Below are positions 1-64,000 of a stretch of 64,000 nucleotides of DNA, piece by piece. A program made the position numbers and the translations under genes. How positions within the stretch are numbered: the stretch's first letter is position 1; each line of letters begins with the position of its first letter. The DNA is from Candidatus Omnitrophota bacterium (GTDB taxonomy: Bacteria; Omnitrophota; Gorgyraeia; Gygaellales; Profunditerraquicolaceae), in NCBI GenBank assembly GCA_041650835.1, contig JBAZKL010000002.1:338472-402471 (forward strand), given 5' to 3'. A model generated the notes under the pieces. That model made no database searches, had not been told where the DNA came from, and worked only from the letters and a program-made list of their open reading frames with translations.

Positions 1-2
1 AA

Positions 3-104
3 GATGCTGTCTCCGACGGCCCGCAATCACTTTTACCGTCAACTTTCAAACAGCTGATGCAGGAACTCAAGCCCGTAGCGAACGCGGTAGGGCGGGAAAT
101 ATAA
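3..104 (+). CDS. 3' end of an upstream CDS truncated by the window edge (product unknown)
   Basis: Open frame from the window edge ending at TAA 102-104 (…KQLMQELKPVANAVGREI*), co-directional and 3 nt upstream of tyrA. No motif recognised. Confidence 0.2.
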   Translation, partial: DAVSDGPQSLLPSTFKQLMQELKPVANAVGREI

Positions 105-107
105 CTT

Positions 108-938
108 ATGAAACCATTTAATACTATCGCCATTGTGGGAACAGGACTGATCGGCGGCTCCCTTGCGCTTGATATAAAGAAGCACACGCTCGCGCGAACG
201 GTACTTGGCTTCAGCCGTTCTGCCCATACCCTGGAAACCGCCGAGAGAAAAGGTATCATTGATAAAGGCTCTCAGGAGATCGGTTTATTGCAAACGGCCG
301 ACCTTGTCATTCTTGCTACTCCCGTTAAAACGATAGTCGAATTAGCTCCCCGGATCGCACGGATAATAAAACCAACGTGCATCGTTATTGACGTGGGCAG
401 CACCAAGGAAGAAATAACCTTACGGCTCTCCGGGATATTTCCCCGCTTTGTCGGCTGCCATCCTCTGGCAGGATCTGAAAAACGCGGAATCGATAACGCT
501 TCCTGCGGCCTTTTCATGAACTCGATCTGTATTATAACACCCTGCAGGCAAACTGATAAAAAAGCACTCTCCCGCGTGAAAGCATTTTGGAAAACGATCG
601 GGGCCAGGCTCTATTTCACCACGCCTCAAAGGCATGATGTCGCGTTATCATTCATCAGCCATTTTCCCCATATTATCGCTTTTGCTTTAATGAATACCGT
701 TCCCGCGCAATACCTGACGATCGCGCCTAACAGCCTGAGGGACACGACGCGGGTTGCGGCTTCTGACGCAGGGCTTTGGGCCGATATATTCTTAAGCAAC
801 CGGGTTAACCTCGGGAAGACGATTTCAATATTCCAAAAGAATCTTGAGCTTTTTAAGAAAACAATCCGGCATAATGACAGGAAGAAGCTGGCAGTTTTGC
901 TCGAAAAAGCAAGAATTAAGCGAGGCCTGCTGAAATGA
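108..938 (+). CDS. tyrA: prephenate/arogenate dehydrogenase (TyrA family)
   Basis: N-terminal Rossmann motif IAIVGTGLIGGSLALD; 276 aa, typical of the TyrA family; 4-nt overlap with cmk. Confidence 0.75.
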   Translation: MKPFNTIAIVGTGLIGGSLALDIKKHTLARTVLGFSRSAHTLETAERKGIIDKGSQEIGLLQTADLVILATPVKTIVELAPRIARIIKPTCIVIDVGSTKEEITLRLSGIFPRFVGCHPLAGSEKRGIDNASCGLFMNSICIITPCRQTDKKALSRVKAFWKTIGARLYFTTPQRHDVALSFISHFPHIIAFALMNTVPAQYLTIAPNSLRDTTRVAASDAGLWADIFLSNRVNLGKTISIFQKNLELFKKTIRHNDRKKLAVLLEKARIKRGLLK

Positions 939-1621
939 TCATTGCCATTGACGGTCCGGCCGGTTCCGGAAAAAGTACCGTAACAAAATTATTAGCGGAA
1001 AAACTGGGATTTTTGCATATCGATACCGGAGCTATGTACCGCGCCCTTACCCTTAAAACACTGGAAACAAAGACCGATATAACGAAAAGCCGTGCTGTTA
1101 CCGCTTTAGCGCGTAAATCAAAGATCGATTTGCGGGAAGATCCCCGCGGGCCGTTAAAAGTCTACCTCGATGAGCGCGACGTTTCACTGGAAATCCGAAA
1201 GCCGCGGATCACGCGGCATGTTTCTGATATCGCTAAGATCCCCGGAGTACGCAAGATCATGTTGCAGCTCCAAAGAAAAGTCGGCAGCAAACACGATTGT
1301 ATCCTTGAAGGCAGGGATATCGGCACCGCCGTATTCCCCGATGCGGACATTAAATTCTTCATCGACGCGCAATTCAATGAACGGGTGCAACGCCGGTATA
1401 AAGATATGAAGGACTTGAAAATAAGCGGGGTAACACTCACGGACGTCGCCAGGGACCTGAACAACCGCGACACCATCGATTCGACAAGAAAATGCGCTCC
1501 GCTTAAAAAAGCGAAGGATGCCGTCCATATAGATACAACGCATATGAGCATCGAGGAAGTAGTTAAGAGATTATTAAAAGAAATAAAAGCCCGCTCCAGC
1601 AACACAAAAAAGTCCCAATGA
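935..1621 (+). CDS. cmk: cytidylate kinase
   Basis: IIAIDGPAGSGKSTV P-loop at the N-terminus and overall Cmk-like sequence. Confidence 0.9.
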   Translation: MIIAIDGPAGSGKSTVTKLLAEKLGFLHIDTGAMYRALTLKTLETKTDITKSRAVTALARKSKIDLREDPRGPLKVYLDERDVSLEIRKPRITRHVSDIAKIPGVRKIMLQLQRKVGSKHDCILEGRDIGTAVFPDADIKFFIDAQFNERVQRRYKDMKDLKISGVTLTDVARDLNNRDTIDSTRKCAPLKKAKDAVHIDTTHMSIEEVVKRLLKEIKARSSNTKKSQ

Positions 1622-1720
1622 CACGTGACTTTTCTTATTACTGGTAGTTGGGTTATGGTTAAGCAGTTAGTTTAGGAGTTGGGAAAAGTAATTTGGTTTA
1701 AAACAATAAATAGTAAGATA

Positions 1721-1862
1721 AGTCTAAAGGATAAAGTTTAAATAACAAAGAAAGGTTTAAGCCGAAAGATTAAATTTAAAATTTATACTTTATTCTTTGA
1801 ATTTCCTTTGCTCTTTTGACTTTGAATGAACCATGCCTCAGGCGCTTATGGTTCATTCATCC
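1721..1862. repeat. AT-rich palindromic intergenic repeat, copy 1 (inverted orientation, central GC hairpin deleted)
   Basis: Aligns with the reverse complement of the copies at 41520-41690 and 49455-49620 (aagtctaaaggataaa…aaataacaaag…tttcctttg). A separate hairpin gaatgaaccatg…catggttcattc follows. Confidence 0.45.
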
Positions 1863-1974
1863 CGAGCTCTGTCGAGGGGTTAAACTTTATCATTAACGTT
1901 AAATAACCAAACTAATACTTTAACCTAAAACTACGGACTATTTTGTAACCTGAGGCTTGCGGCATTTATATCCC

Positions 1975-3765
1975 ATGGATAAATCACACATACGCAATTT
2001 CAGCATCATCGCGCACATTGATCACGGTAAATCGACCCTTGCCGACCGGATGCTGGAGATCACCGGCGTCATCGATAAACGTAATTCACACGACCAGATG
2101 CTTGACGATATGGACCTGGAACGGGAGCGGGGGATCACGATCAAAGCATCGACGGTCAGGCTTCCCTACACGGGGAAAGACGGAAAAGAGTATATCTTTA
2201 ACCTTATTGATACTCCCGGACATGTCGATTTTACCTATGAAGTTTCAAAATCACTGGCAGCATGTGAAGGCGCTATCCTGGTTGTTGACGCCGGGCAGGG
2301 AATAGAAGCGCAAACCGTCGCTAATTATTATTTAGCAATGGAGAATAACCTGGCAGTAATACCGCTCATAAATAAGATCGATCTTAATACCGTTGATATT
2401 CCGCGCACAAAGAACCAGATCATTTCTGTGCTCGGGTATAAAGACGAAGAAATACTGCTGGCTTCCGCAAAAGAAGGCATCGGCATCAAAGAGATATTTG
2501 AAGAAGTGATAAGGGTCATCCCTGCGCCGCCGGGGGTCATCGGTAATCCTTTAAAAGCCCTGATCTTTGACTGCCGTTTTGACCCTTATCGCGGGGTCGT
2601 TGTCTTTGTCAGGGTCGTTGATGGAAAGATCGACTCCGGCTCACAGATCATCATGATGCATTCAGGGAAGATCTATAAATTAGAGGAGATCGGGGTCTTT
2701 AACCTTAAATATTCCAAAGTCGATGTGTTGACCTGCGGGGAAGTCGGCTATTTTATCGCCAATATTCGCGACCCGAGGGAAATTATCATCGGGGACACGA
2801 TCACCGACATCAAAAATCCCTGCGCTGCGCCGTTACCCGGATACAGGACATTAAAACCGCTGGTTTTTTGCGGGATCTATCCGGTCAACCCGGGTGATTT
2901 CACCAATTTACGGGAAGCAATGGACAAGCTCAAACTCTCAGACGCGTCATTCCAATTTGAACCGGAGAACAGCCAGTCGTTCGGGTCAGGATTTCGCTGC
3001 GGTTTCCTGGGCCTTCTCCATATGGAGATCGTCCAAGAGCGCCTGGAGCGTGAATACGACTTAAACCTCATTCTTACCGTTCCGAATGTTGTTTACCGAG
3101 TGAAGAAAAAAGACGGAGAGGTCATTGATATCGATACACCCGCTAAATTTCCCGCCTCCGACATAGCGGAATCGTTTGAACCATATGTAAGCCTCTTAAC
3201 CATCATTCCGGTTGAATCAATTGAAGCGGTATGTGAATTCGTAAAATCGCGCAGGGGGACTTTTCATTCGACGGAATACCTGGGTATCGACAGGGTCAAG
3301 CTTGTTTTCAATATCCCGCTTTCCGAGATCATCGTTGATTTTTATGACAGGATAAAATCATTGACCAAAGGATACGGTTCTTTGGATTATGAATTCAAAG
3401 ACTACGTGCAGACGCAACTGGTCAAACTGGATATTATGTTAAACGGCGTGGTCTGCGACGCTTTTTCGACCCTGATCTGTAAAGAAAAGGTTTACCATAA
3501 AGCGCACGCGCTGGTCAAAAAACTAAAAGAACTCATACCCCGGCAGCTCTATGAGATATCTATCCAAGCAACTGTCGGCAGCCAGATCCTGGCATCTGAA
3601 AAAGTGCGCCCCATGGGAAAAAATGTAACCAGCAGGTGTTCAGGAGGAGACATCACCAGAAAACGTAAACTTTGGGAAAACCAGAAAAAAGGAAGAAAGC
3701 GCCTCAAACAAGTCGGTAAAATAGAGATCCCGCAGGAGGCATTCTTGGAGGTATTAAAATTATGA
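1975..3765 (+). CDS. lepA: elongation factor 4 (LepA), translational GTPase
   Basis: IRNFSIIAHIDHGKSTLADR G1 motif, DTPGHVDF, LINKIDL. The track ORF starts at TTG 1957; ATG 1975 gives the canonical LepA N-terminus. Confidence 0.95.
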   Translation: MDKSHIRNFSIIAHIDHGKSTLADRMLEITGVIDKRNSHDQMLDDMDLERERGITIKASTVRLPYTGKDGKEYIFNLIDTPGHVDFTYEVSKSLAACEGAILVVDAGQGIEAQTVANYYLAMENNLAVIPLINKIDLNTVDIPRTKNQIISVLGYKDEEILLASAKEGIGIKEIFEEVIRVIPAPPGVIGNPLKALIFDCRFDPYRGVVVFVRVVDGKIDSGSQIIMMHSGKIYKLEEIGVFNLKYSKVDVLTCGEVGYFIANIRDPREIIIGDTITDIKNPCAAPLPGYRTLKPLVFCGIYPVNPGDFTNLREAMDKLKLSDASFQFEPENSQSFGSGFRCGFLGLLHMEIVQERLEREYDLNLILTVPNVVYRVKKKDGEVIDIDTPAKFPASDIAESFEPYVSLLTIIPVESIEAVCEFVKSRRGTFHSTEYLGIDRVKLVFNIPLSEIIVDFYDRIKSLTKGYGSLDYEFKDYVQTQLVKLDIMLNGVVCDAFSTLICKEKVYHKAHALVKKLKELIPRQLYEISIQATVGSQILASEKVRPMGKNVTSRCSGGDITRKRKLWENQKKGRKRLKQVGKIEIPQEAFLEVLKL

Positions 3766-4385
3766 GCATCGCCAGACAAACCCCGCGCACCGCAAGCACT
3801 GCTGAAACAAGAAAGAATAAGTTCAAGCTCGTGGTAAAGGAATGGACTGAATCTATAGTAACTGCTTTTATCCTTGCGATGATCATCAGGATATTCGTCG
3901 TTCAGGCTTTTAAAATACCGACGGGTTCAATGAGGTTGACGCTGGTCGAAGGCGACATTATTTTAGTCAACAAATTCCTGTACGGCGCGAAACTCCCCCT
4001 GACCGACATCCGGCTGCCTGCGGTACGTAAACCACAACGGGGAGATGTAATAGTCTTTATTTATCCGGAAAACCCGAAAAAAGACTTTATCAAACGCCTC
4101 ATCGCCACAGAAGGGGAGAGCGTCGAAATAAAAGACGGGACGATCTACATAAACGATAGACCTCTTTTAGACCCGGTATTCAGCCAGAAGTATTATTATA
4201 ACCACGGCGATTACGCGCAGGAAGGTCAAAAGACCATTGTACCGAAGAATTCTTATTTTGTGCTCGGGGATAATTCGCAATCATCTCAAGACAGCAGGTT
4301 CTGGGGATTTGTACCCGAGAAGAACGTTATCGGAAAAGCTTTTATCATATACTGGCCGCTCAACCGGATAAGGTTAATCAAATAA
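3762..4385 (+). CDS. lepB: signal peptidase I (S26 family)
   Basis: N-terminal TM segment, catalytic Ser motif GSMRLTL and GDNSQSSQDSRFWG box; the classical lepA-lepB pair with a 4-nt overlap. Confidence 0.85.
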   Translation: MSIARQTPRTASTAETRKNKFKLVVKEWTESIVTAFILAMIIRIFVVQAFKIPTGSMRLTLVEGDIILVNKFLYGAKLPLTDIRLPAVRKPQRGDVIVFIYPENPKKDFIKRLIATEGESVEIKDGTIYINDRPLLDPVFSQKYYYNHGDYAQEGQKTIVPKNSYFVLGDNSQSSQDSRFWGFVPEKNVIGKAFIIYWPLNRIRLIK

Positions 4386-4937
4386 ATGAACTTCGCCAAT
4401 AAGATCTCAACCTTTCGGATTTTAACCGTTCCCTTTTTTATTTCAAGCCTTATTTATTATTCCTCCGAAAAAGATTTCCTGCGTTTTGTCGCCCTGGGGA
4501 TCTTTTTACTCGGAGTTTTATCCGACGCTATTGACGGCTATATTGCCAGAAAATCGAAACAGCTATCTAAAGCCGGGCGCATACTCGACCCTCTCGGCGA
4601 CAAACTGCTCTTAACCAGCGCTTTTATATGCCTTTATTTATTCCTAAAGCTGCCGCTCTGGGTCACCCTTATCGTTGTAAGCAGGGACGTTATTATACTC
4701 TTAGGGGCAATCGTTATTTTTATCGTCAAGAAAGACATCAATGTCTCTCCCACGCGCTGGGGAAAATTAACAACCAGCTTTCAAATGGCATCGGTTATCA
4801 GCGTACTGCTGCAATTTAAGATTTCTTATATTTTCTGGAATATCGCTGTTTTTTTCACTGTCATATCGGGGATCGACTATATCATGCGGGGGTTCAAAAT
4901 ATTATATGCTTTGGATAATAATCGGAATCATCTTTAG
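4386..4937 (+). CDS. pgsA: CDP-alcohol phosphatidyltransferase (phosphatidylglycerophosphate synthase-like)
   Basis: DAIDGYIARK…GRILDPLGDKLL motif (DG…AR…G…D…D) in a multi-TM protein. Confidence 0.75.
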   Translation: MNFANKISTFRILTVPFFISSLIYYSSEKDFLRFVALGIFLLGVLSDAIDGYIARKSKQLSKAGRILDPLGDKLLLTSAFICLYLFLKLPLWVTLIVVSRDVIILLGAIVIFIVKKDINVSPTRWGKLTTSFQMASVISVLLQFKISYIFWNIAVFFTVISGIDYIMRGFKILYALDNNRNHL

Positions 4938-5541
4938 TTATCTTATCGGTTCAATACCTACCGCGTATATTTTCGGTATATGTTTAAAAGGCATTGATAT
5001 ACGTAAATTCGGTTCAGGGAATGTCGGAGCAACAAACGCTTCACGGCTTCTCGGAAAGAAATTAGGAATTACCGTATTGGCCCTGGACATCCTTAAAGGC
5101 CTTATTACCGTAACTCTCCTGGGAAATCTGGCGCTTACAAGAACAAATTTTCCGATAGACCCGCCATTACTTCGGATCATCTTTGGCCTGGGATGTATTT
5201 CCGGTCATAATTGGACCATATTCCTGAACTTTAAAGGAGGTAAAGGAGTAGCCACTACCTTAGGCGTTTTACTAGGGGCGGCATGGGTGATCCCGGGGAT
5301 CGGCTTCATATTAGCACTCGTGATCCTTACCTGGCTTGTAACATTCCTGGTGAGCCGTATAGTTTCCGTTGCTTCGATCTTAGCGGCAATATCTTTTCCT
5401 ATATATATGTCCATCAAAAACCTCTCACCAACACTCATTTTATCAAGTTTTATCATATCCGCGTTTATAATTCTACGCCACATCCCCAACATTAAACGGA
5501 TCCTGCAAAAAAAAGAACCGCGCATGTCGTTCAAGAAATAG
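4906..5541 (+). CDS. plsY: glycerol-3-phosphate acyltransferase PlsY
   Basis: GSGNVGATNASR motif and HNWTIFLNFKGGKGVAT; a ~200-aa polytopic membrane protein. Confidence 0.85.
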   Translation: MLWIIIGIIFSYLIGSIPTAYIFGICLKGIDIRKFGSGNVGATNASRLLGKKLGITVLALDILKGLITVTLLGNLALTRTNFPIDPPLLRIIFGLGCISGHNWTIFLNFKGGKGVATTLGVLLGAAWVIPGIGFILALVILTWLVTFLVSRIVSVASILAAISFPIYMSIKNLSPTLILSSFIISAFIILRHIPNIKRILQKKEPRMSFKK

Positions 5542-5550
5542 CCAAATATT

Positions 5551-5590
5551 ATAGTCACAAGTCACAAGTAATCGATAGTCTATAGTTACA
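5551..5590. repeat. short repeat 'atagtcacaagtcacaagta…gatagtctatagtt', copy 1 (immediately 3' of the plsY stop)
   Basis: Near-identical to 47071-47114, which lies immediately 3' of the lexA stop. Contains the direct repeat gtcacaa x2 and tagtc(c/t)atagt units. Confidence 0.45.
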
Positions 5591-5599
5591 AGATATTGA

Positions 5600-5810
5600 G
5601 TGAACGGGCCCTGTCTTGGACTATTTTCTCGCGGGAACGTTTGCCCCGCCCCGGCGTGGCGGGGCTGCACTCAGGTCGGCTGCGTCGCTCTGCCCGACTT
5701 CGTTTATCAAGGGGCATCCATGCCCGCCCCGTTAAAAAACGTAGTTTTCTAACGGGGCCCGCTCCTTGCCTTTATGCCCCGCTCGAAAACAGTCCAAGCC
5801 ACCCGTTCAC
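5600..5810. mobile_element. MITE-like element (~210 bp) bounded by ~30-bp imperfect terminal inverted repeats and carrying GC-rich internal hairpins
   Basis: 5' gtgaacgggccctgtcttggactattttc pairs with 3' gaaaacagtccaagccacccgttcac. Internal hairpins gccccgcc…ggcggggc and gggcat…atgccc. No ORF. Confidence 0.35.
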
Positions 5811-6091
5811 TAAAAATACTAACCATACACAGACCCTCTCGACAAGCTCGGGGTAAACCCTTCGACTTGGTTAACAGGGAAAGCTATCAGGCGCTGGAGG
5901 GTAAACATGTAGTCGATGGTCTATAATCAAGGAAATCCGAGAAACTGAGAAATCAGGGACTATGTAAACCGGATATCGGGGGATCAGGGATACCGGTGAC
6001 AGGGGGCACTGGAGACTGGGGAAATTGAGATAATTAACAAACTTGAGTAGTCTCAGATTACAAATAAAAGATTGAGAAAATTAACATATAA

Positions 6092-6136
6092 GAATAACGA
6101 AAATAACGCAACTAACGATAATAACGATATTAACGA
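6092..6136. repeat. five tandem copies of a 9-nt unit (WWtaacga)
   Basis: aataacga/aaataacgc/aactaacga/taataacga/tattaacga read directly from the sequence. Confidence 0.55.
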
Positions 6137-6397
6137 ATATTGAAAACGCTTTCTATAAAACACTGAAACTCCTTGAAAACATGTAAATTATGATGTTATA
6201 CTCTAACTAAGAAATAGAAGAATGATATCAATTCATAAAAGGTTTTTTTTCACCTCTTATTAAACACTTTAACAAAGTATTAATATAGTATCCCCACCAG
6301 CTACGAAAATCAGGGGATAGCCGGGTTGAACAAAATTAGCTTAGATAAGGTGACAACCCGGCTCCATAAAAGACAATGGGTCAAAACCGAGGTTATT

Positions 6398-6730
6398 ATG
6401 AGAGACCTATTATACCGGAACTTAACTTCACCAAATAAAAACCGAAGGATAATTACCAGTTCCGAAATAGCAGACAAAGAAGGTATCAGGACCGTAATAC
6501 AAAGACATTTCATTTATATTGTTAAAAGAATAAACGGTAAAATACCGCCTAAGCCAAAGCCGTATCTTTACGTTCTAAAAGAAAAGAGCCAAAAGAAACA
6601 GATGGAAAAATTCTTTTGCAGGATCAAAGGCGGGTTTTATATTATTAACAACGGCACTCCGGCACTCGTTCTTTTTACGCATTCACTTAAAATAAACCTG
6701 AGCGCCATAAATAAAACAACTCTTTGTTAA
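6398..6730 (+). CDS. hypothetical small basic protein (uncertain)
   Basis: Internal ATG 6398 of track ORF 6326..6730, with a GAGG Shine-Dalgarno 6 nt upstream. K/R-rich, no recognised motif. The track TTG start at 6326 lies inside a 10-bp stem-loop. Confidence 0.25.
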   Translation: MRDLLYRNLTSPNKNRRIITSSEIADKEGIRTVIQRHFIYIVKRINGKIPPKPKPYLYVLKEKSQKKQMEKFFCRIKGGFYIINNGTPALVLFTHSLKINLSAINKTTLC

Positions 6731-6880
6731 TAGGATAATTGCCACAGCCTATTACAAAAAAAAGGAAGACGCAGCTTGACAAAACAATAAAGTAATTGTA
6801 AACTTTATTAAATGATTTAAAATCTTTTGGGTCCGGTGTTCTCGATTATGGAGGTAATCGGGAAATGCCACGAAAATTCA

Positions 6881-6922
6881 AGCCGGATTGACGAAAAGGG
6901 TCAATCCGGCTTTTTGTTTTTT
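6881..6922 (+). terminator. rho-independent terminator
   Basis: agccggattgac-gaaaag-ggtcaatccggct stem-loop followed by tttttgtttttt. Confidence 0.55.
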
Positions 6923-6958
6923 ATACCTAACCGAGTTCTACATAAGGAATTAAAGTTG

Positions 6959-6988
6959 TTGACAAATAAGGAGAAATGGTACTATAAT
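6959..6988 (+). promoter_or_regulatory. sigma-70-type promoter (TTGACA-N18-TATAAT) for the secreted-fibre operon
   Basis: Consensus hexamers at 6959-6964 and 6983-6988, ~18 nt upstream of ATG 7006. Confidence 0.45.
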
Positions 6989-7005
6989 AACACTTGGGTG
7001 GGACA

Positions 7006-8418
7006 ATGAATAATACATCGAAAAGAATATCCTTAAAATACCTGGTCATGCTGTGCGGCGCAATAGTCTTTTGTGCTTCTGCGGCTGCATTGGCCGCGGA
7101 TATCTTTGACCTCTCCTACAGCCTTACCGAAGGCGGTTTTCGTTTAGAATTCAACCAAGTCACCCCCTCAAGAGGCATTAAAGTCGATATTACCTCTAAT
7201 ATAGCCACCCGCTATGAAATTGAATTAGCAATTGTGCGGCCCTTAGAGAACCGGGATAAACCTAACACGCTCGTCAGAGATAACTTTTTCGTCAGAGGGA
7301 TCCGGGGAAGCAATCAATTCGGCGATTTTCGCCTGCCGCCAAGCGATTCAACCGTCAGGACATCTCAAACTATATATGTTTCCAACACAACGGGGAGCCC
7401 CGACAGCATTACCATGGTGCTTGGGGTAACCAATATTACAACCCTGCCCTCCGGGTATTACACGGGACAAATCAGTTTAACCCTCAGGCCTATCGGATCA
7501 GCCAGGTCGCACGTGGTCAAGTACATTGATATTTCCGCGACTATTCCTCAATCTCAAATAAAAGCTGAAGATAAAAGCGTCAAATTCTCTACGCTTTCAG
7601 GGAACAAGAGGATCACGCTGAATCCCAAGAAAAACGAAACCCAATCAGGCGATATTTTAGTTACCATAAACGGTACTTTCTCGCAGCAATTTAAACTGGT
7701 TCAAACTATACCGCAGCCCCTGGAATCCAAAGAAGGCAACAGGCTGAGCAATGACACAGTAAAATTCTCGGTAAAAGAAACAAGTATCGGATCAGCCGAA
7801 AGCTTAGAGAAAACCTTATCAACTGGAAGGCAAGTTCTATACACATCGCTTCCCGACGGAAAAGCTGACAAGACCTTTGTCATTACGTATTCCCTTAATG
7901 ATATTGCTAAACAGACCGCGGGGGATTATGCTACTAAGATCCAATTCTCCCTGGAAGAAATGGGCAATCTGACGAACCTTGACACTTTTACACTGGAGAT
8001 CAATAACGCACGGACATTCGACTTAACCATAGCGCCCCAGGACCAAATGGGTTCCCTGGATTTCCGTAACCTTAAACCCAATCAACCGCCAAAGCAAAGA
8101 GAAGTTACGGTAGAAATTAAATCAAACATAGGCAAGCGCTATCAAGTGAATCAAAAGCTCTTCGCGCCTCTTACGAACAGGGAAGGGCAAATAGTCCCTG
8201 GCGCGAATTTCACCCTAAAGACTGAAAGCATTTCAACAAAAGGGAGCTTACGCTACCCGCAATCTCAAGCGATAAAAGAAGGCGAGATGACCCTGCTTGT
8301 TTCAGACGCTGCAGGATCTCCCGACTCATTTAAAATAATCTACGAATTAAGTTTTCCTAAAGAGCTTAAAGCCGGCGACTATTCTACCAGGATCACTTAT
8401 TCCTTATCTGAGATCTAA
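7006..8418 (+). CDS. secreted protein with three tandem SCPU-like (spore-coat-U/archaic pilin-like) domains; candidate tip or adhesin subunit
   Basis: Signal peptide MNNTSKRISLKYLVMLCGAIVFCASAAALA. Three ~140-aa repeats each ending in the pilin-like strand SGYYTGQISLTL / AGDYATKIQFSL / AGDYSTRITYSL, with recurring GSPDS motifs. Confidence 0.5.
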   Translation: MNNTSKRISLKYLVMLCGAIVFCASAAALAADIFDLSYSLTEGGFRLEFNQVTPSRGIKVDITSNIATRYEIELAIVRPLENRDKPNTLVRDNFFVRGIRGSNQFGDFRLPPSDSTVRTSQTIYVSNTTGSPDSITMVLGVTNITTLPSGYYTGQISLTLRPIGSARSHVVKYIDISATIPQSQIKAEDKSVKFSTLSGNKRITLNPKKNETQSGDILVTINGTFSQQFKLVQTIPQPLESKEGNRLSNDTVKFSVKETSIGSAESLEKTLSTGRQVLYTSLPDGKADKTFVITYSLNDIAKQTAGDYATKIQFSLEEMGNLTNLDTFTLEINNARTFDLTIAPQDQMGSLDFRNLKPNQPPKQREVTVEIKSNIGKRYQVNQKLFAPLTNREGQIVPGANFTLKTESISTKGSLRYPQSQAIKEGEMTLLVSDAAGSPDSFKIIYELSFPKELKAGDYSTRITYSLSEI

Positions 8419-8489
8419 AAGGAGGTGATTGGATTCAAGAGATTTAAAAGGGAAGGGCAACTAACACAATTAAAAGGGGGGCAGTAAAA

Positions 8490-9188
8490 ATGAAAAAAAC
8501 AGTAGGGATCATGCTCGTAGTTCTCTGCGCGCTTGGAATTGCTACTTTGGCGTTTGCCGACATTGCCTTAAGTGTCAATGCCGTAGCTGATTCAGGCACT
8601 ACACTGGGAACGCACGCAATGCTCAGATGCACGGGTTATAATTACAATTCCGCCGGAGACCCGTGGACACAATGCACCAATCTTGGCGCTACAACAACGA
8701 TGAGTTTCGGGACCTTGACGCATTCGCTTAAGAATACCGCCGGTCAAACGACAGGAGACGCGGGTTGTTTCTATGGTGATTATTTCTTCATCATATACCT
8801 GTTCCCTGACTGCTGGGGCGGCAAAGGATACGACCTTAAGCAAACCACATCAAGCTTCTCAACCGAGATCAGGAACGCGGTTGTGAGGACTCCCGTATAT
8901 TCCAAAGACGACAAATATTCCGGAGCTGCTGCTCAAGGCGATTTGACCACTGCGGAAAAAGCCTTGAATCCTCAATTAGGAGTCGGCTATCTCGCACGGG
9001 ACTCTGCTGAAGGCAATAACCGGATATTAAAAGCCAAGAGGGCAAGGATCGTTCGCGCGGAATACGGCATTCCTCCGTTCCCGGGCACAGGTCAAACCAG
9101 GCCTACTGGCTGGGCTGCCATAGAAAAAACCACCTTGGCAGGCACCTATTCTGGCAGTGTTACAATTACATTGACAGAATGGCAATAA
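8490..9188 (+). CDS. SCPU-domain (spore coat protein U-like) secreted pilin-like subunit
   Basis: Signal peptide (…ATLAFA/DI), GGGGG-type RBS 9 nt upstream, C-terminal AGTYSGSVTITLTEWQ. The latter matches the G-x-Y-x-D/G-T-V-T-V-T C-terminal strand of archaic chaperone-usher pilins. Confidence 0.55.
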   Translation: MKKTVGIMLVVLCALGIATLAFADIALSVNAVADSGTTLGTHAMLRCTGYNYNSAGDPWTQCTNLGATTTMSFGTLTHSLKNTAGQTTGDAGCFYGDYFFIIYLFPDCWGGKGYDLKQTTSSFSTEIRNAVVRTPVYSKDDKYSGAAAQGDLTTAEKALNPQLGVGYLARDSAEGNNRILKAKRARIVRAEYGIPPFPGTGQTRPTGWAAIEKTTLAGTYSGSVTITLTEWQ

Positions 9189-9318
9189 TATTCTATAATA
9201 TTGCCTAATGGAACGACATGATCAAAAGGTAATAAAGTAATCTAACTTCAGGATACTAAAGGATTTATTCCTTTAGTATCCTGAGGTTTTTTAATTTCTG
9301 ACTAAAGGAGTGTCACGA

Positions 9319-10215
9319 GTGTTAAAGCGGATATTACTGCAATGTTTGGTGCCTGTCGTTACTTGTTGTTTCATAACAACAGCTTATGCTCAAGGGATAT
9401 CTTACAGCCTTGATAAATCTAAAGTCCGGGCGCTCCTGCCACCGGGAGGCTCACAATCAGGGGCCATTAAAGTATACAGCCAGACAAACGACACTTTAAA
9501 ATTTAAAGTTTATTTCGAGGACTGGATTTATGAAAAGATACAAGATGGCGCGAAAGAATTCATGCCGGCCAATACTTCAGCATTCACCTGCGCCACCTGG
9601 ATACAATTTAATCCGGCAGAATTCACCTTGACCCCTTACGGCATTCAAACAGTTAATTATGTTATTGCCGTTCCGGCTGACGCAAAAGGAAGCCACGTAG
9701 GAGTTATGTTCTTTGAAACCAATACGGCAGATAGCGCCGGCATTGAAATAGGCAAATCACAAGAAACCTTACAATCAGGCGTCGGCCTCGATATCCGGAT
9801 CGGCTCCTTATTCTATGTTGATGTTAAAGGAGCGATAAATCGAAGCGCTGAACTAAAGAAATTCTCCGTCACTAAAGATTCCAAAAACAAGAATTTTATC
9901 ATCTCCGCCGATCTGAAGAATACCGGAGATGCCGATATTACGACCGAAAGCACCTATCACATTACGGATAAGCAAGGCATGATTTACGCCCGGGGCAAGT
10001 TTAATCCTGTGTATACTCTGCCGGGAGACGAAGCGGAAATATCTTCTACCTGGAAAGATTCTATCCCCCAAGGGACATATAATATTGTTTTAACCGTCAA
10101 CCTGGGGAAAGCGATTGAGGAAGCAGGACTGGGCCGCGGCCCTATCATGCTCAAAGAAACAGAGATCGAAATCAACTCAAACGGAGAAGTTACAAAGATT
10201 GGAACACTCAGATAG
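9319..10215 (+). CDS. periplasmic PapD-like (Ig-fold) pilus chaperone-like protein
   Basis: GTG start with an AAGGAG RBS, then a signal peptide. The N-terminal stretch YSLDKSKVRALLP…IKVYSQTNDTLKFKVY parallels the PapD N-terminus (SLDRTRAVF…, conserved Arg). Two beta-sandwich-like halves. Confidence 0.45.
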   Translation: MLKRILLQCLVPVVTCCFITTAYAQGISYSLDKSKVRALLPPGGSQSGAIKVYSQTNDTLKFKVYFEDWIYEKIQDGAKEFMPANTSAFTCATWIQFNPAEFTLTPYGIQTVNYVIAVPADAKGSHVGVMFFETNTADSAGIEIGKSQETLQSGVGLDIRIGSLFYVDVKGAINRSAELKKFSVTKDSKNKNFIISADLKNTGDADITTESTYHITDKQGMIYARGKFNPVYTLPGDEAEISSTWKDSIPQGTYNIVLTVNLGKAIEEAGLGRGPIMLKETEIEINSNGEVTKIGTLR

Positions 10216-10234
10216 ACGGCTACCATACACATCA

Positions 10235-13039
10235 ATGCGTAGATTCTTTGTTTTTATCCTCATATCTGTTTTTTTACTCGCGAATTTCTTTCCCGCGTAC
10301 GCATATACCTATTTACCTGATTACCTCTGCCAACTGGGGCTGCAATTTTACCTTGAAGGAAGATACGATGACGCCCTCTATCAATTTAAGAACGCTCTCT
10401 TAGCGCAACCGGATAATCAACTCGCTTTAAAATACATCTCAATCATCCAGGAAGAACAAACCGGACAGCCGCAAGCTCAAGCGCAAATTCCCAGCTCCAC
10501 ATACCAGGGGCAATCAGAAGTTTTAAAGCTGCGCGAAACTCCCGGATTAATTACAAGAACTCCTTCTTCCGGCGTAAACGCCGAGTATAACGGTCTGCCT
10601 CAAGCACCCCAAAAGGGGTACACACCTGAATTTGACGCTTCAAAAGTAAGTACGGAAAAAACCTACGCACCCGGCCTTGTCGTTTTGGATGAGACATTCA
10701 AAGACATCCCTAAACCTATCGAGTTGGAACAAAACCGAAGCATCATTATCAGGGGCAGCAACATTCAAAGATTCTTAGCCACACAGCCCGATATAATCAC
10801 CGTTACCAGAAGCAATGCCGATGAAATAGTAGTAACCGGAAAAGAAGTCGGATATTCATATGTGCATGTTTGGGATAATACTGACCGTTGGACAGTTGAC
10901 TTATTAGGCATATTTCCCAAGCCTGAAGCGCCTACCTTTGAAGAATTACGCAGGCAAGAGGAAGAATTGAACCAAAGCTTTAAATGGTATTATTCCATTG
11001 ATTGGGCATCTTTTGAAACAGGCAGAAGGTTACGAAAAGATGCTTTAAACAGGACATCCTATGCCTGGACCCACAGCCTGGGAGTGACCGGCCAAACACC
11101 GTATGGCTTCTTCGACTCTTCAATGACCGCGCGGTCTAACTCTCTGAATACCGACCTCACCTACTATACCATCGGGTTAACCAACGGCCAATACGGGATC
11201 TTAAAGAATTTTTCTCTGCGCGCCTTTGATTATTCCCTGCCATTCGCGAACCTGGCTTTTTCCGGAGCTCAATTGCGCGGTGTCACCTTTAACACCCCTC
11301 TTTTTAATAAAAAACTCGATTATACCCTGTTCTGGGGAAGAGAAGGAGGCGGACGTTACGGCAATTTATCGCCGAGTTTAAGTAAAACCAAGAACTCTTT
11401 TCTAGAAGGCGCCAATGTCAGCTTTACCCCGACAAAGCATCAAAACTATGCATTTACGGTAGTGCGCGGGCACGGTAGAGACAGGGAAGAAGACTTAAAC
11501 CCCTACGGATATGACCTGTATAACACCTGGAGCTTTGATAAATGGGGGGCACGCTACGAAATCGCCCATGATTCGGAAACTTTTGCCCATGTTCTGGAAA
11601 CTCATCAGAAATGGTCGTTGGCAAACACAAGTATTTCATTCAGGGACGTGGATACTAACTTCAAGAGCATTACCGGAAACGGCTGGGCGCAAGGCCAGAT
11701 CGGTTCCCTCATGAGCATAAATTATCAACCCGATGAATTATGGAATACTTACGCGAGCCTGGATATTTACAGAGAAAGGCTCTACCCTGCAGAAGAAAAA
11801 CCAAAGCGCCTGAACGAAGATCTTAATTTTAACACTACGTACCAAATGAATCCCGATACCAGTTTTAATTTCTCGTATTCCTTTCAAAACGACCTGGGCA
11901 AGTTAGCGCAAAGCCGCTACATTTCGACGAATTTAGGGGTCACGCAAAAAATGTACTTCCTGAAAGATATGTACGGATTCGCTAATTATTACCATCAGAT
12001 CAGCCAGAATTTTTCTTCACCGGCTTCCGACTACGTAAATGACAGGTTCTTCGCGGGTATCCGTTTTAATTTAATCGACGAGCTTTACTTTTACGCAAAT
12101 AAAGAAATAAATTTATTGAAAGAAGATTTCTCGGGCGTACACTATCATCCTCACTCGACTGAAACCGGCGTTGATTACTCAAGTAAGATCGGCAGCTCTC
12201 CTTTTTACGGGAACATGCGATTTTATTACCGTGATGAAGAAGCGGCCGACGCTTCGTTAGGTTTTCTTTCAGGCGAGGATTCGATCGAAGGCCACCTTGA
12301 ACTTACCTACCGGGCCAATGATAACAATGAAATATACGCCGCAACGACAGTACGCAATGTGTGGGCGGATAAAGAAACAGTAGAGAAACGTATTGAAGCG
12401 AATTTTAACGTCGGTATGCGCTGCATGTGGGATACAAACTACCGCTGGGAAACAGTAGGCAATATTGAAGGATACGTATTCAAGGATGAAAACTCCGACG
12501 GCTTAAAACAGAAGAATGAAGCTCCCGTAAGTGAAGCAAAAATATGGCTCGGGAACCAAGACTATACGACGACCGACGTTTTCGGTTATTTCAACTTCAG
12601 GAAGATCAAGGCGCGTAAAGCGTACGTGAGCTTTGATACTTCAAGCTTGCCGCCGGGTTTTGTCTTGACCGTCCCGGTAAACCAGGAAGCAGTTCTTTCA
12701 CAACATCGGATAACTCGAATAGATTTCGGGATCATTTCACGCGCGGAAGTATCGGGGATGGTCTTTGAGGACACCGATAATGACGGGAAATACACGCTTT
12801 CTAAAGATAAAGGAATAACAGGCGCGGTCATTACCCTGGAGAACGGTAAACAATTAACCACCGATAACACAGGTAAATTCTACTTCCCCAATGTCAGCAC
12901 GGGAAAACACACTATCAGCCTCGACCTCAACAGCCTGCCTATCTACTACCTTCCGAAATCAGCGATCACCCATGACTTCGAACTTTTTGAAGGTTCCACC
13001 TATATCTATAATATCCCCATTAAAAGGATCCAGGAGTAG
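10235..13039 (+). CDS. outer-membrane protein: TPR + secretin-N/'pilus formation N-terminal'-like domain + large Tyr/Asn-rich beta-barrel + 2x Cna-B/SdrD-B-like Ig domains; candidate usher analogue
   Basis: Signal peptide MRRFFVFILISVFLLANFFPAYA. TPR (LQFYLEGRYDDALYQFKNALLAQPDN). SIIIRGSNIQRFLATQPDIITVTRSNADEIVVTGKEVGYSYVHVWD resembles the CpaC/RcpA N-domain. Two C-terminal repeats GxVFxDxxNDGKx…TDxxGxFxF. No secretin P.L..IP..G.LF signature. Confidence 0.5.
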   Translation: MRRFFVFILISVFLLANFFPAYAYTYLPDYLCQLGLQFYLEGRYDDALYQFKNALLAQPDNQLALKYISIIQEEQTGQPQAQAQIPSSTYQGQSEVLKLRETPGLITRTPSSGVNAEYNGLPQAPQKGYTPEFDASKVSTEKTYAPGLVVLDETFKDIPKPIELEQNRSIIIRGSNIQRFLATQPDIITVTRSNADEIVVTGKEVGYSYVHVWDNTDRWTVDLLGIFPKPEAPTFEELRRQEEELNQSFKWYYSIDWASFETGRRLRKDALNRTSYAWTHSLGVTGQTPYGFFDSSMTARSNSLNTDLTYYTIGLTNGQYGILKNFSLRAFDYSLPFANLAFSGAQLRGVTFNTPLFNKKLDYTLFWGREGGGRYGNLSPSLSKTKNSFLEGANVSFTPTKHQNYAFTVVRGHGRDREEDLNPYGYDLYNTWSFDKWGARYEIAHDSETFAHVLETHQKWSLANTSISFRDVDTNFKSITGNGWAQGQIGSLMSINYQPDELWNTYASLDIYRERLYPAEEKPKRLNEDLNFNTTYQMNPDTSFNFSYSFQNDLGKLAQSRYISTNLGVTQKMYFLKDMYGFANYYHQISQNFSSPASDYVNDRFFAGIRFNLIDELYFYANKEINLLKEDFSGVHYHPHSTETGVDYSSKIGSSPFYGNMRFYYRDEEAADASLGFLSGEDSIEGHLELTYRANDNNEIYAATTVRNVWADKETVEKRIEANFNVGMRCMWDTNYRWETVGNIEGYVFKDENSDGLKQKNEAPVSEAKIWLGNQDYTTTDVFGYFNFRKIKARKAYVSFDTSSLPPGFVLTVPVNQEAVLSQHRITRIDFGIISRAEVSGMVFEDTDNDGKYTLSKDKGITGAVITLENGKQLTTDNTGKFYFPNVSTGKHTISLDLNSLPIYYLPKSAITHDFELFEGSTYIYNIPIKRIQE

Positions 13040-13052
13040 TCCCCTGAACGCT

Positions 13053-13415
13053 TTATCGGCTGTAAAATGTCTTTACCACAACAATGACTCCGGATATCTC
13101 ATTTGACTGCGTGTCAGCTTTCTTTTCTTGTTGGATCAATTCTGAAGCCTGCTCCTGAACAGGCGCGCTTTCTTTTTGTATCGAAGGTACTTCGGTTGAC
13201 TGCTGTTGCACGCTTTGATTATTCGGCGAAACAACGCCAAAAGAGCCTTGTTGAGGACCTTCCTGGGCTTTTTGAGCATCACTGGCGATCAAAGGCGCGT
13301 TTACTCCGGGAATAGCCGGAATAGTACATGACATGGAAAAAGACGCGTTCTCTGCGTACACAGTCCCCATCAGCATTAAGGATATCAGCCCTGCGATCAT
13401 TAAATTTCTTTTCAT
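13053..13415 (-). CDS. small secreted Gln/Ser-rich protein
   Basis: Signal peptide MKRNLMIAGLISLMLMGTVYA, low-complexity Q-rich middle, C-terminal hydrophobic strand VIVVVKTFY. Confidence 0.4.
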   Translation of the reverse strand: MKRNLMIAGLISLMLMGTVYAENASFSMSCTIPAIPGVNAPLIASDAQKAQEGPQQGSFGVVSPNNQSVQQQSTEVPSIQKESAPVQEQASELIQQEKKADTQSNEISGVIVVVKTFYSR

Positions 13416-13477
13416 CTGGCGCCTCCTCTAGTAATGGACTCATCCGGTTGACCCATATGCCGAACGAATCCGCCCCC

Positions 13478-13738
13478 TCACCGTGGCTGGTGGGATCTAA
13501 TATGGCCCAAAACCTCCAGGATCCTGCTTTCGAAATCTTCTTCTGACCTTAAATTCTGTCCGTCTATATCCAGCTTTTTGGTAAAATCTATCAGCCATGC
13601 GATCAATTTTGCGCGGGATAGCTTTAATCCGGAAGAGAAAAGGGCGTCTTTACCCAGTTTGTCCAGGAAATCAACTTCACCCCGGTTTAGAAACGTAACG
13701 ACCCTTTGATTTTTTTCCTGATACAGGTTGTTTTTCAT
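13478..13738 (-). CDS. hypothetical small cytoplasmic protein (possible DNA-binding)
   Basis: ATG with a GGGGG RBS at the internal Met (MKNNLYQEK…) of track ORF 13478..13777. The upstream part of the track ORF overlaps a terminator. Confidence 0.35.
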   Translation of the reverse strand: MKNNLYQEKNQRVVTFLNRGEVDFLDKLGKDALFSSGLKLSRAKLIAWLIDFTKKLDIDGQNLRSEEDFESRILEVLGHIRSHQPR

Positions 13739-13791
13739 GCTGCCCCCAAATAAAAAACCCCGGCTTGTTTTAGGCAAACGAGGCCAGGGTA

Positions 13792-13824
13792 TAAAAAAAA
13801 ACCCCTAAAGGAATTCTTTAGGGG
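13792..13824 (-). terminator. rho-independent terminator for the 14053..17304 gene
   Basis: cccctaaag-gaattc-tttagggg hairpin followed by a 9-nt T-run on the minus strand. Confidence 0.6.
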
Positions 13825-14052
13825 TTCCTTCTGGCAACGCAGCCCCCCGATTAATTAATCGGGGCTGTCGCTTTGCGCCCCAGCATTACTGCTGGTTTGC
13901 CTTTTACAGTACTCGAAATTGTCAAACCGAACTCGGGCCGATCGCCCTTATCCCTATCTCCAATTAAAATATAACATATATTTACACATATTTCAAGTTT
14001 ACCGCGCTATTATTTTATCAATATCACAATGTGTCATTTTACCCTAAACACT

Positions 14053-17000
14053 TTATTCCAGGTATACATCAAGAGCGGTTATCTGACGGTTACGCACTCC
14101 TTGAGCGTACGCAGCAGGGAGCGTGTCGGAATTGAGAATGACCGGATGAGCCGATTCATCTTTAAAGCTGATCCTTTTAACCGACACACCGCTTTTCCCA
14201 AAAGTATCTTTCTTTTTCTGATTATGATAGGTTACCACGACAGAACTTAAGAAATGGAACATATAAAAACCTTTTTTATCAAATAGCCAGCCGGGCAGCA
14301 CCGGCTTTACTCTTAATTGCAGTTGTCCGTCCTCACCGAGAAAGAAGGGGGTATGCCCTATATTCATGATCAACCACATATTAATGAATTCAACGGTCGA
14401 ACCCGAAAGGCGTGCGACAAATCCATTGCCGTGCAATTTTTTTTCCGGAAAAGCGCTGCTGACAATAAAGGAAGAATTCTCTAAAATGCTTCTTCCGTAA
14501 CACTGAGGGTCTTGGAAAGGGATAAGCACATTCTTAAATTCCTCAAAATATTCTTTATACAAACCGCGCTTTAAAAGCTCAAGGATATATTTATACTCCA
14601 TATGCAGCCATATCGATTCATTTTCCAGCCACCCGGGAGTGAAAATACGGCACCTGCCGATCTCTTCAGGCATATCCATGAGCGACGCGGTAACTTTATA
14701 CATCTTAAGCTTTTTGTCATAGAGCGGGCTCTTTCTTGTCGCCTGATACAACGATTGAGCGCTCAGGCGATCTTCACTGAGCCGCAGCGCGTGCATATGC
14801 CCTTCAAGAAAAAGAGGAAGGGGCTTTTGTCGGAATTTGGTCGCTCGAACATAGGGTTTCTCTAAAGGCTCATACGCGGTGACCTCATTAATAAAATAGG
14901 ACAAATAGGTGCCGGACTTTTTGTCAAACGCTTTGGCAATCCCCAGATCAAGCTTCGTTTGAGCCTTTTTAAGAATAGTGAGTGCTTCCTGAGAGCTCAT
15001 TTCCAGCTCTTTACCGCTCAAACCGGATTTTGTTTTCTCCCGGTACGCCTCTTTCAGCGAATTACTGGCATCCCAATAAGTAAAGTCGCCTTCACTGCCG
15101 CCGGCTATCGACTGATCGATCAATCCTCCAAGTTTAACAAAAAAATCAAGGATATCCTCATCGACCCTGACCGATTGCACACCGGCAGCGGTCATGGCCT
15201 TCATCATAAAAAGCAGCAATCGTTTTAATTCAAATGTCTCGCACAGCGAAGAGCCGAAAAGAGCAGGCAGGCCGTTTAACGCGTCAAACCAGTTAGGTTT
15301 ATTTGCCTCCATAGCAACGCCCACGCCGAAAGGATCCAGGCTCGACATCTTATTAACCATAAGGCAGAACAGCTTATTGATCAATGTCGTTTTATAGACA
15401 TCACCCGTCCCGTATGCAGCGCGGACCACATGCGCCTCAGTTGCCCTCCGCATGATCATATCCTTCTTCTCAAGGTCAAGTGAGACCGAATGAAATTGAC
15501 GCACGCTATCTTTATGCAAAACATATTTCTTATTGCGCGGGTTAACAACTTCGGCATTATCAAAAAAGCTGAATTGCCTGCTTTCAAATACGATCTCCTT
15601 CAACTTCTCGGGGTACACTCCGAGATAACTTTCCAGCAGGTCCAGATTATAGGTCCAATGATCGGTCCAGAAGCCTTCTACGTGTTCAGCTTCCTGGTTT
15701 TTACTGGAGTGGGCCAAAAGGATATTCAAGAACTGGTCATTTGAAACGTTTAACTTGACGCCTTGAGCTTCCAGAAAAAAGACCAATTCTCCCGGGCTAA
15801 AAGGTTGGGTTAAAAAAGAAAGCAAAAGTTCCGTGTCCCGGGCTGACATCAGGCTCAGTAACACATCTTTCAAGACGAGAGGGTCTTTCATCACAAATCT
15901 ATCACCCTTAACCACTAAAGGATTATAACCGTCTGTCTGCAATAAATTAAAGAAAGTAACGATATTTTCTTCCCTAATATTAGGATTAAACCAGACATCG
16001 CAACGCCTGTTCTGGTTCACATCGCGGTAATTACCGTTACCTTGCGAAAAATAGGTCGGCTGGATCGAGAAACGGTTGTAATCCCGCTCTAAGTCTCCAT
16101 GCTTACGGGAATAAAGATAGAAAACCGCGGCGCGATATTCCGGCTTCATAGGCTTACGGGCGAACTGAGGAGAAACAAAAATAGTAGGGTAGCCGCCCCG
16201 CATAATATTATCAAGGTAGGTCTGGCGCACATAAAGATCAAATTCCTTCCGGGCGCTTTTAGTGTTGATATTCACCTCTAATTCTTCTATCGTGCTCTTA
16301 TTCTCTATTTTTTTCTTTTCGAGATATCCTGACGCCGTAATCCTGCCGACAGAAGCATTCAATATACCCAGGTTACGCATATTCCCGGCTACGCAGTGAA
16401 AAGTCTTACCAGCCCCCGCAGGCAATCTGAAAGATAAGGGAATAAAAGCCGAAGGTGTTTTACTGCGCAAGCTCATGACGGCCGCCGGACGGAATTTCCT
16501 ATTATCAACAAAAGCCCGCGGATAAGAAAAATCATTCTCAGTGCCGAAAACAGATTCCGGGTCGACTAAAGGAGTAATGACCTGAGGGGAACCTTTTTCA
16601 TAGTGAAAACCTAAATAAAAATTGCCTTGCTCGATATGGACCACTTCTGGCCTATCGGCAGGATCAACGCTTAATTTATAAAAAGGTACGCCTCGTTTTA
16701 AGTTTTCGACAACCATCCAGGCTTCGATTGTCCGGCTCATTTTCTTTAAAAAGAAATTATTGACGCCGAAAGGGACGACTTGAGGCAGGCCGTCGACAAG
16801 TTCGATCTCTTTGGCTGACCTTGAAAGGTTCGCAACAGTCACATTCCTCACAAGCCCCGCGTAAGAATCTTGAGGGACCGTAAAATAATCCACCGAGATA
16901 CTTAATCCCAAAGTCCTATTGATCTCCTCCAATCTCAAGCCATATGAGGTAATGAACATCTTATTGGACACAAGGTATCGTTCATTAACGAATCCTGGCC

Positions 17001-17304
17001 GGAATGGTTCGTACATCCTGAAGCTATTTTTAGTCATAACTTTCAGAAATGTCCGGAACCCGTGAGTGAATACTGTTTCCCACGCTTTATTTGCAGGCTG
17101 GAATTCAAGTATTGAGTTATCTTTATCTTTAATACCGAAGCTGCAGATCGCCTGGCCGCGATTGACATAAAAGGCCCACATCGGAATGCCATACTTACCC
17201 GCGATGCCGGGGAAGAAATTAGCAAACGGCTTGGCAAGATTATAGTTTTCTATGACAAATTCATGGTCAGCGTTGAGATAATATTTTGGTTTGGCTGCAC
17301 TCAT
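14053..17304 (-). CDS. large (1083 aa) glycoside hydrolase/glycan phosphorylase-like protein, (alpha/alpha)6-barrel type, family unresolved
   Basis: Uninterrupted 3.25-kb ORF with a GGAG RBS. The N-terminal beta-sandwich-like region (YYLNADHEFVIENY…NRGQAICSFG) resembles GH94/GH65-type phosphorylase N-termini. The C-terminal W/H/Y-rich helices (WLENESIWLHMEYKYILELL) resemble the same families. Family call is tentative. Confidence 0.5.
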   Translation of the reverse strand: MSAAKPKYYLNADHEFVIENYNLAKPFANFFPGIAGKYGIPMWAFYVNRGQAICSFGIKDKDNSILEFQPANKAWETVFTHGFRTFLKVMTKNSFRMYEPFRPGFVNERYLVSNKMFITSYGLRLEEINRTLGLSISVDYFTVPQDSYAGLVRNVTVANLSRSAKEIELVDGLPQVVPFGVNNFFLKKMSRTIEAWMVVENLKRGVPFYKLSVDPADRPEVVHIEQGNFYLGFHYEKGSPQVITPLVDPESVFGTENDFSYPRAFVDNRKFRPAAVMSLRSKTPSAFIPLSFRLPAGAGKTFHCVAGNMRNLGILNASVGRITASGYLEKKKIENKSTIEELEVNINTKSARKEFDLYVRQTYLDNIMRGGYPTIFVSPQFARKPMKPEYRAAVFYLYSRKHGDLERDYNRFSIQPTYFSQGNGNYRDVNQNRRCDVWFNPNIREENIVTFFNLLQTDGYNPLVVKGDRFVMKDPLVLKDVLLSLMSARDTELLLSFLTQPFSPGELVFFLEAQGVKLNVSNDQFLNILLAHSSKNQEAEHVEGFWTDHWTYNLDLLESYLGVYPEKLKEIVFESRQFSFFDNAEVVNPRNKKYVLHKDSVRQFHSVSLDLEKKDMIMRRATEAHVVRAAYGTGDVYKTTLINKLFCLMVNKMSSLDPFGVGVAMEANKPNWFDALNGLPALFGSSLCETFELKRLLLFMMKAMTAAGVQSVRVDEDILDFFVKLGGLIDQSIAGGSEGDFTYWDASNSLKEAYREKTKSGLSGKELEMSSQEALTILKKAQTKLDLGIAKAFDKKSGTYLSYFINEVTAYEPLEKPYVRATKFRQKPLPLFLEGHMHALRLSEDRLSAQSLYQATRKSPLYDKKLKMYKVTASLMDMPEEIGRCRIFTPGWLENESIWLHMEYKYILELLKRGLYKEYFEEFKNVLIPFQDPQCYGRSILENSSFIVSSAFPEKKLHGNGFVARLSGSTVEFINMWLIMNIGHTPFFLGEDGQLQLRVKPVLPGWLFDKKGFYMFHFLSSVVVTYHNQKKKDTFGKSGVSVKRISFKDESAHPVILNSDTLPAAYAQGVRNRQITALDVYLE

Positions 17305-17668
17305 TACGGTAAGCTCCTTTTATTAATAGTATTCAATAATGAAATATTTTACCTGTAATAGCGCATTTGTCAACCAATATGACGTGCTTCCGGGAGACAG
17401 TCGGCACTCATGCCTGCTTAAGCATAAACTGGCTTTATTTAAGGCCAGGCATTACCGCAGAAAGAGGCACACCCGCGCAATTCGGCCTCCTGAAAGCGCG
17501 GCATACCCCGCCATTCCAATTAGGCGGGGTGCGCTTAGCGAGGGGATGTTTTCAGTGATCGGTTATCAGGATAGGTTCCCGGTTATCGGGTACTCAGAAG
17601 AAAAGTGTAGGTATACTATCACCGAGAACCGAGAACCGAACACCATATATTCACCATATATTTACCAA

Positions 17669-17697
17669 TTGACACACCATAGAAATAGTGTTATATT
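17669..17697 (+). promoter_or_regulatory. sigma-70-type promoter (TTGACA-N17-TATATT) upstream of rpsU
   Basis: Hexamers at 17669-17674 and 17692-17697; ~55-nt leader to rpsU. Confidence 0.45.
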
Positions 17698-17754
17698 AAT
17701 AAGCTGCAAATTTTCATTTGTCTATAAAATCCAAAAAGAAAGGGGATGATTATA

Positions 17755-17916
17755 GTGCCAGAAATTGAAATTAGAAAAGGAGAGTCGTTTGAATCAGCAA
17801 TGCGCCGTTTTAAGCGTAAAATCGAGCAAGAAGGGATTTTACGTGAAGTGAGAAACCGTAAGCATTACGAAAAACCCAGCGAGAAAAAAAGAAGGAAAGC
17901 AAAACAAAGAATATAA
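17755..17916 (+). CDS. rpsU: 30S ribosomal protein S21
   Basis: [48 protein letters not shown] matches the S21 consensus (…V.V..NE.FE.ALRRFKR…E.R.R..YEKP…). Absent from the ORF track because it is under 60 aa. GTG 17755 (or ATG 17746), AAGGGG RBS. Confidence 0.85.
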
Positions 17917-17918
17917 CG

Positions 17919-18842
17919 ATGGAATTAGTCATTTCAACCTCGTGGAATGCGTTTCGTAAAGACTGCGGAGGAGAGATAGTTGCTGAAGTAAAAAAACTTA
18001 AGTTTAATGAGATTGAATTAAGTTTTAATCTCACTCACGATATAGTAGAAGATATAGCTCAATTGGTTAAAGCAGGGGAAATAACCGTGAGCAGCCTCCA
18101 TAATTTCTGCCCGATCCCCGAAGGCTTACGGCGGGAAACAGCATTGCCCGATTGCTATAACATGGCTTCTCTTGACGAAGAGAAGCGTAAAATGGCAATT
18201 TTCTTTACTAAACGCACGATAGAGACTGCTCAACGCCTGAACGCACAGGCTGTCATTTTACATTGCGGCAGAGTTGAAATTACCGATAGAACCCCGGAAT
18301 TAATCGATCTTTACGTCAGGGACCTTAAAGATACGCCTGCATTTATTGCATTACGGCAGGAGATCATAGAAGAACGGCACAATACCGCTCTGCCATTCTT
18401 TGAGAATACGCTTAAAAGTTTAGAGGAATTAAACCGTCACGCTGCCTCCTGTAACGTGAAATTGGGCATTGAAACAAGGTATTACTACAGAGAAATACCT
18501 ACCTTTGAAGAAATCGGCATTATTTTAAATAAGTTTAACAATACAAATGTTTTCTATTGGCATGATGTCGGCCACGCGCAAGTACTGGAAAACTTTGGTT
18601 TTGTCAGCCATAAGGCATTCTTAGACTTATACGGCAAAAAGTTATTGGGGATCCATCTGCATGATATCAGCGGCTATCATGATCACAAGGCTCCGGGAAA
18701 AGGTAAGTTTGATTTTCAAACCCTTCTGCCGTATATCTCCAAAGAAACCATCAAAGTTATCGAAGCTCATTACCCGGCAGCTCCTGGTGATTTGAAAAAC
18801 AGCAAAAAATTACTGGAAAAACTCTTCGATGGGAAAATCTAA
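17919..18842 (+). CDS. sugar phosphate isomerase/epimerase (xylose-isomerase-like TIM barrel)
   Basis: TIM-barrel AP-endonuclease-2/XylA-like signature …KLGIETRYY…HDVGHAQV…GIHLHD. Confidence 0.7.
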
Positions 18843-19650
18843 CGTACGCAAAGCTGTTGTCGCCGGTCAATTTTATCCTTCCAACCGGCAGGAACTAAAC
18901 CTCCAAATCGGCAGTTTTATCAATAAGAAAGCTGATAAGATCGATGCTCGAGCCTGTATACTGCCTCACGCCGGATATATATATTCCGGAGAAGTCGCTG
19001 GAACCACTGTATCACACCTCATAATAAAAGATACGCTTATCCTTATCGGCCCGAACCATACCGGCTATGGAGCCGCATTCAGTATCATGACTGAAGGCAG
19101 CTGGCAGACTCCCCTGGGAGAAGTTAAGATCAACAGCGAACTTGCAAAAAAATTGCTGCACAGATCACGCTATCTTAAAGATGACGCGCTGGCTCATACC
19201 TATGAGCATTCTTTAGAAGTTGAAATACCGTTCTTTCAGTTTTGTAAAGAAAGCTTTGAAATTATCCCGATCGCTATCCTCTCTGACAGCTTAAACGACC
19301 TTCAAAATCTGGGAAAGGAGATCGGATCGCTCATTAAAGAATCGGGCCTCACGGACTCAACGCTCATCGTCGCCAGTTCCGACATGACTCATTATGAACC
19401 GGAAGAACAGGCCAGGAAGAAAGACTTTGAAGCCCTGGCAGCGATAGAAAAAATGGATGAAAACGACTTATTCGAGAAAATCAACCATTTTAACATTTCA
19501 ATGTGCGGCAGAGCTCCCGTTATAACCACCATAGCCGCGGCTAAAATATTGGGAGCCAGGCACGCCCGCCTCAGCGCTTACCAAACCAGCGCGAAAACAA
19601 GCAAAGATACAAGCAGCGTCGTCGGTTACGCGGGAGTACTTATGTATTAG
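18829..19650 (+). CDS. MEMO1-like protein (AmmeMemoRadiSam system protein B family)
   Basis: N-terminal hallmark AVVAGQFYP and [12 protein letters not shown]; a ~270-aa Memo-like fold. Confidence 0.8.
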
Positions 19651-19702
19651 TTTTACCGGGGCGGCTTTATGCTGCCGCAACTCACCCAAGACAAGGAGAA
19701 GC

Positions 19703-20053
19703 ATGGAAGAACCCAAAAAAAATATTGACGAAACATGGAAAGAAAAAGCAAAACAAGAAAAAGAAAGCGTTAAGGATCAAGAAGATCTAACCTCTCCTGA
19801 ACCTGATTTTAATTTTTTTATTTCCACGCTTTCCCTGCAAGCATCCATTTTCCTAGGGCTCATCCCTAATCCGGGAACTAACAAAAAAGAAGAGAATTTC
19901 CCGCAGTCAAAATTTATTATCGATACCATAGCAATGCTCAAAGAAAAAACTAAAGGGAACTTGAACACGCAAGAAGAAGATTTGCTGGAAAATGTGCTCT
20001 ATGAGCTTCGTATGCAATACATAAAGGTCACTGAAAGCAAAAGCAAGCCATAA
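19703..20053 (+). CDS. DUF1844-like small acidic protein
   Basis: N-terminal E/K-rich region followed by FISTLSLQASIFLGLIPNP, typical of DUF1844. Confidence 0.45.
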   Translation: MEEPKKNIDETWKEKAKQEKESVKDQEDLTSPEPDFNFFISTLSLQASIFLGLIPNPGTNKKEENFPQSKFIIDTIAMLKEKTKGNLNTQEEDLLENVLYELRMQYIKVTESKSKP

Positions 20054-20087
20054 AAAGACTTTAAAAAAGATTTTTCGAGGAGGTGGT

Positions 20088-20243
20088 ATGATAGATAAAG
20101 AACTGCTCAATATCCTGGCGTGCCCGGCCTGTAAAGCGGACGTTGAACTCAAAGACGAAAAAATAGTCTGCAAGAAGTGCTCGAAGAAATACCCTGTTCG
20201 AGACGGCATCCCGATCATGCTGATTGACGAAGCCGAAAATTAA
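20088..20243 (+). CDS. Trm112/YcaR-like zinc-ribbon protein (UPF0434)
   Basis: MIDKELLNILACPACKADVELKDEKIVCKKCSKKYPVRDGIPIMLIDEAEN. Under 60 aa so absent from the track; GGAGG RBS. Confidence 0.6.
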   Translation: MIDKELLNILACPACKADVELKDEKIVCKKCSKKYPVRDGIPIMLIDEAEN

Positions 20244-20270
20244 TAACAATTCGCATAACCCATTTTAACG

Positions 20271-20708
20271 ATGAAGAACATACTGGTTATCCACGGCCCG
20301 AATTTGAATTTATTAGGCACACGCGAACCCGGAATTTACGGAAGAACGACACTAAAACAAATAAACGGCGCTTTGAAGAAGATCGCTCAAGCCAGGAAGG
20401 CACGCCTGACCATTATACAGTCAAACCACGAAGGCGAGATCGTTGACTTGATCGGAAAGAACAAATCAGTATATCAAGGCATCCTGATCAACCCGGCAGC
20501 CTACACCCATACCAGTGTCGCGATAAGAGATGCTTTAGCTGCCGCAGGGATCGTAGCGGTAGAAGTGCATCTTTCCAATATTTATTCGCGGGAAGAATTC
20601 AGGCATAAATCTTTAATTACCCCCGTTGTCAAAGGGACCATTTTAGGGTTCGGCCCCCAAAGCTACACCTTAGGATTAGAAGCCTTATTAGACTTGATCG
20701 AGAAATAA
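20271..20708 (+). CDS. aroQ: type II 3-dehydroquinate dehydratase
   Basis: ILVIHGPNLNLLGTREPGIYG…HLSNI motifs. Confidence 0.9.
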   Translation: MKNILVIHGPNLNLLGTREPGIYGRTTLKQINGALKKIAQARKARLTIIQSNHEGEIVDLIGKNKSVYQGILINPAAYTHTSVAIRDALAAAGIVAVEVHLSNIYSREEFRHKSLITPVVKGTILGFGPQSYTLGLEALLDLIEK

Positions 20709-20732
20709 ATCAAAGTTAAAAGAACATAACTC

Positions 20733-21791
20733 ATGACCCCCCGAATAAAAAAAACCTATATTCAATTAGAAAAGACGAATTTAGACGCTTTGATCGTTTG
20801 CTCAAGCGCAAATATCTCGTATTTGACGGATTTCTCAAGCCGGGATGCGCTCGCAATCATATCAAAACAAGGCAATGTATACTTCACCGATGCCCGTTAC
20901 ACGGAAGAAGTAAAACAATTCCTCAGGAATTTCAAATTACAAGAGATCAAAGGGCCTGTTTTTAAGGCGATCTCGGATGCTTGCGCTGAACTTAAGCTCA
21001 AGCGGATCGGCTTTGAAGCCGCAAGGCTTACCTTTGCGCAGTACCAAAAGCTTCAAGAGTCATTTCAGAAAAAAACCACGCTCATCCCCACTCATAACCT
21101 TATTGAAGAATTACGCCGGATAAAAAGCCCTGATGAGATTGAAAAGATCAGGAAATCCACCGCGATAACCATAGCCGCGCTTAACTTTATAAGGAAAACC
21201 ATTAAAACCGGCATGAAAGAGATAGAAGTTGCCGCGGAACTGGAGCGCTTTATACGCTACCACGGAGCGTACGCGAGCGCTTTCGATATTATCGTTGCCT
21301 CAGGACCAAACGCAGGATTTCCTCATCACCTGACTTCAACGCGTAAGATCCGCAGGAATGAAGTTGTTTTGATCGATATAGGAGCAGACTACTCAGGCTA
21401 CAAATCTGACTTGACAAGAGTTTTCTTTTCAGGTAAAATTAATACCTTCGAACAAAATATATATTCCATCGTTCGAGAAGCTCAAAAACAAGCAATACAG
21501 AAAATTAAGCCGGGAATTATGACCCGGGATATTGATGACGCTGCCCGCCAACATATCGCACAGGCAGGATTTGGCGGGTTTTTTGGCCATAGCACAGGCC
21601 ACGGGGTAGGTTTAGAGATCCACGAAGCCCCTTCAATATCAACCAAAGATACAAACAAACTTGCCTGCGGGATGTTGTTTACCGTTGAACCGGGAATTTA
21701 TATCCCGAACAAATGTGGGATTAGAATCGAAGATATGGTTTTAGTTACCGAGAAAGGGGCAGAGGTAATCAGTGGCGCTCTCAATCAATGA
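20733..21791 (+). CDS. M24 family Xaa-Pro aminopeptidase
   Basis: Creatinase/prolidase N-domain plus the M24 metal-ligand region (DIGADYSGYKSD…HSTGHGVGLEIHE…IEDMV). Confidence 0.85.
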   Translation: MTPRIKKTYIQLEKTNLDALIVCSSANISYLTDFSSRDALAIISKQGNVYFTDARYTEEVKQFLRNFKLQEIKGPVFKAISDACAELKLKRIGFEAARLTFAQYQKLQESFQKKTTLIPTHNLIEELRRIKSPDEIEKIRKSTAITIAALNFIRKTIKTGMKEIEVAAELERFIRYHGAYASAFDIIVASGPNAGFPHHLTSTRKIRRNEVVLIDIGADYSGYKSDLTRVFFSGKINTFEQNIYSIVREAQKQAIQKIKPGIMTRDIDDAARQHIAQAGFGGFFGHSTGHGVGLEIHEAPSISTKDTNKLACGMLFTVEPGIYIPNKCGIRIEDMVLVTEKGAEVISGALNQ

Positions 21792-22335
21792 AGTAAAATC
21801 AGGTTTAACGATATTAGTTGACGGCGAGATCTATGTGATCCTTGAGTTTAATCACGTCAAACCGGGTAAAGGGGCGGCATTTGTCCGCGTAAAGCTGAGG
21901 AATTTAAGGACCGTCAATGTCTTGGAAAAGACCTTTAGAGGCGATGAAAAGATCGAAGAAGCCTACATAGAAGAGCGAAAATTACAATATCTCTATAATT
22001 CGGGAGATATGTATCATTTTATGGCACAGGACAATTATGAAGAAGTAGCTATCCCGAAGAAAGTCTTAGGAGATAAGATAAAATTCTTAAAAGATAACCT
22101 GGAAGTAACTTCCTATTCTTATAAAGAAGAGATCTTAAACGTTAATTTACCCAATTTCATTGAGGTAAACATTGTCCATACCGAGCCTGGGATAAAAGGT
22201 GATACCGCCAAAAGCGGGACCAAACCTGCCGAGATCGAAACAGGGGCTATTATACAGGTCCCCTTATTCGTTAATATCGAGGACAGGATCAAAGTAGATA
22301 CCAGGAGTTCATCATACGTTGAAAGGGTCAACTAA
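21772..22335 (+). CDS. efp: elongation factor P
   Basis: GTG start; KPGKGAAFVRVKLRNL KOW region, 187 aa. Confidence 0.9.
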   Translation: MALSINEVKSGLTILVDGEIYVILEFNHVKPGKGAAFVRVKLRNLRTVNVLEKTFRGDEKIEEAYIEERKLQYLYNSGDMYHFMAQDNYEEVAIPKKVLGDKIKFLKDNLEVTSYSYKEEILNVNLPNFIEVNIVHTEPGIKGDTAKSGTKPAEIETGAIIQVPLFVNIEDRIKVDTRSSSYVERVN

Positions 22336-22428
22336 GCGTCTAAAATTATCCTGTTAGGTACAAAAGAAGGCACAAGACCAGGATTCGTAAGCCAAACGCA
22401 CTGCTAACAGGTAAAAGGAGGCTCACGC

Positions 22429-22884
22429 GTGAATATTAAAGAAATCAAAGAAATGATAAACCTGATGAACGAAAACAGCCTCGTTGAATTAGAGGTTGAA
22501 AAAGACGGCATGCGCATCAGGCTCAAGAAAACAATAGCAGGGGAAGCAGGCGTGTACAGCGGGCCGATGGTCATTGAACGGGAAAAGATAGCCTCATCCC
22601 GCCCCCAGGAAACACCACAGCCGGTAGAAAAGCCTTCGGTAAAAACGGTGGAAATTAAAGCTCCGATGGTAGGGACTTTTTACCGCGCGCCTTCGCCGGA
22701 AGCGCCTCCTTATGTCGAAGTAGGACAGACAATCGAACCAGGTCAAGTGTTCTGCATCATTGAAGCAATGAAGCTGATGAATGAGATCAAATCGGAAGTC
22801 AGGGGCAAGATCGTAGAGATCCTTGTTGATAACGCTGAGCCCGTTGAATTTGGCCAGTCGATGTTAATCATTGAACCGCTTTAA
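22429..22884 (+). CDS. accB: acetyl-CoA carboxylase biotin carboxyl carrier protein
   Basis: Biotinyl-lysine motif CIIEAMKLMNEI at the C-terminus. Confidence 0.9.
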   Translation: MNIKEIKEMINLMNENSLVELEVEKDGMRIRLKKTIAGEAGVYSGPMVIEREKIASSRPQETPQPVEKPSVKTVEIKAPMVGTFYRAPSPEAPPYVEVGQTIEPGQVFCIIEAMKLMNEIKSEVRGKIVEILVDNAEPVEFGQSMLIIEPL

Positions 22885-22944
22885 GTTAGGATATAAGCGA
22901 GGAGCTTTCACCAAAAAGCGCCAGTTTGTAAACTAAAAAATATA

Positions 22945-24312
22945 TTGTTTTCCAAAATCCTGATCGCCAATAGAGGAGAAATAGCTCTAAGGATCATCCG
23001 CGCGTGCCGAGAATTAGGGATACGCACGGTCGCTGTCTATTCTGAACCGGACAGGAGCTGCCTGCATGTCAGATTCGCCGATGAAGCGATCTGTATAGGG
23101 CAGGCCGCCAGCAGTAAAAGCTACCTCAATATACCCGCTATTATAAGCGCAGCTGAGATCACCGATGTCGAAGCGATCCATCCTGGTTACGGATTTCTTG
23201 CGGAAAATGCCCATTTTGCCGAAATTTGCGAATCCTGCCACATAAAATTCATAGGGCCCACACCGGAAAATATAAAACTTATGGGTGACAAAATGGCGGC
23301 CCGGGCAAACATGCAGAAAATCGGAGTACCTATCATTCCCGGCAGCATGACCGCGATCAAAAACAAAGAAGATGCCATAAAAACAGCTAAGAAGATCGGA
23401 TATCCGGTTATCATTAAAGCAGCGGCAGGCGGCGGCGGAAAAGGCATGAGAATATGCCATAATGAAATAAGGCTGGTTTCAAGTATCATGACCGCCCAAT
23501 CGGAAGCAGAAGCAAATTTCGGGAATTCTAACGTCTATATTGAAAAATATATTGAAAAGCCGCGGCATATAGAGATCCAGATACTTGCGGATAAATACGG
23601 CCATATTATCCATTTAGGTGAAAGGGACTGCAGTATCCAAAGGAGACACCAGAAGCTGCTGGAAGAGTCCCCATCATGCATCGTCGATAATAAATTACGC
23701 AAACGCTTAGGTGAAGCCGCAATAAAAGCCGCAAAAGCGGTCAATTACGTCAGCACCGGGACCATTGAATTCTTAGTAGACGCCCACAAGAACTTTTATT
23801 TCATGGAGATGAATACCCGTATCCAGGTTGAGCATCCGGTAACGGAAATGGTGACCGGTATCGACCTGATAAAAGAACAGATCGCGGTTGCCGCCGGAGA
23901 AAAACTGCGTTTTAAGCAGGAAGACATTAAAATGAAAGGCGCGGCAATCGAATGCCGCATTAACGCCGAAGATTACGAGAACAATTTTATGCCGTCACCG
24001 GGAAAAATTGAAGTTTTAAATCTTCCCGGGGGGCCGGGAGTACGAATCGATACCCATATATACCCCGGATATGTGATACCGCCGTTCTATGATTCTCTCG
24101 TGGCAAAGATCATTGTCCATGGCAATACCAGGGAAGAAGCGATCAAAATAATGCAGCGGGCGCTGCATGAATTCGAGATCTCGCCTATAAAAACAACGAT
24201 ACCCTTTCACATACAATTGCTCGGCAATCCGTTATTTATCAAAGGCAATATATCGACGCATTTCGTGCCGGAGATGTTGAATACAGAAGAAAAGGAACCT
24301 CCGCAGGCTTAA
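22945..24312 (+). CDS. accC: acetyl-CoA carboxylase biotin carboxylase subunit
   Basis: ATP-grasp motifs ([32 protein letters not shown]). Confidence 0.95.
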
Positions 24313-24326
24313 CAGGACATAAAAAC

Positions 24327-24680
24327 ATGATGCACAGAGAAGAATCACAGTCTAATTACGGGACGATCAGCATACATAATAATGTTATCGCTTCTATCGC
24401 GTCGGTCGCCGCCAATGAAATCGAAGGGGTCAAGAACATCGGTACTGACTTAAAAAGTAAACTGTGCTATCTTCTCGGGAAGAAAACTTCCGCGATAAAA
24501 GTCGATATTGATACCGGAGGATATGTATCGGTAGAGATCCCCTTGGTGATCAAATATGGCTGTAATATCCCGGAAATTTCCAATAAAGTCCAGGAAAATG
24601 TGCGTCTTGCGCTGGAAAAAATGACTAATTTATCCGTCAAGAATATAAATATAACCGTTCAAGGGATCGAAAAGGATTAA
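24327..24680 (+). CDS. Asp23/Gls24-family (alkaline shock) protein
   Basis: YGTISIHNNVIASIASVAANEIEGV N-terminal signature. Confidence 0.8.
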   Translation: MMHREESQSNYGTISIHNNVIASIASVAANEIEGVKNIGTDLKSKLCYLLGKKTSAIKVDIDTGGYVSVEIPLVIKYGCNIPEISNKVQENVRLALEKMTNLSVKNINITVQGIEKD

Positions 24681-24717
24681 CCGCTGTTTTAAGCTACCCA
24701 GAGGGGAGGCAATACCA

Positions 24718-25323
24718 ATGAGAATATTTACGGTCTTGGGGATTATTTTTTACGCAAGTATCCTCATTTTGATAGGAGCAACCCTGCTTATTTTTTCATT
24801 TAATATATTGCTGCCTCAAGACATCAATCAGCTCTTTGTCTATCTCCAAAACAGTTTAAACTCCCGGATCATTGTAGGCCTTTCCGGGCTCCTGCTTATC
24901 TTAGTCAGCATTTCTTTTGCCCGGTTAATACTGGGAGGCTACCAGAGGGAGAAAACTATTGCGTTTACCACTTCTTCCGGTGAAGTCACGATAGCCCTCA
25001 ATGTCGTAGAAGACTTGATCAAGCAGCTCTCAAACGTGATCCCTGAAATAAAAGAGTTACGGCCGGATGTTATCGCCGACAAAAAAGGTATCAAAGTAGA
25101 ATTAAATGTCGTTTTAAAGTCGGAAGCTAATCTCCCGGAATTAACCGCCCGTCTCCAGGATATAACCAAATCAAAGATACAAGAAGTACTGGGGCTCGAA
25201 GAGGAAATAATCATTAAAATACATATTACCAAGATAATCGCGAAAGAAGATAAAGATAAGAAAAGGAAAGAACCGGAAAAAAATGAATCTGCGATACCGT
25301 TTGGCGGCTACGGCAGAGTATAA
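24718..25323 (+). CDS. Asp23-associated membrane anchor (AmaP-like)
   Basis: Two N-terminal TM helices and genomic pairing with the Asp23 gene. Confidence 0.45.
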   Translation: MRIFTVLGIIFYASILILIGATLLIFSFNILLPQDINQLFVYLQNSLNSRIIVGLSGLLLILVSISFARLILGGYQREKTIAFTTSSGEVTIALNVVEDLIKQLSNVIPEIKELRPDVIADKKGIKVELNVVLKSEANLPELTARLQDITKSKIQEVLGLEEEIIIKIHITKIIAKEDKDKKRKEPEKNESAIPFGGYGRV

Positions 25324-25351
25324 CCAACACACGTAAGGAGGAAATACGACC

Positions 25352-26383
25352 ATGGCAAAGATTGGAATTCTTACCGGCGGAGGAGATTGCCCCGGTTTAA
25401 ACCCCGTTATTAGAGCAGTGGTGAGAAAAGCATTCAATGAAGGCTATCAAGTCATCGGTATCAAGAACGGATGGAAAGGCCTCATGGAAAATGACACTAC
25501 CGAATTGAATCTCGATTCCATTTCAGGCATCTTACCCAAAGGCGGAACGATCTTAGGCACAAGCCGCACGAATCCTTATAAGAAAGAAAACGGGGTCGAA
25601 AAAGTCAAAGAGACCTATAAAAAGCTCGGGTTAGACGCTTTGATCGCTGTGGGAGGAGAAGACACCCTGGGAGTAGCGTCAAAATTACCGAAAGACGGGC
25701 TCAAGAATGTCGTCGGCGTCCCCAAGACGATCGATAACGACTTATCTTCAACTGATTATACTTTTGGGTTTGACACAGCTTTAAATATTGCCACTGAATG
25801 TATTGACCGCCTGCACACTACAGCCGAAAGCCACCATCGGATCATGGTTGCCGAAGTCATGGGCCGCCACGCCGGCTGGATCGCCATTGAAGCGGGGATC
25901 GCCGGAGGCGCGGACGTAGTCCTGATACCTGAGCTGCCGATCGATATTGAAGAAGTTTGCGCACTCATCAAAAAAAGGCATTCCCGCGGTAAAACATTCA
26001 GTATTGTTGTCGTAGCTGAAGGAGCTCAATTTAAAGAGAAATCAATGATCACCCAGGAAGAAAAATTAGACGAATTCGGCCATGTGCGCCTTGGGGGGAT
26101 CGGTGACCAGCTCGCAAAAGAAATAGAAAAACGCACCGGGTATGAAACCAGAGTGACCGTTCTTGGACATATTCAAAGAGGCGGGTCCCCCACCGCATTT
26201 GACAGGGTACTGGGGACCAGATTCGGGGTAAAAGCCGTGGAATTAGTAAAAAACAAAGACTTCGGCAAAATGGTAGCTTTAAGAGGCGATAAAATCATCG
26301 CGGTACCTTTAGAAGACGCAGTCAAAGCCTTAAAAACGGTCGACATGGAGCTCTACGAGATCGCGAAAGTGTTTTTCGGTTAG
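25352..26383 (+). CDS. pfk: 6-phosphofructokinase (ATP- or PPi-dependent)
   Basis: GILTGGGDCPGLNPVIRAVV, GGEDTLGVA, MGRHAGWIA motifs. Confidence 0.9.
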   Translation: MAKIGILTGGGDCPGLNPVIRAVVRKAFNEGYQVIGIKNGWKGLMENDTTELNLDSISGILPKGGTILGTSRTNPYKKENGVEKVKETYKKLGLDALIAVGGEDTLGVASKLPKDGLKNVVGVPKTIDNDLSSTDYTFGFDTALNIATECIDRLHTTAESHHRIMVAEVMGRHAGWIAIEAGIAGGADVVLIPELPIDIEEVCALIKKRHSRGKTFSIVVVAEGAQFKEKSMITQEEKLDEFGHVRLGGIGDQLAKEIEKRTGYETRVTVLGHIQRGGSPTAFDRVLGTRFGVKAVELVKNKDFGKMVALRGDKIIAVPLEDAVKALKTVDMELYEIAKVFFG

Positions 26384-26443
26384 AAAAATCACCTGTCTTT
26401 GACAGTAAATAGCCCTAAAATACCTACGGAGGATTAATTTATT

Positions 26444-27010
26444 ATGCGAGATAAAATCAAAGACTTGTTTTTAGAAAGCATACAAGTGAAAGAAGACCTG
26501 CTCCATTCAAATATCGGACAGATCATCGATATCGCTACCCTTATGATCGAATCGATCAAAAAAGGGGGTAAAGTAATCCTCTTCGGAAACGGCGGCTCAG
26601 CCAGCGACAGCCAGCACATTGCCGCAGAATTAGTCGGCAGATTCAGAAAAGAAAGAAGCGCTTTAGCGGCGATCGCGCTGACCACGAATACCTCAATATT
26701 GACTTCTCTGGCAAACGACTACAGCTATGAAATAGTTTTTTCCAGGCAGATCGAAGCGCTTGGGCAGAAAAACGATATTGCCATAGGGATCTCTACCAGC
26801 GGAAAAGCAAAAAATGTCGCCGCGGGCATAAAACAAGCTAAAAAGATGGGCATCAAGACCATCGCGTTGACCGGAGGCGACGGAGGAGAACTGGCGAAAT
26901 TAGCCGATATATCGCTGATCGTGCCTTCACTGGTTACCGCGCGGATACAGGAAGCCCATATTACCTTAGGACACATCATATGCGAACTAGTGGAACAGGA
27001 ATTCGCTTAG
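26444..27010 (+). CDS. gmhA: D-sedoheptulose-7-phosphate isomerase (SIS domain)
   Basis: GNGGSASDSQHIAAELVGRF…GISTSGKAKNV. Confidence 0.85.
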   Translation: MRDKIKDLFLESIQVKEDLLHSNIGQIIDIATLMIESIKKGGKVILFGNGGSASDSQHIAAELVGRFRKERSALAAIALTTNTSILTSLANDYSYEIVFSRQIEALGQKNDIAIGISTSGKAKNVAAGIKQAKKMGIKTIALTGGDGGELAKLADISLIVPSLVTARIQEAHITLGHIICELVEQEFA

Positions 27011-27483
27011 AAGAAAAGATAAAGAGCCTGCGCCAGCTGCAGAAGGTCATTCGCTCATTGAAATCTCAACGTAAAAGGATCGTATTTACCAACGGTTGTT
27101 TTGATCTATTGCATTACGGGCATGTAAAATATTTACAAGATGCCAGGAATAAAGGAGACGCCCTGATCGTCGCCGTCAACAGCGACGCCTCAGTAAGAAA
27201 ACTCAAAGGAAAGAGCAGGCCGATCGTTCCCGAAAAAGACAGGGCGCGCGTCATTGCCGGCCTGTCCAGCGTCGATTTTGTGGTCATTTTTAACCAAGAC
27301 ACGCCCTTAACCGTGATACAAGCGTTAAAACCGGATATATTGGTTAAAGGCGCCGACTGGAACCCCGACGCTATTGTCGGAAAAGATTTTGTGGAATCAT
27401 ACGCGGGGAAAGTTACTACGATACAATTCGTCAAAGGCCTTTCGACCACGAATTTAATTAAGAAAATAGCGTCTCGTGCATAA
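26980..27483 (+). CDS. D-glycero-beta-D-manno-heptose-1-phosphate adenylyltransferase (RfaE domain II-like cytidylyltransferase)
   Basis: IVFTNGCFDLLHYGHVKYLQDAR nucleotidyltransferase motif; adjacent to gmhA. Confidence 0.8.
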   Translation: MRTSGTGIRLEEKIKSLRQLQKVIRSLKSQRKRIVFTNGCFDLLHYGHVKYLQDARNKGDALIVAVNSDASVRKLKGKSRPIVPEKDRARVIAGLSSVDFVVIFNQDTPLTVIQALKPDILVKGADWNPDAIVGKDFVESYAGKVTTIQFVKGLSTTNLIKKIASRA

Positions 27484-27910
27484 ATCCAAGGGTATAGACA
27501 GAATTATCGATGCTAATGTTAACCGGCTCAAAGAAGGCCTGAGAGTCTGTGAAGAAATAAGCCGCTTCATCATGAATAACAGGCTTTTGACCGTGCAATT
27601 CAAGTCGATCAGACATTCGATCGACAGGCTGGCGGAAGCACTCGCGCCGGTTGCAGAGCGAGTCAGTGTCAGAAACAGCCGTAGAGACAAAGGCAAGAAC
27701 GTCCACCTTGACACGGAACTTAAAAGGACCGGGTTAGCCGATATTTTTTACGCGAATATCCAACGCGCGAAAGAATCAATCCGGGTTTTAGAGGAATTCG
27801 CGAAACTTAAAGGCAAAGCAGAAGCGCTGGGATTTAAGAAAGCCCGTTACGAAATCTATGAACTCGAGAAAAAAGTTATTACTCACCGCCCGGGCTTACG
27901 CCGTTATTGA
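27476..27910 (+). CDS. conserved hypothetical protein, co-oriented with and overlapping thiE (possible ThiE-associated domain)
   Basis: 144-aa ORF; 53-nt overlap with the thiE ORF as listed; no motif assigned with certainty. Confidence 0.35.
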   Translation: MHKSKGIDRIIDANVNRLKEGLRVCEEISRFIMNNRLLTVQFKSIRHSIDRLAEALAPVAERVSVRNSRRDKGKNVHLDTELKRTGLADIFYANIQRAKESIRVLEEFAKLKGKAEALGFKKARYEIYELEKKVITHRPGLRRY

Positions 27911-28487
27911 TAAAGAAGTCTTAGGCAATGCTTCTTTAATAAAACGCCTTGGGTGTATCAAAAGCTCAAAGGTTGATATTGTTCAGTTACGGGACAAGGT
28001 ATCCTCCAAGAAAGAAGTATACCGGGATGCGTTGATTTGCCATAAGTTTTTCTCAAAAAGTAAAAAGCTCTTTATCATAAATGATTACGTCGATATCGCA
28101 GCGCTTATCGATTGCGACGGCATACACCTTGGACAGGATGATTTACCGCTTAAGGCTGTCAGAAAATTACTGGGCAGGTCAAAGATCATCGGTATTTCCT
28201 GTCACAGCCTCAAACAGGCTTTAGAAGCTCAAAGAGAAGGGGCTGATTATATCAGCATCGGCCCTGTTTACGCGACTCCGACGAAACCGGAATATAAACC
28301 CGTCGGCTTATCATTACTTGCGGAATGCGCCGAAAGGATCAAACTACCCTTTTTTGCTATAGGGGGGGTAACCCCTAAGACTATCGACGATTGTATCGCG
28401 CACGGAGCAGCCAGAGTAGCCGTTTGCAGAGCGGCATTTAACAAAAACGATACTTTAAAAATAGTTACTTCATTAAACAAAACTTAA
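27858..28487 (+). CDS. thiE: thiamine-phosphate synthase
   Basis: …AYAVIDKEV…IHLGQDDLP…ISIGPVYATPTKP…FAIGGV motifs. Confidence 0.85.
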   Translation: MNSRKKLLLTARAYAVIDKEVLGNASLIKRLGCIKSSKVDIVQLRDKVSSKKEVYRDALICHKFFSKSKKLFIINDYVDIAALIDCDGIHLGQDDLPLKAVRKLLGRSKIIGISCHSLKQALEAQREGADYISIGPVYATPTKPEYKPVGLSLLAECAERIKLPFFAIGGVTPKTIDDCIAHGAARVAVCRAAFNKNDTLKIVTSLNKT

Positions 28488-28523
28488 AAGCTTTTTTTCT
28501 CAAGCTTTTCATTGATATTAGCT

Positions 28524-29807
28524 ATGACTCAACTCGAAGCAGCAAAGAAGAAGATCACTACGCCGCTGGTTAAGCGAATTGCGGCTATTGAAGGCGTACC
28601 TGCGAAAGAAATCACACAACTCATTGCTGAGGGAAAAGTCGTTATCCCCTGCAATAGAACCCACACGCTCAAGAAACCCTGCGGTATAGGCTATAAACTC
28701 ACCACTAAAATAAACGCTAATATCGGGACATCTCCCGATAAGACAGACCTCAAACTGGAATTAAAGAAATTAGCGGTTTCTCTGAAGTACGGCGCCGATG
28801 CGGTGATGGACCTGAGTGTCGGAGGAAACATTTCCAAGATCAGGAACAGAATTCGAAAAGCCACGCCGGTTCCCCTGGGTACCGTGCCTATCTATGAAAT
28901 CGCCGTAAATGCCCGCGGGAAGACCGGCGATTTCCTGGGATTTACGGCAAGCGACATGCTTGAGACTTTAGAAAGACAGGCAAAAGAAGGCGTGGATTTC
29001 TTTACCATCCACAGCGGAGTCACGAAAGAAAGCTTGTCCAAACTTAAAACAAAAAAAAGGATCATGGGGATCGTCTCGCGGGGCGGGGCGATCATTGCCA
29101 GCTGGATGGCCCGGCACAAAAAAGAAAACCCTTTTTACGAGTATTTCGACGATATCCTGGATATCGCGTATAGATACGATGTCACCTTAAGCCTCGGGGA
29201 CGGCTTGCGCCCCGGATCAATTTTAGACGCGACTGACCGGGCGCAGATCTGTGAACTGGCTATCTTGGGAAAACTCGCGCAGCGCGCGAAGAAAAAGTTT
29301 ATCCAGGTAATAATCGAGGGTCCCGGACACGTACCGCTTCACCAGATCAAAGAAAACATAGCTTTAGAAAAAAGGCTTTGCCATCAAGCGCCCTTTTATG
29401 TCCTCGGGCCTTTGGTTACCGATATTGCCGCCGGTTATGACCATATCACGGGCGCTATCGGAGGAGCCATCGCAGCCAGCCACGGAGCGGACTTTTTATG
29501 CTACGTGACCCCCGCTGAACACTTACGATTGCCTTCGCTTGATGATGTGCGTAACGGCGTTATCGCCTCAAAGATCGCAGCGCACGCCGCGGACATCGCT
29601 AAAGGCATACCGCAGGCGATACAAAAAGACATCTTAATGTCCCAAGCGCGGAGAAACCGCGACTGGAAAAAACAGATATCATTATCAATAGACCCTGATA
29701 AAGCGCACGAATACCGTGTTTCATCAAAACCGCAAGTTTCTGATGTCTGCACGATGTGCGGAAATTACTGCTCCATAAAAGTAATGGAGCAGAGTAAACG
29801 TTCATAA
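28524..29807 (+). CDS. thiC: phosphomethylpyrimidine synthase
   Basis: MTQLEAAKK N-terminus, C-terminal CTMCGNYCS Fe-S cluster motif. Track ORF begins at TTG 28512; ATG 28524 preferred. Confidence 0.95.
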   Translation: MTQLEAAKKKITTPLVKRIAAIEGVPAKEITQLIAEGKVVIPCNRTHTLKKPCGIGYKLTTKINANIGTSPDKTDLKLELKKLAVSLKYGADAVMDLSVGGNISKIRNRIRKATPVPLGTVPIYEIAVNARGKTGDFLGFTASDMLETLERQAKEGVDFFTIHSGVTKESLSKLKTKKRIMGIVSRGGAIIASWMARHKKENPFYEYFDDILDIAYRYDVTLSLGDGLRPGSILDATDRAQICELAILGKLAQRAKKKFIQVIIEGPGHVPLHQIKENIALEKRLCHQAPFYVLGPLVTDIAAGYDHITGAIGGAIAASHGADFLCYVTPAEHLRLPSLDDVRNGVIASKIAAHAADIAKGIPQAIQKDILMSQARRNRDWKKQISLSIDPDKAHEYRVSSKPQVSDVCTMCGNYCSIKVMEQSKRS

Positions 29808-29812
29808 AAAAC

Positions 29813-29883
29813 GCGGGTGTAATTCAATGGCAGAATGACAGCTTCCCAAGCTGTATATGGCGGTTCGATTCCGCTCACCCGCT
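29813..29883 (+). tRNA. tRNA-Gly (anticodon CCC)
   Basis: Cloverleaf: acceptor GCGGGTG/CACCCGC, anticodon stem ACAGC/GCTGT with loop TTCCCAA, T-arm GGCGG-TTCGATT-CCGCT. No encoded CCA. Confidence 0.85.
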
Positions 29884-29919
29884 TTATAGTTTAAATCTCA
29901 AAGGTAAACGGCAGAAAAA

Positions 29920-30615
29920 ATGAATAAAAATTTTAAAATCAGGTGTGTGTTCACTTTTTTGCCTTTTTCCATTTTACTGCTTACTTTCTTCGGTTGCTCA
30001 ACTATTCCCTCTGTTACTGCGCCTACAGTCTCAATACCGCCCAATACACCCGGGAAATACCATCGCATGGAAAAGAGCGAAACACTCTGGAAGCTTTCAA
30101 AAACTTACAACATCGACCTCGATGAAATAATAAAGATCAATAAGATCACCGATGTAACTAACATCGAAATAGGACAGCTTATTTTCATACCGGCACGTCC
30201 GGTTCAAGAACGCTCCACGCAGCCAAACACATTCGCCAGTGACGACTTTATCTGGCCTTTACAAGGAAAAACAGTCGCCTTGTTCGGTGATAGTTTTGAT
30301 AACATGATAAATAAAGGCATTAATATCGCTCCATTAAGAAATCAGGATGTGGTCGCTTCCAGAGGCGGAAAAGTGGTATTTTGCAGCGATAATTTCCTCT
30401 GTTTTGGTAAAACCATCATCATTGACCATACCGACGGGTTTTCAACGGTTTACGCTCGAAATGCAGAACTGCTGGTAAAAACCGGCGAGTATGTAAAAAG
30501 AGGGGCCTTGATCGCAAAAGCGGGGCAAGCAGGCAGGGACAAGAACATCTTCCTGCATTTTGAGATTCGAAAGGGCCATATTCCCAGGAATCCTTATTTT
30601 TATCTGCCTCGATAA
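29920..30615 (+). CDS. LysM-domain M23 (LytM/NlpD-like) peptidoglycan endopeptidase lipoprotein
   Basis: Lipobox (FFGCS), LysM (WKLSKTYNIDLDEIIKINKI) and M23 (HTDGFSTVYA…HFEIR). Confidence 0.85.
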   Translation: MNKNFKIRCVFTFLPFSILLLTFFGCSTIPSVTAPTVSIPPNTPGKYHRMEKSETLWKLSKTYNIDLDEIIKINKITDVTNIEIGQLIFIPARPVQERSTQPNTFASDDFIWPLQGKTVALFGDSFDNMINKGINIAPLRNQDVVASRGGKVVFCSDNFLCFGKTIIIDHTDGFSTVYARNAELLVKTGEYVKRGALIAKAGQAGRDKNIFLHFEIRKGHIPRNPYFYLPR

Positions 30616-30655
30616 ACGAAGCGGTCGGCGTCGTATATAAAAACGGCACAGTGCC

Positions 30656-32284
30656 ATGCGTGAAAATATGTTTTTTTCCCGGACTCAACAACTCTCAATT
30701 CTGGAAAAACGGATCCGCGACCTCAAGGACGGATACCGGCAGAATATCGCTATTATCGGTGAAGAGCACGTCGGAAAAACTTCGATCGTTTTTAAATTCT
30801 TACAGCAATTTTGCGATAACCGCATCATACCGGTTTATCTTGAAATCAGGAACGAAACGCTCACCTGCCTGTGTAAACGTTTTATCGCGGTCTTACTCTA
30901 TAATTTTCTTTTAAACAGCGAAATGCCGCTCAAAGAGGACTTAGAGTTCCTGATCTCAAAATCATCCTTTTACATCCCCAAAACAATAGAGAAGGTCAAA
31001 ACGCTTTTACTTACCCTGTCCAAGAAAAAGAAAGACATGGTATTTACCGAGCTCCTGGCGCTTGCTGAGACGATACACGAAGAAACAGGCAAGCATTGCG
31101 TGATCATTTTCGACGAATTCCACAATCTTGAAACAACGGGAGTAAAAAAGATATTCGCTGAGTGGGCGAAAGTCTTGATCTTACAGAAATCGACGCTTTA
31201 CATCATCATCAGCTCCTTAAAGCATAAAGCGCGAGGGATCCTCTCGAAAGATTTAAGCCTCCTTTTCGGGAATTTCGAGATTATCACCATAGAACCGTTC
31301 GACATCAAAACATCTCACGATTATTTAACTTCGTCCCTGCATTCAATAGCGATACAAGACTCTCTTAAGAATTTTATCGTCAATTTCACGGGAGGCTGCC
31401 CGCTCTACCTGAAGGTCATATCTGAAATGCTCATTAAATCCCCCCAGGCGAGTTTAGTGAATATCCTTGAAGAATTGCTCTTCGACTCCTCAGGCCTTTT
31501 ATTCCAGAATTTCTCGAACTATTTCAACCGTTTTCAAGGCAGCGCGTCGAAAAACGAACAGCAGGCTATTCTTTTTATGATCGCCGACGGGCATAATAAA
31601 ATAAAAGATATAGCGCATCTTTTGCGAAAGACAAAAAAAGAACTCTCCAACTCCATCAATGCGCTTCTGGAATTAGATACCATATCCCAAAGCGGTGATT
31701 TCCTGAAGATCAATGACCGCGTATTGGGCTTCTGGCTTAAGTTCGTCTATCAGGAACGGCTCAATTCGCTTACCTTCGATGCGAAAAACCAGAAAAACCT
31801 ATTCCGGCACAAAATCGATTCGTTGATCCGGGAATTCATCGCGACGACCAAGAAGCCGGTGAGCGAACGCATGATGGAGCTGCTCCATCTATTCCAAGAC
31901 GACCAGATCCAGATCGAACGCAAGAAATTACGGTTAAACCATTTTAGAGAGGTCAAATTCGTTGAATTCAAGAACTGCAACCTTACTGAAGGCCTTTTAT
32001 GCCGCTCTGAAGAAAGTATCTGGGTCATTGCCTTTAAATATGACGCGCTTACCGAAGAAGACATAGGGGAATTCGCGAAAGAATGCAAGAAATTCAGGCA
32101 TAAACTTCAGCAAAAAATAATCATAACCTTTCAAGATGTCGACGCAAACAGCCGTTTAAAAGCGCTCCAAGAGAAGATCTGGACGTGGGACATCAATAAT
32201 GTCAACCATGTCCTTGATCTATTCTCGAAACAAAGGATCACGGTGGCACAAACAACTTTGTCTACCGAACCGCTACGCATATGA
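30656..32284 (+). CDS. AAA+ ATPase (Arch_ATPase/Orc1-like P-loop with DUF234-type C-terminal region)
   Basis: Walker A IAIIGEEHVGKTS, Walker B VIIFDEFHNL; 542 aa. Confidence 0.6.
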   Translation: MRENMFFSRTQQLSILEKRIRDLKDGYRQNIAIIGEEHVGKTSIVFKFLQQFCDNRIIPVYLEIRNETLTCLCKRFIAVLLYNFLLNSEMPLKEDLEFLISKSSFYIPKTIEKVKTLLLTLSKKKKDMVFTELLALAETIHEETGKHCVIIFDEFHNLETTGVKKIFAEWAKVLILQKSTLYIIISSLKHKARGILSKDLSLLFGNFEIITIEPFDIKTSHDYLTSSLHSIAIQDSLKNFIVNFTGGCPLYLKVISEMLIKSPQASLVNILEELLFDSSGLLFQNFSNYFNRFQGSASKNEQQAILFMIADGHNKIKDIAHLLRKTKKELSNSINALLELDTISQSGDFLKINDRVLGFWLKFVYQERLNSLTFDAKNQKNLFRHKIDSLIREFIATTKKPVSERMMELLHLFQDDQIQIERKKLRLNHFREVKFVEFKNCNLTEGLLCRSEESIWVIAFKYDALTEEDIGEFAKECKKFRHKLQQKIIITFQDVDANSRLKALQEKIWTWDINNVNHVLDLFSKQRITVAQTTLSTEPLRI

Positions 32285-32772
32285 TGAAGATCGGAGTTTT
32301 AGCAGATACCCATATACCGGACAGGGCTGAATCAATACCCAAAGAAGTACTCGACGGCTTTAAAGGCGTTGACATGATCATCCATGCCGGAGACCTGGTA
32401 TCCCTTTCAGTATTGGACCAACTGCGCGCGGTTTGCAAAAATGTTTTAGCAGTCTCCGGGAACATGGACCATGATGAAGTAAAAAGGAAATTACCCGAGA
32501 AAGAAATCATCAAAATCGGCAATTTTAAGATCGGGATCACCCACGGCAGCGGCCATCCCAACAAACTCCTGGACGTTTTAACGAATGCATTCAAGAACGA
32601 TGATGTTGCCATGGTCATTTTCGGCCATTCCCACGAAGGCTTTAATGAGAAGAAAGGGAACATCCTTTACTTTAATCCGGGGAGTGCGACCGATAAGATA
32701 TTCTCTTTATACAATTCATACGGCATTATAGAGATCGACAATAAGATCAAAGCGAAGATCATAAAGATTTAG
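32281..32772 (+). CDS. YfcE/MJ0936-family metallophosphoesterase
   Basis: GVLADTHIPD…HAGD…GNMD…GHSHEG calcineurin-like motifs. Confidence 0.8.
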   Translation: MMKIGVLADTHIPDRAESIPKEVLDGFKGVDMIIHAGDLVSLSVLDQLRAVCKNVLAVSGNMDHDEVKRKLPEKEIIKIGNFKIGITHGSGHPNKLLDVLTNAFKNDDVAMVIFGHSHEGFNEKKGNILYFNPGSATDKIFSLYNSYGIIEIDNKIKAKIIKI

Positions 32773-32779
32773 GGATCAC

Positions 32780-33259
32780 ATGGATAAACTGTGGGCACCG
32801 TGGAGGATCAACTACCTGAGGTCTAAAAAAAGCTCCGCGTGCATTTTTTGCGCAGCCTTAAAGGGTAAAGAGAAGAATACCGTGATCTTCAAAAAGAAAC
32901 ACGTACTCTGCCTCTTGAACATTTACCCGTATAATAACGGGCACCTCATGGTATCTCCGGTAAGGCATGTCGGGAAACTTACCGACTTGACCGACACAGA
33001 AACACTTGAAGTATTTAAAGCAGTGACAGGCGCCACCCGGCTGCTCGATTCAACCCTCCAGCCGGACGGCTACAATATAGGAATCAACATCTCGGAATTT
33101 GCCGGAGCAGGCATCCCGGGGCATTTGCATATTCATATTGTCCCTCGCTGGAAAGGCGATACGAACTTTATGCCGGTGACCGCCGATACCAAGATAATTT
33201 CTCAATCATTACAAGAATTATACATACTCCTCAAGAATGCTTACGCAAAAACAAATTAA
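32780..33259 (+). CDS. HIT-family nucleotide hydrolase/transferase
   Basis: LWAPWRINY N-terminus and histidine triad HLHIHIVPR. Confidence 0.8.
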   Translation: MDKLWAPWRINYLRSKKSSACIFCAALKGKEKNTVIFKKKHVLCLLNIYPYNNGHLMVSPVRHVGKLTDLTDTETLEVFKAVTGATRLLDSTLQPDGYNIGINISEFAGAGIPGHLHIHIVPRWKGDTNFMPVTADTKIISQSLQELYILLKNAYAKTN

Positions 33260-34391
33260 AGATTTTGAAGACAAGTTCCTGGCGCCCTACGCGATGAGAA
33301 GCTGCCTTTCCCGGGGGCGCGTACACAGCGAGAAGTCCCATCCGTACCGTTCCGTTTATCAAAGGGACCGCGACCGTATAATCCATTCGGCCGCTTTTCG
33401 CAGGCTGGAATATAAAACCCAGGTTTTTGTAAATCATGAAGGCGATTATTACCGGACGCGCTTGACCCACACCTTAGAGGTATCTCAGATCGGCAGGACC
33501 ATTGCCAGCGCGCTGCGCTTAAACGTTGATCTAACCGAAGCGATCTCCCTCGCCCATGATTTAGGGCATACTCCCTTTGGCCATTCCGGAGAAGACGCCC
33601 TCAACGAACTCATGGCGGAGGCCGGCGGCTTCAACCATAACCTGCAGGGATTGCGTGTCGTCGATCTCCTTGAAGAGCGCTATCCGAATTTCCCCGGGCT
33701 CAATTTAACATGGGAAGTCAGGGAAGGGATAGTCAAACACTCGTCACAATTTGATATAGCAGTCGAAATAAACGGGCTGTCACCCGATGAACTGCCTACC
33801 CTGGAAACCCAGATCACCGATATCGCCGATGAAATAGCGTACGACAACCACGATGTTGACGATGGGCTGACCTCAGGATTATTAAAGGAGTCGGATTTAG
33901 AGAAATTACCGATTTGGGATAATATATGTAAAGAAATATCGCAAAAATATGATACAATAGATGCTGAAATACGTAAATACCTGATCATCCGCTCGTTGAT
34001 CGATATTCAGGTCACCGACCTGATCAGAGAAACGCAAAAGCAGATCAACCAACGGAAATTAAAGACGCACCTTGATGTTAAAAGGGCGGACGCAAAAATC
34101 GTCTGTTTCAGCAAACGGATGCAAGAACTTCGCAAGCCGTTGCGCGAGCTCCTCATTGAAAAATTATATCATCACTATCGCGTGATGAGAATGAGCAACA
34201 AAGCGAAGCGTTTCATACAAGAACTCTTTAACTTTTATATCGATAAACCGAACGCATTGCCGCCCCAGATCCAAAAAAGGATTACTGCTTACGGAGTAAA
34301 AAGCGTAGTCTGCGATTATATCGCGGGAATGACCGACCGGTACGCATTAGATGAATACAAAAAGCTTTTTGACCCCTACGAAAAAGTATAA
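33237..34391 (+). CDS. dGTP triphosphohydrolase-like HD-domain protein
   Basis: YRTRLTHTLEVSQIGR…HDLGHTPFGHSGE HD motif, 384 aa. Confidence 0.85.
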   Translation: MLTQKQIKDFEDKFLAPYAMRSCLSRGRVHSEKSHPYRSVYQRDRDRIIHSAAFRRLEYKTQVFVNHEGDYYRTRLTHTLEVSQIGRTIASALRLNVDLTEAISLAHDLGHTPFGHSGEDALNELMAEAGGFNHNLQGLRVVDLLEERYPNFPGLNLTWEVREGIVKHSSQFDIAVEINGLSPDELPTLETQITDIADEIAYDNHDVDDGLTSGLLKESDLEKLPIWDNICKEISQKYDTIDAEIRKYLIIRSLIDIQVTDLIRETQKQINQRKLKTHLDVKRADAKIVCFSKRMQELRKPLRELLIEKLYHHYRVMRMSNKAKRFIQELFNFYIDKPNALPPQIQKRITAYGVKSVVCDYIAGMTDRYALDEYKKLFDPYEKV

Positions 34392-35412
34392 AACACTTAT
34401 TTCAGCCATCCACAGCATCTACCGGCTGGTCAATTCCACGTTTGAGCTTAAAGAACTGGTATGCCGCCTCGCCCGTCTTATCTGCCAGATATTCAACGCG
34501 CGTTCATGCTATATCGTCATCCTTGACCCGTCAAAGAAGTATTCAACGATAAAATGCATGGTAGCTGACAAGAAAAAGCATGTCATTGACCGTAAGATCA
34601 AGATCATGACACGCCTTGAACGAAAGATCATCAAATCGTTCGCCACGATCCGCCGGGACAATATGCTGGCTTTACCGCTGGTATCTGAAGATATCATGGG
34701 ACTTATGATCGTCAAACGCGGAAAAAACGAGATCCCCTTTGACCGCTGTGAACAAGAGATCTTGACCACCGTACTTGAACAAGCAATGACGGGAATAAAG
34801 AACCTCCAATTATATGAAGAACAACAAAAGATAATCTTCGGATCTATCAAATCGCTCGTGACTATCCTTGACGCCCGGATCCCGCGGGAAGAAACACATT
34901 CGCCTTATTTTATCCGTTTAGTTAAAAGCATATCGCATCAAATGCAACTCGACGACAAGCAAATAGAAAGCATTCAATATGCCAGCCTGCTGCATGACGC
35001 CGGAAAAGCGGATATCCCGGTAGAAATCCTCTCTAAAACAACAAAACTGACTCCTCAGGAATTTAAGATCATTAAAGGAATACCGCTTAAAAGCGCGCAG
35101 ATCTTACGCCCGATACAATCATTACGGCCGGTCATATCGATCATCATGCACCACCATGAAAAATATAACGGAACAGGCTATCCCTCACGGCTGAAAAAAG
35201 GTCAGATCCCCATTGGCGCGCGTATCATGGCAGTTGCCGACGCTTTTGAAGCAATGGTATACGGGAGGCCTTATAAAGAGAGAATAGGGATAGACTCGGC
35301 AATAAAAGAAATACGAAAAAAAAGCGGCACTCAATTCGACCCAAAAGTCGTCGAAGCATTCTTGAGGATCATCAAGAAAATGTCTAAAAAATACTTGCAA
35401 CTCAGTAAATAA
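34351..35412 (+). CDS. GAF + HD-GYP domain phosphodiesterase
   Basis: HD (LLHDAGK) and HHHEKYNGTGYP HD-GYP signature. Confidence 0.8.
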   Translation: MNTKSFLTPTKKYKTLISAIHSIYRLVNSTFELKELVCRLARLICQIFNARSCYIVILDPSKKYSTIKCMVADKKKHVIDRKIKIMTRLERKIIKSFATIRRDNMLALPLVSEDIMGLMIVKRGKNEIPFDRCEQEILTTVLEQAMTGIKNLQLYEEQQKIIFGSIKSLVTILDARIPREETHSPYFIRLVKSISHQMQLDDKQIESIQYASLLHDAGKADIPVEILSKTTKLTPQEFKIIKGIPLKSAQILRPIQSLRPVISIIMHHHEKYNGTGYPSRLKKGQIPIGARIMAVADAFEAMVYGRPYKERIGIDSAIKEIRKKSGTQFDPKVVEAFLRIIKKMSKKYLQLSK

Positions 35413-35458
35413 TCGGGTTATAATATACTGTTATAGTATTGCTATTGTTAAGGGAAAA

Positions 35459-36052
35459 ATGGTTGAAGAAGGAACGACCCAATTAGAATTATTCTCAAAA
35501 GACAATAACACACCGGCGGTCAAGGCCGCTGCTTCCGGATCATTATTCACCACTCTGTGGAATTACGAAAAGTTGATCTTTCTTATTATCGGATTTATTG
35601 TAACCGGGGTCATTAGTTATTGCCTGGGAGTAGAACGGGGCAAGAACATCGCCCTCTTAAACATCGCGGCTCCCAAAGAGCTCTCCAGCCCCGCCGGCGG
35701 CCAACCTGCAATACAGCTTGACCCGTTACCACTTACGGTTGAAGCCCCGGCAGAATCAGCTATCATGGTAAAAAAGGCCTCACCGGCCCCGGCAGAGAAA
35801 GCAAAATACAGTACCGCGACTTTAAAGAAAACCGGCACCAAATTCACGATCCAAATCGCTTCATACAAACAAAAGTCATCTGCTCAGAAAGAAGCGACCC
35901 AATTAAAGAAAAAGGGCCTGCCGACAACAGTCATTCCTCTCAATGGCTACAGCGTCATTTGCATAGGCAGCTTTTCCGACAAAGAAAAAGCGAAATCATT
36001 ATTAACTGAAATAAAAAAACAATATCGAGATTGTTTCATAAGGAGGTTATAA
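35459..36052 (+). CDS. SPOR-domain membrane protein
   Basis: N-terminal TM segment, Pro/Ala-rich linker, C-terminal SPOR fold (FTIQIASYKQKSSAQKEATQLKKKGLPTTVIPLNGYSVICIGSFSDKEKAKSL). Confidence 0.7.
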   Translation: MVEEGTTQLELFSKDNNTPAVKAAASGSLFTTLWNYEKLIFLIIGFIVTGVISYCLGVERGKNIALLNIAAPKELSSPAGGQPAIQLDPLPLTVEAPAESAIMVKKASPAPAEKAKYSTATLKKTGTKFTIQIASYKQKSSAQKEATQLKKKGLPTTVIPLNGYSVICIGSFSDKEKAKSLLTEIKKQYRDCFIRRL

Positions 36053-36056
36053 AGGC

Positions 36057-36335
36057 ATGTCAATACACCCATCTTTAAATCTATCGGACAAGAACAAAAA
36101 ACAGCGTTCAGTATTAAAGCGGATCGAACGCCTCAAGATCATGGCGGAAAAAAATGATTGGAAAGAAGGAGAAGAAGTATTCGGTCTTCCGAAAATAAAG
36201 ACTATCCGTATTAAGATCAAGAAAGAAAAAGTGGAAAAAGCTGAGACAGCCGCAGGCACACCTGCTGCCGGTGATGCGAAAACCGCCGCTCCCGCTGCTA
36301 AAGGGGCTGCCGCGAAAGCACCTGAAAAGAAATAG
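36057..36335 (+). CDS. small basic protein with Ala/Lys/Pro-rich histone-H1-like tail
   Basis: 92 aa; C-terminal TAAGTPAAGDAKTAAPAAKGAAAKAPEKK. Confidence 0.4.
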   Translation: MSIHPSLNLSDKNKKQRSVLKRIERLKIMAEKNDWKEGEEVFGLPKIKTIRIKIKKEKVEKAETAAGTPAAGDAKTAAPAAKGAAAKAPEKK

Positions 36336-36361
36336 GCTTGAAAACCAGCAAAACTCATAGT

Positions 36362-36410
36362 GCGGGAATGGCTTCAAGAAAACGCCTCAAGCCATTCCCG
36401 CTATTATTCT
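36362..36410 (+). terminator. rho-independent terminator
   Basis: 13-bp stem gcgggaatggctt…aagccattcccgc followed by a T-rich tail. Confidence 0.5.
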
Positions 36411-36420
36411 ATCCATAGCT

Positions 36421-37215
36421 ATGCCCGGAAAAATCATTAGATTTATTTTAACCTTATCTGCCTGCCTGATCCTGCCATCAAGTTATTGCAAAGGCGACGA
36501 CTTCAAAGCCTTTTTAGGCGAGGTCAATTCAGCTCAGATCAATATCCGCGCCGATTCAACGGTAAGCTCACCCGTGATCTATACACTCAATAAAGGCGAT
36601 TATGTAAGCGTAACCCGTGAATTATACGATTGGTACAGGATCAAACTGCCTAAGTTCGCGCCTTCCTACATAAAAAAGGACCTTGTCGGGCTTATTAACA
36701 ACCGCGCGGCAAAAGTCATCAAAAACAGCGTCAATATCCGGCTTTCTCCGAATGAAACTTCCCCTATAGTCGGCAAAGCCTATCTCGATGAAGTAGTCAC
36801 CATCCTTGGATCAGAAGACGGTTCCTGGTATAAGATCGAACCGATTGACAACAGTTTCGGATGGGTCAATAAAAGATTTATCCAAAAAGCGACCTATATC
36901 CCGCCGCCGCCTGCCACAACATCTATTATTACCAGCGCGGGGACCCGGGTAACGGTTAACAAGCCTGAAGCCGCAGCTGTTGCTGAAAAGATCATTACCC
37001 TTGAGGGTATTATCAAACCATACGGGAAGGTATTTCGCAGGACCGCTACGCACAAACTGATAGATAAGAACGATACTGTTTATTTCTTAAAAGGCAATAA
37101 GAAAACTTTAAACGCGCTTAATTACAGAAGGACCAGAGTAGTCGGCAAGATCATTCCTTCCAAAAAAGAAGCAACTCCGCTGGTCCAGATCGACAAAATA
37201 GAGGCGCTCGATTGA
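36421..37215 (+). CDS. secreted protein with two bacterial SH3 (SH3b) domains
   Basis: Signal peptide; SH3_3-like motifs (GDYVSVTRELYDWYRIKLP; GWVNKRFI). Confidence 0.65.
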   Translation: MPGKIIRFILTLSACLILPSSYCKGDDFKAFLGEVNSAQINIRADSTVSSPVIYTLNKGDYVSVTRELYDWYRIKLPKFAPSYIKKDLVGLINNRAAKVIKNSVNIRLSPNETSPIVGKAYLDEVVTILGSEDGSWYKIEPIDNSFGWVNKRFIQKATYIPPPPATTSIITSAGTRVTVNKPEAAAVAEKIITLEGIIKPYGKVFRRTATHKLIDKNDTVYFLKGNKKTLNALNYRRTRVVGKIIPSKKEATPLVQIDKIEALD

Positions 37216-37844
37216 ACTTACCCGCATTATTACGCGATTTCGGGATTTCGTTTATTTTCTTAGCCTTCGCGATGAGCGTCCATGAATTTGCTCACGGATG
37301 GCTTGCACATATCCTGGGAGACCAAACAGCCAAGAACTCGGGGAGATTAACGCTCAACCCCTTAGCGCACATCGACCCCCTGGGAACATTCATCCTGCCC
37401 TTAACATTATTTCTCGCTACGAACGGGAACTTTATATTCGGCTCCGCGAAACCGGTTCCCATCAATTTCAACGCTTTGCGTAACCCTAAAAAAGATATTA
37501 TCTGGATAGGTGTGAGCGGCCCCCTGGCAAACTTGTTTTTGGCTTTTTTCTTAACGATCCTTTGGAAGGCAATACCGTATCACAGCCCTCAAATCAACGT
37601 TATTTTCCTTAATTTCATTATTATCAATATTCTCTTAGGAGTATTTAACCTTATCCCGATCCCGCCCTTGGACGGATCGAGGGTCATTTCAGGGTTCCTG
37701 CCGGCAAACCTGGCGCGCAAATACGCGATGATCGAACCGTTCGGATTTATCATCATACTGTTTCTTTTTTGGTTTAAGATCTTTCATATTATTGTTTGGC
37801 CGGTCATAGCCGGCTTAATAAAACTTTTAGGTATCACTGCTTAA
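37212..37844 (+). CDS. site-2 protease (M50) family membrane metalloprotease
   Basis: HEFAHGWLAH zinc-binding motif in TM1 plus the LNLIPIPPLDGS motif. Confidence 0.75.
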   Translation: MNLPALLRDFGISFIFLAFAMSVHEFAHGWLAHILGDQTAKNSGRLTLNPLAHIDPLGTFILPLTLFLATNGNFIFGSAKPVPINFNALRNPKKDIIWIGVSGPLANLFLAFFLTILWKAIPYHSPQINVIFLNFIIINILLGVFNLIPIPPLDGSRVISGFLPANLARKYAMIEPFGFIIILFLFWFKIFHIIVWPVIAGLIKLLGITA

Positions 37845-37853
37845 AGAACCGAC

Positions 37854-38954
37854 ATGAAGACTGCCACCGTCAATTTACCTCAACGACCCTATTCCATTAT
37901 AAGCGGGGGACATATCATCCCTCATTTGGGGGCTCACTTAAAGAGGCTCAAGATCGGCAACGACGCCTACATTATTACCAACTCACTCATCGAACATAAA
38001 TACGGCAAGCTGATAGAAGAAGCATTGCGCAAAGAAGGTTTCACCGTAAAATTCAAATGCGTCAGAGACACGGAAAAAAGCAAATCACTCAAAACAGCCG
38101 CGCATGTTTTAAATAACCTGGCTTTTTATGATAAGAAAAGATCGATATTTATCGTCGCGTTAGGGGGAGGGGTCATCGGCGACTTATCCGGGTTTATCGC
38201 CTCTATTTATAAAAGAGGGGTCCCGTATATCAATATCCCTACCACGCTTTTAGCGCAGATCGATTCAAGTATCGGAGGCAAAACGGCAGTTGACCTGGAA
38301 GCCGGGAAGAATTTAGTCGGTTCTTTTTATCAGCCCCGGCTGGTCTTCAGCGATATCAGCTTTCTTTCCTCGCTCGATCAACGACAGATCCGCGCCGGCC
38401 TGGCTGAAGTGATAAAATACGGGATTATCGGGGATGAAGCATTATTCCGCTACCTGGAAAAGAACTGCGGGCGCTTGCTCGCGCGGGATGTCTCGGCCCT
38501 GGAATTTATCGTCAAACGCTGCAGCGCCATTAAAGCGGGCATCATAGAGCAGGATGAATATGAGACCAAAGGCATCCGTACGGTCCTCAATTTCGGACAT
38601 ACCATAGGGCATGCGCTTGAAGCAGCCGCTCATTTTAATAAATATAACCACGGAGAAGCAATAGCGCTCGGAATGCTCGTTGCTTCAGAAATAAGCAGTT
38701 TGCTCGGATTGATCACTGCTGCTTCCGTAAACAGGATCGAAAAGCTCTTAAGTGAGGCCGGCCTGCCGGTAAGGATCACAGGTATCGCGATGAATGATAT
38801 CCTGCGCGTCCATTACCGCGATAAGAAATTCAGCGGCACCCGGAATAAATTCGTTCTCATAGAAGGAATAGGAAAAGTTATTATAAAGCAGGATATACCT
38901 TTGGAAGTAATAAAGCAGGCACTGCAGAAAAGATCGGCGCGTTATTTCGCGTAG
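37854..38954 (+). CDS. aroB: 3-dehydroquinate synthase
   Basis: GGGVIGDLSGFIA…GGKTAVD…NFGHTIGHALE motifs. Confidence 0.9.
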   Translation: MKTATVNLPQRPYSIISGGHIIPHLGAHLKRLKIGNDAYIITNSLIEHKYGKLIEEALRKEGFTVKFKCVRDTEKSKSLKTAAHVLNNLAFYDKKRSIFIVALGGGVIGDLSGFIASIYKRGVPYINIPTTLLAQIDSSIGGKTAVDLEAGKNLVGSFYQPRLVFSDISFLSSLDQRQIRAGLAEVIKYGIIGDEALFRYLEKNCGRLLARDVSALEFIVKRCSAIKAGIIEQDEYETKGIRTVLNFGHTIGHALEAAAHFNKYNHGEAIALGMLVASEISSLLGLITAASVNRIEKLLSEAGLPVRITGIAMNDILRVHYRDKKFSGTRNKFVLIEGIGKVIIKQDIPLEVIKQALQKRSARYFA

Positions 38955-39466
38955 GTGTATATTTTAACCGTTGAACCGTTAATACTCAGGTCAACCTCAT
39001 CCAGTGTAATTCTCTGAATTACCGCCCCTTCGATAGAATCGCCTTCTTTCACGATATGATTATTAATAAGCGCAAACCCTTCATTACCCGAGAAAAAAAC
39101 ACCATTTAAAGCAAAACCTGACGCGTCAGGCGTTTCGGAAGACGGCCGCGCGGGCACTTTCATTGTTTCTTTCGCCGCAGGGACAGCAATGGCGGCAGGC
39201 GGCGTTTTCGCTTGTTTTACCGCAGAATTCCGGAATGCCGGTAAAGAAATATTTTTCTCTACCGCCTTTTCTTGGCGCGGCTGCTTAGAAAAATGAGCAT
39301 TTATAAACGAGTACGCTGTTTTTGCCGTCAAAAACCCCAGGCAGCCGACAATAACATAAACAAGGGGGAGGGTCAGGTCGCGTTTTGGCTTCACTCCGGA
39401 AGGCGCATCTGTTTTTTGTTCCCGCGATTGTTCGACTTTTTTAAGAGCGTCATTGATAATACTCAT
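38942..39466 (-). CDS. GspB/ExeB-like general secretion pathway protein
   Basis: MSIINDALKK N-terminus, single TM, C-terminal GVFFSGNEGFALINNHIVKEGDSI; partner of the adjacent ExeA-like ATPase. Confidence 0.6.
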   Translation of the reverse strand: MSIINDALKKVEQSREQKTDAPSGVKPKRDLTLPLVYVIVGCLGFLTAKTAYSFINAHFSKQPRQEKAVEKNISLPAFRNSAVKQAKTPPAAIAVPAAKETMKVPARPSSETPDASGFALNGVFFSGNEGFALINNHIVKEGDSIEGAVIQRITLDEVDLSINGSTVKIYTYAK

Positions 39467-40338
39467 GGGTTTATGTCCTCAACGGCCAGCGAAGGCGCGA
39501 TCGCGTTCGTGTCCCGGGCATTCCCGCAGACACAATACGTATCCATTTCCTGCCGGCACTTGTTTATAATACCTGCGTTAATCTCATTGGTTTCTGCGAC
39601 GAAACCGGCCAACAAAGCACGGTCACAAAGAATATTAATGAGCCGCGGCGTGCCCGCGGAGAATTCCGTAATAGATCTAACCGCGTCGTCGGTAAATACT
39701 ATCCCGCCGTCATGCCCGGATATATTCAAACGATGCATAATATAATTCCTCGTTTCTAAAGCATCCAACGGAATAATATGGTAGCGCACCATGATCCGCT
39801 GGCGCAGCTGGCGTAACTCATAAAGGTTCAATTTCTGATTAAGCTCCGGCTGCCCGACTAAAATAATCTGGATCAACTTATCTTTTTCAGTCTCTAAGTT
39901 CGATAAAAGCCTGATCTGCTCTAACTGTGAAGGTTTGAGGTTCTGCGCTTCATCGATTATTAAAACGACATTATTATCCAGCTTCACCTGGCTCAAGAGG
40001 AACTTATTCAATTCGGAAATAAAGCCCAGTTTGGTTTTATTCCGGGCCTTAAGGCCGAAATCATTAATGATAGCTTCCAATAACTGTAATTCCGAAAGGC
40101 TGGGGTTTAGAATAAAGGCGGTTTTTACCCGGTCTCCTAATTTATCAAGAAAAAACCGGCATAAAGTAGTCTTACCAGTCCCGATCTCACCGGTAATTAC
40201 TGAAATCCCTTTACGCTGGCTGACACCGTAGAGGAGATGAGAAAAGGCTTCTTTGTGCTCTTTGCTTAAGAAAAAAAAGGAAGGATCAGAAGTAACATTG
40301 AACGGGCGTTCTCGTAAACCGTAGAATTTACAATACAT
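39463..40338 (-). CDS. ExeA/GspA-like AAA_22 ATPase
   Basis: MYCKFYGLRERPF N-terminus (compare ExeA MY…FGL…PF), Walker A GEIGTGKTT, Walker B VLIIDEAQN. ORF trimmed to ATG 40338. Confidence 0.7.
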   Translation of the reverse strand: MYCKFYGLRERPFNVTSDPSFFFLSKEHKEAFSHLLYGVSQRKGISVITGEIGTGKTTLCRFFLDKLGDRVKTAFILNPSLSELQLLEAIINDFGLKARNKTKLGFISELNKFLLSQVKLDNNVVLIIDEAQNLKPSQLEQIRLLSNLETEKDKLIQIILVGQPELNQKLNLYELRQLRQRIMVRYHIIPLDALETRNYIMHRLNISGHDGGIVFTDDAVRSITEFSAGTPRLINILCDRALLAGFVAETNEINAGIINKCRQEMDTYCVCGNARDTNAIAPSLAVEDINP

Positions 40339-40513
40339 AGTTGTATTATAACAAAGATATCTATTTTGTAAAGATAGAAGTAGGTTAGCGCAGAAGGCGC
40401 TACACCCCGCGCAAATTTTCTCCGGTATCACTATTGACAAATAGAATTTATGTGTTATAATTATCAAATAAGAGCAAGAAGCCACGGCTTACTCAAGCGA
40501 AAAAAAGGTAAGT

Positions 40514-40855
40514 ATGGCATTATTTTCACGCGAAAAAAGACAATCCGCACGGATAAAATTTTCTAGCCCTTTGCGTTACCAAATCAGAGGAAATTCCGTC
40601 GTTAATAATGCGGTGGGAGATAATATCAGTCTGGGTGGAATGGCTTTTATAAATGAAACCGGCCTTCCTCGCTCATCGACGGTAATGCTGGAATTTAATA
40701 TATTATCGCAGATAATCAAACCGGTAGGCCAGGTCATAAGGGCAACGCCATTACCGCATTCTGACCGATACCGGTTAGGAATAGAATTTATTGAGATGGA
40801 TCCGAACCAAAAAAACTATCTTGAAAAATATTTAAAAATGATAGCGCAAGCTTAA
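40514..40855 (+). CDS. PilZ-domain protein
   Basis: RxxxR…D/NxSxGG pattern: RQSARIKF…GDNISLGGMAF. Confidence 0.7.
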   Translation: MALFSREKRQSARIKFSSPLRYQIRGNSVVNNAVGDNISLGGMAFINETGLPRSSTVMLEFNILSQIIKPVGQVIRATPLPHSDRYRLGIEFIEMDPNQKNYLEKYLKMIAQA

Positions 40856-40875
40856 AGGGAGGTTAATTAATTAAA

Positions 40876-41070
40876 ATGTCTGCTCAAGAAACCAAAAAGG
40901 AAGGCGCGGCAAGCGCGGAAGCTAAACCGGTAGAAGAAAAACAAACAAATTGCCTGTCGTGTAACAAACAGCTCAAGAAAATCAAACGTTATTATCGTAA
41001 CAACAAATTTTATTGCAGCAAGAAATGCTGGTTAAAAGTAACCAAAAAAGCCACAGAAGAGGCAAAATGA
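40876..41070 (+). CDS. YacG-like zinc-ribbon small protein
   Basis: CLSCNKQ…(19 aa)…YCSKKCW resembles the YacG CxxC…FCSKRC motif. Confidence 0.4.
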   Translation: MSAQETKKEGAASAEAKPVEEKQTNCLSCNKQLKKIKRYYRNNKFYCSKKCWLKVTKKATEEAK

Positions 41071-41438
41071 GTAAATCCTCCAAAAGCGAACGCAGGCTTT
41101 ATCCCAGGCTTCAACAAGAGCTCCCGCTTAAAGTGATCGCCAACGGCTATGATTTCGCGACTCAAACTCAAAACATCAGTTGTGTCGGGGCATATTGCCA
41201 TATTAATAAATATGTTCCGCCTTTTACGAAAGTTATGATCACCGTAAGCCTTCCGGCATCAAAGAACAACAAGAATAAAACTAATACTGTCGAATGTAAA
41301 GGTGTGATCGTACGCACGGAAGATGAAGCAAAAGGCGGTTATAATATTGCCATATTCTTTAACGGTATTCAGGAAACCCCGCGCAAGAAAATCACGGAAT
41401 ATATTAACCAGATCTTACCTGAGAGTACTCTCGCGTAA
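41067..41438 (+). CDS. PilZ-domain protein
   Basis: RRLYPRL…QNISCVGAY PilZ motifs. Track ORF trimmed to ATG 41067 (4-nt overlap with the upstream gene). Confidence 0.65.
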   Translation: MSKSSKSERRLYPRLQQELPLKVIANGYDFATQTQNISCVGAYCHINKYVPPFTKVMITVSLPASKNNKNKTNTVECKGVIVRTEDEAKGGYNIAIFFNGIQETPRKKITEYINQILPESTLA

Positions 41439-41519
41439 AACGCTTTACAATCAATCGTTCTTCCCGCCTGGTAAATTATTACTCCTTGAGCACGAGCTAA
41501 ATTCTCAAATACAGGTATA

Positions 41520-41690
41520 GATTTCCATAAAAACAGGTATGGTACTTAAGTATAAATTCTAAAGATTAAAGAATAAAATAAATTCAAAGGTTAAATAACA
41601 AATTTTAAGATTACCTGCCTGCCGACAGGCAGGAACCTTGGAACTTTAAGCTTGCTTTGTTATTTATTCTTGTACCTTTATACTTAAAAA
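41520..41690. repeat. AT-rich palindromic intergenic repeat, copy 2 (with central GC hairpin cctgcctg-ccga-caggcagg)
   Basis: Shares taaagattaaaga…aaaggttaaataacaaattttaagattacctgcc…gcaggaacctt…tttgttatttat with the copy at 49455-49620. A long imperfect palindrome overall. Confidence 0.5.
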
Positions 41691-41691
41691 T

Positions 41692-42234
41692 ATGGGGCTC
41701 ATTCGAAAACCGCATTCGGTAAAACTTATTATCGGTTTTATTTTTCAAGACGAAGATATCTTGAACCTCGCTCAAAGAAGCCTCACAAGGCATTTTGGCC
41801 GGATCGACCATGAGAGCCAGATCCTGCCCTTTACCCAAACAGATTATTATCAAAAAGAGATCGGGAAAGACTTAAAACGAAAATTTATCAGTTTCAAGAA
41901 ACTCATCTTACCTTCCGGGATCGCAAAGATCAAGTTCATGACCAACCGCCTTGAAGAGCGGTTTTTACATGACGGAAAGCGCCGCATTAATATCGATCCG
42001 GGATACCTGGACATGGCAAAACTTGTCCTTGCTTCGACCAAAGATTATATGCACCGTATCTACCTGGACCGGGGCATATACGCAGAGATCACGCTTTATT
42101 ACCGAAAAAACTCGTTTAAAAGCTGGGAATGGACCTACCGGGACTATGCTACGGCAGAATACATATCCATTTTCAATACCATAAGAGAACTCTATGCCGG
42201 ACAAGTAAATCAAACATGTATCCATCATATTTAA
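41692..42234 (+). CDS. conserved hypothetical protein (possible DUF4416 family)
   Basis: 180-aa ORF immediately upstream of and overlapping a radical-SAM gene; assignment from memory of the family, low confidence. Confidence 0.35.
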   Translation: MGLIRKPHSVKLIIGFIFQDEDILNLAQRSLTRHFGRIDHESQILPFTQTDYYQKEIGKDLKRKFISFKKLILPSGIAKIKFMTNRLEERFLHDGKRRINIDPGYLDMAKLVLASTKDYMHRIYLDRGIYAEITLYYRKNSFKSWEWTYRDYATAEYISIFNTIRELYAGQVNQTCIHHI

Positions 42235-43193
42235 ACGCCTATCATAACGGATCTTTGCAGAAAATAACAGAATCGGCATTCGCGATGCTTGAAGCTTGCA
42301 GCCTTTGTCCGCGTAAATGCGGCGTCGATCGTTTAAAGGGAAGAACGGGATACTGTAAAACGGGGCTCTTGCCGCAAATATACAATTTTCTGGCGCATCA
42401 CGGAGAAGAACCGCCTCTTTCAGGTGAACACGGCTCAGGAACGATCTTCTTTTCGCGATGTACGATGAGCTGCGCTTACTGCCAGAATTTTGAATTCAGC
42501 CAGGAAGGAAAGGGCAAATCGTTTAGTTACGATGAGCTCGCTCAAATAATGCTCGATCTTCAGGACAGGGGGACTCACAACATCAATCTCGTAACGCCTA
42601 CTCATGTATTGCCGCAGATCTTAAAAGCGCTGCTCATAGCGGTTCCCCAAGGGCTCAAATTACCGCTGGTTTATAATACCAGCGGCTATGAACGGCCGGA
42701 GATCATAAAAATGCTGGCGGGGATCGTGGATATTTATCTGCCTGATATGCGTTACGCCGAAGCCAAGAATTCAAAGAAATATTCAAACGCTCCCGATTAT
42801 CCTAAATACAATCAGGCCGCGGTCAAGGAAATGCATGATCAAACAGGAACGGCCCGTTTTGATGAACACGGCATTATTAAACACGGGCTCATCATCCGGC
42901 ATCTGGTCTTGCCGGAAAATATCTCGGGAACCGAAAAAACCATGAAATTCATCGCTCAGGAAATATCGCCGGATACTTATATAAGCCTGATGAGCCAATA
43001 CCGCCCGTATTATAAAGCGGCCGCATTTAAAGACATTTCACGCCGGCTGACCTGTGAAGAATATGAATCAGCCCAAAAGATCATCCAGCGCCATGAATTA
43101 GAGAATGGCTGGATACAGGAGTCTTTTGGGTTAGAACGCTTTGCCGGTGTCAACATTAAGCCGGCAATGAAAGAAGGCAACCCGCAAATATAA
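42216..43193 (+). CDS. radical SAM enzyme (PFL-activase-like; AmmeMemoRadiSam-type)
   Basis: CPRKCGVD…RCTMSCAYCQN CxxxCxxC cluster motif. Trimmed to ATG 42216. Confidence 0.75.
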   Translation: MYPSYLNAYHNGSLQKITESAFAMLEACSLCPRKCGVDRLKGRTGYCKTGLLPQIYNFLAHHGEEPPLSGEHGSGTIFFSRCTMSCAYCQNFEFSQEGKGKSFSYDELAQIMLDLQDRGTHNINLVTPTHVLPQILKALLIAVPQGLKLPLVYNTSGYERPEIIKMLAGIVDIYLPDMRYAEAKNSKKYSNAPDYPKYNQAAVKEMHDQTGTARFDEHGIIKHGLIIRHLVLPENISGTEKTMKFIAQEISPDTYISLMSQYRPYYKAAAFKDISRRLTCEEYESAQKIIQRHELENGWIQESFGLERFAGVNIKPAMKEGNPQI

Positions 43194-43202
43194 GGACAAG
43201 AA

Positions 43203-43691
43203 ATGCCCGCAAAAAACGGCAACAATAAACTCTCGCGATTCCTGAAATTAGTTTATTTAAAGATTTTCAGGATCAATGACACACCACAAAAAATAGCTCT
43301 GGGGTTCGGATTAGGCGTTTTTACGGGGATCATGCCCGGCATCGGCCCATTTGCGGCTTTAACCTTTGCGATCATTCTTCGCGTAAACCGCGCGAGCGCT
43401 CTTTTAGGAAGTTTTTTGACCAACACCTGGTTAAGCCTGGTAACATTCCTCTTGTCGGTCAAAATAGGCTCATGTTTGATCGGCGTACCCTGGCAAGAAG
43501 TCCAACAGCAATGGATGGAAATATTTAAAGACTTTCATTGGCAAGAGTTGTTACGGTTAACGGCCCTTGAGATCATTCTCCCGGTACTCCTCGGCTATTT
43601 GTTCATTGCGTTCATACTGGCACTTATGGTTTACGCCGCGGTATTACTTATTTTGAACCGAAGAAAAATCAGATCAAGAGCACAAAAATAA
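43203..43691 (+). CDS. DUF2062-family membrane protein
   Basis: IALGFGLGVFTGIMPG motif and multiple TM segments. Confidence 0.55.
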   Translation: MPAKNGNNKLSRFLKLVYLKIFRINDTPQKIALGFGLGVFTGIMPGIGPFAALTFAIILRVNRASALLGSFLTNTWLSLVTFLLSVKIGSCLIGVPWQEVQQQWMEIFKDFHWQELLRLTALEIILPVLLGYLFIAFILALMVYAAVLLILNRRKIRSRAQK

Positions 43692-43701
43692 AGGATAAAA
43701 T

Positions 43702-44424
43702 ATGAGACTCTACGGAAAAAGATCAGTCACGGAAAGAATGCACACACACCCCAAAACAATAAAACGGATCTACCTGCAAGAAAAGATATTGCGCCCTGAA
43801 GTAGTTGCCATGGCACGCAAACACCATATTTTCGTCGAGACACTCACCGAGAAAAGATTTCTCCAGCTTGCCCAGAAAGTCAACGCTCAAGGGGTCATGG
43901 CGGAGATCGATGATTTTCCATACGCTGACCTCGAAGATGTTATCGCTCAGGAATCAAAACCGACATTAATTTGCCTTGACCGGATCAATGACCCGCAGAA
44001 TTTAGGAGTTATCTTGCGTAATTGCGCCTGTTTTGGCAACTTTTGTATTGTGTTACCCAAGAGAGAGACCGTTGAAATCACGGAAGCGGTCTTAAAAGTC
44101 GCCTGCGGAGCAGAAAATTACGTTCCGGTCTGCCAGGTCAACACCTTGAGCATGGTTATCCAAAAAGCGAAAGAAGCAGGCTACTGGATAGGCGCAACCG
44201 TTGTTAATGGCGGGGAGGATCCCAGAAAAGTCAACCTCAACTTTCCCCTTTGCCTTGTATTCGGCTCAGAAGGAGAGGGGATACGAACCGGATTGATCAA
44301 ACATATTGATTATTCCTTAACCCTGCCTATGCATGGGGCGGGGCTTTCATTTAATGTCGCTATGGCAGTCGGCATATTCTGCTATGAAATAACATGCCAA
44401 AGGAGCGATAATGCCCGGAAATAA
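43702..44424 (+). CDS. rlmB: TrmH/SpoU-family 23S rRNA 2'-O-methyltransferase (RlmB-like)
   Basis: SpoU_sub_bind N-region and SPOUT motifs (LVFGSEGEGI…LNVAMAV). Confidence 0.75.
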   Translation: MRLYGKRSVTERMHTHPKTIKRIYLQEKILRPEVVAMARKHHIFVETLTEKRFLQLAQKVNAQGVMAEIDDFPYADLEDVIAQESKPTLICLDRINDPQNLGVILRNCACFGNFCIVLPKRETVEITEAVLKVACGAENYVPVCQVNTLSMVIQKAKEAGYWIGATVVNGGEDPRKVNLNFPLCLVFGSEGEGIRTGLIKHIDYSLTLPMHGAGLSFNVAMAVGIFCYEITCQRSDNARK

Positions 44425-44995
44425 ACCTTCCCAAAATGTTATTTCTTTTCTCGCGGAAGCCGGACAGCTTAAGCGCGTAAAAAGGAGCGGATGGTGGGTC
44501 GTTGGCATCAAAGACCCTGAAAGCGTAGCTGAACATTCTTTCCGCTGCGCGGTCATCGGCTATTTGCTCGCGAAGATGGAAAAGATTGATCCTCAACCGG
44601 TATTACTCACGACACTTTTTCATGACATGCATGAAGCGCGTATCAATGATTCTCATAAAGTAAGCAGCCGTTATATTGACTTTAAAAAAATAGAACCCAA
44701 GGTCTCCCGGGAACAATTAAAGCTGCTCACCGTTGCAATAGCCCGTGAATTAACCGAGATACTGGAAAAATATCACACCCAGAGCTCAAAAGAAGCGATC
44801 ATTGCCAGGGACGCCGATATCCTTGAATGCGCGCTTCAGGCAAAAGAATACCTGGAATTCGGCTTTAAACAGGCAAGAAACTTTCTTAAAATAGGGAAAT
44901 TCCTCAAAACAAGATCCGCGCGACAGCTATTTAAACAGATCCTCGCTATGGAGTCAAAAGACTGGTGGCTGCATTTAACGAACTTCCAAAGGTAA
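44411..44995 (+). CDS. HD-domain hydrolase (YfbR-like 5'-deoxynucleotidase family)
   Basis: VAEHSFR…LFHDMHEARINDSHK HD motif. Confidence 0.75.
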   Translation: MPGNKPSQNVISFLAEAGQLKRVKRSGWWVVGIKDPESVAEHSFRCAVIGYLLAKMEKIDPQPVLLTTLFHDMHEARINDSHKVSSRYIDFKKIEPKVSREQLKLLTVAIARELTEILEKYHTQSSKEAIIARDADILECALQAKEYLEFGFKQARNFLKIGKFLKTRSARQLFKQILAMESKDWWLHLTNFQR

Positions 44996-45173
44996 TATAC
45001 ACGCTCCTGAAAACACAGAAGACAAACAGCGTAAAAAAAGTTCACGTATGACAAGTTCAACATGAAAACGCGCGGGTTATCATTGGTACTTGACAAAAGC
45101 CAGACCCATAATATAATAAACGCGTTGTTTTATACTGTTGGAAGAAGTAAACAAGCCACCCAAAGGAGGAGAA

Positions 45174-46349
45174 ATGAAACAAAAAGTAGCGGTCAGGATA
45201 CTTTTGTGCTGTCTTTTACTCGTCTTATGTTGTAGTCCAGTGTTTGCGCAAATCAAGATCGGCGCGATCATGGATGAAAGCGGCAAGACTGCCGATGTCG
45301 GCTTACCGATGGCATGGGGGATCCAGGATTACATCACCTATCTCAATGATCACGGTGGTATCAACTCCCAAAAAATAGAACTGCTTTTAGAAGATGAAAA
45401 GTATGATGCCACCATAGCAAGAAACGCTTACATAAAGATTAGAAACGCTGGGGCAATCGCGATCTTAGGCTGGAGCACGGGAGCATCAAAAAGTTTACTT
45501 CCTGAAATCAATGCCAATAAAATCTGCTGGTTTTCAGCATCCATGGATGAAGGGCTTATTAACCCGGTCAGAGCCTATAATTTTATTCCCGGAGCTACCT
45601 ATACGCAACAATTCAACGCATTACTGCAATATGCGGCTGAACATCCCAAACAAATGAACGCGAAAGTCAAAGTAGCCATTATATACAACACTTCACCTTT
45701 TGGAATATCGGCATTAGAGTCTGGCACGGCAAAAGCCGCCGCATTAGGCCTTGACTTGGTCGCAAAAGAAATCGTAGAACTCAGCGCCACTGATGTAACA
45801 GAACAGATTGAAAGAATAAAGGCTCTTAACCCCGATTACGTTATCATCCAGGAAACAGGGGCCCCTACAATCAAGATCATCAATGGTTGCTTTAAAGCAG
45901 GGTTTAAGACGACTATTATGGGTACATTCTATTCCGGTGATGAAAGTGTGATAAAAAACTCCACAGAAGCGTTAAGTAATGGCGTGGAACTTATCGTCAC
46001 AAGCGTCTATAGCCGTTGGTATGAAACCAATGTGCCGGGAATGAAAGAAATCAAAGAATTTACCGCGAAGAACAGGGCTGATCTTAAAGAAATACCGGTC
46101 ACCTATATTCAAGGCTGGATCATGGCAAAGATATACGCTGAGGCATTAAAGAAAGCCGGAGATAATCCAACACGAGAGTCATTTCAGAATGCCCTGGAAT
46201 CATTGGATAATTTTGATACGGGTGGTTTAATGTATACCGTGGATTTCAGCGCTACCGACCATATTGCCGCAAACGGAGTAAAGATATTAAAAGCTGATGC
46301 CCAAACAGGGCGTTTTGCCCCTCTTACCGATTGGATTAAGATCAAATAA
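45174..46349 (+). CDS. ABC transporter substrate-binding protein (Leu/Ile/Val-binding, LivK-like family)
   Basis: AGGAGG RBS, signal peptide MKQKVAVRILLCCLLLVLCCSPVFA, Peripla_BP_6-like body. No cognate permease or ATPase adjacent. Confidence 0.75.
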   Translation: MKQKVAVRILLCCLLLVLCCSPVFAQIKIGAIMDESGKTADVGLPMAWGIQDYITYLNDHGGINSQKIELLLEDEKYDATIARNAYIKIRNAGAIAILGWSTGASKSLLPEINANKICWFSASMDEGLINPVRAYNFIPGATYTQQFNALLQYAAEHPKQMNAKVKVAIIYNTSPFGISALESGTAKAAALGLDLVAKEIVELSATDVTEQIERIKALNPDYVIIQETGAPTIKIINGCFKAGFKTTIMGTFYSGDESVIKNSTEALSNGVELIVTSVYSRWYETNVPGMKEIKEFTAKNRADLKEIPVTYIQGWIMAKIYAEALKKAGDNPTRESFQNALESLDNFDTGGLMYTVDFSATDHIAANGVKILKADAQTGRFAPLTDWIKIK

Positions 46350-46376
46350 ATCGGCAGGGGAGAGGAATTAAAGAAA

Positions 46377-46407
46377 AGGACACCCTTAAAAAGGTGTCCT
46401 TTTCTTT
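46377..46407 (+). terminator. rho-independent terminator
   Basis: aggacacc-cttaaaaa-ggtgtcct followed by tttcttt. Confidence 0.6.
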
Positions 46408-46411
46408 CTAC

Positions 46412-46440
46412 TTGACTACCACACATTTGTGTGGTAGTAT
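46412..46440 (+). promoter_or_regulatory. lexA promoter (TTGACT…TAGTAT) with an overlapping 22-bp perfect palindrome CTACCACACA-TT-TGTGTGGTAG (candidate LexA operator)
   Basis: The palindrome spans the -35/-10 spacer directly upstream of lexA (GTG 46478, AGGAG RBS). Confidence 0.5.
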
Positions 46441-46477
46441 ATGATCCATAGTCAATATTAATGATCAGGAGCCATAC

Positions 46478-47071
46478 GTGTCAAAAGAGCTTACTTTGAA
46501 ACAAAAGAAAGTATTGGATTTTATCAGTACCAGGATACGCGAGAATATACCGCCTACGATCCGGGAAATCGCCCAAAAATTAGGATTTTCATCAACCGGT
46601 ACCGTACGAGATTACCTCAACACACTTGAGAAAAAAGGCTATGTAAAGCGTACCAATAACAAATCCCGCGCTATTGAATTGTTACATATTTCACCAGGCA
46701 TTCCTATTGTAGGCAGCATTCCCGCAGGCAAGCCAGCTCTTGCATATGAAAATATTGAAGGCTATATCACCGATGACTTATTCCTGGGACGATTAAGCTT
46801 TGATGATGTTTTTGCGTTAAAAGTCAAAGGCGACAGCATGATCGATGCTGGCATTATGGATGGAGATATCGCCATCATTAAAAAGCAAACAACAGCGGAT
46901 AATTCTGATGTTGTGGCAGCATTATTTGAGGATAGTGAAGTAACCCTGAAAAGGCTCAAGATAAAAGAAAATAAAACCTTTCTAGAAGCCGCGAACAAAA
47001 ACTACGAACCTATTTACAAGCATTTCACGGTCATTGGGAAATTGATAACTATAGTAAGAAAATATATATAA
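46478..47071 (+). CDS. lexA: LexA repressor
   Basis: N-terminal winged HTH (IREIAQKLGFSSTGTVRDYLNTLEKKGY), Ala-Gly cleavage site (PAGKPALA), S24 Ser/Lys (VKGDSMIDAGI…AIIKK). Confidence 0.9.
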   Translation: MSKELTLKQKKVLDFISTRIRENIPPTIREIAQKLGFSSTGTVRDYLNTLEKKGYVKRTNNKSRAIELLHISPGIPIVGSIPAGKPALAYENIEGYITDDLFLGRLSFDDVFALKVKGDSMIDAGIMDGDIAIIKKQTTADNSDVVAALFEDSEVTLKRLKIKENKTFLEAANKNYEPIYKHFTVIGKLITIVRKYI

Positions 47072-47114
47072 TAGTCACAGGTCACAAGTAGTCCATAGTC
47101 GATAGTCCATAGTT
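47071..47114. repeat. short repeat 'tagtcacaggtcacaagtagtccatagtcgatagtccatagtt', copy 2, followed by a gtcattgcgaaa…gaagcaatc hairpin (47125-47162)
   Basis: Matches 5551-5590. The downstream hairpin is ccctgcgaagcaggg nested in cattgc…gcaat. Confidence 0.45.
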
Positions 47115-47233
47115 GCTTTCCCTGTCATTGCGAAACCCTGCGAAGCAGGGTTGAAGCAATCTTTTTAAATCCTGATATTCGGTGAACAGGGAATCGGAAG
47201 ATCTGGTACCAGAAAATTCGGAAAACAAGAGAC

Positions 47234-47548
47234 ATGAAACAGACGTTTAATCCAAAAGCGCGCTGGGACAGAAATGTCCCGCGGCAAGAAAACAACCCGG
47301 AAGAAGACAACGGATCACTCGATGAAAAGATTGACGTTCTTGCCTGGTTTAAGAGCGGGAAGATCTTCCCGCGGCTCTTCACCTGGAAGCAGAAAAAGTA
47401 TAAGATCAAGAACATTTCCTATACCTGGCAGGAGCGCCGCGGCCAGGAACTCATCACTTACTTTTCGGTCAATACAGGAATAGACCTTTACCAGATATCA
47501 TTTACTAACACAAGTTTCAGCTGGCAACTTAACAAAATAATCGAATAA
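47234..47548 (+). CDS. hypothetical small protein between lexA and dinB (possibly a YolD-like Pol-Y accessory protein)
   Basis: 104-aa ORF co-directional with and 10 nt upstream of dinB; no motif recognised; positional analogy only. Confidence 0.35.
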   Translation: MKQTFNPKARWDRNVPRQENNPEEDNGSLDEKIDVLAWFKSGKIFPRLFTWKQKKYKIKNISYTWQERRGQELITYFSVNTGIDLYQISFTNTSFSWQLNKIIE

Positions 47549-47557
47549 CTTCTTCCC

Positions 47558-48706
47558 ATGATACTCCATATCGACATGGACGCGTTTTTCGCCTCCATAG
47601 AACAAGCAATCAATCCCCGGCTTAAAGGCAAGCCATTAATTGTCGGCTCAAGAAACAATAAAATGCACACCGTTGTCTGCGCCGCAAGCTATGAAGCCAA
47701 AGCATATGGCATCAGCTCCGGTATGGCTTCAAAAGACGCGTATCAATTATGCCCGAACCTGGAATTTGTCCCCGCGGAGCAAAGCAAATATATCTGGACC
47801 TCAGAACAGATCCTTGAACTCATCAAAGCTTACGGCTTTGAGGTATCCTACGCATCGATTGATGAATTCCGCGTGGATATAGAAAAAGAACCCCGGCCGC
47901 TTATTCTAGCCCAAGGCATGCAAAAACAAATAGAAGACAGGTTCCATATTACCGCATCTATCGGTATAGCCAAAAATTGCATCTTAGCCAAATTAGCCTC
48001 AAAACTTAAGAAACCAAACGGCATAACCATACTGAGCGATGCAAACCTGATACCGGTCCTCACTCAAACCCCGGTACAGCGGCTATGCGGTATCGGCAAG
48101 AAATCACAGGTATTCTTTAATAGTTTAGGCATTCAAACCTGCCTTGACCTATACGAAAAAACACCCGATTTTCTGCAACGCTTTTCAGGAAGAAACGGGC
48201 TTAATCTCTATGCCGCATTACACGCGAATGAACATTTCAGCCAGGAAAGCAAAGATGAAACACCGCAATCAATAGGCCATTCATACACCTTACCAAGAGC
48301 GTCAAAAACCCCCCGGTTTATACGCTCCTGGCTGCGCCTTTTATCTGAAATGGTAGCAGAAAGATTACGGCAAAACAACCTCATAAGCCAAACCACACAT
48401 CTATGGCTCAATGGTCCGGAAATCGGCAATTTAACTGCGCAAAAGACCTTCGAACAAGCGAGTAATGATGGATATGAAATATACACCAGAGCCCTGAAAA
48501 TAATGGTCAAAATTGCCCCAAAACCGGCCCTTGTACGGGCATTGGGGATAACCAGCAGCTCATTGCATGAACCGCATTACCCCCCTCTATTTACCGAACA
48601 AAAAAGAAGGGAGGCCTTAATACAAGCGATAGATAAGATAAACAACAAACTTGGCGAAGGCAGCATTATTCCGGCCATAATAACCCTCTCCCGAAAACTC
48701 GAATAA
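47558..48706 (+). CDS. dinB: DNA polymerase IV (Y-family)
   Basis: ILHIDMDAFFASIEQ N-terminus, SIDE acidic motif, little-finger region; 382 aa. Confidence 0.9.
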   Translation: MILHIDMDAFFASIEQAINPRLKGKPLIVGSRNNKMHTVVCAASYEAKAYGISSGMASKDAYQLCPNLEFVPAEQSKYIWTSEQILELIKAYGFEVSYASIDEFRVDIEKEPRPLILAQGMQKQIEDRFHITASIGIAKNCILAKLASKLKKPNGITILSDANLIPVLTQTPVQRLCGIGKKSQVFFNSLGIQTCLDLYEKTPDFLQRFSGRNGLNLYAALHANEHFSQESKDETPQSIGHSYTLPRASKTPRFIRSWLRLLSEMVAERLRQNNLISQTTHLWLNGPEIGNLTAQKTFEQASNDGYEIYTRALKIMVKIAPKPALVRALGITSSSLHEPHYPPLFTEQKRREALIQAIDKINNKLGEGSIIPAIITLSRKLE

Positions 48707-49026
48707 CAACCAGAGTGAAACACAGTAATAGAGCATACTGCATAATTCTCCTATCAATGTCAATCATAAACAAACCATATAAATCCAAGTAAACAGAAGT
48801 AAGTCCGACACGGCTTATCCACAAGGAAATAACAATCACCACAACCTATTATTCAACAACATGTTGAGCACTATTCAGCTAAATGCACAAGTTAACATAA
48901 GATATATTATAGGAAGTTGAGATTAGAGGCAAATTAGGAGATAAACGATTGTATATAATCAATCCTGAGTTAACTTACGGCTTCTTTTGGGCTGGACTTT
49001 TAGACTATTATCTATATTTGCGGGAT

Positions 49027-49332
49027 TTATATTACGTTACGCTTGCGCTCAAGCGCTTTCTCAATATTAATTCTTTTGCCGGTCACCAGCATATCCGCCA
49101 AGGTCTTTCTGGCTTTTCTTAAGATCCGGCTTAGTGTTTGTTGGGATATTTGCATTGATCCCGCGGCCGCTTTTTGGCCTAATCCTTCAAAATCAACCAG
49201 CCGCACAGCCTCAAATTCATCAAGCTGTAAACACGCCTCATCAGGCCGGCCAGGACGCCCGCGCGGGCTGAAATGATCGACTTTAGGGGCATTCTTAACT
49301 AAACGCTTCTTTTTAGGCCTGCCGCGGATCAT
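49027..49332 (-). CDS. DUF134/UPF0251-family predicted DNA-binding protein
   Basis: MIRGRPKKKR…FSPRGRPGRP…EFEAVRLVDFEGL…QQTLSRIL, a sigma-70 region-4-like HTH. Confidence 0.65.
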   Translation of the reverse strand: MIRGRPKKKRLVKNAPKVDHFSPRGRPGRPDEACLQLDEFEAVRLVDFEGLGQKAAAGSMQISQQTLSRILRKARKTLADMLVTGKRINIEKALERKRNVI

Positions 49333-49454
49333 AAAACAACACCTTAGAAATAGCTAATATTTTAATAAAAACAACTGACCCGGCTTGCTTAATATTCTCA
49401 GTCTTAACACCCGGGTTATAATGAGTAAGTACTCATTATGACTATAGGGTTAAA

Positions 49455-49620
49455 TTAAGACTTGTTGTCTCAGTAAAGTATAAAGATTAAAGACTAAATA
49501 ACAAAGGAAATTAAAAGGTTAAATAATAAATTTTAAAATTACCTGCCGGCAAGCAGGAACCTTTAATCTTTTAACTTTAATCTTCCTTTGTTATTTATCC
49601 TTTAGACTTTAGACTTAACT
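49455..49620. repeat. AT-rich palindromic intergenic repeat, copy 3
   Basis: See copy 2. Central hairpin cctgc-cggca-agcagg. Lies between the stop of the ligase gene and the start of the DUF134 gene. Confidence 0.5.
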
Positions 49621-52318
49621 TAATCAACCTCTGCCGCAAAGCCTCCGCGACAGCATCATAATCATCGCTTTTGAGCGCTCCCTGGCTTACTAATTCAGTA
49701 TAACTCAGCGGCTTTCCAATCGTAGCTCTTATCGCATGAAAACGGGGTATTTTTGTGTGCCGCGACCAGGCCTGGAATGTGCCTTCAATATAAACTGGTA
49801 CCAGAGGAATATTGAGCTCCTTAGCCAGGATCCCGATACCTTTTTTAAACTTGATCACCTCCCCTGCGGGATTGCGCTGCCCTTCAGGAAAGATACAAAC
49901 TATTTTCTTTTGAGCCAATAAATAAGAACAGATACGCATTGCCTCAACCATGTCCAGAGTGACATCGATCGGGATCAACCTGGCCATCTTAATTGAATCC
50001 CTGATAAAAGGCTGCAAAAAGATCCGCTTTAACCCTACAAAATATGTCTTAAGCAATATATGAAACGGCAATACCGCGGACATAACAAACCCATCCAAAT
50101 AACTGGAATGGTTCGCAAAGATTATATACGGCCCGCTTGCCGGCAGGTTCTTTTTGCCTTTAATGGATAAAAGGAACAATGCCCTCAAAACGCAGCGAAT
50201 TATGGTTATAACGAGTAAACCCGCGATCTTATCAATAAAATACGGCTTAAGCCTTACCATACTCAAAGTTTTAGGATGCGGCCGCTCAATCAGCATTTCC
50301 GACCATAACAATTCATCCCGATGAATATATTTTACATCTTGAGGGATAAAAGGCTCTAGTTTTAGCAATAGATCTCTAATAGTATGGGCAAAAAAGAATT
50401 CCGACTGTATGGACTCGGAAGCCTGAATATTCAAGAACCTGAAGAGTTCCAGAAGTAATTCGATCCTGCCTAAAGAATCAAGCCCCAGGTCCAACTCCAA
50501 ATGATCATCCAAATTGACCTTACGATTAAGCCGCTTTGATATCAACGCGAGTATTTTTCCGGAGATCTCCGAAGTAAAGGCGCCGGCGTCTTCACTGACG
50601 CCCCCCCTCTTCTCATTCTGAAAAACACTGCTTCCCTCTTGAACATACTTTGCCTCTATCTTATGGCGCATGATCTTGCCTAATGCGGTCCGCGGAAGCT
50701 TTTCTTTACTAATAATGAAGCCGGTAACACGCTTATAATTGCTTATTTGATGTGATAAATTATCCAATTCCCAGCGTATTTTCTCTTCAATATTGGCCAC
50801 TGCCCGGGAATTAAAATAATCCTCGTTAGGGACGATCACTGCCATAAGCTGCTTTGCCTCGCCGATAAAGCCCACCCGTGAAGCGACAAAAATACATATT
50901 TCTTTGATATAGGGGCTTAAAAGGTAGTGCCGTTCGATCTCTTCAGGGTTTATCTTCTTGCCGGAGCTTAAAACAATGATCTCATCTTTCCTGCCTTTGA
51001 TATAAAGATATCCGGATTTGTCAAAGTACCCCAGGTCTTCTGTCAGAAACCATCCATCTTTAAGCACCCGGGCGTTTTCCTGAGGCAACTGGTAATACCC
51101 CAACATCACATTCTCTCCCCGGATCGCGACTTTACCGATCCCCTGTTCATCCGGATCCAATATCTTTACCTGGACTCCGGGGATCGGTTTTCCAACAGTT
51201 CCGATCTTAGGCTTGAGCGGAGGATTGAACGTGACGACAGGAGACGTTTCGGTCAAGCCATAACCTTCCAAGATGGTGAATCCCCACTTAAAGAAATCGC
51301 GCATTATCGTTGTTTCGATCTTGGCACCCCCGGTAGTCATAAAACGCAATTTACTCCCAAAGACGGCATGCATTCTATGCAACAGGTATTTACTTAAATT
51401 CAACCCCGTTATTCTTCTCAGGGCCCACAATACCCAAATTAAAACCTGTATGCCTGAACGAAGCAGCACAGGGATCTTCTTAAACCTTTGCTTTATCGCT
51501 TTATGAAAGATCGAGAAAAATTGCGGCACCCCGACTAAAATACTCACCTTCGTCTGTACCATACAATCCAGTAAATCATCGGAATTCAAACTCGCCGGAT
51601 AACTGATCTGCGCGCCTAAAAGAAGCGGCACTAAACAAGTAACCATACATGAATAGGTATGATGAAGCGGCAGGAATGAGATCAAACAATCATTTTTGGT
51701 CACGAGCTTCAGTCTGCGGATCGAATCTATATTCGCTAAGAGATTAACCTGGGAAAGCATGACCGCCTTAGGCTGAGCCGTTGTCCCCGAAGTATAAAAC
51801 ATAGCCGCAACGGCTTCAAGAGGCCTAATGAGGGGTGCTTCCTGCAAACTTTTTGAGGCATGAGTAAGCTGTTCCTGAAAGGCGAGCGAATCAATAAGCA
51901 GTATTTCGACGCTTTTTAAGCCGTCCAGAAACGCGGTGTTTTGAGCGTAGGCCTTCTCCGCGCAAAGAATTATTTTTGACGAAGAATGTATTACTAACTG
52001 AGTAATATCAGGAGCCGGCAGGCGGACATCGATAGGCACGGCAACCGCGCCCGCGAATTGCACTGCCAGAAATGATACCGGCCATTCCACCTGGTTACCG
52101 ACAAGAATAGAGATCCTGTCGGATTTCGCTACCCCCCGCCGGACCAGTAAATTACCCATCGTGAGCGCTTTCTGATAGAGCTCAAGATAAGATATTTCAG
52201 AATATTCTTTATTATTTTTATGGAAAACGGCTGTTTTGGAAGGAGACGCTTTGGCTACTTGAGTGAATTCCTCGAATATACTGAGGCGATTTTGAGCCAT
52301 ATTTTTATATTGAAGCAA
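49595..52318 (-). CDS. tri-domain acyl-AMP ligase (AMP-binding) - acyl carrier (PP-binding) - PlsC-type acyltransferase
   Basis: AMP-binding motifs (FYTSGTTAQPKAV; YGLTETS; TEDLGYFD…GRKDEIIV). ACP-like LDDHLELDLGLDSLGRIELL (DSL). C-terminal FANHSSYLDGF (HX4D) and FPEG acyltransferase motifs. 907 aa. Confidence 0.8.
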   Translation of the reverse strand: MLQYKNMAQNRLSIFEEFTQVAKASPSKTAVFHKNNKEYSEISYLELYQKALTMGNLLVRRGVAKSDRISILVGNQVEWPVSFLAVQFAGAVAVPIDVRLPAPDITQLVIHSSSKIILCAEKAYAQNTAFLDGLKSVEILLIDSLAFQEQLTHASKSLQEAPLIRPLEAVAAMFYTSGTTAQPKAVMLSQVNLLANIDSIRRLKLVTKNDCLISFLPLHHTYSCMVTCLVPLLLGAQISYPASLNSDDLLDCMVQTKVSILVGVPQFFSIFHKAIKQRFKKIPVLLRSGIQVLIWVLWALRRITGLNLSKYLLHRMHAVFGSKLRFMTTGGAKIETTIMRDFFKWGFTILEGYGLTETSPVVTFNPPLKPKIGTVGKPIPGVQVKILDPDEQGIGKVAIRGENVMLGYYQLPQENARVLKDGWFLTEDLGYFDKSGYLYIKGRKDEIIVLSSGKKINPEEIERHYLLSPYIKEICIFVASRVGFIGEAKQLMAVIVPNEDYFNSRAVANIEEKIRWELDNLSHQISNYKRVTGFIISKEKLPRTALGKIMRHKIEAKYVQEGSSVFQNEKRGGVSEDAGAFTSEISGKILALISKRLNRKVNLDDHLELDLGLDSLGRIELLLELFRFLNIQASESIQSEFFFAHTIRDLLLKLEPFIPQDVKYIHRDELLWSEMLIERPHPKTLSMVRLKPYFIDKIAGLLVITIIRCVLRALFLLSIKGKKNLPASGPYIIFANHSSYLDGFVMSAVLPFHILLKTYFVGLKRIFLQPFIRDSIKMARLIPIDVTLDMVEAMRICSYLLAQKKIVCIFPEGQRNPAGEVIKFKKGIGILAKELNIPLVPVYIEGTFQAWSRHTKIPRFHAIRATIGKPLSYTELVSQGALKSDDYDAVAEALRQRLIKLSLKSKG

Positions 52319-53039
52319 GAAATTTTGGATAAAAACCGGTTTCTAACCCATCGAGAAAAAACTTAGTGAAGAATTGCGGATATTTCTTATAGAACTCATG
52401 CTCGATCTCTTCAATACAACCGACATACGGGGTCACCATGCCGTAATAATCAATTTCATGGCCGATAGGCTTAAAAACAAACCCATTCAAATCCAACAAC
52501 TTCCATAATGATTTCTCCATAAGCGCGTACCAATGGGTCAAGCCCCGGCGCTTACTCTCATGATATAGCTCTCGATACATGCCAAACGTCATGGTCCTGA
52601 TCCGGCGAAAAGGGTTATTAGAATTCCCCAAGAGGGCTTTTTCATCAAATTCAGGAGTATAATACAAACCGTCATCCTTGCGGCGCCGGTAATCTTTACT
52701 GATAACAAGACGCGAGATCTCAGCGATCTTATTACGGGGCACGCTTGTTTTATCAAATTGCAACCCGCTGCCGCAGCGCTCTTCGATCGGAAAACCTTCA
52801 GAAGAATCAAGGATAAGCCGCATAGTCCCGATCACTTCAAAATTATCCTCCACGACAAAATGAAGCGCGTACTGGTCATATTTGTCCTGTTCACGGTCAT
52901 CAGGGTATTCTTCTTCTTTAATAAAATGGCACTCTTCACAATACACCTGAAAACGCAAACGGTAAACCTGGTCCATTAAAACCGGTTCTTCAACGAACTT
53001 AAAGGTAAATGAGCTATGGCCTATAATTTCTTTATGCAC
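52305..53039 (-). CDS. FeeM-like N-acyl amino acid synthase (GNAT-related, PEP-CTERM/exosortase-associated type)
   Basis: …YRLRFQVYCEECHFI…GTMRLIL… pattern of the N-acyl amino acid synthase family; overlaps the ligase gene by 14 nt. Confidence 0.65.
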   Translation of the reverse strand: MHKEIIGHSSFTFKFVEEPVLMDQVYRLRFQVYCEECHFIKEEEYPDDREQDKYDQYALHFVVEDNFEVIGTMRLILDSSEGFPIEERCGSGLQFDKTSVPRNKIAEISRLVISKDYRRRKDDGLYYTPEFDEKALLGNSNNPFRRIRTMTFGMYRELYHESKRRGLTHWYALMEKSLWKLLDLNGFVFKPIGHEIDYYGMVTPYVGCIEEIEHEFYKKYPQFFTKFFLDGLETGFYPKFLASI

Positions 53040-53089
53040 AATTTCTCCTCGTTAGAAATTCATATTAACATGGATTACTATGCGTGTCA

Positions 53090-53340
53090 ATAAGGCCTAA
53101 GCACGCCGAACGTGTCATCCCCGCATCTCCCTATCTGTCATCCCCGCATGCTTTAAGCGGGGATCCGCCGCAGCAGGCGGCGCACCCCGCGCAACTTCCT
53201 ATTAGCGCGGGGTGTATGCTCCCCGTCTCACTGTGTAGAATCTTTTAGATGCCCGCTTAGAGCCAAGTAAGCGACCGGGCATGACAATCTGAGCGTCATT
53301 GCGGCCTTGTTTACTTACTGTTTATGCGGGAATCAAAAAT
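53090..53340. repeat. array of GC-rich hairpins (REP-like) in the divergent intergenic region
   Basis: tgtcatccccgcat x2; hairpins atccccgcatgc…gcggggat, cgccgc-agcag-gcggcg, caccccgcgc…gcgcggggtg, atgcccg…cgggcat. Similar caccccgcgc hairpins occur at ~40380-40420, 5640-5780 and 17490-17530. Confidence 0.45.
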
Positions 53341-53388
53341 ACTCCCCCAAAAGCGGCAATTTGGCATATTTTATGCTATACTTATTAA

Positions 53389-54732
53389 ATGGAATTAAGA
53401 CAGAAATTTGAATTTAGGCGGGTTTTAGCCCCTGAAATGCGGCAATCGTTAAATATTTTAACGCTGCATTTACTTGACTTAAACCAAGTCGTAGAAGAAG
53501 AACTTCTTACAAACCCTGTTTTAGAGGAATTCTCGCCAAAAGAGGAGCTTCCCTCCCCCTTTTCCGCGGAAGATCTCGCGAAATTAAACTCTCATTCTAC
53601 TTTACCCGGTAATAACAGTCAGGCTCAAGATAATGAGCCCCACACCTCCCTCCTGATCAATAAAGTATCGCTGCAGGATATTTTATTGCGGCAGCTGGGC
53701 ATGTTTACCGATTCAGACGAAGATCTAAAGATTGGACAAGAAATTATCGGCAATATAGACGAAAACGGCTATTTACAAGCCTCACTTGAACAAATGGCTG
53801 TTCAATTGCAAGTTTCAGAGGCGGACCTCGACAAAGTGCTTTCGTTAATACATCAATTTGAGCCGGCCGGAGTAGGAGCTCGAAACATTTCTGAATGCCT
53901 GCTCATACAATTAAAATTAGCCAATGAGCTGGACCCGCTCACTAAATCAATATGCCTGCAGCATCTTGACGATGTCGCCAAGAAGAATTTTAACCATATC
54001 TCAAAGAAATTAAAGGAACCCCAGGAAAAAATAGAGCTATCAATTAAAAAGATCTTAAAATTAAACCCGAAACCCGGCCGGAATTATTCCCTGGATGAGG
54101 CCCACAGGATCGTGCCCGATATCATTATCGAAGAAAAAGGCGATGGATTCGGAATAATTATCAATCATGAATATGTCCCGCGGCTTACCGTCAGTAAACT
54201 ATACAAAGACCTGCTTAAAAAAGAAAATCTCGACCTTAAAACAAAGGAATTTATCACCAACAAACTAAGGAAAGCCCTTGAATTGATCAAAGCTATTGAA
54301 AAAAGGCAAAGCACATTACGCAGGGTAGTTACTACTATAACCGAGATCCAAGGTGAAGCGATACGGGAAGACCTCTCTCAGATCAAACCGCTAACCTTTA
54401 AGGAAATTGCGGAAAAGCTTGAATTGCATGAATCAACCGTTTGCCGGGTAGTAATGAATAAATACGCGAAAACTCCCTGCGGGGTTATCGCGCTCAAGAA
54501 TTTCTTTTCAAGCCACATCCATCATAAAAACGGCGAATCTATCTCTTCAACCGTAGTTAAAAGCCGCATTAAAGAATTAATCGACAAAGAAAACAAAAAA
54601 CAACCGTTAAGCGACCAAGATATAGTAAAGATCCTCTCTAGTGAAGATAACTTAAACCTCGCCAGGCGTACCGTGGCAAAATACCGCGAAGAGCTGAAGA
54701 TCCTTTCCTCTCCATTCAGAAAAGAACGCTAA
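53389..54732 (+). CDS. rpoN: RNA polymerase sigma-54 factor
   Basis: Region I (LAPEMRQSLNILTL), core-binding region, C-terminal RpoN box (ARRTVAKYRE) and HTH. Confidence 0.9.
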   Translation: MELRQKFEFRRVLAPEMRQSLNILTLHLLDLNQVVEEELLTNPVLEEFSPKEELPSPFSAEDLAKLNSHSTLPGNNSQAQDNEPHTSLLINKVSLQDILLRQLGMFTDSDEDLKIGQEIIGNIDENGYLQASLEQMAVQLQVSEADLDKVLSLIHQFEPAGVGARNISECLLIQLKLANELDPLTKSICLQHLDDVAKKNFNHISKKLKEPQEKIELSIKKILKLNPKPGRNYSLDEAHRIVPDIIIEEKGDGFGIIINHEYVPRLTVSKLYKDLLKKENLDLKTKEFITNKLRKALELIKAIEKRQSTLRRVVTTITEIQGEAIREDLSQIKPLTFKEIAEKLELHESTVCRVVMNKYAKTPCGVIALKNFFSSHIHHKNGESISSTVVKSRIKELIDKENKKQPLSDQDIVKILSSEDNLNLARRTVAKYREELKILSSPFRKER

Positions 54733-54826
54733 ATAAAGATGCCCGCTTTCGCGGGCATCTAAAACACAAAAACCAACATCGGAATTTCTTCCAACGTTGG
54801 TTTTAAATATTATTTACCCGATAAAT

Positions 54827-55813
54827 CTACGAATGCAACGCCACGCTTGCCAGATCAACGATCCTATTGATCAAATTCATGCTGTTGAGATTGAATTTGA
54901 CCGATGAACTCGCCAAAGTCCCCAGGTTAATAACTCCCTGCATCTCACTTTTGATCTTGATCGGAATGATCATCGATGAACTGATATAGGGACGGTGGAG
55001 GTAGCGCTTTACTCTATTATCTTTCAGATTATCATCGATCAAAAGAGAGGCTTTCTCTTTTAACGCGATGCCGGAAACCCCCTCTTCTAACCCGATATTA
55101 GTAGTTCTCACAACCTCATCAGAAAGCCCTTTTGAAGCGCGGATAGTAAGTTTATTCTTACCTTCATCGAGAAACATTACCGACCCGATATCCGCGCCGC
55201 TGATCTGAAAGGCGGCATCAAGTAAAACCTCTAATATCCGGTTAAGCTTCAATACATCGACTGAAATCGCTTCTTTAGTCTTAAACGTCGACTGATACGC
55301 CAGTTTAAGGATATATTCATAAATATCCCTGATGAATTCTATCAAGGACTGCGCCCAATTAAAAGAAACAACCTTTATTTCCAATAAAGCATTCCATAAA
55401 TCATCCAGGTCTAAACCGAGATCGTCAGCGGCAGAGGCGTATTGCTCTTTTGTTTTACGCCTTACTAAAATAACCGGCCCCATGACCAAATACGCGAACA
55501 CCTTATTATCCACCTTAAGCGGTGCAATGCAATTATGCATGCCAGCGCAGGTGACAAAATTAAGATTTCTGTCCACAACGCCTTTGCCTCCGAGAAATGT
55601 CGGTAAGCACCTGCCGCAAACCCGGTTTTTCATAGACTGGTCATTCAAGAGCTCCCTGCAGAGACGGGGTTCGCCGCTGGGAGCGGTCAGTGAGCTTCCT
55701 TTGGGATCGACAATACGCAGCCCCAACTCAGTAATTGCGGAAAAACTATCCTGGATATTCTGCCATTTCTTAAGGTCGATGATATTTCTTATCTCTAATT
55801 CATTCGTATTCAT
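54827..55813 (-). CDS. PocR-like sensory domain + GAF domain protein (no output domain)
   Basis: N-terminal Cys-rich PocR-like region (…CRELL…CGRCL…CAGMHNCIAP), C-terminal GAF (…GSVMFLDEGKNKLTIRASKGL…EEGVSGIAL…). Confidence 0.5.
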   Translation of the reverse strand: MNTNELEIRNIIDLKKWQNIQDSFSAITELGLRIVDPKGSSLTAPSGEPRLCRELLNDQSMKNRVCGRCLPTFLGGKGVVDRNLNFVTCAGMHNCIAPLKVDNKVFAYLVMGPVILVRRKTKEQYASAADDLGLDLDDLWNALLEIKVVSFNWAQSLIEFIRDIYEYILKLAYQSTFKTKEAISVDVLKLNRILEVLLDAAFQISGADIGSVMFLDEGKNKLTIRASKGLSDEVVRTTNIGLEEGVSGIALKEKASLLIDDNLKDNRVKRYLHRPYISSSMIIPIKIKSEMQGVINLGTLASSSVKFNLNSMNLINRIVDLASVALHS

Positions 55814-55819
55814 ATGCAG

Positions 55820-57220
55820 TTATTTCTTTAAGAGGCCGTATTTACGCATCTTTTTATATAAAGTCGTCCTATTGATCCCGAGCGCCGAAGCCGCATCATT
55901 ACGGCTCCAATTCACCGTTTCAAGGGCTTTTAATATTAAGTCCTTTTCAGGTGATTTCAAAGCTTCCCTTAATTTTAAATAGTTTTCTTCAGAAGTCAAC
56001 TGATTTGTATTCCCGAGCTTATGCAAATATTCAGGTAAATCCACAGGCGTGATCACCGGCCCCTGGGATAAAATGATCGCCCGCTCTATGACATTTTCTA
56101 ACTCCCTGACATTCCCGGGCCATTGATAACTTTTCAATATTGCCAACGCCTCATCAGATAATCCCTCGATCTTTTTATTGATATGTTCAGAATGTTTCTC
56201 GATAAAGTCTTCAGCCAAAAGCGGAATATCATTTTTGCGCTCCCGCAAAGGAGGAAGGTCAATTGCAATAATATTTAAACGATAATAGAGGTCCATGCGA
56301 AACGTACCTTTAGCGATCAAATCCTGGAGGTTCTGATTTGTCGCGGCAATAACGCGGACATCGACCTTGAGGGTCTTAGTATCGCCGACACGCTCAAACT
56401 CACCCTCTTGCAGGACGCGTAATAGTTTTACCTGTAACGCCGGTGAAAAAGCGTCAATTTCGTCTAAGAATATCGTCCCTCCATCGGCTAATTCAAAACG
56501 GCCGACCCTGTCCCGGATAGCCCCGGTAAACGCTCCTTTGACATGGCCGAAAAGCTCGCCTTCCAGCAACGTTTCGGTTAAAGCCCCGCAGCTTACTTCA
56601 ACGAATGGCTTCTCCCTCTCCACCGCGTTGTATTTATGTATCGCGTGCGCGATTATACGCTTTCCGGTCCCGCTTTCACCCTGTAGCAAGACAGTCGCCC
56701 TGGTCTTGGCAATAGCTTCGACCAACGAGTAAATTTTCTGCATTTTCTCGTCTTTACCGACCACATTATGAAAACGGCTCCTTTGAGTAGCGGATAATTG
56801 CTCCTTGAGTTTGATGTTTTCTTCCTCAAGCTGGCGCTCTTTCAACAGCCGCTCGATAACAAGCTTAATTTCGCTGTCGACGATAGGTTTCGTAATATAA
56901 TCATACGCCCCTTCTTTTACCGCTTCGACCGCGTTTTCAATGCTTCCATAACCGGTGATCATAATGACAGGCGTATCCTGATGGTCTTTCTTTATCTGTT
57001 TTAATAACTGAGTCCCGTCCATCTCGGGCATTTTAATATCGCTTATCACAAGATCAACCGTATAACTCTTGAGGAAATCGATGGCTTCTTTGCCGTTATT
57101 CGCGGAACTAACGGTATAGCCCGAAAGCGTCAAAAGCTCAGTAAGAGACCCCCGAACTAAAGGCTCATCGTCAACAACAAGGATATGCCCGTTTTTATTG
57201 GAATCTGTATTATGAAGCAT
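55820..57220 (-). CDS. sigma-54-dependent response regulator (NtrC family: REC + AAA+ + Fis-HTH)
   Basis: REC (ILVVDDE…DIKMP), sigma-54 activator (GESGTGK…GAFTGA…ESELFGH-type GAFTG motif), C-terminal HTH (AASALGINRTTLYKKM). Confidence 0.9.
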   Translation of the reverse strand: MLHNTDSNKNGHILVVDDEPLVRGSLTELLTLSGYTVSSANNGKEAIDFLKSYTVDLVISDIKMPEMDGTQLLKQIKKDHQDTPVIMITGYGSIENAVEAVKEGAYDYITKPIVDSEIKLVIERLLKERQLEEENIKLKEQLSATQRSRFHNVVGKDEKMQKIYSLVEAIAKTRATVLLQGESGTGKRIIAHAIHKYNAVEREKPFVEVSCGALTETLLEGELFGHVKGAFTGAIRDRVGRFELADGGTIFLDEIDAFSPALQVKLLRVLQEGEFERVGDTKTLKVDVRVIAATNQNLQDLIAKGTFRMDLYYRLNIIAIDLPPLRERKNDIPLLAEDFIEKHSEHINKKIEGLSDEALAILKSYQWPGNVRELENVIERAIILSQGPVITPVDLPEYLHKLGNTNQLTSEENYLKLREALKSPEKDLILKALETVNWSRNDAASALGINRTTLYKKMRKYGLLKK

Positions 57221-58418
57221 TTTTTAAGAATGATTTCGGGATTAAAATAGTAAAAGAACTCCCCTTTTTAACAACGCTCTGCACCTTAATTGATCCGCCG
57301 TATTTATTAACGATCTCCTGACTGATCGCCAAGCCTAATCCCGTGCCTTTATCCATGCTTTTTGTAGTAAAAAACGGCTCAAAGATCCGCTTTAAGACCT
57401 CTTCCGGTATGCCGAAACCTGTGTCCGCGATGGTAATAGCGACAAACGATTCCTTAAGCGCGGTCTCTATCTCTAAAACACCCCCCTTAGGCATAGCATC
57501 CAAGGCATTCTCAATAATATTAATCACCACATGGGACAAGCCAAAATCCATGATTTTCGGAAGCTCAACATTATAATTCTTCGTTATCTTAATATTACCT
57601 TCCAGGGCCTCCCCAAAGACGTCTAAGGATTCATCAATCAAAGAATGAATATCAATGTAGTGTTTATGGTGCGCAGTACTTAAATTTATCTGGCGCGAGA
57701 ACTCCAAGAGCGAACGAGTGATCTTAGCAATACGGTTTAATCCTTTAGTGATCTCCAAAAGATACTCCCTCATTGCCGAATTATCCTCCATCTGGTCGAG
57801 CAGGATATTAGCGTATCGAATAACCCCGTCGAGGGGATTATTGATCTGATGAACGACACCCGCGGCAAGCTTTCCTACCGAAGCGTATTTTTCTAATAAC
57901 ACCTTCTGCTTGTCTAAAGCCTCATTTTCCTGCTTTAACCCGGTATAACTATTCAAACTTTCCAGAGCCAGGCAGGCGTATTTAGAGATCGTGACCGCGA
58001 GATTAAGGTCCTCTTCCGAGAAATGCTCACCCGTTGATTTATCCGCTAAATTGATCAATCCCAAAAGCCGCTCAGAGGTGAAAATAGGTATAGACATGAA
58101 CGAATTAGTCTGGTAATGCGTATATCCATTCTGCTTAAAACGGGAATCAGAATTAATGTCTTTGACAAGAACAGGGGTTTTTATATCAGCGACTTTGCCG
58201 GAGATCCCTTCCCCCAGCCTTTGGCGCAATTCTTTCAAATGAGTGTTTTCAGGGACATAAAATGAATTAAGGACAAGCTCTTTTTGCTCGCAATCAAACA
58301 AAAACAAAGACCCACGATCCGCGTGCACCACCGCCATTATCTCTTTGAGCGTCCTGCTTAAAAAATGCTTCAGGATCCCGCCGGAATCCTTATTTTCTAA
58401 TATCCTGAGTTCTGTCAT
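57210..58418 (-). CDS. soluble GAF-sensor histidine kinase
   Basis: GAF, then HisKA ([12 protein letters not shown]), then HATPase (ENALDAM…DTGFGIPEE…GTGLGLAI). No TM segments. Confidence 0.85.
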
Positions 58419-59263
58419 GGCTTATTCAACTCCTTAAGTAAAAGCGCAGATACTTTACTATACCTGCTTTTGGGATACTCCTTGTTCAATCGAGTGAGTA
58501 TCTCTTGTGCCTTTCCTTTATCTTTTAACTGCTTGGCATATATAATGGCCATTTCAAACATCGCTCCGTCCATTTTCGCTTTACCATTAAACTTTTCAAT
58601 AACTGTTTCGAAAGTTTTAGCGGCCATCTGCCAATCTTTTATGGCTATATAGCATTGCGATACTAATAAATAAGCGTTAAAGGCTAACAAAGAATTCGGA
58701 TACGCCTCAATAAGCGTTTTATATTGCCCTATGGCATCCTGATAGGCGGCGAGCATCTTTTCAGGTTGATATTTGACCTTATAATACTGGGCAATAAATA
58801 TCGGGATATCAAGGGCCTTGACCGTAGTCGGATATTCCCGGGTGATCTTTTTATACTGCTCTAAAGCAGCGCTCCATTTATCCTGCAACTGATAGGTATT
58901 ACCGATGAGGAAAAGAGCTTCGGAACAAATAACCGGCGATTTTTTATTTGCCTGCAGTATCTTCTGCAGCTGTTTACGGGCTGAATCGTATTCTTCTTTT
59001 ACAATATATAAACGGGCAGTATTAAATGAGGCTTCAATTGCCAGCGGATTCTTGGAATTCTCAACAATAAACGCATCTGTTCTCTTCACTACCTGCTCTA
59101 ATTCATGGGGAGGCGAAGCAGCAGGATTTTTGAAAATCTTTTCCCCCAGTTTCTTGATCTTCCAGTATTTTTTCTCGATCGAATACTGATCATTTGAAGC
59201 ACACCCTAAAAATGCTAAAACCATTAAAAGAGAAACGATTTTTAAAATGGAGGCTTTTGTCAT
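58415..59263 (-). CDS. TPR-repeat lipoprotein
   Basis: Lipobox LAFLGC-AS, multiple TPR-like helices; co-operonic (4-nt overlaps) with the HK and the membrane protein. Confidence 0.65.
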   Translation of the reverse strand: MTKASILKIVSLLMVLAFLGCASNDQYSIEKKYWKIKKLGEKIFKNPAASPPHELEQVVKRTDAFIVENSKNPLAIEASFNTARLYIVKEEYDSARKQLQKILQANKKSPVICSEALFLIGNTYQLQDKWSAALEQYKKITREYPTTVKALDIPIFIAQYYKVKYQPEKMLAAYQDAIGQYKTLIEAYPNSLLAFNAYLLVSQCYIAIKDWQMAAKTFETVIEKFNGKAKMDGAMFEMAIIYAKQLKDKGKAQEILTRLNKEYPKSRYSKVSALLLKELNKP

Positions 59264-60183
59264 TTTTGTATTTCTTCAGCAATACCCAAGGTTTTATTAT
59301 CTTGTAATAGGCTATCTTTTTTCATAAGGTAATACAATGCGGTAGAAACAGTAATCGACACATCGACAAACAAAGAAGTGATCAGTACATTTAGGAAAGC
59401 AATAAACAACACTAATTCCGGGTAAAACTTATTTATGATTAAAAGCGTATTATACTGCAAAATAATAATTGGCACATACGCCAACATAGGAATACCGACT
59501 AACACAATAGTTGGAAAGAAAGACTTAAAGAATAAACCGCATGATTTCAGAAGCGCCTTAAAAGGATTAACTTTTTCAATCACCAAAACTGGAATAACGT
59601 AAGCAAAACAAGCCTGAATTAAAACTGAGATCAAAAAACTAATACTAGATAAGAGAGGGCCAAACCACATAGCCGGTTTTAAGAATAAAAGTGTTTTGTG
59701 GCCGGTAAGAAAATATTTCCTTAAACCCACTGAGGGTAACTGCAAAGCTCCCTGGAATATTATAGTAATGATCAGTACTACAAGAAAAAAAGCGGCATAT
59801 TTCCTAAAGGACGCTTTAAAAACATTGATCATCCTTACCGCTCTCTTCTCATAAAGATTAGAAATTACTTGAACCGCCACAGCGCTTAAATATGATCCCG
59901 CTAAAATCGATAAAACAGTACGAGTAATACCTGCTAACTTCGGAATTAAAACAAAATTCATTGGATAATGCAAGAACCTTTCTCCAAAGAAAGCTTTGAT
60001 AGGCGGACCTAAAACAATAACAAACGGCATACGGGGAGAAATGTAGATAAAAATCAACGCGAGTAATTCAAGAATCGTAAAGATAGCAAAGGGGATAAAT
60101 AGTAACTTATTGTGTTTCAGGAGACTAAAAGTATTATTGTATACTTTTTTTAATGATGGGTATTTAGTGGTCTGAGGATTCAT
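59260..60183 (-). CDS. polytopic membrane protein of unknown function (≥7 TM)
   Basis: Hydrophobicity pattern only. No exosortase-type CSG/Arg signature recognised. Confidence 0.45.
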   Translation of the reverse strand: MNPQTTKYPSLKKVYNNTFSLLKHNKLLFIPFAIFTILELLALIFIYISPRMPFVIVLGPPIKAFFGERFLHYPMNFVLIPKLAGITRTVLSILAGSYLSAVAVQVISNLYEKRAVRMINVFKASFRKYAAFFLVVLIITIIFQGALQLPSVGLRKYFLTGHKTLLFLKPAMWFGPLLSSISFLISVLIQACFAYVIPVLVIEKVNPFKALLKSCGLFFKSFFPTIVLVGIPMLAYVPIIILQYNTLLIINKFYPELVLFIAFLNVLITSLFVDVSITVSTALYYLMKKDSLLQDNKTLGIAEEIQK

Positions 60184-60404
60184 TAAACCTCTTATTAATC
60201 ATAATGTTTATAATTTGAAACAACTTGTTTAAGTATACCATTACCATGTTTATTTGTCAAGCTTGCAACCTTTTAATTCACAGCATATTACGTATCTCGA
60301 AAAAAAAAGGGGCAAACCATATTGATTTGCCCCCTCTTATTTGCACCTTCGAAAATGCACCTATGAGGGTGGCATTTCGGAATCATTATTGTGACAAAGA
60401 AAGC

Positions 60405-60995
60405 CTAGGACTTTCTTTTTAAACCAAATAATCCCAAAATACCCATCCCTAATAACATCATACTTGTGGGTTCCGGAATAGCAGTTGTCACCACAAATTT
60501 TGCTCCAGTATTTGAATAATGGCAGTCAGGGTCAATTCCAAACCCATAATTACCATTGGATGAATATTGAGTCAACAAATCAAGCTGTTCGGGCGTGAAA
60601 GTGTATACCCAATTTTCCGTAGCAACATCGGTATCAGTATACGATGTTAACAATGTTCCCTGGCCACTAAAATAATCTTCCATCGTTTCAGGATGGAAAT
60701 AAGCGGCATCATCCCAAATCTGAACAGTTCCCGCAGACATATCATTCAATAAATGTATATACATAGCGTTATCTGCAAAAGGCTCGTTATTAATATTATC
60801 AATACTCAAATACGCGCCTGTGATCGTATCTCCTTCCATAAGAGACCAATCGATACCCCATGTATATGCATAATAATGATCGAGATTCCACAGATTCTCA
60901 GGAGACGGCTGAAACATATATGTAGACGCAAACGCTGAAGTAGAGCCCACGACACCTAAGACGATCACAAAAAGGATAAAAAGGTACTTCTTCAT
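60405..60995 (-). CDS. PEP-CTERM sorting-signal secreted protein
   Basis: Signal peptide; C-terminal IPEPTSMMLLGMGILGLFGLKRKS (PEP + TM + basic tail). Confidence 0.8.
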   Translation of the reverse strand: MKKYLFILFVIVLGVVGSTSAFASTYMFQPSPENLWNLDHYYAYTWGIDWSLMEGDTITGAYLSIDNINNEPFADNAMYIHLLNDMSAGTVQIWDDAAYFHPETMEDYFSGQGTLLTSYTDTDVATENWVYTFTPEQLDLLTQYSSNGNYGFGIDPDCHYSNTGAKFVVTTAIPEPTSMMLLGMGILGLFGLKRKS

Positions 60996-61087
60996 TTTTT
61001 TTCACCTCCCTTCGTTTTCTCTATTTTTAGTGGTTAGATTTTTAATCGCTCCTAACCAACAAAATTTCAAAACTAAAAGTAAATCTG

Positions 61088-62152
61088 CTATAGAACTTTC
61101 TTCTTTCTCAGTTTCTTAGCTGCCGCTAATGTTAATCCACCGACACCAAATAGTAACATTGAGACGGGTTCCGGAACAACCGTTGTAGGATTCAGCAGAA
61201 AAGCGGTAGCTACACCATTATAAGTTCCAGTTCCAATCATCTGCCCCTTTTCATTGATCGCATTAGCAAGCTGCAATGACCATCCGCTTGCAGGATCTAT
61301 TAACCCAGACAAATCCCTCACCCCATTAATGCTATCCCATAAGAATGCTTGACCATTAGCACCACCTACTACCCAACCGGAATTATTAATACTAGTAGCG
61401 CTGCTAGAACTACCCGCTAATGCGTCTAAGAAAAGAGTTGAACCGGCATCAATGTCCCAAATCGTAGGCACATAGCTACCCGAAACCATTGTTTGCCCAA
61501 CCACAACTTTACTATCATTAATATCCGAAGCGGAGCTTTGAGCTGTTGAAATACTCTGCATTGCACCATCCCAAAAAAACGCATGGTTGTAACCGTCGGT
61601 TCCAGCGGAAGAACCAACAACTTGTCCTGCGCTATTTATGTTGCTTGCACCACTTGATGTCCCCCCCAGTGATCCCAAAATTTGCGTACTACCGCTATTA
61701 TCAACGATAAAACCTCTAACATAACCTATCGGATAACGCATATAAGCGTCTCCAACAATTTCGCCACTGTCGTTTATACTATAAGCATTACTCCAAAATG
61801 ATGATCCAACTCCTTTGTCTTGCATACCATCACTATTGCTCCAACAAAAGGCGTTAGATAACCCACTGGATCCAGCGATTTGCGATGTACCAACTATTTG
61901 ACCTAAGTTATTAATAGCTAACGCTCTCGCCCAAGAACCGCCTAAAGTGCCGATATCTTGCACCTGCCCAGTAATATCCCATATAACAGCACGTTCAGAA
62001 CCGCCTATGTTACGGCTTCCAACAATCTGATCCATCTCATTAATACCATACGCATTCCCGGACCCAAGATTAACAACATCATAATCATAAGCAAGCGCGG
62101 ATTGAATTAAACAAGAAAAAAACAGCACGATTAAAACAAATACTCTCTTCAT
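61088..62152 (-). CDS. HAF-repeat PEP-CTERM protein
   Basis: Repeats of the HAF extracellular-repeat type (AYSINDSGEIVG, SNINSAGQVVGSS, SATSINNSGWVVG, ANAINEKGQMIG); C-terminal VPEPVSMLLFGVGGLTLAAAKKLRKKK. Confidence 0.8.
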   Translation of the reverse strand: MKRVFVLIVLFFSCLIQSALAYDYDVVNLGSGNAYGINEMDQIVGSRNIGGSERAVIWDITGQVQDIGTLGGSWARALAINNLGQIVGTSQIAGSSGLSNAFCWSNSDGMQDKGVGSSFWSNAYSINDSGEIVGDAYMRYPIGYVRGFIVDNSGSTQILGSLGGTSSGASNINSAGQVVGSSAGTDGYNHAFFWDGAMQSISTAQSSASDINDSKVVVGQTMVSGSYVPTIWDIDAGSTLFLDALAGSSSSATSINNSGWVVGGANGQAFLWDSINGVRDLSGLIDPASGWSLQLANAINEKGQMIGTGTYNGVATAFLLNPTTVVPEPVSMLLFGVGGLTLAAAKKLRKKKVL

Positions 62153-62303
62153 CTTTTTTGCCCCCTAAATTTTTTGATACCTGTCAACACCCCAGCCCCG
62201 AGCAAAAAAAGAATCGAGCTCACAGGCTCTGGAGCAACGGTTCCGGTCACACTCAGGTAAGGCCTATAGCTAGAACTAGCTTCATCCGAAGAAAAAATCC
62301 GAC

Positions 62304-63032
62304 TTATTTCTTCTTCATACCCCCTAACAATCCCAAAAGGCCAATACCTAACAGTGATAAAGATGCTGGTTCAGGAACCGGGCTCGCTTGGCCCTTTAAA
62401 TAATCGTTGGCGCAAGTCGCTCCGCCATAGAAGACATTAAAAGAACCATCGTAATTATTAAGGAAAGAAGTATCCACAACAGCTTCTACCATATAACGCG
62501 GTCCATTACCGAGAAGTTGGTTCCAAACAACATTGCTTTGCAAATCCAAGAAGCCACCGTTAGCAATAGTCACGATTTGATTATCATGATAAACATACCC
62601 TGCTCCGGGATATGGCCAGGAGTGGCCAACCGTAGGATCATAAACATTAGACAAATTCCAGGTGGACACACTATAGAGCCCGCCAGAAGTAAGGCCATTA
62701 TGCCCCGTAAAAGCTACTCCATACTCATAGATCCCATCCTTATTCAGATCCAAAGCCAGATCAGCCGGTAAAGTATTCCAACCGCCGGTTTGTTCTCCGG
62801 TAGAAGGATAATTGGTAAAAAGATCAAAAATCAAATTTGAGCCAACTTGACTGATATTCATACCGTAAAGTTCATACATATTATCGCCTATTCGGTCAAA
62901 TGACTGAGCATCGCGCCCGCTGTTCCAATAAAAAGCATCGCCAACCGGATCATTAATGGTATAGGCGAAAGCGGTCCCTCCGAGCAACAATATACTTACA
63001 AAACTCAATACTACTAATGTTAATTTTCTCAC
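62304..63032 (-). CDS. PEP-CTERM sorting-signal secreted protein
   Basis: Signal peptide; C-terminal PVPEPASLSLLGIGLLGLLGGMKKK. Confidence 0.8.
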   Translation of the reverse strand: MRKLTLVVLSFVSILLLGGTAFAYTINDPVGDAFYWNSGRDAQSFDRIGDNMYELYGMNISQVGSNLIFDLFTNYPSTGEQTGGWNTLPADLALDLNKDGIYEYGVAFTGHNGLTSGGLYSVSTWNLSNVYDPTVGHSWPYPGAGYVYHDNQIVTIANGGFLDLQSNVVWNQLLGNGPRYMVEAVVDTSFLNNYDGSFNVFYGGATCANDYLKGQASPVPEPASLSLLGIGLLGLLGGMKKK

Positions 63033-63046
63033 TATGATTTCCCTTT

Positions 63047-63919
63047 CTAATTAGCGCCTTTTCCTGTAAAAACAACAAAAACAGTCTGGGCTAATATCCT
63101 CATTTCAACCCACAAACACATCTTTTTAATGTATAAAAGATCATATTTTACTTTTTTCCTGACATCAGCTATTGTTTCATCGTACCTATTATATATCTGA
63201 GAAAGGCCGGTTATACCAGGCTTGACAATAAGCCTTTTTTCATAGTCGCAAATAAGTTTCTTAAAATCCCTGACCATTTCAGGCCTTTCCGGCCGAGGGC
63301 CGACAATGCTCATTTCACCCTTTAAAACATTAAATAACTGAGGGATTTCATCAATTCTGGTCTTTCTTAGGAATTTTCCAATAACGGTAATACGAGGATC
63401 ATTCCTTTTTGCCCAAACTGCACCCGTCCCTTTTTCCGCATCAACCCTCATAGTTCTCAACTTATATATTTTAAATGTCTTGCCACCTCTGCCTACCCGA
63501 TTTTGCTGATAAACTATTGATCCTCGAGAATCAATTTTGATAAAAATTGAAGCAAGAATGAGCAATGGCGCGCCAATAATCAAACCAATTATAGCTAATA
63601 CTATATCTAAAACTCTTTTGATCTTCCGGAAGCTTCTGCGCACAAAACTAACAATAAGACCACCGATCCCACCCAAAACAAACAAAAACGAGCTAGGTTC
63701 AGGAGCTTGAGTCTTTTTTACTGGAACTTGATTGAACTCAATCCCCATCTGATTATTTTGTTCATAGGATATCGAATTACCCAAGAAAGTAATCGCAAAG
63801 ATATCCTTTCCCCTTAAAACAGGCTCCAAAACAAAAAGCGTCATTATTAATAATATTCCGATACTAATCCTTTTCATAGTTTGTTTAAATTTAAGTTTTA
63901 TTATATTTTTTTTTCCCAT
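63047..63919 (-). CDS. polyprenyl-phosphate glycosyl-phosphotransferase ('bacterial sugar transferase', priming) with an N-terminal PEP-CTERM-like extension
   Basis: Catalytic region KRVLDIVLAIIGLIIGAPLLILASIFIKIDSRGSIVYQQNRVGRGGKTFKIYKLRTM…GITGLSQ is typical of WbaP-C/PglC-type transferases. The preceding 95 aa read like a signal peptide followed by QAPEPSSFLFVLGGIGGLIVSFVRR. Confidence 0.75.
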   Translation of the reverse strand: MGKKNIIKLKFKQTMKRISIGILLIMTLFVLEPVLRGKDIFAITFLGNSISYEQNNQMGIEFNQVPVKKTQAPEPSSFLFVLGGIGGLIVSFVRRSFRKIKRVLDIVLAIIGLIIGAPLLILASIFIKIDSRGSIVYQQNRVGRGGKTFKIYKLRTMRVDAEKGTGAVWAKRNDPRITVIGKFLRKTRIDEIPQLFNVLKGEMSIVGPRPERPEMVRDFKKLICDYEKRLIVKPGITGLSQIYNRYDETIADVRKKVKYDLLYIKKMCLWVEMRILAQTVFVVFTGKGAN

Positions 63920-64000
63920 TTCTTCTCTTTAACTCACTTTCTATACATTAATTTATTTTCTTTAATATCTTTCATATTATTATAAGCATTAACCATGCCA

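Follow-up and report, generated by a model that had tools for sequence, protein, structure and literature searches.

A sigma-54 gene facing a five-gene operon

The window, the whole 64-kb stretch analysed here from the MAG of an uncultivated Omnitrophota bacterium, carries at 53389-60183 the sigma-54 gene rpoN on the plus strand and, convergent with it, a five-gene operon on the minus strand. This operon runs from a membrane protein (MEM) through a TPR lipoprotein (TPR), a GAF kinase (HK) and a sigma-54 activator (RR) to a PocR-GAF protein, with overlapping start and stop codons at MEM/TPR, TPR/HK and HK/RR. A first-pass annotation had placed rpoN, the regulator, the kinase, the TPR protein and the membrane protein where they indeed lie, and had missed the sixth gene, encoding the PocR-GAF protein.

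53361-53383 (+): rpoN promoter region, extended -10 TGCTATACT with an overlapping sigma-54-like motif TTGGCATATTTTATGCT
53389-54732 (+): rpoN, RNA polymerase sigma-54 factor, 447 aa (TIGR02395, 388.4 bits, cut-off 277.35)
54737-54804 (unstranded): two hairpin terminators separating rpoN from the convergent PocR-GAF gene (stems 54804-54769 and 54760-54737)
54827-55813 (-): soluble PocR + GAF sensor, 328 aa, closing the operon (PocR 90.7 bits, GAF_2 52.6 bits)
55820-57220 (-): NtrC-family sigma-54 enhancer-binding response regulator, 466 aa (REC, Sigma54_activat, AAA_lid_14, HTH_8)
57210-58418 (-): cytoplasmic GAF-HisKA-HATPase histidine kinase, 402 aa (Pfam domains; H-box HQINNPL at residue 190)
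58415-59263 (-): TPR lipoprotein, 282 aa (TPR_6, TPR_19 and TPR_2 repeats)
59260-60183 (-): polytopic membrane protein of 307 aa that opens the operon; its family is undescribed, its fold like that of CysZ and the choline-transporter-like proteins
60232-60260 (-): sigma-70 promoter of the five-gene operon, TTGACA-17-TATACT with TG

The rpoN product possesses the Pfam domains Sigma54_AID, Sigma54_CBD and Sigma54_DBD and the RpoN box ARRTVAKYR at residue 425. Only 6 nt separate the end of its extended -10 TGCTATACT from the ATG, so that the mRNA would have no leader or almost none, and an extended -10 of the form TGnTATAMT is found 6-10 nt before the rpoN ATG in loci L001 (that of the window), L002, L007, L008 and L010, while the overlapping sigma-54-like motif is confined to the close clade L001, L004 and L005. 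The gene had been described as embedded among its neighbors, which is true of its place in the locus, but the hairpin terminators split it from the convergent operon, so that rpoN is linked to the operon by position and not by co-transcription, and it is predicted to be transcribed separately from its own sigma-70 promoter. That the operon starts with the 307-aa membrane protein was correctly recognized, and the strong sigma-70 promoter upstream of it (11 of 12 matches) is the top match of the region and is preceded by a terminator hairpin.

The kinase is cytoplasmic as first proposed, with the expected GAF domain and no hydrophobic segment found along its length, and it scores 102.7 bits against PrsK (TIGR02916, cut-off 300). 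The regulator carries GAFTGA at residue 229, Walker A GESGTGK at 181, a receiver Asp in SDIKMP near residue 61 and an HTH of the Fis type. No other GAFTGA protein is encoded in the 64-kb window, and each retrieved locus has at most one. In the NCBIfam scan it reaches none of the PrsR, NtrC, AtoC and ZraR cut-offs, and it has no special affinity to PrsR, with 421 bits for PrsR (TIGR02915, cut-off 502.6), 418 for NtrC (cut-off 559) and 487 for AtoC (cut-off 714). Its best 120 homologues share 70-78% identity, and those with a named source are almost all labelled Omnitrophota. The PocR-GAF protein has neither an output domain nor a hydrophobic segment, and its gene directly follows that of the regulator in L002, L004, L005, L007, L008, L010, L011, L017, L023, L026 and L027.

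Upstream of the regulatory operon lies a second minus-strand operon, and beyond the rpoN promoter a third operon diverges from rpoN.

49595-52318 (-): fatty-acyl-AMP ligase / carrier-protein / acyltransferase fusion, 907 aa (Pfam AMP-binding, PP-binding, Acyltransferase)
52305-53039 (-): PEP-CTERM/exosortase-system-associated acyltransferase, GNAT/FeeM-like, 244 aa (TIGR03694, 190.7 bits, cut-off 111.95)
60300-60337 (-): intrinsic terminator ending the sugar-transferase/PEP-CTERM operon (hairpin -22.4 kcal/mol, z = -5.6, then nine U)
60405-60995 (-): PEP-CTERM protein, 196 aa (PF07589, 29.4 bits, cut-off 20.7; tail IPEPTSMMLLGMGILGLFGLKRKS)
61088-62152 (-): HAF-repeat protein with PEP-CTERM tail, 354 aa (TIGR02913, 81.2 bits; tail VPEPVSMLLFGVGGLTLAAAKKLRKKK)
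62304-63032 (-): PEP-CTERM protein, 242 aa (PF07589, 26.4 bits)
63047-63919 (-): short polyprenyl-phosphate sugar transferase, 290 aa, first gene of its operon (TIGR03025, 294.9 bits, cut-off 295.55; Bac_transf)
63985-64000 (-): sigma-54 -24/-12 promoter of the sugar-transferase/PEP-CTERM operon, (T)TGGCATGGTTAATGCT, cut by the window end

The sugar-transferase and regulatory operons are bounded by the terminator and the sigma-70 promoter. Within its N-terminal extension (residues 72-95) the sugar transferase itself has a PEP-CTERM motif (PF07589, 20.9 bits, cut-off 20.7), which is kept in seven loci. No separate promoter was found for the downstream PEP-CTERM genes in the window, and we assume that they are co-transcribed from the sugar-transferase promoter. 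In the diverging operon, the 244-aa acyltransferase has a sigma-70-like promoter TTGACA-17-TAATAT at 53090-53062, and the 907-aa fusion, the second gene, is kept beside rpoN in close relatives only (L004, L005 and L006).

Synteny and sigma-54 promoters across Omnitrophota

The block of sugar transferase, PEP-CTERM genes, MEM, TPR, HK, RR, (PocR-GAF) and rpoN is present in all 12 informative Omnitrophota loci. Eight of these were found via the membrane protein (L001, L002, L004, L005, L007, L008, L010, L012) and four were picked from rpoN homologues solely for the length of their contigs (L023, L025, L026, L027), a fifth such pick being cut by the contig end. A block kept complete with rpoN in every one of the 12 is not a chance arrangement. 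The usual proteobacterial context of rpoN is lptB-rpoN-hpf. The gene lies outside this context here and stays beside the activator throughout the clade, as might be expected of a second sigma-54 paralogue dedicated to the locus, with the housekeeping rpoN elsewhere in the genome. We regard this as rather improbable, because the sigma-54 factors of Omnitrophota, hundreds of clusters at 53-64% identity, form a single orthologue series, in which all informative clusters inspected share the same gene context; this is the pattern expected of the principal rpoN of a lineage, and the product has the canonical domains and RpoN box.

The first-pass annotation had suggested a search for TGGCAC-N5-TTGC. 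In this strict form the motif has no match in the 64-kb window, but a -24/-12 promoter, TTGGCATGGTTAATGCT, does lie before the sugar-transferase/PEP-CTERM operon; it is situated at the window edge, 66 nt ahead of the sugar-transferase start codon. Across loci its consensus is TTGGCAYG-N4-ATGCT, in which the -12 element reads ATGCT where the general consensus is TTGCW. The promoter is kept before this operon in 15 of 15 loci, which are mutually related and do not represent 15 independent events. Non-redundant loci amounting to 742 kb of strand sequence contain 25 copies of YTGGCAY-N6-TGCT against about 0.5 expected; 15 of these stand immediately before the sugar transferase or first PEP-CTERM gene and are correctly oriented, while four more (two in L013, one each in L015 and L025) directly precede genes encoding a signal peptide and a PEP-CTERM tail. 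The copies in the window can also be read as a near-palindrome, GCAT-N5-ATGC, so that the TGGCAY-N5/6-TGCT element might be the operator of some other palindrome-binding regulator. This is very unlikely, given that the invariant positions are the -24 GG and -12 GC of sigma-54 promoters, including the flanking TTGGCAYG, and that GG-N10-GC is kept in L023 (CCTGCT) and L013 (GTTGCT), where the palindrome is broken; moreover, the orientation toward the downstream gene is constant and the element co-occurs with rpoN and the activator.

A palindromic candidate enhancer, TGAAARCGYTTTCA, is located about 150 bp upstream of the promoter, beyond the window (L001 9768-9779). The form GAAA(A/G)CG(C/T)TTTC recurs in L001, L002, L004, L005 and L023 at a constant distance, -150 to -153 relative to the -24 element, and in L021 at -121, and the DNA separating palindrome and promoter is not conserved. 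From adjacency and co-conservation, we infer that the activator of the locus may act at this site. One could instead take the regulator for a metabolic NtrC/AtoC type that lies beside PEP-CTERM genes by coincidence, as its top NCBIfam score is to AtoC and its NtrC score about equals that for PrsR. However, all these scores fall far below the family cut-offs, and glnA, ntrB and ato genes are absent nearby. With exosortase-locus synteny in 12 loci, and with conserved sigma-54 promoters found only before the sugar transferase and PEP-CTERM genes, such a coincidence appears extremely unlikely.

Place of the membrane and TPR proteins

Even at E<=5, the 307-aa membrane protein matches nothing in Pfam or NCBIfam. 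It resembles the CysZ sulfate permease and CTL1/PNS1 in fold at 6-8% sequence identity, yet its context is that of an exosortase and not of sulfur or choline metabolism. The TPR lipoprotein has a single N-terminal hydrophobic segment (1-24) ending in AFLGC, and scores 91.6 bits against TIGR02795 (cut-off 90.1) and 29 against PrsT (TIGR02917, cut-off 312). Both proteins could sense an envelope signal and relay it to the kinase, together taking the part of PrsT and the membrane domain of PrsK in split form. The four genes MEM, TPR, HK and RR are co-transcribed with overlapping codons, the soluble kinase itself lacks a periplasmic sensor, and in Proteobacteria PrsK and PrsR come with TPR proteins of the PrsT type (PMC1569441). 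On the contrary, the membrane protein shows no HMM similarity to PrsK and its CysZ/CTL fold is that of a transporter, and in L015 and L018-L021 it lies beside the exosortase or sugar transferase where the retrieved DNA (10 kb on each side for L019) has no match to kinase, regulator or rpoN. MEM-TPR-exosortase is the gene order of L015 and L018-L020, with EpsI next where the contig reaches that far, and in L021 MEM comes after the sugar transferase. We therefore consider a sensory role fairly unlikely. A pair that stays by the exosortase without kinase and regulator is likelier to belong to the sorting machinery than to a sensor, and the two proteins, assigned at first to the regulatory layout, are more likely sorting or envelope components.

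A probable variant of the sigma-54/PEP-CTERM circuit

In Proteobacteria, sigma-54 sites are located upstream of PEP-CTERM genes in company with PrsK/PrsR/PrsT and XrtA (Haft et al., 2006; PMC1569441), and in Aquincola transcription of the PEP-CTERM gene pepA is RpoN1-dependent (PMC9850573). The locus shares with the PrsK/PrsR/PrsT system a two-component kinase and NtrC-type sigma-54 activator near an exosortase, glycosyltransferases and a TPR protein, as well as a -24/-12 promoter with upstream enhancer before PEP-CTERM genes. However, in place of the transmembrane PrsK it has a soluble kinase with a GAF sensor, its TPR protein has 282 aa whereas the PrsT profile spans 899 positions, its promoter serves an operon starting with a sugar transferase rather than single PEP-CTERM genes, and its host belongs to Omnitrophota instead of Proteobacteria; the PocR-GAF protein, the CysZ-like membrane protein and the syntenic rpoN are additional. 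Since the regulator misses the PrsR cut-off, the kinase that of PrsK and the TPR protein that of PrsT, the layout is divergent, as had been supposed, and does not constitute a PrsK/PrsR/PrsT set. The closest solved sequences to the regulator are the Aquifex aeolicus NtrC1/NtrC4-type regulators (PDB 4l4u, 1ny5, 3dzd; E = 1e-108 to 1e-93), which match its REC, AAA+ and HTH architecture over the full length but have unrelated targets and sensor partners, a likeness at family level only.

The adjacent exosortase of L001, outside the window, belongs to the general 8-TM EpsH family (TIGR02602, 156.8 bits, cut-off 105.55) and is accompanied by a separate EpsI (TIGR02914, 87.9 bits, cut-off 42.8). While it shares EpsH family membership with XrtA, XrtW and XrtD, it misses every named Xrt subtype cut-off (XrtA 178 against 208, XrtW 178 against 425, XrtD 170 against 400), which fits the earlier suggestion of an exosortase subsystem variant. 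Unlike these, it directly follows a cluster of secretin, GspC-like PDZ proteins, PilM/N and a GspE-like ATPase.

We consider it probable (roughly 0.72), judging from sequence, that the locus represents the known sigma-54/PEP-CTERM control circuit in a lineage-specific form and is the regulatory half of an Omnitrophota exosortase surface system, one that appears to work like PrsK/PrsR/PrsT while standing outside those families. Sigma-54, with its own activator and sensors, would most likely switch on the neighboring surface-sugar/PEP-CTERM operon. In the proposed course of events, a constitutive sigma-70 promoter would drive the five-gene operon, supplying two proteins of the envelope (the CysZ-like membrane protein and the TPR lipoprotein) and three for signalling in the cytoplasm, namely the GAF histidine kinase, the NtrC-type activator and the PocR-GAF co-sensor. 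The GAF and PocR domains would sense an intracellular cue, upon which the kinase would phosphorylate the activator; bound to the palindrome upstream of the -24/-12 promoter, the activator would then spend ATP to open the sigma-54 holoenzyme complex, turning on the priming sugar transferase and three PEP-CTERM proteins. The required sigma-54 would come from the adjacent rpoN, expressed from its separate extended -10 promoter.

Genes of the regulatory locus and their families

The locus comprises rpoN and, on the opposite strand, a regulatory operon in which start and stop codons overlap at the membrane protein/TPR, TPR/kinase and kinase/regulator junctions, while regulator and PocR-GAF genes are separated by a gap of 6 nt. 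ORF listing and profile scans recovered every gene named in the first-pass annotation, which had read them as a divergent PEP-CTERM regulatory layout but had left out the PocR-GAF gene.

Genes of the regulatory locus (window coordinates, strand, product and evidence)
53389-54732, (+), rpoN, sigma-54; TIGR02395 388.4 bits against a cut-off of 277.35, three Pfam domains, RpoN box
54827-55813, (-), PocR+GAF protein (PocR-GAF), 328 aa; ORF listing and profile scans
55820-57220, (-), REC/sigma-54-AAA+/Fis-HTH response regulator (RR), 466 aa; GAFTGA and Walker A
57210-58418, (-), GAF-HisKA-HATPase kinase (HK), 402 aa; H-box present
58415-59263, (-), TPR protein (TPR), 282 aa; lipoprotein-type N-terminus
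59260-60183, (-), polytopic membrane protein (MEM), 307 aa; no family match

The activator-interacting, core-binding and DNA-binding domains of sigma-54 are all present, together with a perfect RpoN box ARRTVAKYR at residue 425 (Pfam and motif scan). The regulator (Pfam Response_reg, Sigma54_activat, AAA_lid_14 and HTH_8) scores under the cut-offs for PrsR (TIGR02915; 421.0 bits, equivalog cut-off 502.6), NtrC (TIGR01818; 417.8 bits, cut-off 558.6) and AtoC (NF008469; 486.7 bits, cut-off 714), and its neighbours are exosortase system genes, not ntrB/glnA. By these profile scores it is one of the sigma-54 enhancer-binding response regulators, outside every curated orthologue group tested. Its best 120 homologues share 70-78% identity with it, those that have a source name being labelled Omnitrophota almost throughout, and its homologues carry generic NCBI names only, such as "sigma-54 dependent transcriptional regulator". 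It is the single GAFTGA protein within the 64-kb window, and each retrieved locus holds at most one.

The kinase matches PrsK (TIGR02916) with 102.7 bits against a cut-off of 300, and only its kinase portion at the C-terminus aligns (profile positions 404-679). Its GAF-HisKA-HATPase architecture and a hydropathy scan, which found no membrane segment in the kinase, the regulator, the PocR-GAF protein or sigma-54, agree with the cytoplasmic GAF kinase claimed earlier. The TPR lipoprotein is likewise short as described, with 282 aa against the 899-position profile of PrsT (TIGR02917), for which it scores 29 bits (cut-off 312.2). Its score for CpoB/YbgF (TIGR02795) is marginal, 91.6 bits against a cut-off of 90.1, and comes from C-terminal TPR_6 repeats only; no tol-pal genes lie near its gene. 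No Pfam or NCBIfam model places MEM in a CysZ/EI24-like family, and its derivation as a detached PrsK N-terminal domain is unsupported, HMM similarity being absent. With regulator, kinase and TPR protein all under their cut-offs, the view of a layout divergent from PrsK/PrsR/PrsT is borne out.

Conservation beside an exosortase system

The window comes from a Candidatus Omnitrophota MAG. Rightward from the regulatory operon, the first gene encodes a PEP-CTERM protein and the next a HAF-repeat protein that ends in a PEP-CTERM tail; then come a PEP-CTERM mini-ORF of 33 aa, a further PEP-CTERM protein and a short polyprenyl-phosphate sugar transferase (SugT). Two of the PEP-CTERM proteins reach 29.4 and 26.4 bits against 20.7 in PF07589. 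On the source contig (L001 among the retrieved Omnitrophota loci), EpsI (TIGR02914; 87.9 against 42.8 bits) and an exosortase (TIGR02602; 156.8 against 105.55) follow just past the window. A PEP-CTERM/exosortase system, with PEP-CTERM proteins and an EpsH-family exosortase, is present. In the profile scan the exosortase passed the general EpsH model but reached no named Xrt subtype, XrtA (TIGR03109) giving 178.1 bits under a cut-off of 208. Left of rpoN are an exosortase-associated acyltransferase (TIGR03694; 190.7 against 111.95 bits) and a fatty-acyl-AMP-ligase fusion, and the other ~49 kb of the window carry housekeeping genes.

For comparison, 18 loci were taken from an alignment of MEM homologues in species-representative genomes and 5 further loci from rpoN homologues picked solely for long contigs, and gene order was mapped by tblastn and called genes. 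The block SugT-PEP-CTERM genes-MEM-TPR-HK-RR-(PocR-GAF)-rpoN, with rpoN convergent, occurs in L001, L002, L004, L005, L007, L008, L010, L012, L023, L025, L026 and L027, these 12 being every locus that has rpoN and is intact at its far side. The gap between PocR-GAF and rpoN sometimes contains insertions (toxin-antitoxin genes, a transposase), with linkage retained. Since its orthologue is widespread in Omnitrophota and stands in the same context wherever inspected, this rpoN looks like the principal sigma-54 of the lineage and not a recent locus-specific duplicate. A gene for a DUF134-like small HTH protein is found at 49027-49332 (-) of the window; in L002, L023, L027 and L028 a DUF134 gene lies upstream of rpoN on the opposite strand, as its immediate neighbour in L002 and L028. 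The acyltransferase and ligase genes of the window seem to be an insertion between the two.

MEM and TPR could be thought of as the sensor input of the two-component system, with which they share the operon, or as an envelope or sorting accessory of the exosortase. In L015 and L018-L020 the order is MEM-TPR-exosortase, then EpsI where the contig extends to it, and in L021 MEM comes after the sugar transferase; the DNA retrieved for these five loci gave no match to kinase, regulator or rpoN. L017 combines MEM-TPR-exosortase-EpsI with subsequent kinase, regulator and PocR-GAF genes. Because the pair stands beside the exosortase in loci without kinase or regulator matches, it tracks the exosortase and not the two-component system, and we rate a role as envelope or sorting accessory above that of sensor input.

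Transcription units, promoters and enhancer

The best sigma-70 promoter in the region, TTGACA-17-TATACT with TG (60260-60232), precedes the regulatory operon, and just before it is a terminator hairpin (-22.4 kcal/mol, z = -5.6). Two hairpin terminators (54737-54804) lie between this operon and the convergent rpoN. An extended -10 element, TGCTATACT, ends 6 nt before the rpoN ATG, and TGnTATAMT is kept 6-10 nt ahead of this ATG in the distant relatives L002, L007, L008 and L010. No Shine-Dalgarno sequence was found ahead of rpoN; this, together with the closeness of the extended -10 to the ATG, points to a sigma-70-transcribed mRNA that is leaderless or near-leaderless. General sigma-54 autoregulation of rpoN was considered and dropped, the conserved element in distant loci being the extended -10. 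Overlap of the rpoN promoter by a sigma-54-like motif is confined to the window and two close relatives, L004 and L005, and since the motif is absent from the more distant loci (L002, L007, L008, L010, L012), autoregulation is at most a possibility within the close clade.

The first-pass annotation had suggested a search for sigma-54 promoters ahead of the PEP-CTERM genes and the sugar transferase. The strict pattern TGGCAC-N5-TTGC, at up to one mismatch, has no match in the window, and a GG-N10-GC-anchored score was therefore used instead. Its best match, (T)TGGCATGGTTAATGCT, occupies 64000-63985 (-), where the window ends, and stands 66 nt ahead of the SugT ATG. This promoter is kept in 15 of 15 loci. 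Reading of the intergenic DNA gave no sigma-54 promoters belonging to the PEP-CTERM genes 60405-60995 and 61088-62152, and these genes are accordingly taken as co-transcribed from the SugT promoter, the target operon ending at a terminator (60300-60337).

Across 742 kb of non-redundant locus sequence, both strands counted, YTGGCAY-N6-TGCT occurs 25 times against ~0.5 expected. Fifteen copies, all sense-oriented, are directly upstream of SugT or the first PEP-CTERM gene, and 4 more directly precede genes for proteins with a signal peptide and PEP-CTERM tail. A third exact copy in the window, TGGCAT-N5-ATGCT at 34969-34985 (-), lies antisense within the gene 34351-35412 (+), whose product has an HD-GYP-like c-di-GMP phosphodiesterase domain. 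Either this copy arose by chance or it may serve as an intragenic or antisense site for sigma-54.

In L001, L002, L004, L005 and L023 the palindrome GAAA(A/G)CG(C/T)TTTC stands 150-153 bp ahead of the -24 element; in L021 the distance is 121 bp. The DNA in between is not conserved, and this spacing is as expected from the geometry of bacterial enhancers. Inside the window the palindrome is at chance level (2 matches, 1.4 expected), the actual copy being outside it. A 9-bp tandem array, AATAACGAA x5 at 6093-6154, adjoins a near-perfect palindrome copy, TGAAAACGCTTTCT (6141-6154), in a 1.4-kb intergenic region, downstream of which are genes for four proteins that look secreted and match no family (6994-13039). 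A complementary 9-bp array is found upstream of the SugT enhancer (L001 9490-9532). GC-rich repeats also occur in AT-rich intergenic DNA (window 53100-53230, L001 9560-9660, and intergenic regions of L004 and L005), including GTCATCCCCGCAT twice, at 53114 and 53137, an inverted repeat of CACCCCGCGC at 53183 and 53214, and AAGACCCGGTCTT palindromes at the equivalent places in related loci. A REP- or MITE-like nature of these repeats is possible.

A proposed circuit and its neighbouring features

Sigma-54 control of PEP-CTERM genes with PrsK/PrsR/PrsT has been described for Proteobacteria (PMC1569441), and experiments in Aquincola have shown that a PEP-CTERM gene there depends on RpoN (PMC9850573). 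We infer every step from signal to DNA binding in the Omnitrophota circuit as follows. The soluble GAF kinase would phosphorylate the activator, with the output-less PocR-GAF protein probably modulating the kinase, and the activator would bind the enhancer palindrome, candidate site TGAAAACGCTTTCA, and drive open-complex formation by sigma-54 holoenzyme at the SugT promoter. This would switch on one operon, reaching to the terminator at 60300-60337, for the priming glycosyltransferase together with three PEP-CTERM proteins.

The best-supported reading is that this putative circuit is a functional analogue of proteobacterial PrsK/PrsR and not a member of the Prs families. It resembles the PrsR system in having a regulator with REC, sigma-54 AAA+ and Fis-type HTH, and in the arrangement of a sigma-54 site and a palindromic enhancer upstream of PEP-CTERM genes. 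PrsK is a transmembrane protein with a PrsK-specific N-terminal domain, whereas the Omnitrophota kinase has no hydrophobic segment, and in contrast to the large TPR lipoprotein PrsT, the Omnitrophota TPR protein has 282 aa. The suggestion that the layout may define an exosortase subsystem variant is supported, and the exosortase, which reaches no named Xrt subtype, fits it. The circuit is of a known type, and its conserved Omnitrophota version is new. The literature searched on Omnitrophota together with PEP-CTERM, exosortases or rpoN gave no description of such a circuit.

According to Haft et al. (PMC1569441), further regulators were still to be found outside Proteobacteria. The locus supplies one. 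Its circuit is conserved, the sensors are different ones (soluble GAF kinase, PocR-GAF protein), promoter and enhancer motifs are defined, and the sigma-factor gene itself stays in the neighbourhood. The locus also brings out two undescribed exosortase-associated proteins, a CysZ-like membrane protein and a short TPR lipoprotein, as well as a sugar transferase with an internal sorting signal. The uncultivated Omnitrophota have mostly very small cells, for which surface proteins and polysaccharides are probably important in attachment. The module is compact, runs from sensor to promoter and has DNA sites that are known; it could be rebuilt in a surrogate host, and its regulation is therefore testable.

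The sorting signal of the sugar transferase (gene 63047-63919, (-)) is an internal PEP-CTERM motif, APEPSSFLFVLGGIGGLIVSFVRRSFRK (window 63614-63703, residues 72-95), between the N-terminal signal-anchor and the catalytic domain, with 20.9 bits in PF07589 against a gathering threshold of 20.7. It is kept in L001, L002, L004, L005, L007, L011 and L012, and in L008 with PEF in place of PEP. Through this motif the enzyme may be docked on the exosortase, or SugT may be one of its substrates. The 2006 PEP-CTERM paper (PMC1569441) makes no mention of such a motif inside a sugar transferase. A bolder joint reading, which we hold to be rather unlikely, is that sigma-54 of this clade is essentially single-purpose, its whole regulon being the exosortase surface system, and that the SugT signal links glycan initiation with protein sorting. 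If so, one cassette of ~12 kb would hold sigma factor, sole activator, two cytoplasmic sensors, enhancer and target promoter, and the coupling to exosortase-mediated sorting would be physical.

Several further features were noted in the window and just past it. The 33-aa mini-ORF (62149-62250, (-); 73 codons stop to stop) contains little beyond its PEP-CTERM tail VAPEPVSSILFLLGAGVLTGIKKFRGQKR. It has a PEP-CTERM gene on either side, shares sequence with the start of the HAF gene by overlap, and might be what is left of a gene or else a mini-substrate. Directly before exosortase and EpsI, past the window end (L001 478-8022), is a compact type-II-secretion/type-IV-pilus-like set of two GspC-like PDZ proteins, a PilM/N fusion, a secretin and a GspE/PilB ATPase. 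L002, L004 and L005 share this arrangement, and the set may be an outer-membrane route for PEP-CTERM cargo. An ExeA-like ATPase (39463-40485, (-)) scores 305 bits, just under 324.5, for the "XrtA/PEP-CTERM system-associated ATPase" (TIGR03015); its gene is 9 kb away from the locus, whose closest member is the ligase fusion at 49595, and is followed by an unassigned 174-aa ORF (38942-39466, (-)). A c-di-GMP-I (GGC variant) riboswitch at 13829-13910 (-), with 64.5 bits against a gathering threshold of 59, lies upstream of a 120-aa ORF (13053-13415), and further signs of c-di-GMP signalling are an MshEN domain in the GspE-like ATPase beside the exosortase and PilZ genes near rpoN in L023, L025 and L028.

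Follow-up and report, generated by a model that had tools for sequence, protein, structure and literature searches.

Exosortases take their name from exopolysaccharide loci, with which they consistently occur. The sorting signal of true PEP-CTERM proteins lies at the end of the polypeptide: 87% of the regions are followed by fewer than 10 further residues, and regions distant from the C-terminus may be non-functional (Haft et al. 2006, PMC1569441). The same study placed PF02397 genes, which encode phosphoglycosyl transferases (PGTs), near EpsH (PMC1569441). In two families of large WbaP-like PGTs, TIGR03013 (EpsB_2) and TIGR03025, the N-terminal domain consists of several helices and no PEP motif has been described; the NCBIfam name of TIGR03013 already connects it with exosortase systems. 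Small monotopic PGTs of the PglC type (PF02397; PDB 8e37/8g1n) start a few residues before a Lys-Arg dyad and have no other membrane segment, and the determinants of the PglC re-entrant helix are the Lys7-Arg8 dyad and the Ser23-Pro24 break (Entova et al. 2018, PMC6133551). In the archaeosortase A/PGF-CTERM and T9SS PorU/A-LPS systems, sorting takes off a C-terminal signal and attaches the protein to a lipid or a lipid-linked glycan (10.1101/2023.06.07.544157; PMC7468200). These two systems offer models for a glycan-priming enzyme that travels with a sortase-like enzyme. To our knowledge, no enzyme of the acceptor pathway in either of them carries the sorting signal itself.

The gene described here lies in a window of 64,000 nt (the whole stretch of DNA that was analysed) and joins a PEP-CTERM tag and a PGT in one polypeptide. 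It is an intact, unbroken ORF with an ATG start at positions 63047..63919 of the minus strand and encodes a PEP-CTERM-tagged small phosphoglycosyl transferase of 290 aa, hereafter PEP-PGT. A basic N-region with a hydrophobic segment is followed by a disordered spacer of ~40 aa, a PEP-CTERM-type segment, and a PglC-like PGT. The original prediction had read the gene as a signal-peptide-like part and a PEP-CTERM motif joined in frame to a complete PglC/WbaP-C-type PGT, and Pfam, alignment, and PDB matches all bore out this structure. The identical database entry comes from a Candidatus Omnitrophota MAG and is named only "sugar transferase"; every other database copy encountered carries that name or a similar one.

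More than 120 homologues of about 290 aa that cover the N-terminus share the same reading frame. A genome scan with a hand-built degenerate DNA pattern found the same fusion at 104 further loci, nearly all labelled Omnitrophota, and in 104/104 the motif lay within one ORF of 254-339 aa with an identical architecture. The pattern fixes A-P-E-P, G+11, [FY], KR, D, and P, which makes these counts lower bounds; the fixed positions were excluded as evidence within the scan set, and an unselected alignment of 40 sequences (A1) was used for them. One copy (L044) is only 134 aa long, and some database fragments diverge past the junction; these look truncated or chimeric. An assembly or sequencing error, a recent stop-codon loss or frameshift, or an internal start of the PGT was also considered as the origin of the fusion. 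No support was found for any of these, their sole basis being the rule by which PEP-CTERM occurs at the C-terminus (PMC1569441). The frame is open through the junction, at catalytic-domain identities of 54-96%, in the >120 database homologues and in all 104 independent loci, to which many studies and assemblers contributed. Few stretches are as well conserved as the junction RRSFxKFKRxxD, and no conserved Met, Val, or Leu start lies between the tag and K101. Orthologues split into two genes with a stop after the basic tail had been named as the outcome that would overturn the original prediction, and the comparison gave the opposite. The comparative data ruled out an error, a stop loss, or an internal start, leaving an artefact with a negligible probability, and to judge from these alignments the fusion in PEP-PGT is old and has become fixed. 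A search of 1.84 billion representatives with a profile of the N-terminal module returned only 33 matches, all of which had the same architecture or were fragments of it, together with one genuine 105-aa mini PEP-CTERM protein (P0144). The module was found on no other enzyme among these 33 matches, the profile being short and blind to divergent versions.

Residues 101-284 (63068..63619, minus strand) match the Bac_transf family (PF02397) at 223.4 bits (E 2e-66, cut-off 27), and the family was matched by 40/40 aligned homologues. The re-entrant membrane helix of the PGT was assigned to residues 101-130 (63530..63619, minus strand; AF2 helix 97-130), where K101 and R102 of the dyad, D105, and P118 of the A117-P118 helix break are invariant in the 40 sequences; the spacing from K101 to P118 is 17 residues, the same as between K7 and P24 of PglC. 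D190, E191, P208, R209, and P210 are also invariant in A1, and the GPRPERP motif is conserved. We take D190-E191 and P208-R209-P210 to be the catalytic Asp-Glu dyad and the PRP motif known from structural work on PglC. Among PDB entries, PEP-PGT matched WbaP (8t53) at 1e-36 and PglC (8e37) at 3e-31, the latter aligned from query residue 100 through to the end. The best reading of these features is a small PglC-type priming PGT, which would transfer sugar-1-phosphate from a UDP-sugar to undecaprenyl phosphate. It thus shares with PglC a complete catalytic domain, the Lys-Arg dyad, the x-Pro break at PglC spacing, the Asp-Glu dyad, and PRP, but unlike PglC it has about 100 residues ahead of the dyad. 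The large PGTs belong to the same catalytic superfamily, and their profiles cover only part of it: TIGR03013 gave 254 bits against a cut-off of 393.35, with only profile positions 245-442 of 443 aligned, and TIGR03025 gave 294.9 bits against 295.55. Because TIGR03025 aligns over positions 255-444 of 445 only, PEP-PGT is without the large N-terminal domain. Homology of its extension to that domain was rejected, as no alignment with WbaP, TIGR03025, or TIGR03013 reaches further towards the N-terminus than residue 92. In PEP-PGT the proposed link to the exosortase lies within the polypeptide and would be physical, beyond a genomic one.

The AF2 model has helices at residues 3-35, 75-95, and 97-130, and pLDDT falls below 50 at residues 38-74, the disordered spacer between the first two. 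The mean net charge across the family is +4.0 in the n-region, about 0 (-0.2) in the spacer, and +3.0 after the PEP-CTERM helix, an in-out-in pattern in which hydrophobic helices at 18-31 and 76-93 come before the re-entrant helix. Charge pattern and modelled helices agree, making the predicted topology self-consistent, and in the model the full-length protein has a bitopic plus re-entrant arrangement around a PglC-like core and is not monotopic. Residues 1-31 (63827..63919, minus strand; AF2 helix 3-35) comprise a strongly basic n-region (residues 1-17, net +7) and a hydrophobic h-region (18-31), a putative Sec signal peptide or signal anchor. By a simple heuristic, an [AVST]xA site follows the h-region in 89/101 family members, and canonical AXA sites (e.g., TAWA↓T) occur in most other PEP-PGT subfamilies. 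In the subfamily of the window protein, the first hydrophobic segment is followed by LEPxLRxKxxFA, not a textbook AXA site, and the candidate signal-peptidase site of the window protein, FA↓IT (residues 41-44), lies 11 residues past the h-region. The N-terminus originally read as a signal peptide is basic and hydrophobic, and in this subfamily, which lacks a textbook cleavage site, its first hydrophobic segment may be a signal anchor. Residues 32-71 (63707..63826, minus strand) make up a spacer predicted to be periplasmic, in which alignment A1 has the conserved motif LEPxLRxKxxFAxT(F/Y)F ahead of a variable stretch, disordered by pLDDT. Spacer length stays at 20-45 aa across all lineages while the sequence drifts, and a short motif, TVSFVKPxD or VTYFDxPK, is conserved at the mature N-terminus.

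Residues 72-100 (APEPSSFLFVLGGIGGLIVSFVRRSFRKI; 63620..63706, minus strand) carry the internal PEP-CTERM-type sorting signal, assigned from PF07589, a PSSM, and the AF2 helix at 75-95. The signal is tripartite: APEP (P73-E74-P75 at 63695-63703), the Gly-rich TM helix SSFLFVLGGIGGLIVSFV, and the basic cluster RRSFRKI. Between APEP and RRSFRK there are 18 residues, each of them hydrophobic or Gly. Profile scores for the window protein were borderline, with PF07589 at 18.7 bits on the whole protein and 21.0 bits on residues 1-100 alone (gathering score 20.7), and TIGR02595 at 11.9 bits against a cut-off of 16. Across the relatives, the PEP-CTERM match was far beyond chance, with PF07589 matched at E<=0.01 in 26/40 aligned homologues (best 2.3e-5). 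In A1, A72, P73, and P75 are at least 90% conserved, and E74 and G84 are invariant. The segment also carries the PEP-CTERM signature of its lineage, PEP-x-[ST]-[ML]-x-L-[LF]-G-x-G-x-x-G, and the helix shares with 164 true tails the residues [ST] at +4, [ML] at +5, L at +7 (94% vs 99%), and G at +9, +11, and +14. A position matrix built only from these 164 genuine C-terminal tails of neighbouring genes, and restricted to positions +3..+18 with PEP and G11 excluded, gave the PGT segments a mean of +14.1 bits and set them apart from the 17,131 remaining hydrophobic windows of those loci, whose mean was -24.6 (sd 9.5, maximum 7.0). Pairwise identity across the family was 0.08 in the linker, rising to 0.51 in the PEP-TM segment (0.40 once the pattern-fixed positions are left out) and 0.67 in the catalytic domain. 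To judge from these sequences, selection falls on the tag and not on the spacer, because the linker has an identity of 0.08 against 0.51 for the PEP-TM segment and E74 and G84 are invariant in the unselected set. Across the window and about 0.9 Mb of loci, 83 internal PEP-CTERM-like segments were found, all of them in PEP-PGTs, and no other protein in that sequence had one.

Directly upstream of the PGT gene, on the same strand, an exosortase gene and then EpsI were present in 63/68 loci (93%) with at least 2.2 kb of flank, at a median gap of about 300 nt; on the contig of the window the pair is found at L001:8028-9467. The neighbouring exosortase scored 156.8 bits with TIGR02602, above the cut-off of 105.55, and 178.1 bits with TIGR03109 (XrtA), below the cut-off of 208. 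Its Cys-Arg-His residues, C181, R226, and H247, are invariant in 68 cassette sequences. A terminator-like hairpin separates epsI from the PGT gene; a search for an Rfam element in this spacer returned only sub-threshold miRNA-type hairpin matches, and a terminator is the better reading of this hairpin. A sigma-54 type -24/-12 promoter element, TGGCATGGTTAATGCT (63985..64000, minus strand), precedes the ATG by about 66 nt; the window has no other exact match to TGGCAYGNNNNWTGCW (0.04 expected). In 96/103 related loci the PGT gene is preceded by an equivalent element, where shuffles gave 1.35 expected and the reverse complement 0. A looser sigma-54 pattern showed no enrichment across the window (11 matches vs 22.8 expected), and of the sigma-54 tests just the strict pattern and the cross-locus comparison carry weight.

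Three genes for PEP-CTERM proteins follow on the minus strand. The first (62304..63032) begins 14 nt past the PGT stop and encodes 242 aa with a signal peptide ending in TAFA↓Y and the tail VPEPASLSLLGIGLLGLLGGMKKK (PF07589, 26.4 bits). The second (61088..62152) encodes a 354-aa HAF-repeat protein (TIGR02913, 81 bits; TIGR02595, 17.2 bits), and the third (60405..60995) a protein of 196 aa (PF07589, 29.4 bits; TIGR02595, 21.1 bits). Next comes a conserved cassette member without family assignment, a 307-aa polytopic membrane protein with a CysZ/choline-transporter-like fold (59260..60183, minus strand). The regulatory module of the cassette (54827..59263, minus strand), assigned with NCBIfam and Pfam, contains a TPR protein (58415..59263), a GAF histidine kinase (57210..58418), a sigma-54-dependent response regulator (55820..57220; TIGR02915 PEP_resp_reg, 421 bits, below the cut-off of 502.6), and a PocR-GAF protein (54827..55813), and its homologues recur in 18-31 related blocks. 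Such PrsK/PrsR/PrsT-like regulators are a further likeness to XrtA/PEP-CTERM systems. Inside the cassette lies rpoN, encoding sigma-54 (53389..54732, plus strand; TIGR02395, 388 bits, above the cut-off of 277). No glycosyltransferase, flippase, or polymerase gene was identified from 49.6 kb of the window to about 10 kb past its edge, which makes the surroundings of PEP-PGT a cassette for protein sorting and not an EPS locus. A functional design coupling recognition or cleavage by exosortase to glycan initiation, one of the two explanations first offered for the fusion, is strongly favoured by its conservation, the exosortase/EpsI synteny (63/68), the shared putative sigma-54 promoter, and the lineage-specific signature.

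PEP-PGT resembles canonical PEP-CTERM proteins (PF07589/TIGR02595), including the three encoded downstream and the PepA-type floc proteins, in its signal-peptide-like N-terminus, low-complexity region, P-E-P on a short Gly-rich helix, basic cluster, exosortase adjacency, and lineage signature. It differs from them in what follows the tag: the basic cluster is not at the extreme C-terminus, since the entire enzyme, 190 residues of predicted cytoplasmic protein, comes after it, compared with 0-10 residues in canonical proteins. Its "passenger" is only about 30 residues, and its K-S-[RH]-A flanks and helix length are also distinct. Relative to substrate tails, the tag has Ala at -1 (tails have Val/Ile), Arg/His at -2, Lys/Arg at -4, and a helix about 2 residues longer; Ala at -1 is fixed by the DNA search pattern, yet at least 90% conserved in the unselected A1. 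Identity between the tag and the tails of its own locus was 0.341 vs 0.329 after permutation, a weak difference that 96/2000 permutations equalled or exceeded, and co-variation with own-locus tails was dropped as support. A tag that does not track the local flavour of tails fits a specialised, perhaps non-substrate, interaction.

These differences could also mean that the segment serves as an anchor only. In an ancestral fusion, the PGT would have gained the segment from the 3' end of a neighbouring PEP-CTERM gene or from a mini gene of this kind, and the segment would now be a plain TM anchor that sets an N-out/C-in topology, like the extra helices of large WbaP-type PGTs, and is not read by the exosortase. 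Stand-alone mini PEP-CTERM proteins of ~100 aa such as P0144 are possible donors, and the large PGTs function with a TM helix directly before the re-entrant helix, WbaP aligning from query residue 92. The conserved flanks before PEP, the longer helix, the lack of co-variation with local tails, and the borderline HMM scores all agree with this explanation as well. However, a plain anchor needs neither an invariant Glu in P-E-P at the periplasmic edge nor the G-x-G-x-x-G face of a sorting signal, and PglC-type enzymes need no extra anchor (PMC6133551). It would also leave the 93% exosortase/EpsI adjacency and the restriction of internal tags to one enzyme unexplained, and we consider it quite unlikely.

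We favour instead, as a reasonably probable reading of the sequence data, that PEP-PGT is a dedicated client of the neighbouring exosortase, that its membrane anchor is a genuine PEP-CTERM-type signal, and that glycan priming is coupled to PEP-CTERM sorting. The basic, hydrophobic N-terminus would carry the first ~70 residues through Sec, with signal peptidase cutting at the AXA site in most subfamilies. The PEP-CTERM helix would then act as a stop-transfer anchor, leaving the PEP motif at the periplasmic face and the RRSFRK cluster, re-entrant helix, and catalytic domain on the cytoplasmic face. An XrtA-like exosortase with Cys-Arg-His intact, together with EpsI, would bind the helix as it does substrate tails, and the enzyme making the first undecaprenyl-diphosphate-sugar would be held at, or licensed by, the sorting machine. 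With the PGT on the same sigma-54 transcript as the PEP-CTERM proteins, a lipid-linked glycan would be begun where and when those proteins are processed, and it could decorate them or serve as their attachment point. Recognition of the tag by the exosortase appears fairly probable. A lipid-linked sugar made on the cytoplasmic face needs a flippase, and none was identified here, which counts against PEP-PGT as a client. The borderline profile scores, the systematic differences from substrate tails, and the caution of Haft et al. (2006) on regions distant from the C-terminus weigh on the same side. A role of the glycan in serving the PEP-CTERM proteins is suggested more tentatively and is somewhat less than probable. 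It is distinctly doubtful, if conceivable, that the exosortase cuts the tag and that the flipped undecaprenyl-diphosphate-linked sugar, moved perhaps by the CysZ-like cassette protein, is the acceptor or modifier for PEP-CTERM proteins.

Should the exosortase recognise the tag, cleavage, with a helix-anchored active PGT as the "leaving group", and docking as a pseudo-substrate appear about equally probable. The searchable literature yielded no biochemical characterisation of PEP-CTERM tag processing. In a stricter form of the cleavage model, the exosortase would cut at PEP as in a substrate, the ~30-aa periplasmic peptide would be passed to an acceptor or set free, and activity or stability would be confined to the PGT that has been cut and stays anchored by its helix, such that glycan priming could not start before a functional exosortase exists. 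All the recognisable substrate elements can be seen in PEP-PGT, namely a putative Sec signal, a low-complexity spacer, PEP, a short Gly-rich helix, and a basic cluster, and the spacer keeps its length despite sequence drift, as expected for substrate-like geometry. The logic would have a precedent in Providencia, where the rhomboid protease AarA activates TatA by removal of an N-terminal extension. However, the extended helix and the conserved residues at -1, -2, and -4, which differ from those of substrates, could equally block cleavage, and the conserved motif at the mature N-terminus fits a role in binding better than a peptide destined for disposal. Moreover, large PGTs are active with an upstream helix, and cleavage is not obviously required. 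Activation by cleavage is thus possible, if on the unlikely side.

PEP-PGT is a novel combination of known parts. An internal PEP-CTERM on a PGT is not described in NCBIfam, Pfam, or the searchable literature, which included the 2024 census of the monotopic PGT superfamily and left most subscription journals outside the search; nor did the literature searched contain a paper on Omnitrophota exosortase or PEP-CTERM systems. Nearly twenty years on, the searchable literature states neither the attachment target of exosortases nor why glycan genes accompany them. The present data suggest that protein sorting and the start of a sugar chain are physically linked: the enzyme predicted to make the first lipid-linked glycan intermediate bears what is probably the exosortase's own recognition tag, and it is encoded between exosortase/EpsI and the substrate genes, under putative sigma-54 control, in more than 100 genomes. 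A genomic correlation thereby becomes a testable protein-protein relationship within a small cassette made up of the exosortase, EpsI, the PGT, a few substrates, a membrane protein, and a two-component/sigma-54 switch. A "C-terminal" sorting signal may be usable internally, ahead of a cytoplasmic domain, and annotation pipelines miss such cases; the predicted topology would also be a new membrane architecture for the monotopic PGT superfamily. If the exosortase cuts the tag, a cytoplasmic enzyme would be the "leaving group" of a sortase-like reaction. If, in addition, the sugar is the acceptor, the cassette of the uncultivated phylum Omnitrophota would be a minimal, self-contained model of the exosortase link between sorting and glycan synthesis.

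The gene at 63047..63919 on the minus strand is an intact ORF of 290 residues, in which a very basic N-region (net charge +7; MGKKNIIKLKFKQTMKR) is followed by a first hydrophobic segment (ISIGILLIMTLFVL), a spacer of ~40 residues without predicted structure, a PEP-CTERM-type segment (QAPEPSSFLFVLGGIGGLIVSFVRRSFRKI) and a complete bacterial sugar transferase domain starting at K101. The original prediction had accurately described a signal-like N-terminus, a PEP-CTERM motif, and a phosphoglycosyl transferase (PGT) in one ORF. Bac_transf covered residues 101-284 with 223 bits, and PF07589 covered residues 72-95, scoring 18.7 bits on the full-length sequence and 21.0 bits on residues 1-100 alone (gathering score, 20.7). 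Since the NCBIfam model TIGR02595 also scored only 11.9 bits against a cut-off of 16, the motif of this single sequence is borderline by HMM; by eye, it is textbook. AlphaFold2 (mean pLDDT 71) placed helices at 3-35, 75-95, and 97-130, with residues 38-74 disordered. Across the family, net charge changes from +4.0 ahead of the first hydrophobic segment to -0.2 in the spacer and +3.0 beyond the PEP helix. This in-out-in pattern predicts that PEP faces the periplasm and that the enzyme is cytoplasmic. An AXA-type Sec signal peptide site is typical of most subfamilies (e.g., ...CVATAWA|TVSFVKP) and was found by a simple heuristic in 89 of 101 family members, at a median distance of 33 residues from PEP. 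In the subfamily of the window's protein, LEPxLRxKxxFA|xT(F/Y)F follows the hydrophobic core in place of this site, which makes signal peptide cleavage less certain, and the first hydrophobic segment may be a signal anchor.

Searching 5.8 billion proteins recovered an identical protein on an 868-kb Candidatus Omnitrophota contig and >120 homologues (~270-316 aa, 56-91% identity), the N-terminal extension being covered in all. Alignment of 40 sequences showed E74 and G84 to be invariant and A72, P73, and P75 to be conserved in 90% or more, and the junction xVRFARKSFxKFKRxMD, with K101, R102, and D105 invariant, contains no stop; PF07589 matched 26 of the 40 at E<=0.01. The same fusion was then sought in one genome for each of 185,579 species, using a degenerate DNA pattern that fixes A-P-E-P / G / [FY] / K-R / D / P at the observed spacing. 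It was present at 104 loci, while ~0.1 matches were expected by chance according to our own estimate. Nearly all of these stretches are labeled Candidatus Omnitrophota or are PVC-group bins named "uncultured Planctomycetales," and a few carry the deposited MAG labels Lysobacterales, Deltaproteobacteria, or Babeliales, labels being taken as given. All 104 loci have one ORF with the same layout (254-339 aa, with the L044 copy listed at 134 aa). An artefact of split genes or stop loss, which had been raised as an explanation, is ruled out by the single open frame in the >120 homologues and 104 loci, among which no orthologue is split in two genes. The catalytic domains of the pattern loci are 54-96% identical to each other, and the fusion is therefore old and fixed. 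This PEP-PGT architecture is thus real, ancient, and widespread, occurring in at least 100 species-level genomes. The truncated L044 ORF could be either a pseudogene or the result of a sequencing error. Two PEP-PGT genes belonging to one subfamily (L041 and L067) lie on the Omnitrophota contig JBAZMA010000001.1, with exosortase/EpsI upstream of one and eight PEP-CTERM genes following the other.

Mean pairwise identity was 0.08 in the spacer, whose length also varies across the family, 0.51 in the PEP-TM segment (0.40 minus pattern-fixed positions), 0.46 in the re-entrant helix, and 0.67 in the catalytic domain; the sorting-signal helix is under purifying selection. We compared it, position by position, with 164 true C-terminal PEP-CTERM tails encoded by neighboring genes in these loci. 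Positions fixed by neither selection agreed between true tails and PGT segments, namely, S/T at +4 (97% and 98%, respectively), M/L at +5 (88% and 73%), L at +7 (99% and 94%), G at +9 (83% and 57%), and G at +14 (80% and 74%). On a log-odds matrix built from the tails (positions +3..+18, leaving out PEP and G11), PGT segments averaged +14.1 bits, whereas 17,131 other hydrophobic windows from the same loci averaged -24.6 (sd 9.5, maximum 7.0), and the median PGT segment outscored every control. All 83 internal PEP-CTERM-like segments, with loci and window scored, lay within these PGTs. Differences were also consistent: the PGT segment has Ala at -1 where true tails have Val/Ile, is set apart by Arg/His at -2 and Lys/Arg at -4, and has a helix ~2 residues longer. 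Tag flavor did not track that of own-locus tails (0.341 versus 0.329, with 96 of 2000 permutations as high). The tag is a distinct, conserved variant of the PEP-CTERM signal, fitting its sequence definition and exosortase co-occurrence but not its defining C-terminal position. PEP-CTERM copies in atypical places might be non-functional (Haft et al. 2006, PMC1569441); in this family, conservation argues against a non-functional internal tag. The main rival, that the segment is now a membrane anchor only, appears unlikely. A 33-aa ORF with a GTG start (62149..62250, minus strand) consists of a PEP-CTERM tail alone (TGTVAPEPVSSILFLLGAGVLTGIKKFRGQKR), without signal peptide or passenger; it sits between two PEP-CTERM genes separated by 151 nt, its stop overlapping the next ATG, and is probably a tail orphaned by recombination or duplication among such genes.

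Alignment to PglC (PDB 8e37) starts at query residue 100, and that to WbaP (PDB) at residue 92. Lys7-Arg8 and Ser23-Pro24 determine the re-entrant helix of PglC (PMC6133551), and their 17-residue spacing is exactly that of K101-R102 / A117-P118. Judged by sequence, the core is PglC-like, within the PF02397 superfamily, and the alignment start and spacing indicate that the extension is an add-on to an already complete small PGT. Unlike the monotopic superfamily of its catalytic core, PEP-PGT as a whole is not monotopic. It falls below the large-PGT models TIGR03025 (294.9 versus 295.55 bits) and TIGR03013 (254 versus 393 bits), aligning to both over the catalytic half only.

Only 81 nt of the window lie upstream of the gene, and the flank was taken from L001, a contig stretch reaching past the window's right edge. 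Directly upstream on the same strand are genes for an exosortase (270 aa) and for EpsI as a separate protein, the exosortase scoring above the generic TIGR02602 cut-off, with XrtA as best subtype (178 bits versus a cut-off of 208). The same order and strand recur in 63 of the 68 loci whose upstream flank extends for 2.2 kb or more (median EpsI-PGT gap of ~300 nt in related loci), and C181, R226, and H247 are kept in the cassette exosortases. PEP-CTERM genes lie immediately 3' of the PGT in most related loci. In the window, the gene is followed by three PEP-CTERM proteins, a 307-aa membrane protein without family, a TPR protein, a GAF histidine kinase, a response regulator that depends on sigma-54 and reaches 421 bits on the PEP-CTERM-box regulator model (less than its cut-off), a PocR-GAF protein, rpoN on the opposite strand, an exosortase-system acyltransferase (TIGR03694), and a protein with AMP-ligase, carrier, and acyltransferase parts; in this stretch, no gene was recognized as encoding a glycosyltransferase, flippase, or polymerase. 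The 104 related loci were analyzed as uncentered 8-kb blocks; the 307-aa protein recurs in 44 of these, and the four genes from TPR to PocR-GAF in 18-31. At 49595..53039 (minus strand), the N-acyl amino acid synthase-like TIGR03694 gene (190.7 bits, above cut-off) overlaps the 907-aa AMP-ligase / carrier-protein / acyltransferase fusion, which suggests that synthesis of an acylated small molecule or lipid accompanies the sorting system. Immediately 5' of the exosortase, in its orientation and just outside the window on the right, a set of genes resembling type II secretion / type IV pilus components (L001:478-8022; two GspC-like PDZ proteins, PilM/N, a secretin, and a GspE/PilB ATPase) is a candidate outer-membrane route for PEP-CTERM proteins. 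Elsewhere in the window, Pfam gave no match at E<=1e-5 for a 1083-aa ORF (14053..17304, minus strand).

A sigma-54 -24/-12 promoter element (TGGCATGGTTAATGCT; 63985-64000, minus strand) lies upstream of the PEP-PGT gene. Its equivalent (GGCAY-N5-xTGC) was found 5' of the PGT in 96 of 103 loci, with 1.35 expected and 0 for the reverse complement, and rpoN and a sigma-54 activator are encoded within the cassette. The epsI-PGT spacer contains a long GC-rich hairpin ending in a T-run within AT-rich surroundings (L001:9560-9663, plus strand), for which Rfam gave sub-threshold miRNA-type hairpin matches only; following epsI, it is terminator-like. Together, element and hairpin point to the PGT as the first gene of a predicted sigma-54 unit continuing into the substrate genes. 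A second sigma-54-like element (TGGCATATTTTATGCT; 53362..53377, plus strand) ends 12 nt before the annotated rpoN start (53389) and could reflect auto-regulation or a mis-called start.

The PGT, a complete priming enzyme, is encoded between the sorting enzyme and its substrates, sharing the substrates' promoter. We infer that the exosortase/EpsI pair probably binds its PEP helix, which would then be either cut by exosortase or only docked. Cutting, by which the enzyme would become a helix-anchored PGT and a ~30-aa peptide would be transferred or released, may be favored by the substrate-like layout of the N-terminus and the maintained spacer length. Docking without cutting may instead be favored by the special residues flanking PEP, the longer helix, and a conserved short motif at the mature N-terminus. 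Most likely, the arrangement serves to begin a lipid-linked glycan where and when PEP-CTERM proteins are processed. This glycan would decorate these proteins, which are Ser/Thr/Asn-rich (PMC1569441), or be their attachment point, by analogy with lipid attachment for archaeosortase A (10.1101/2023.06.07.544157) and A-LPS attachment in T9SS (PMC7468200).

Both parts, a small PGT and a PEP-CTERM signal, are known; their combination appears to be new. NCBIfam and Pfam hold no model describing a PEP-CTERM-tagged PGT, source annotations of the homologues all read "sugar transferase" or similar, and such a protein is not described in the searchable literature, including a 2024 proteome-wide census of monotopic PGTs. 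PEP-PGT provides a compact, testable system for studying how exosortases are linked to glycan synthesis.
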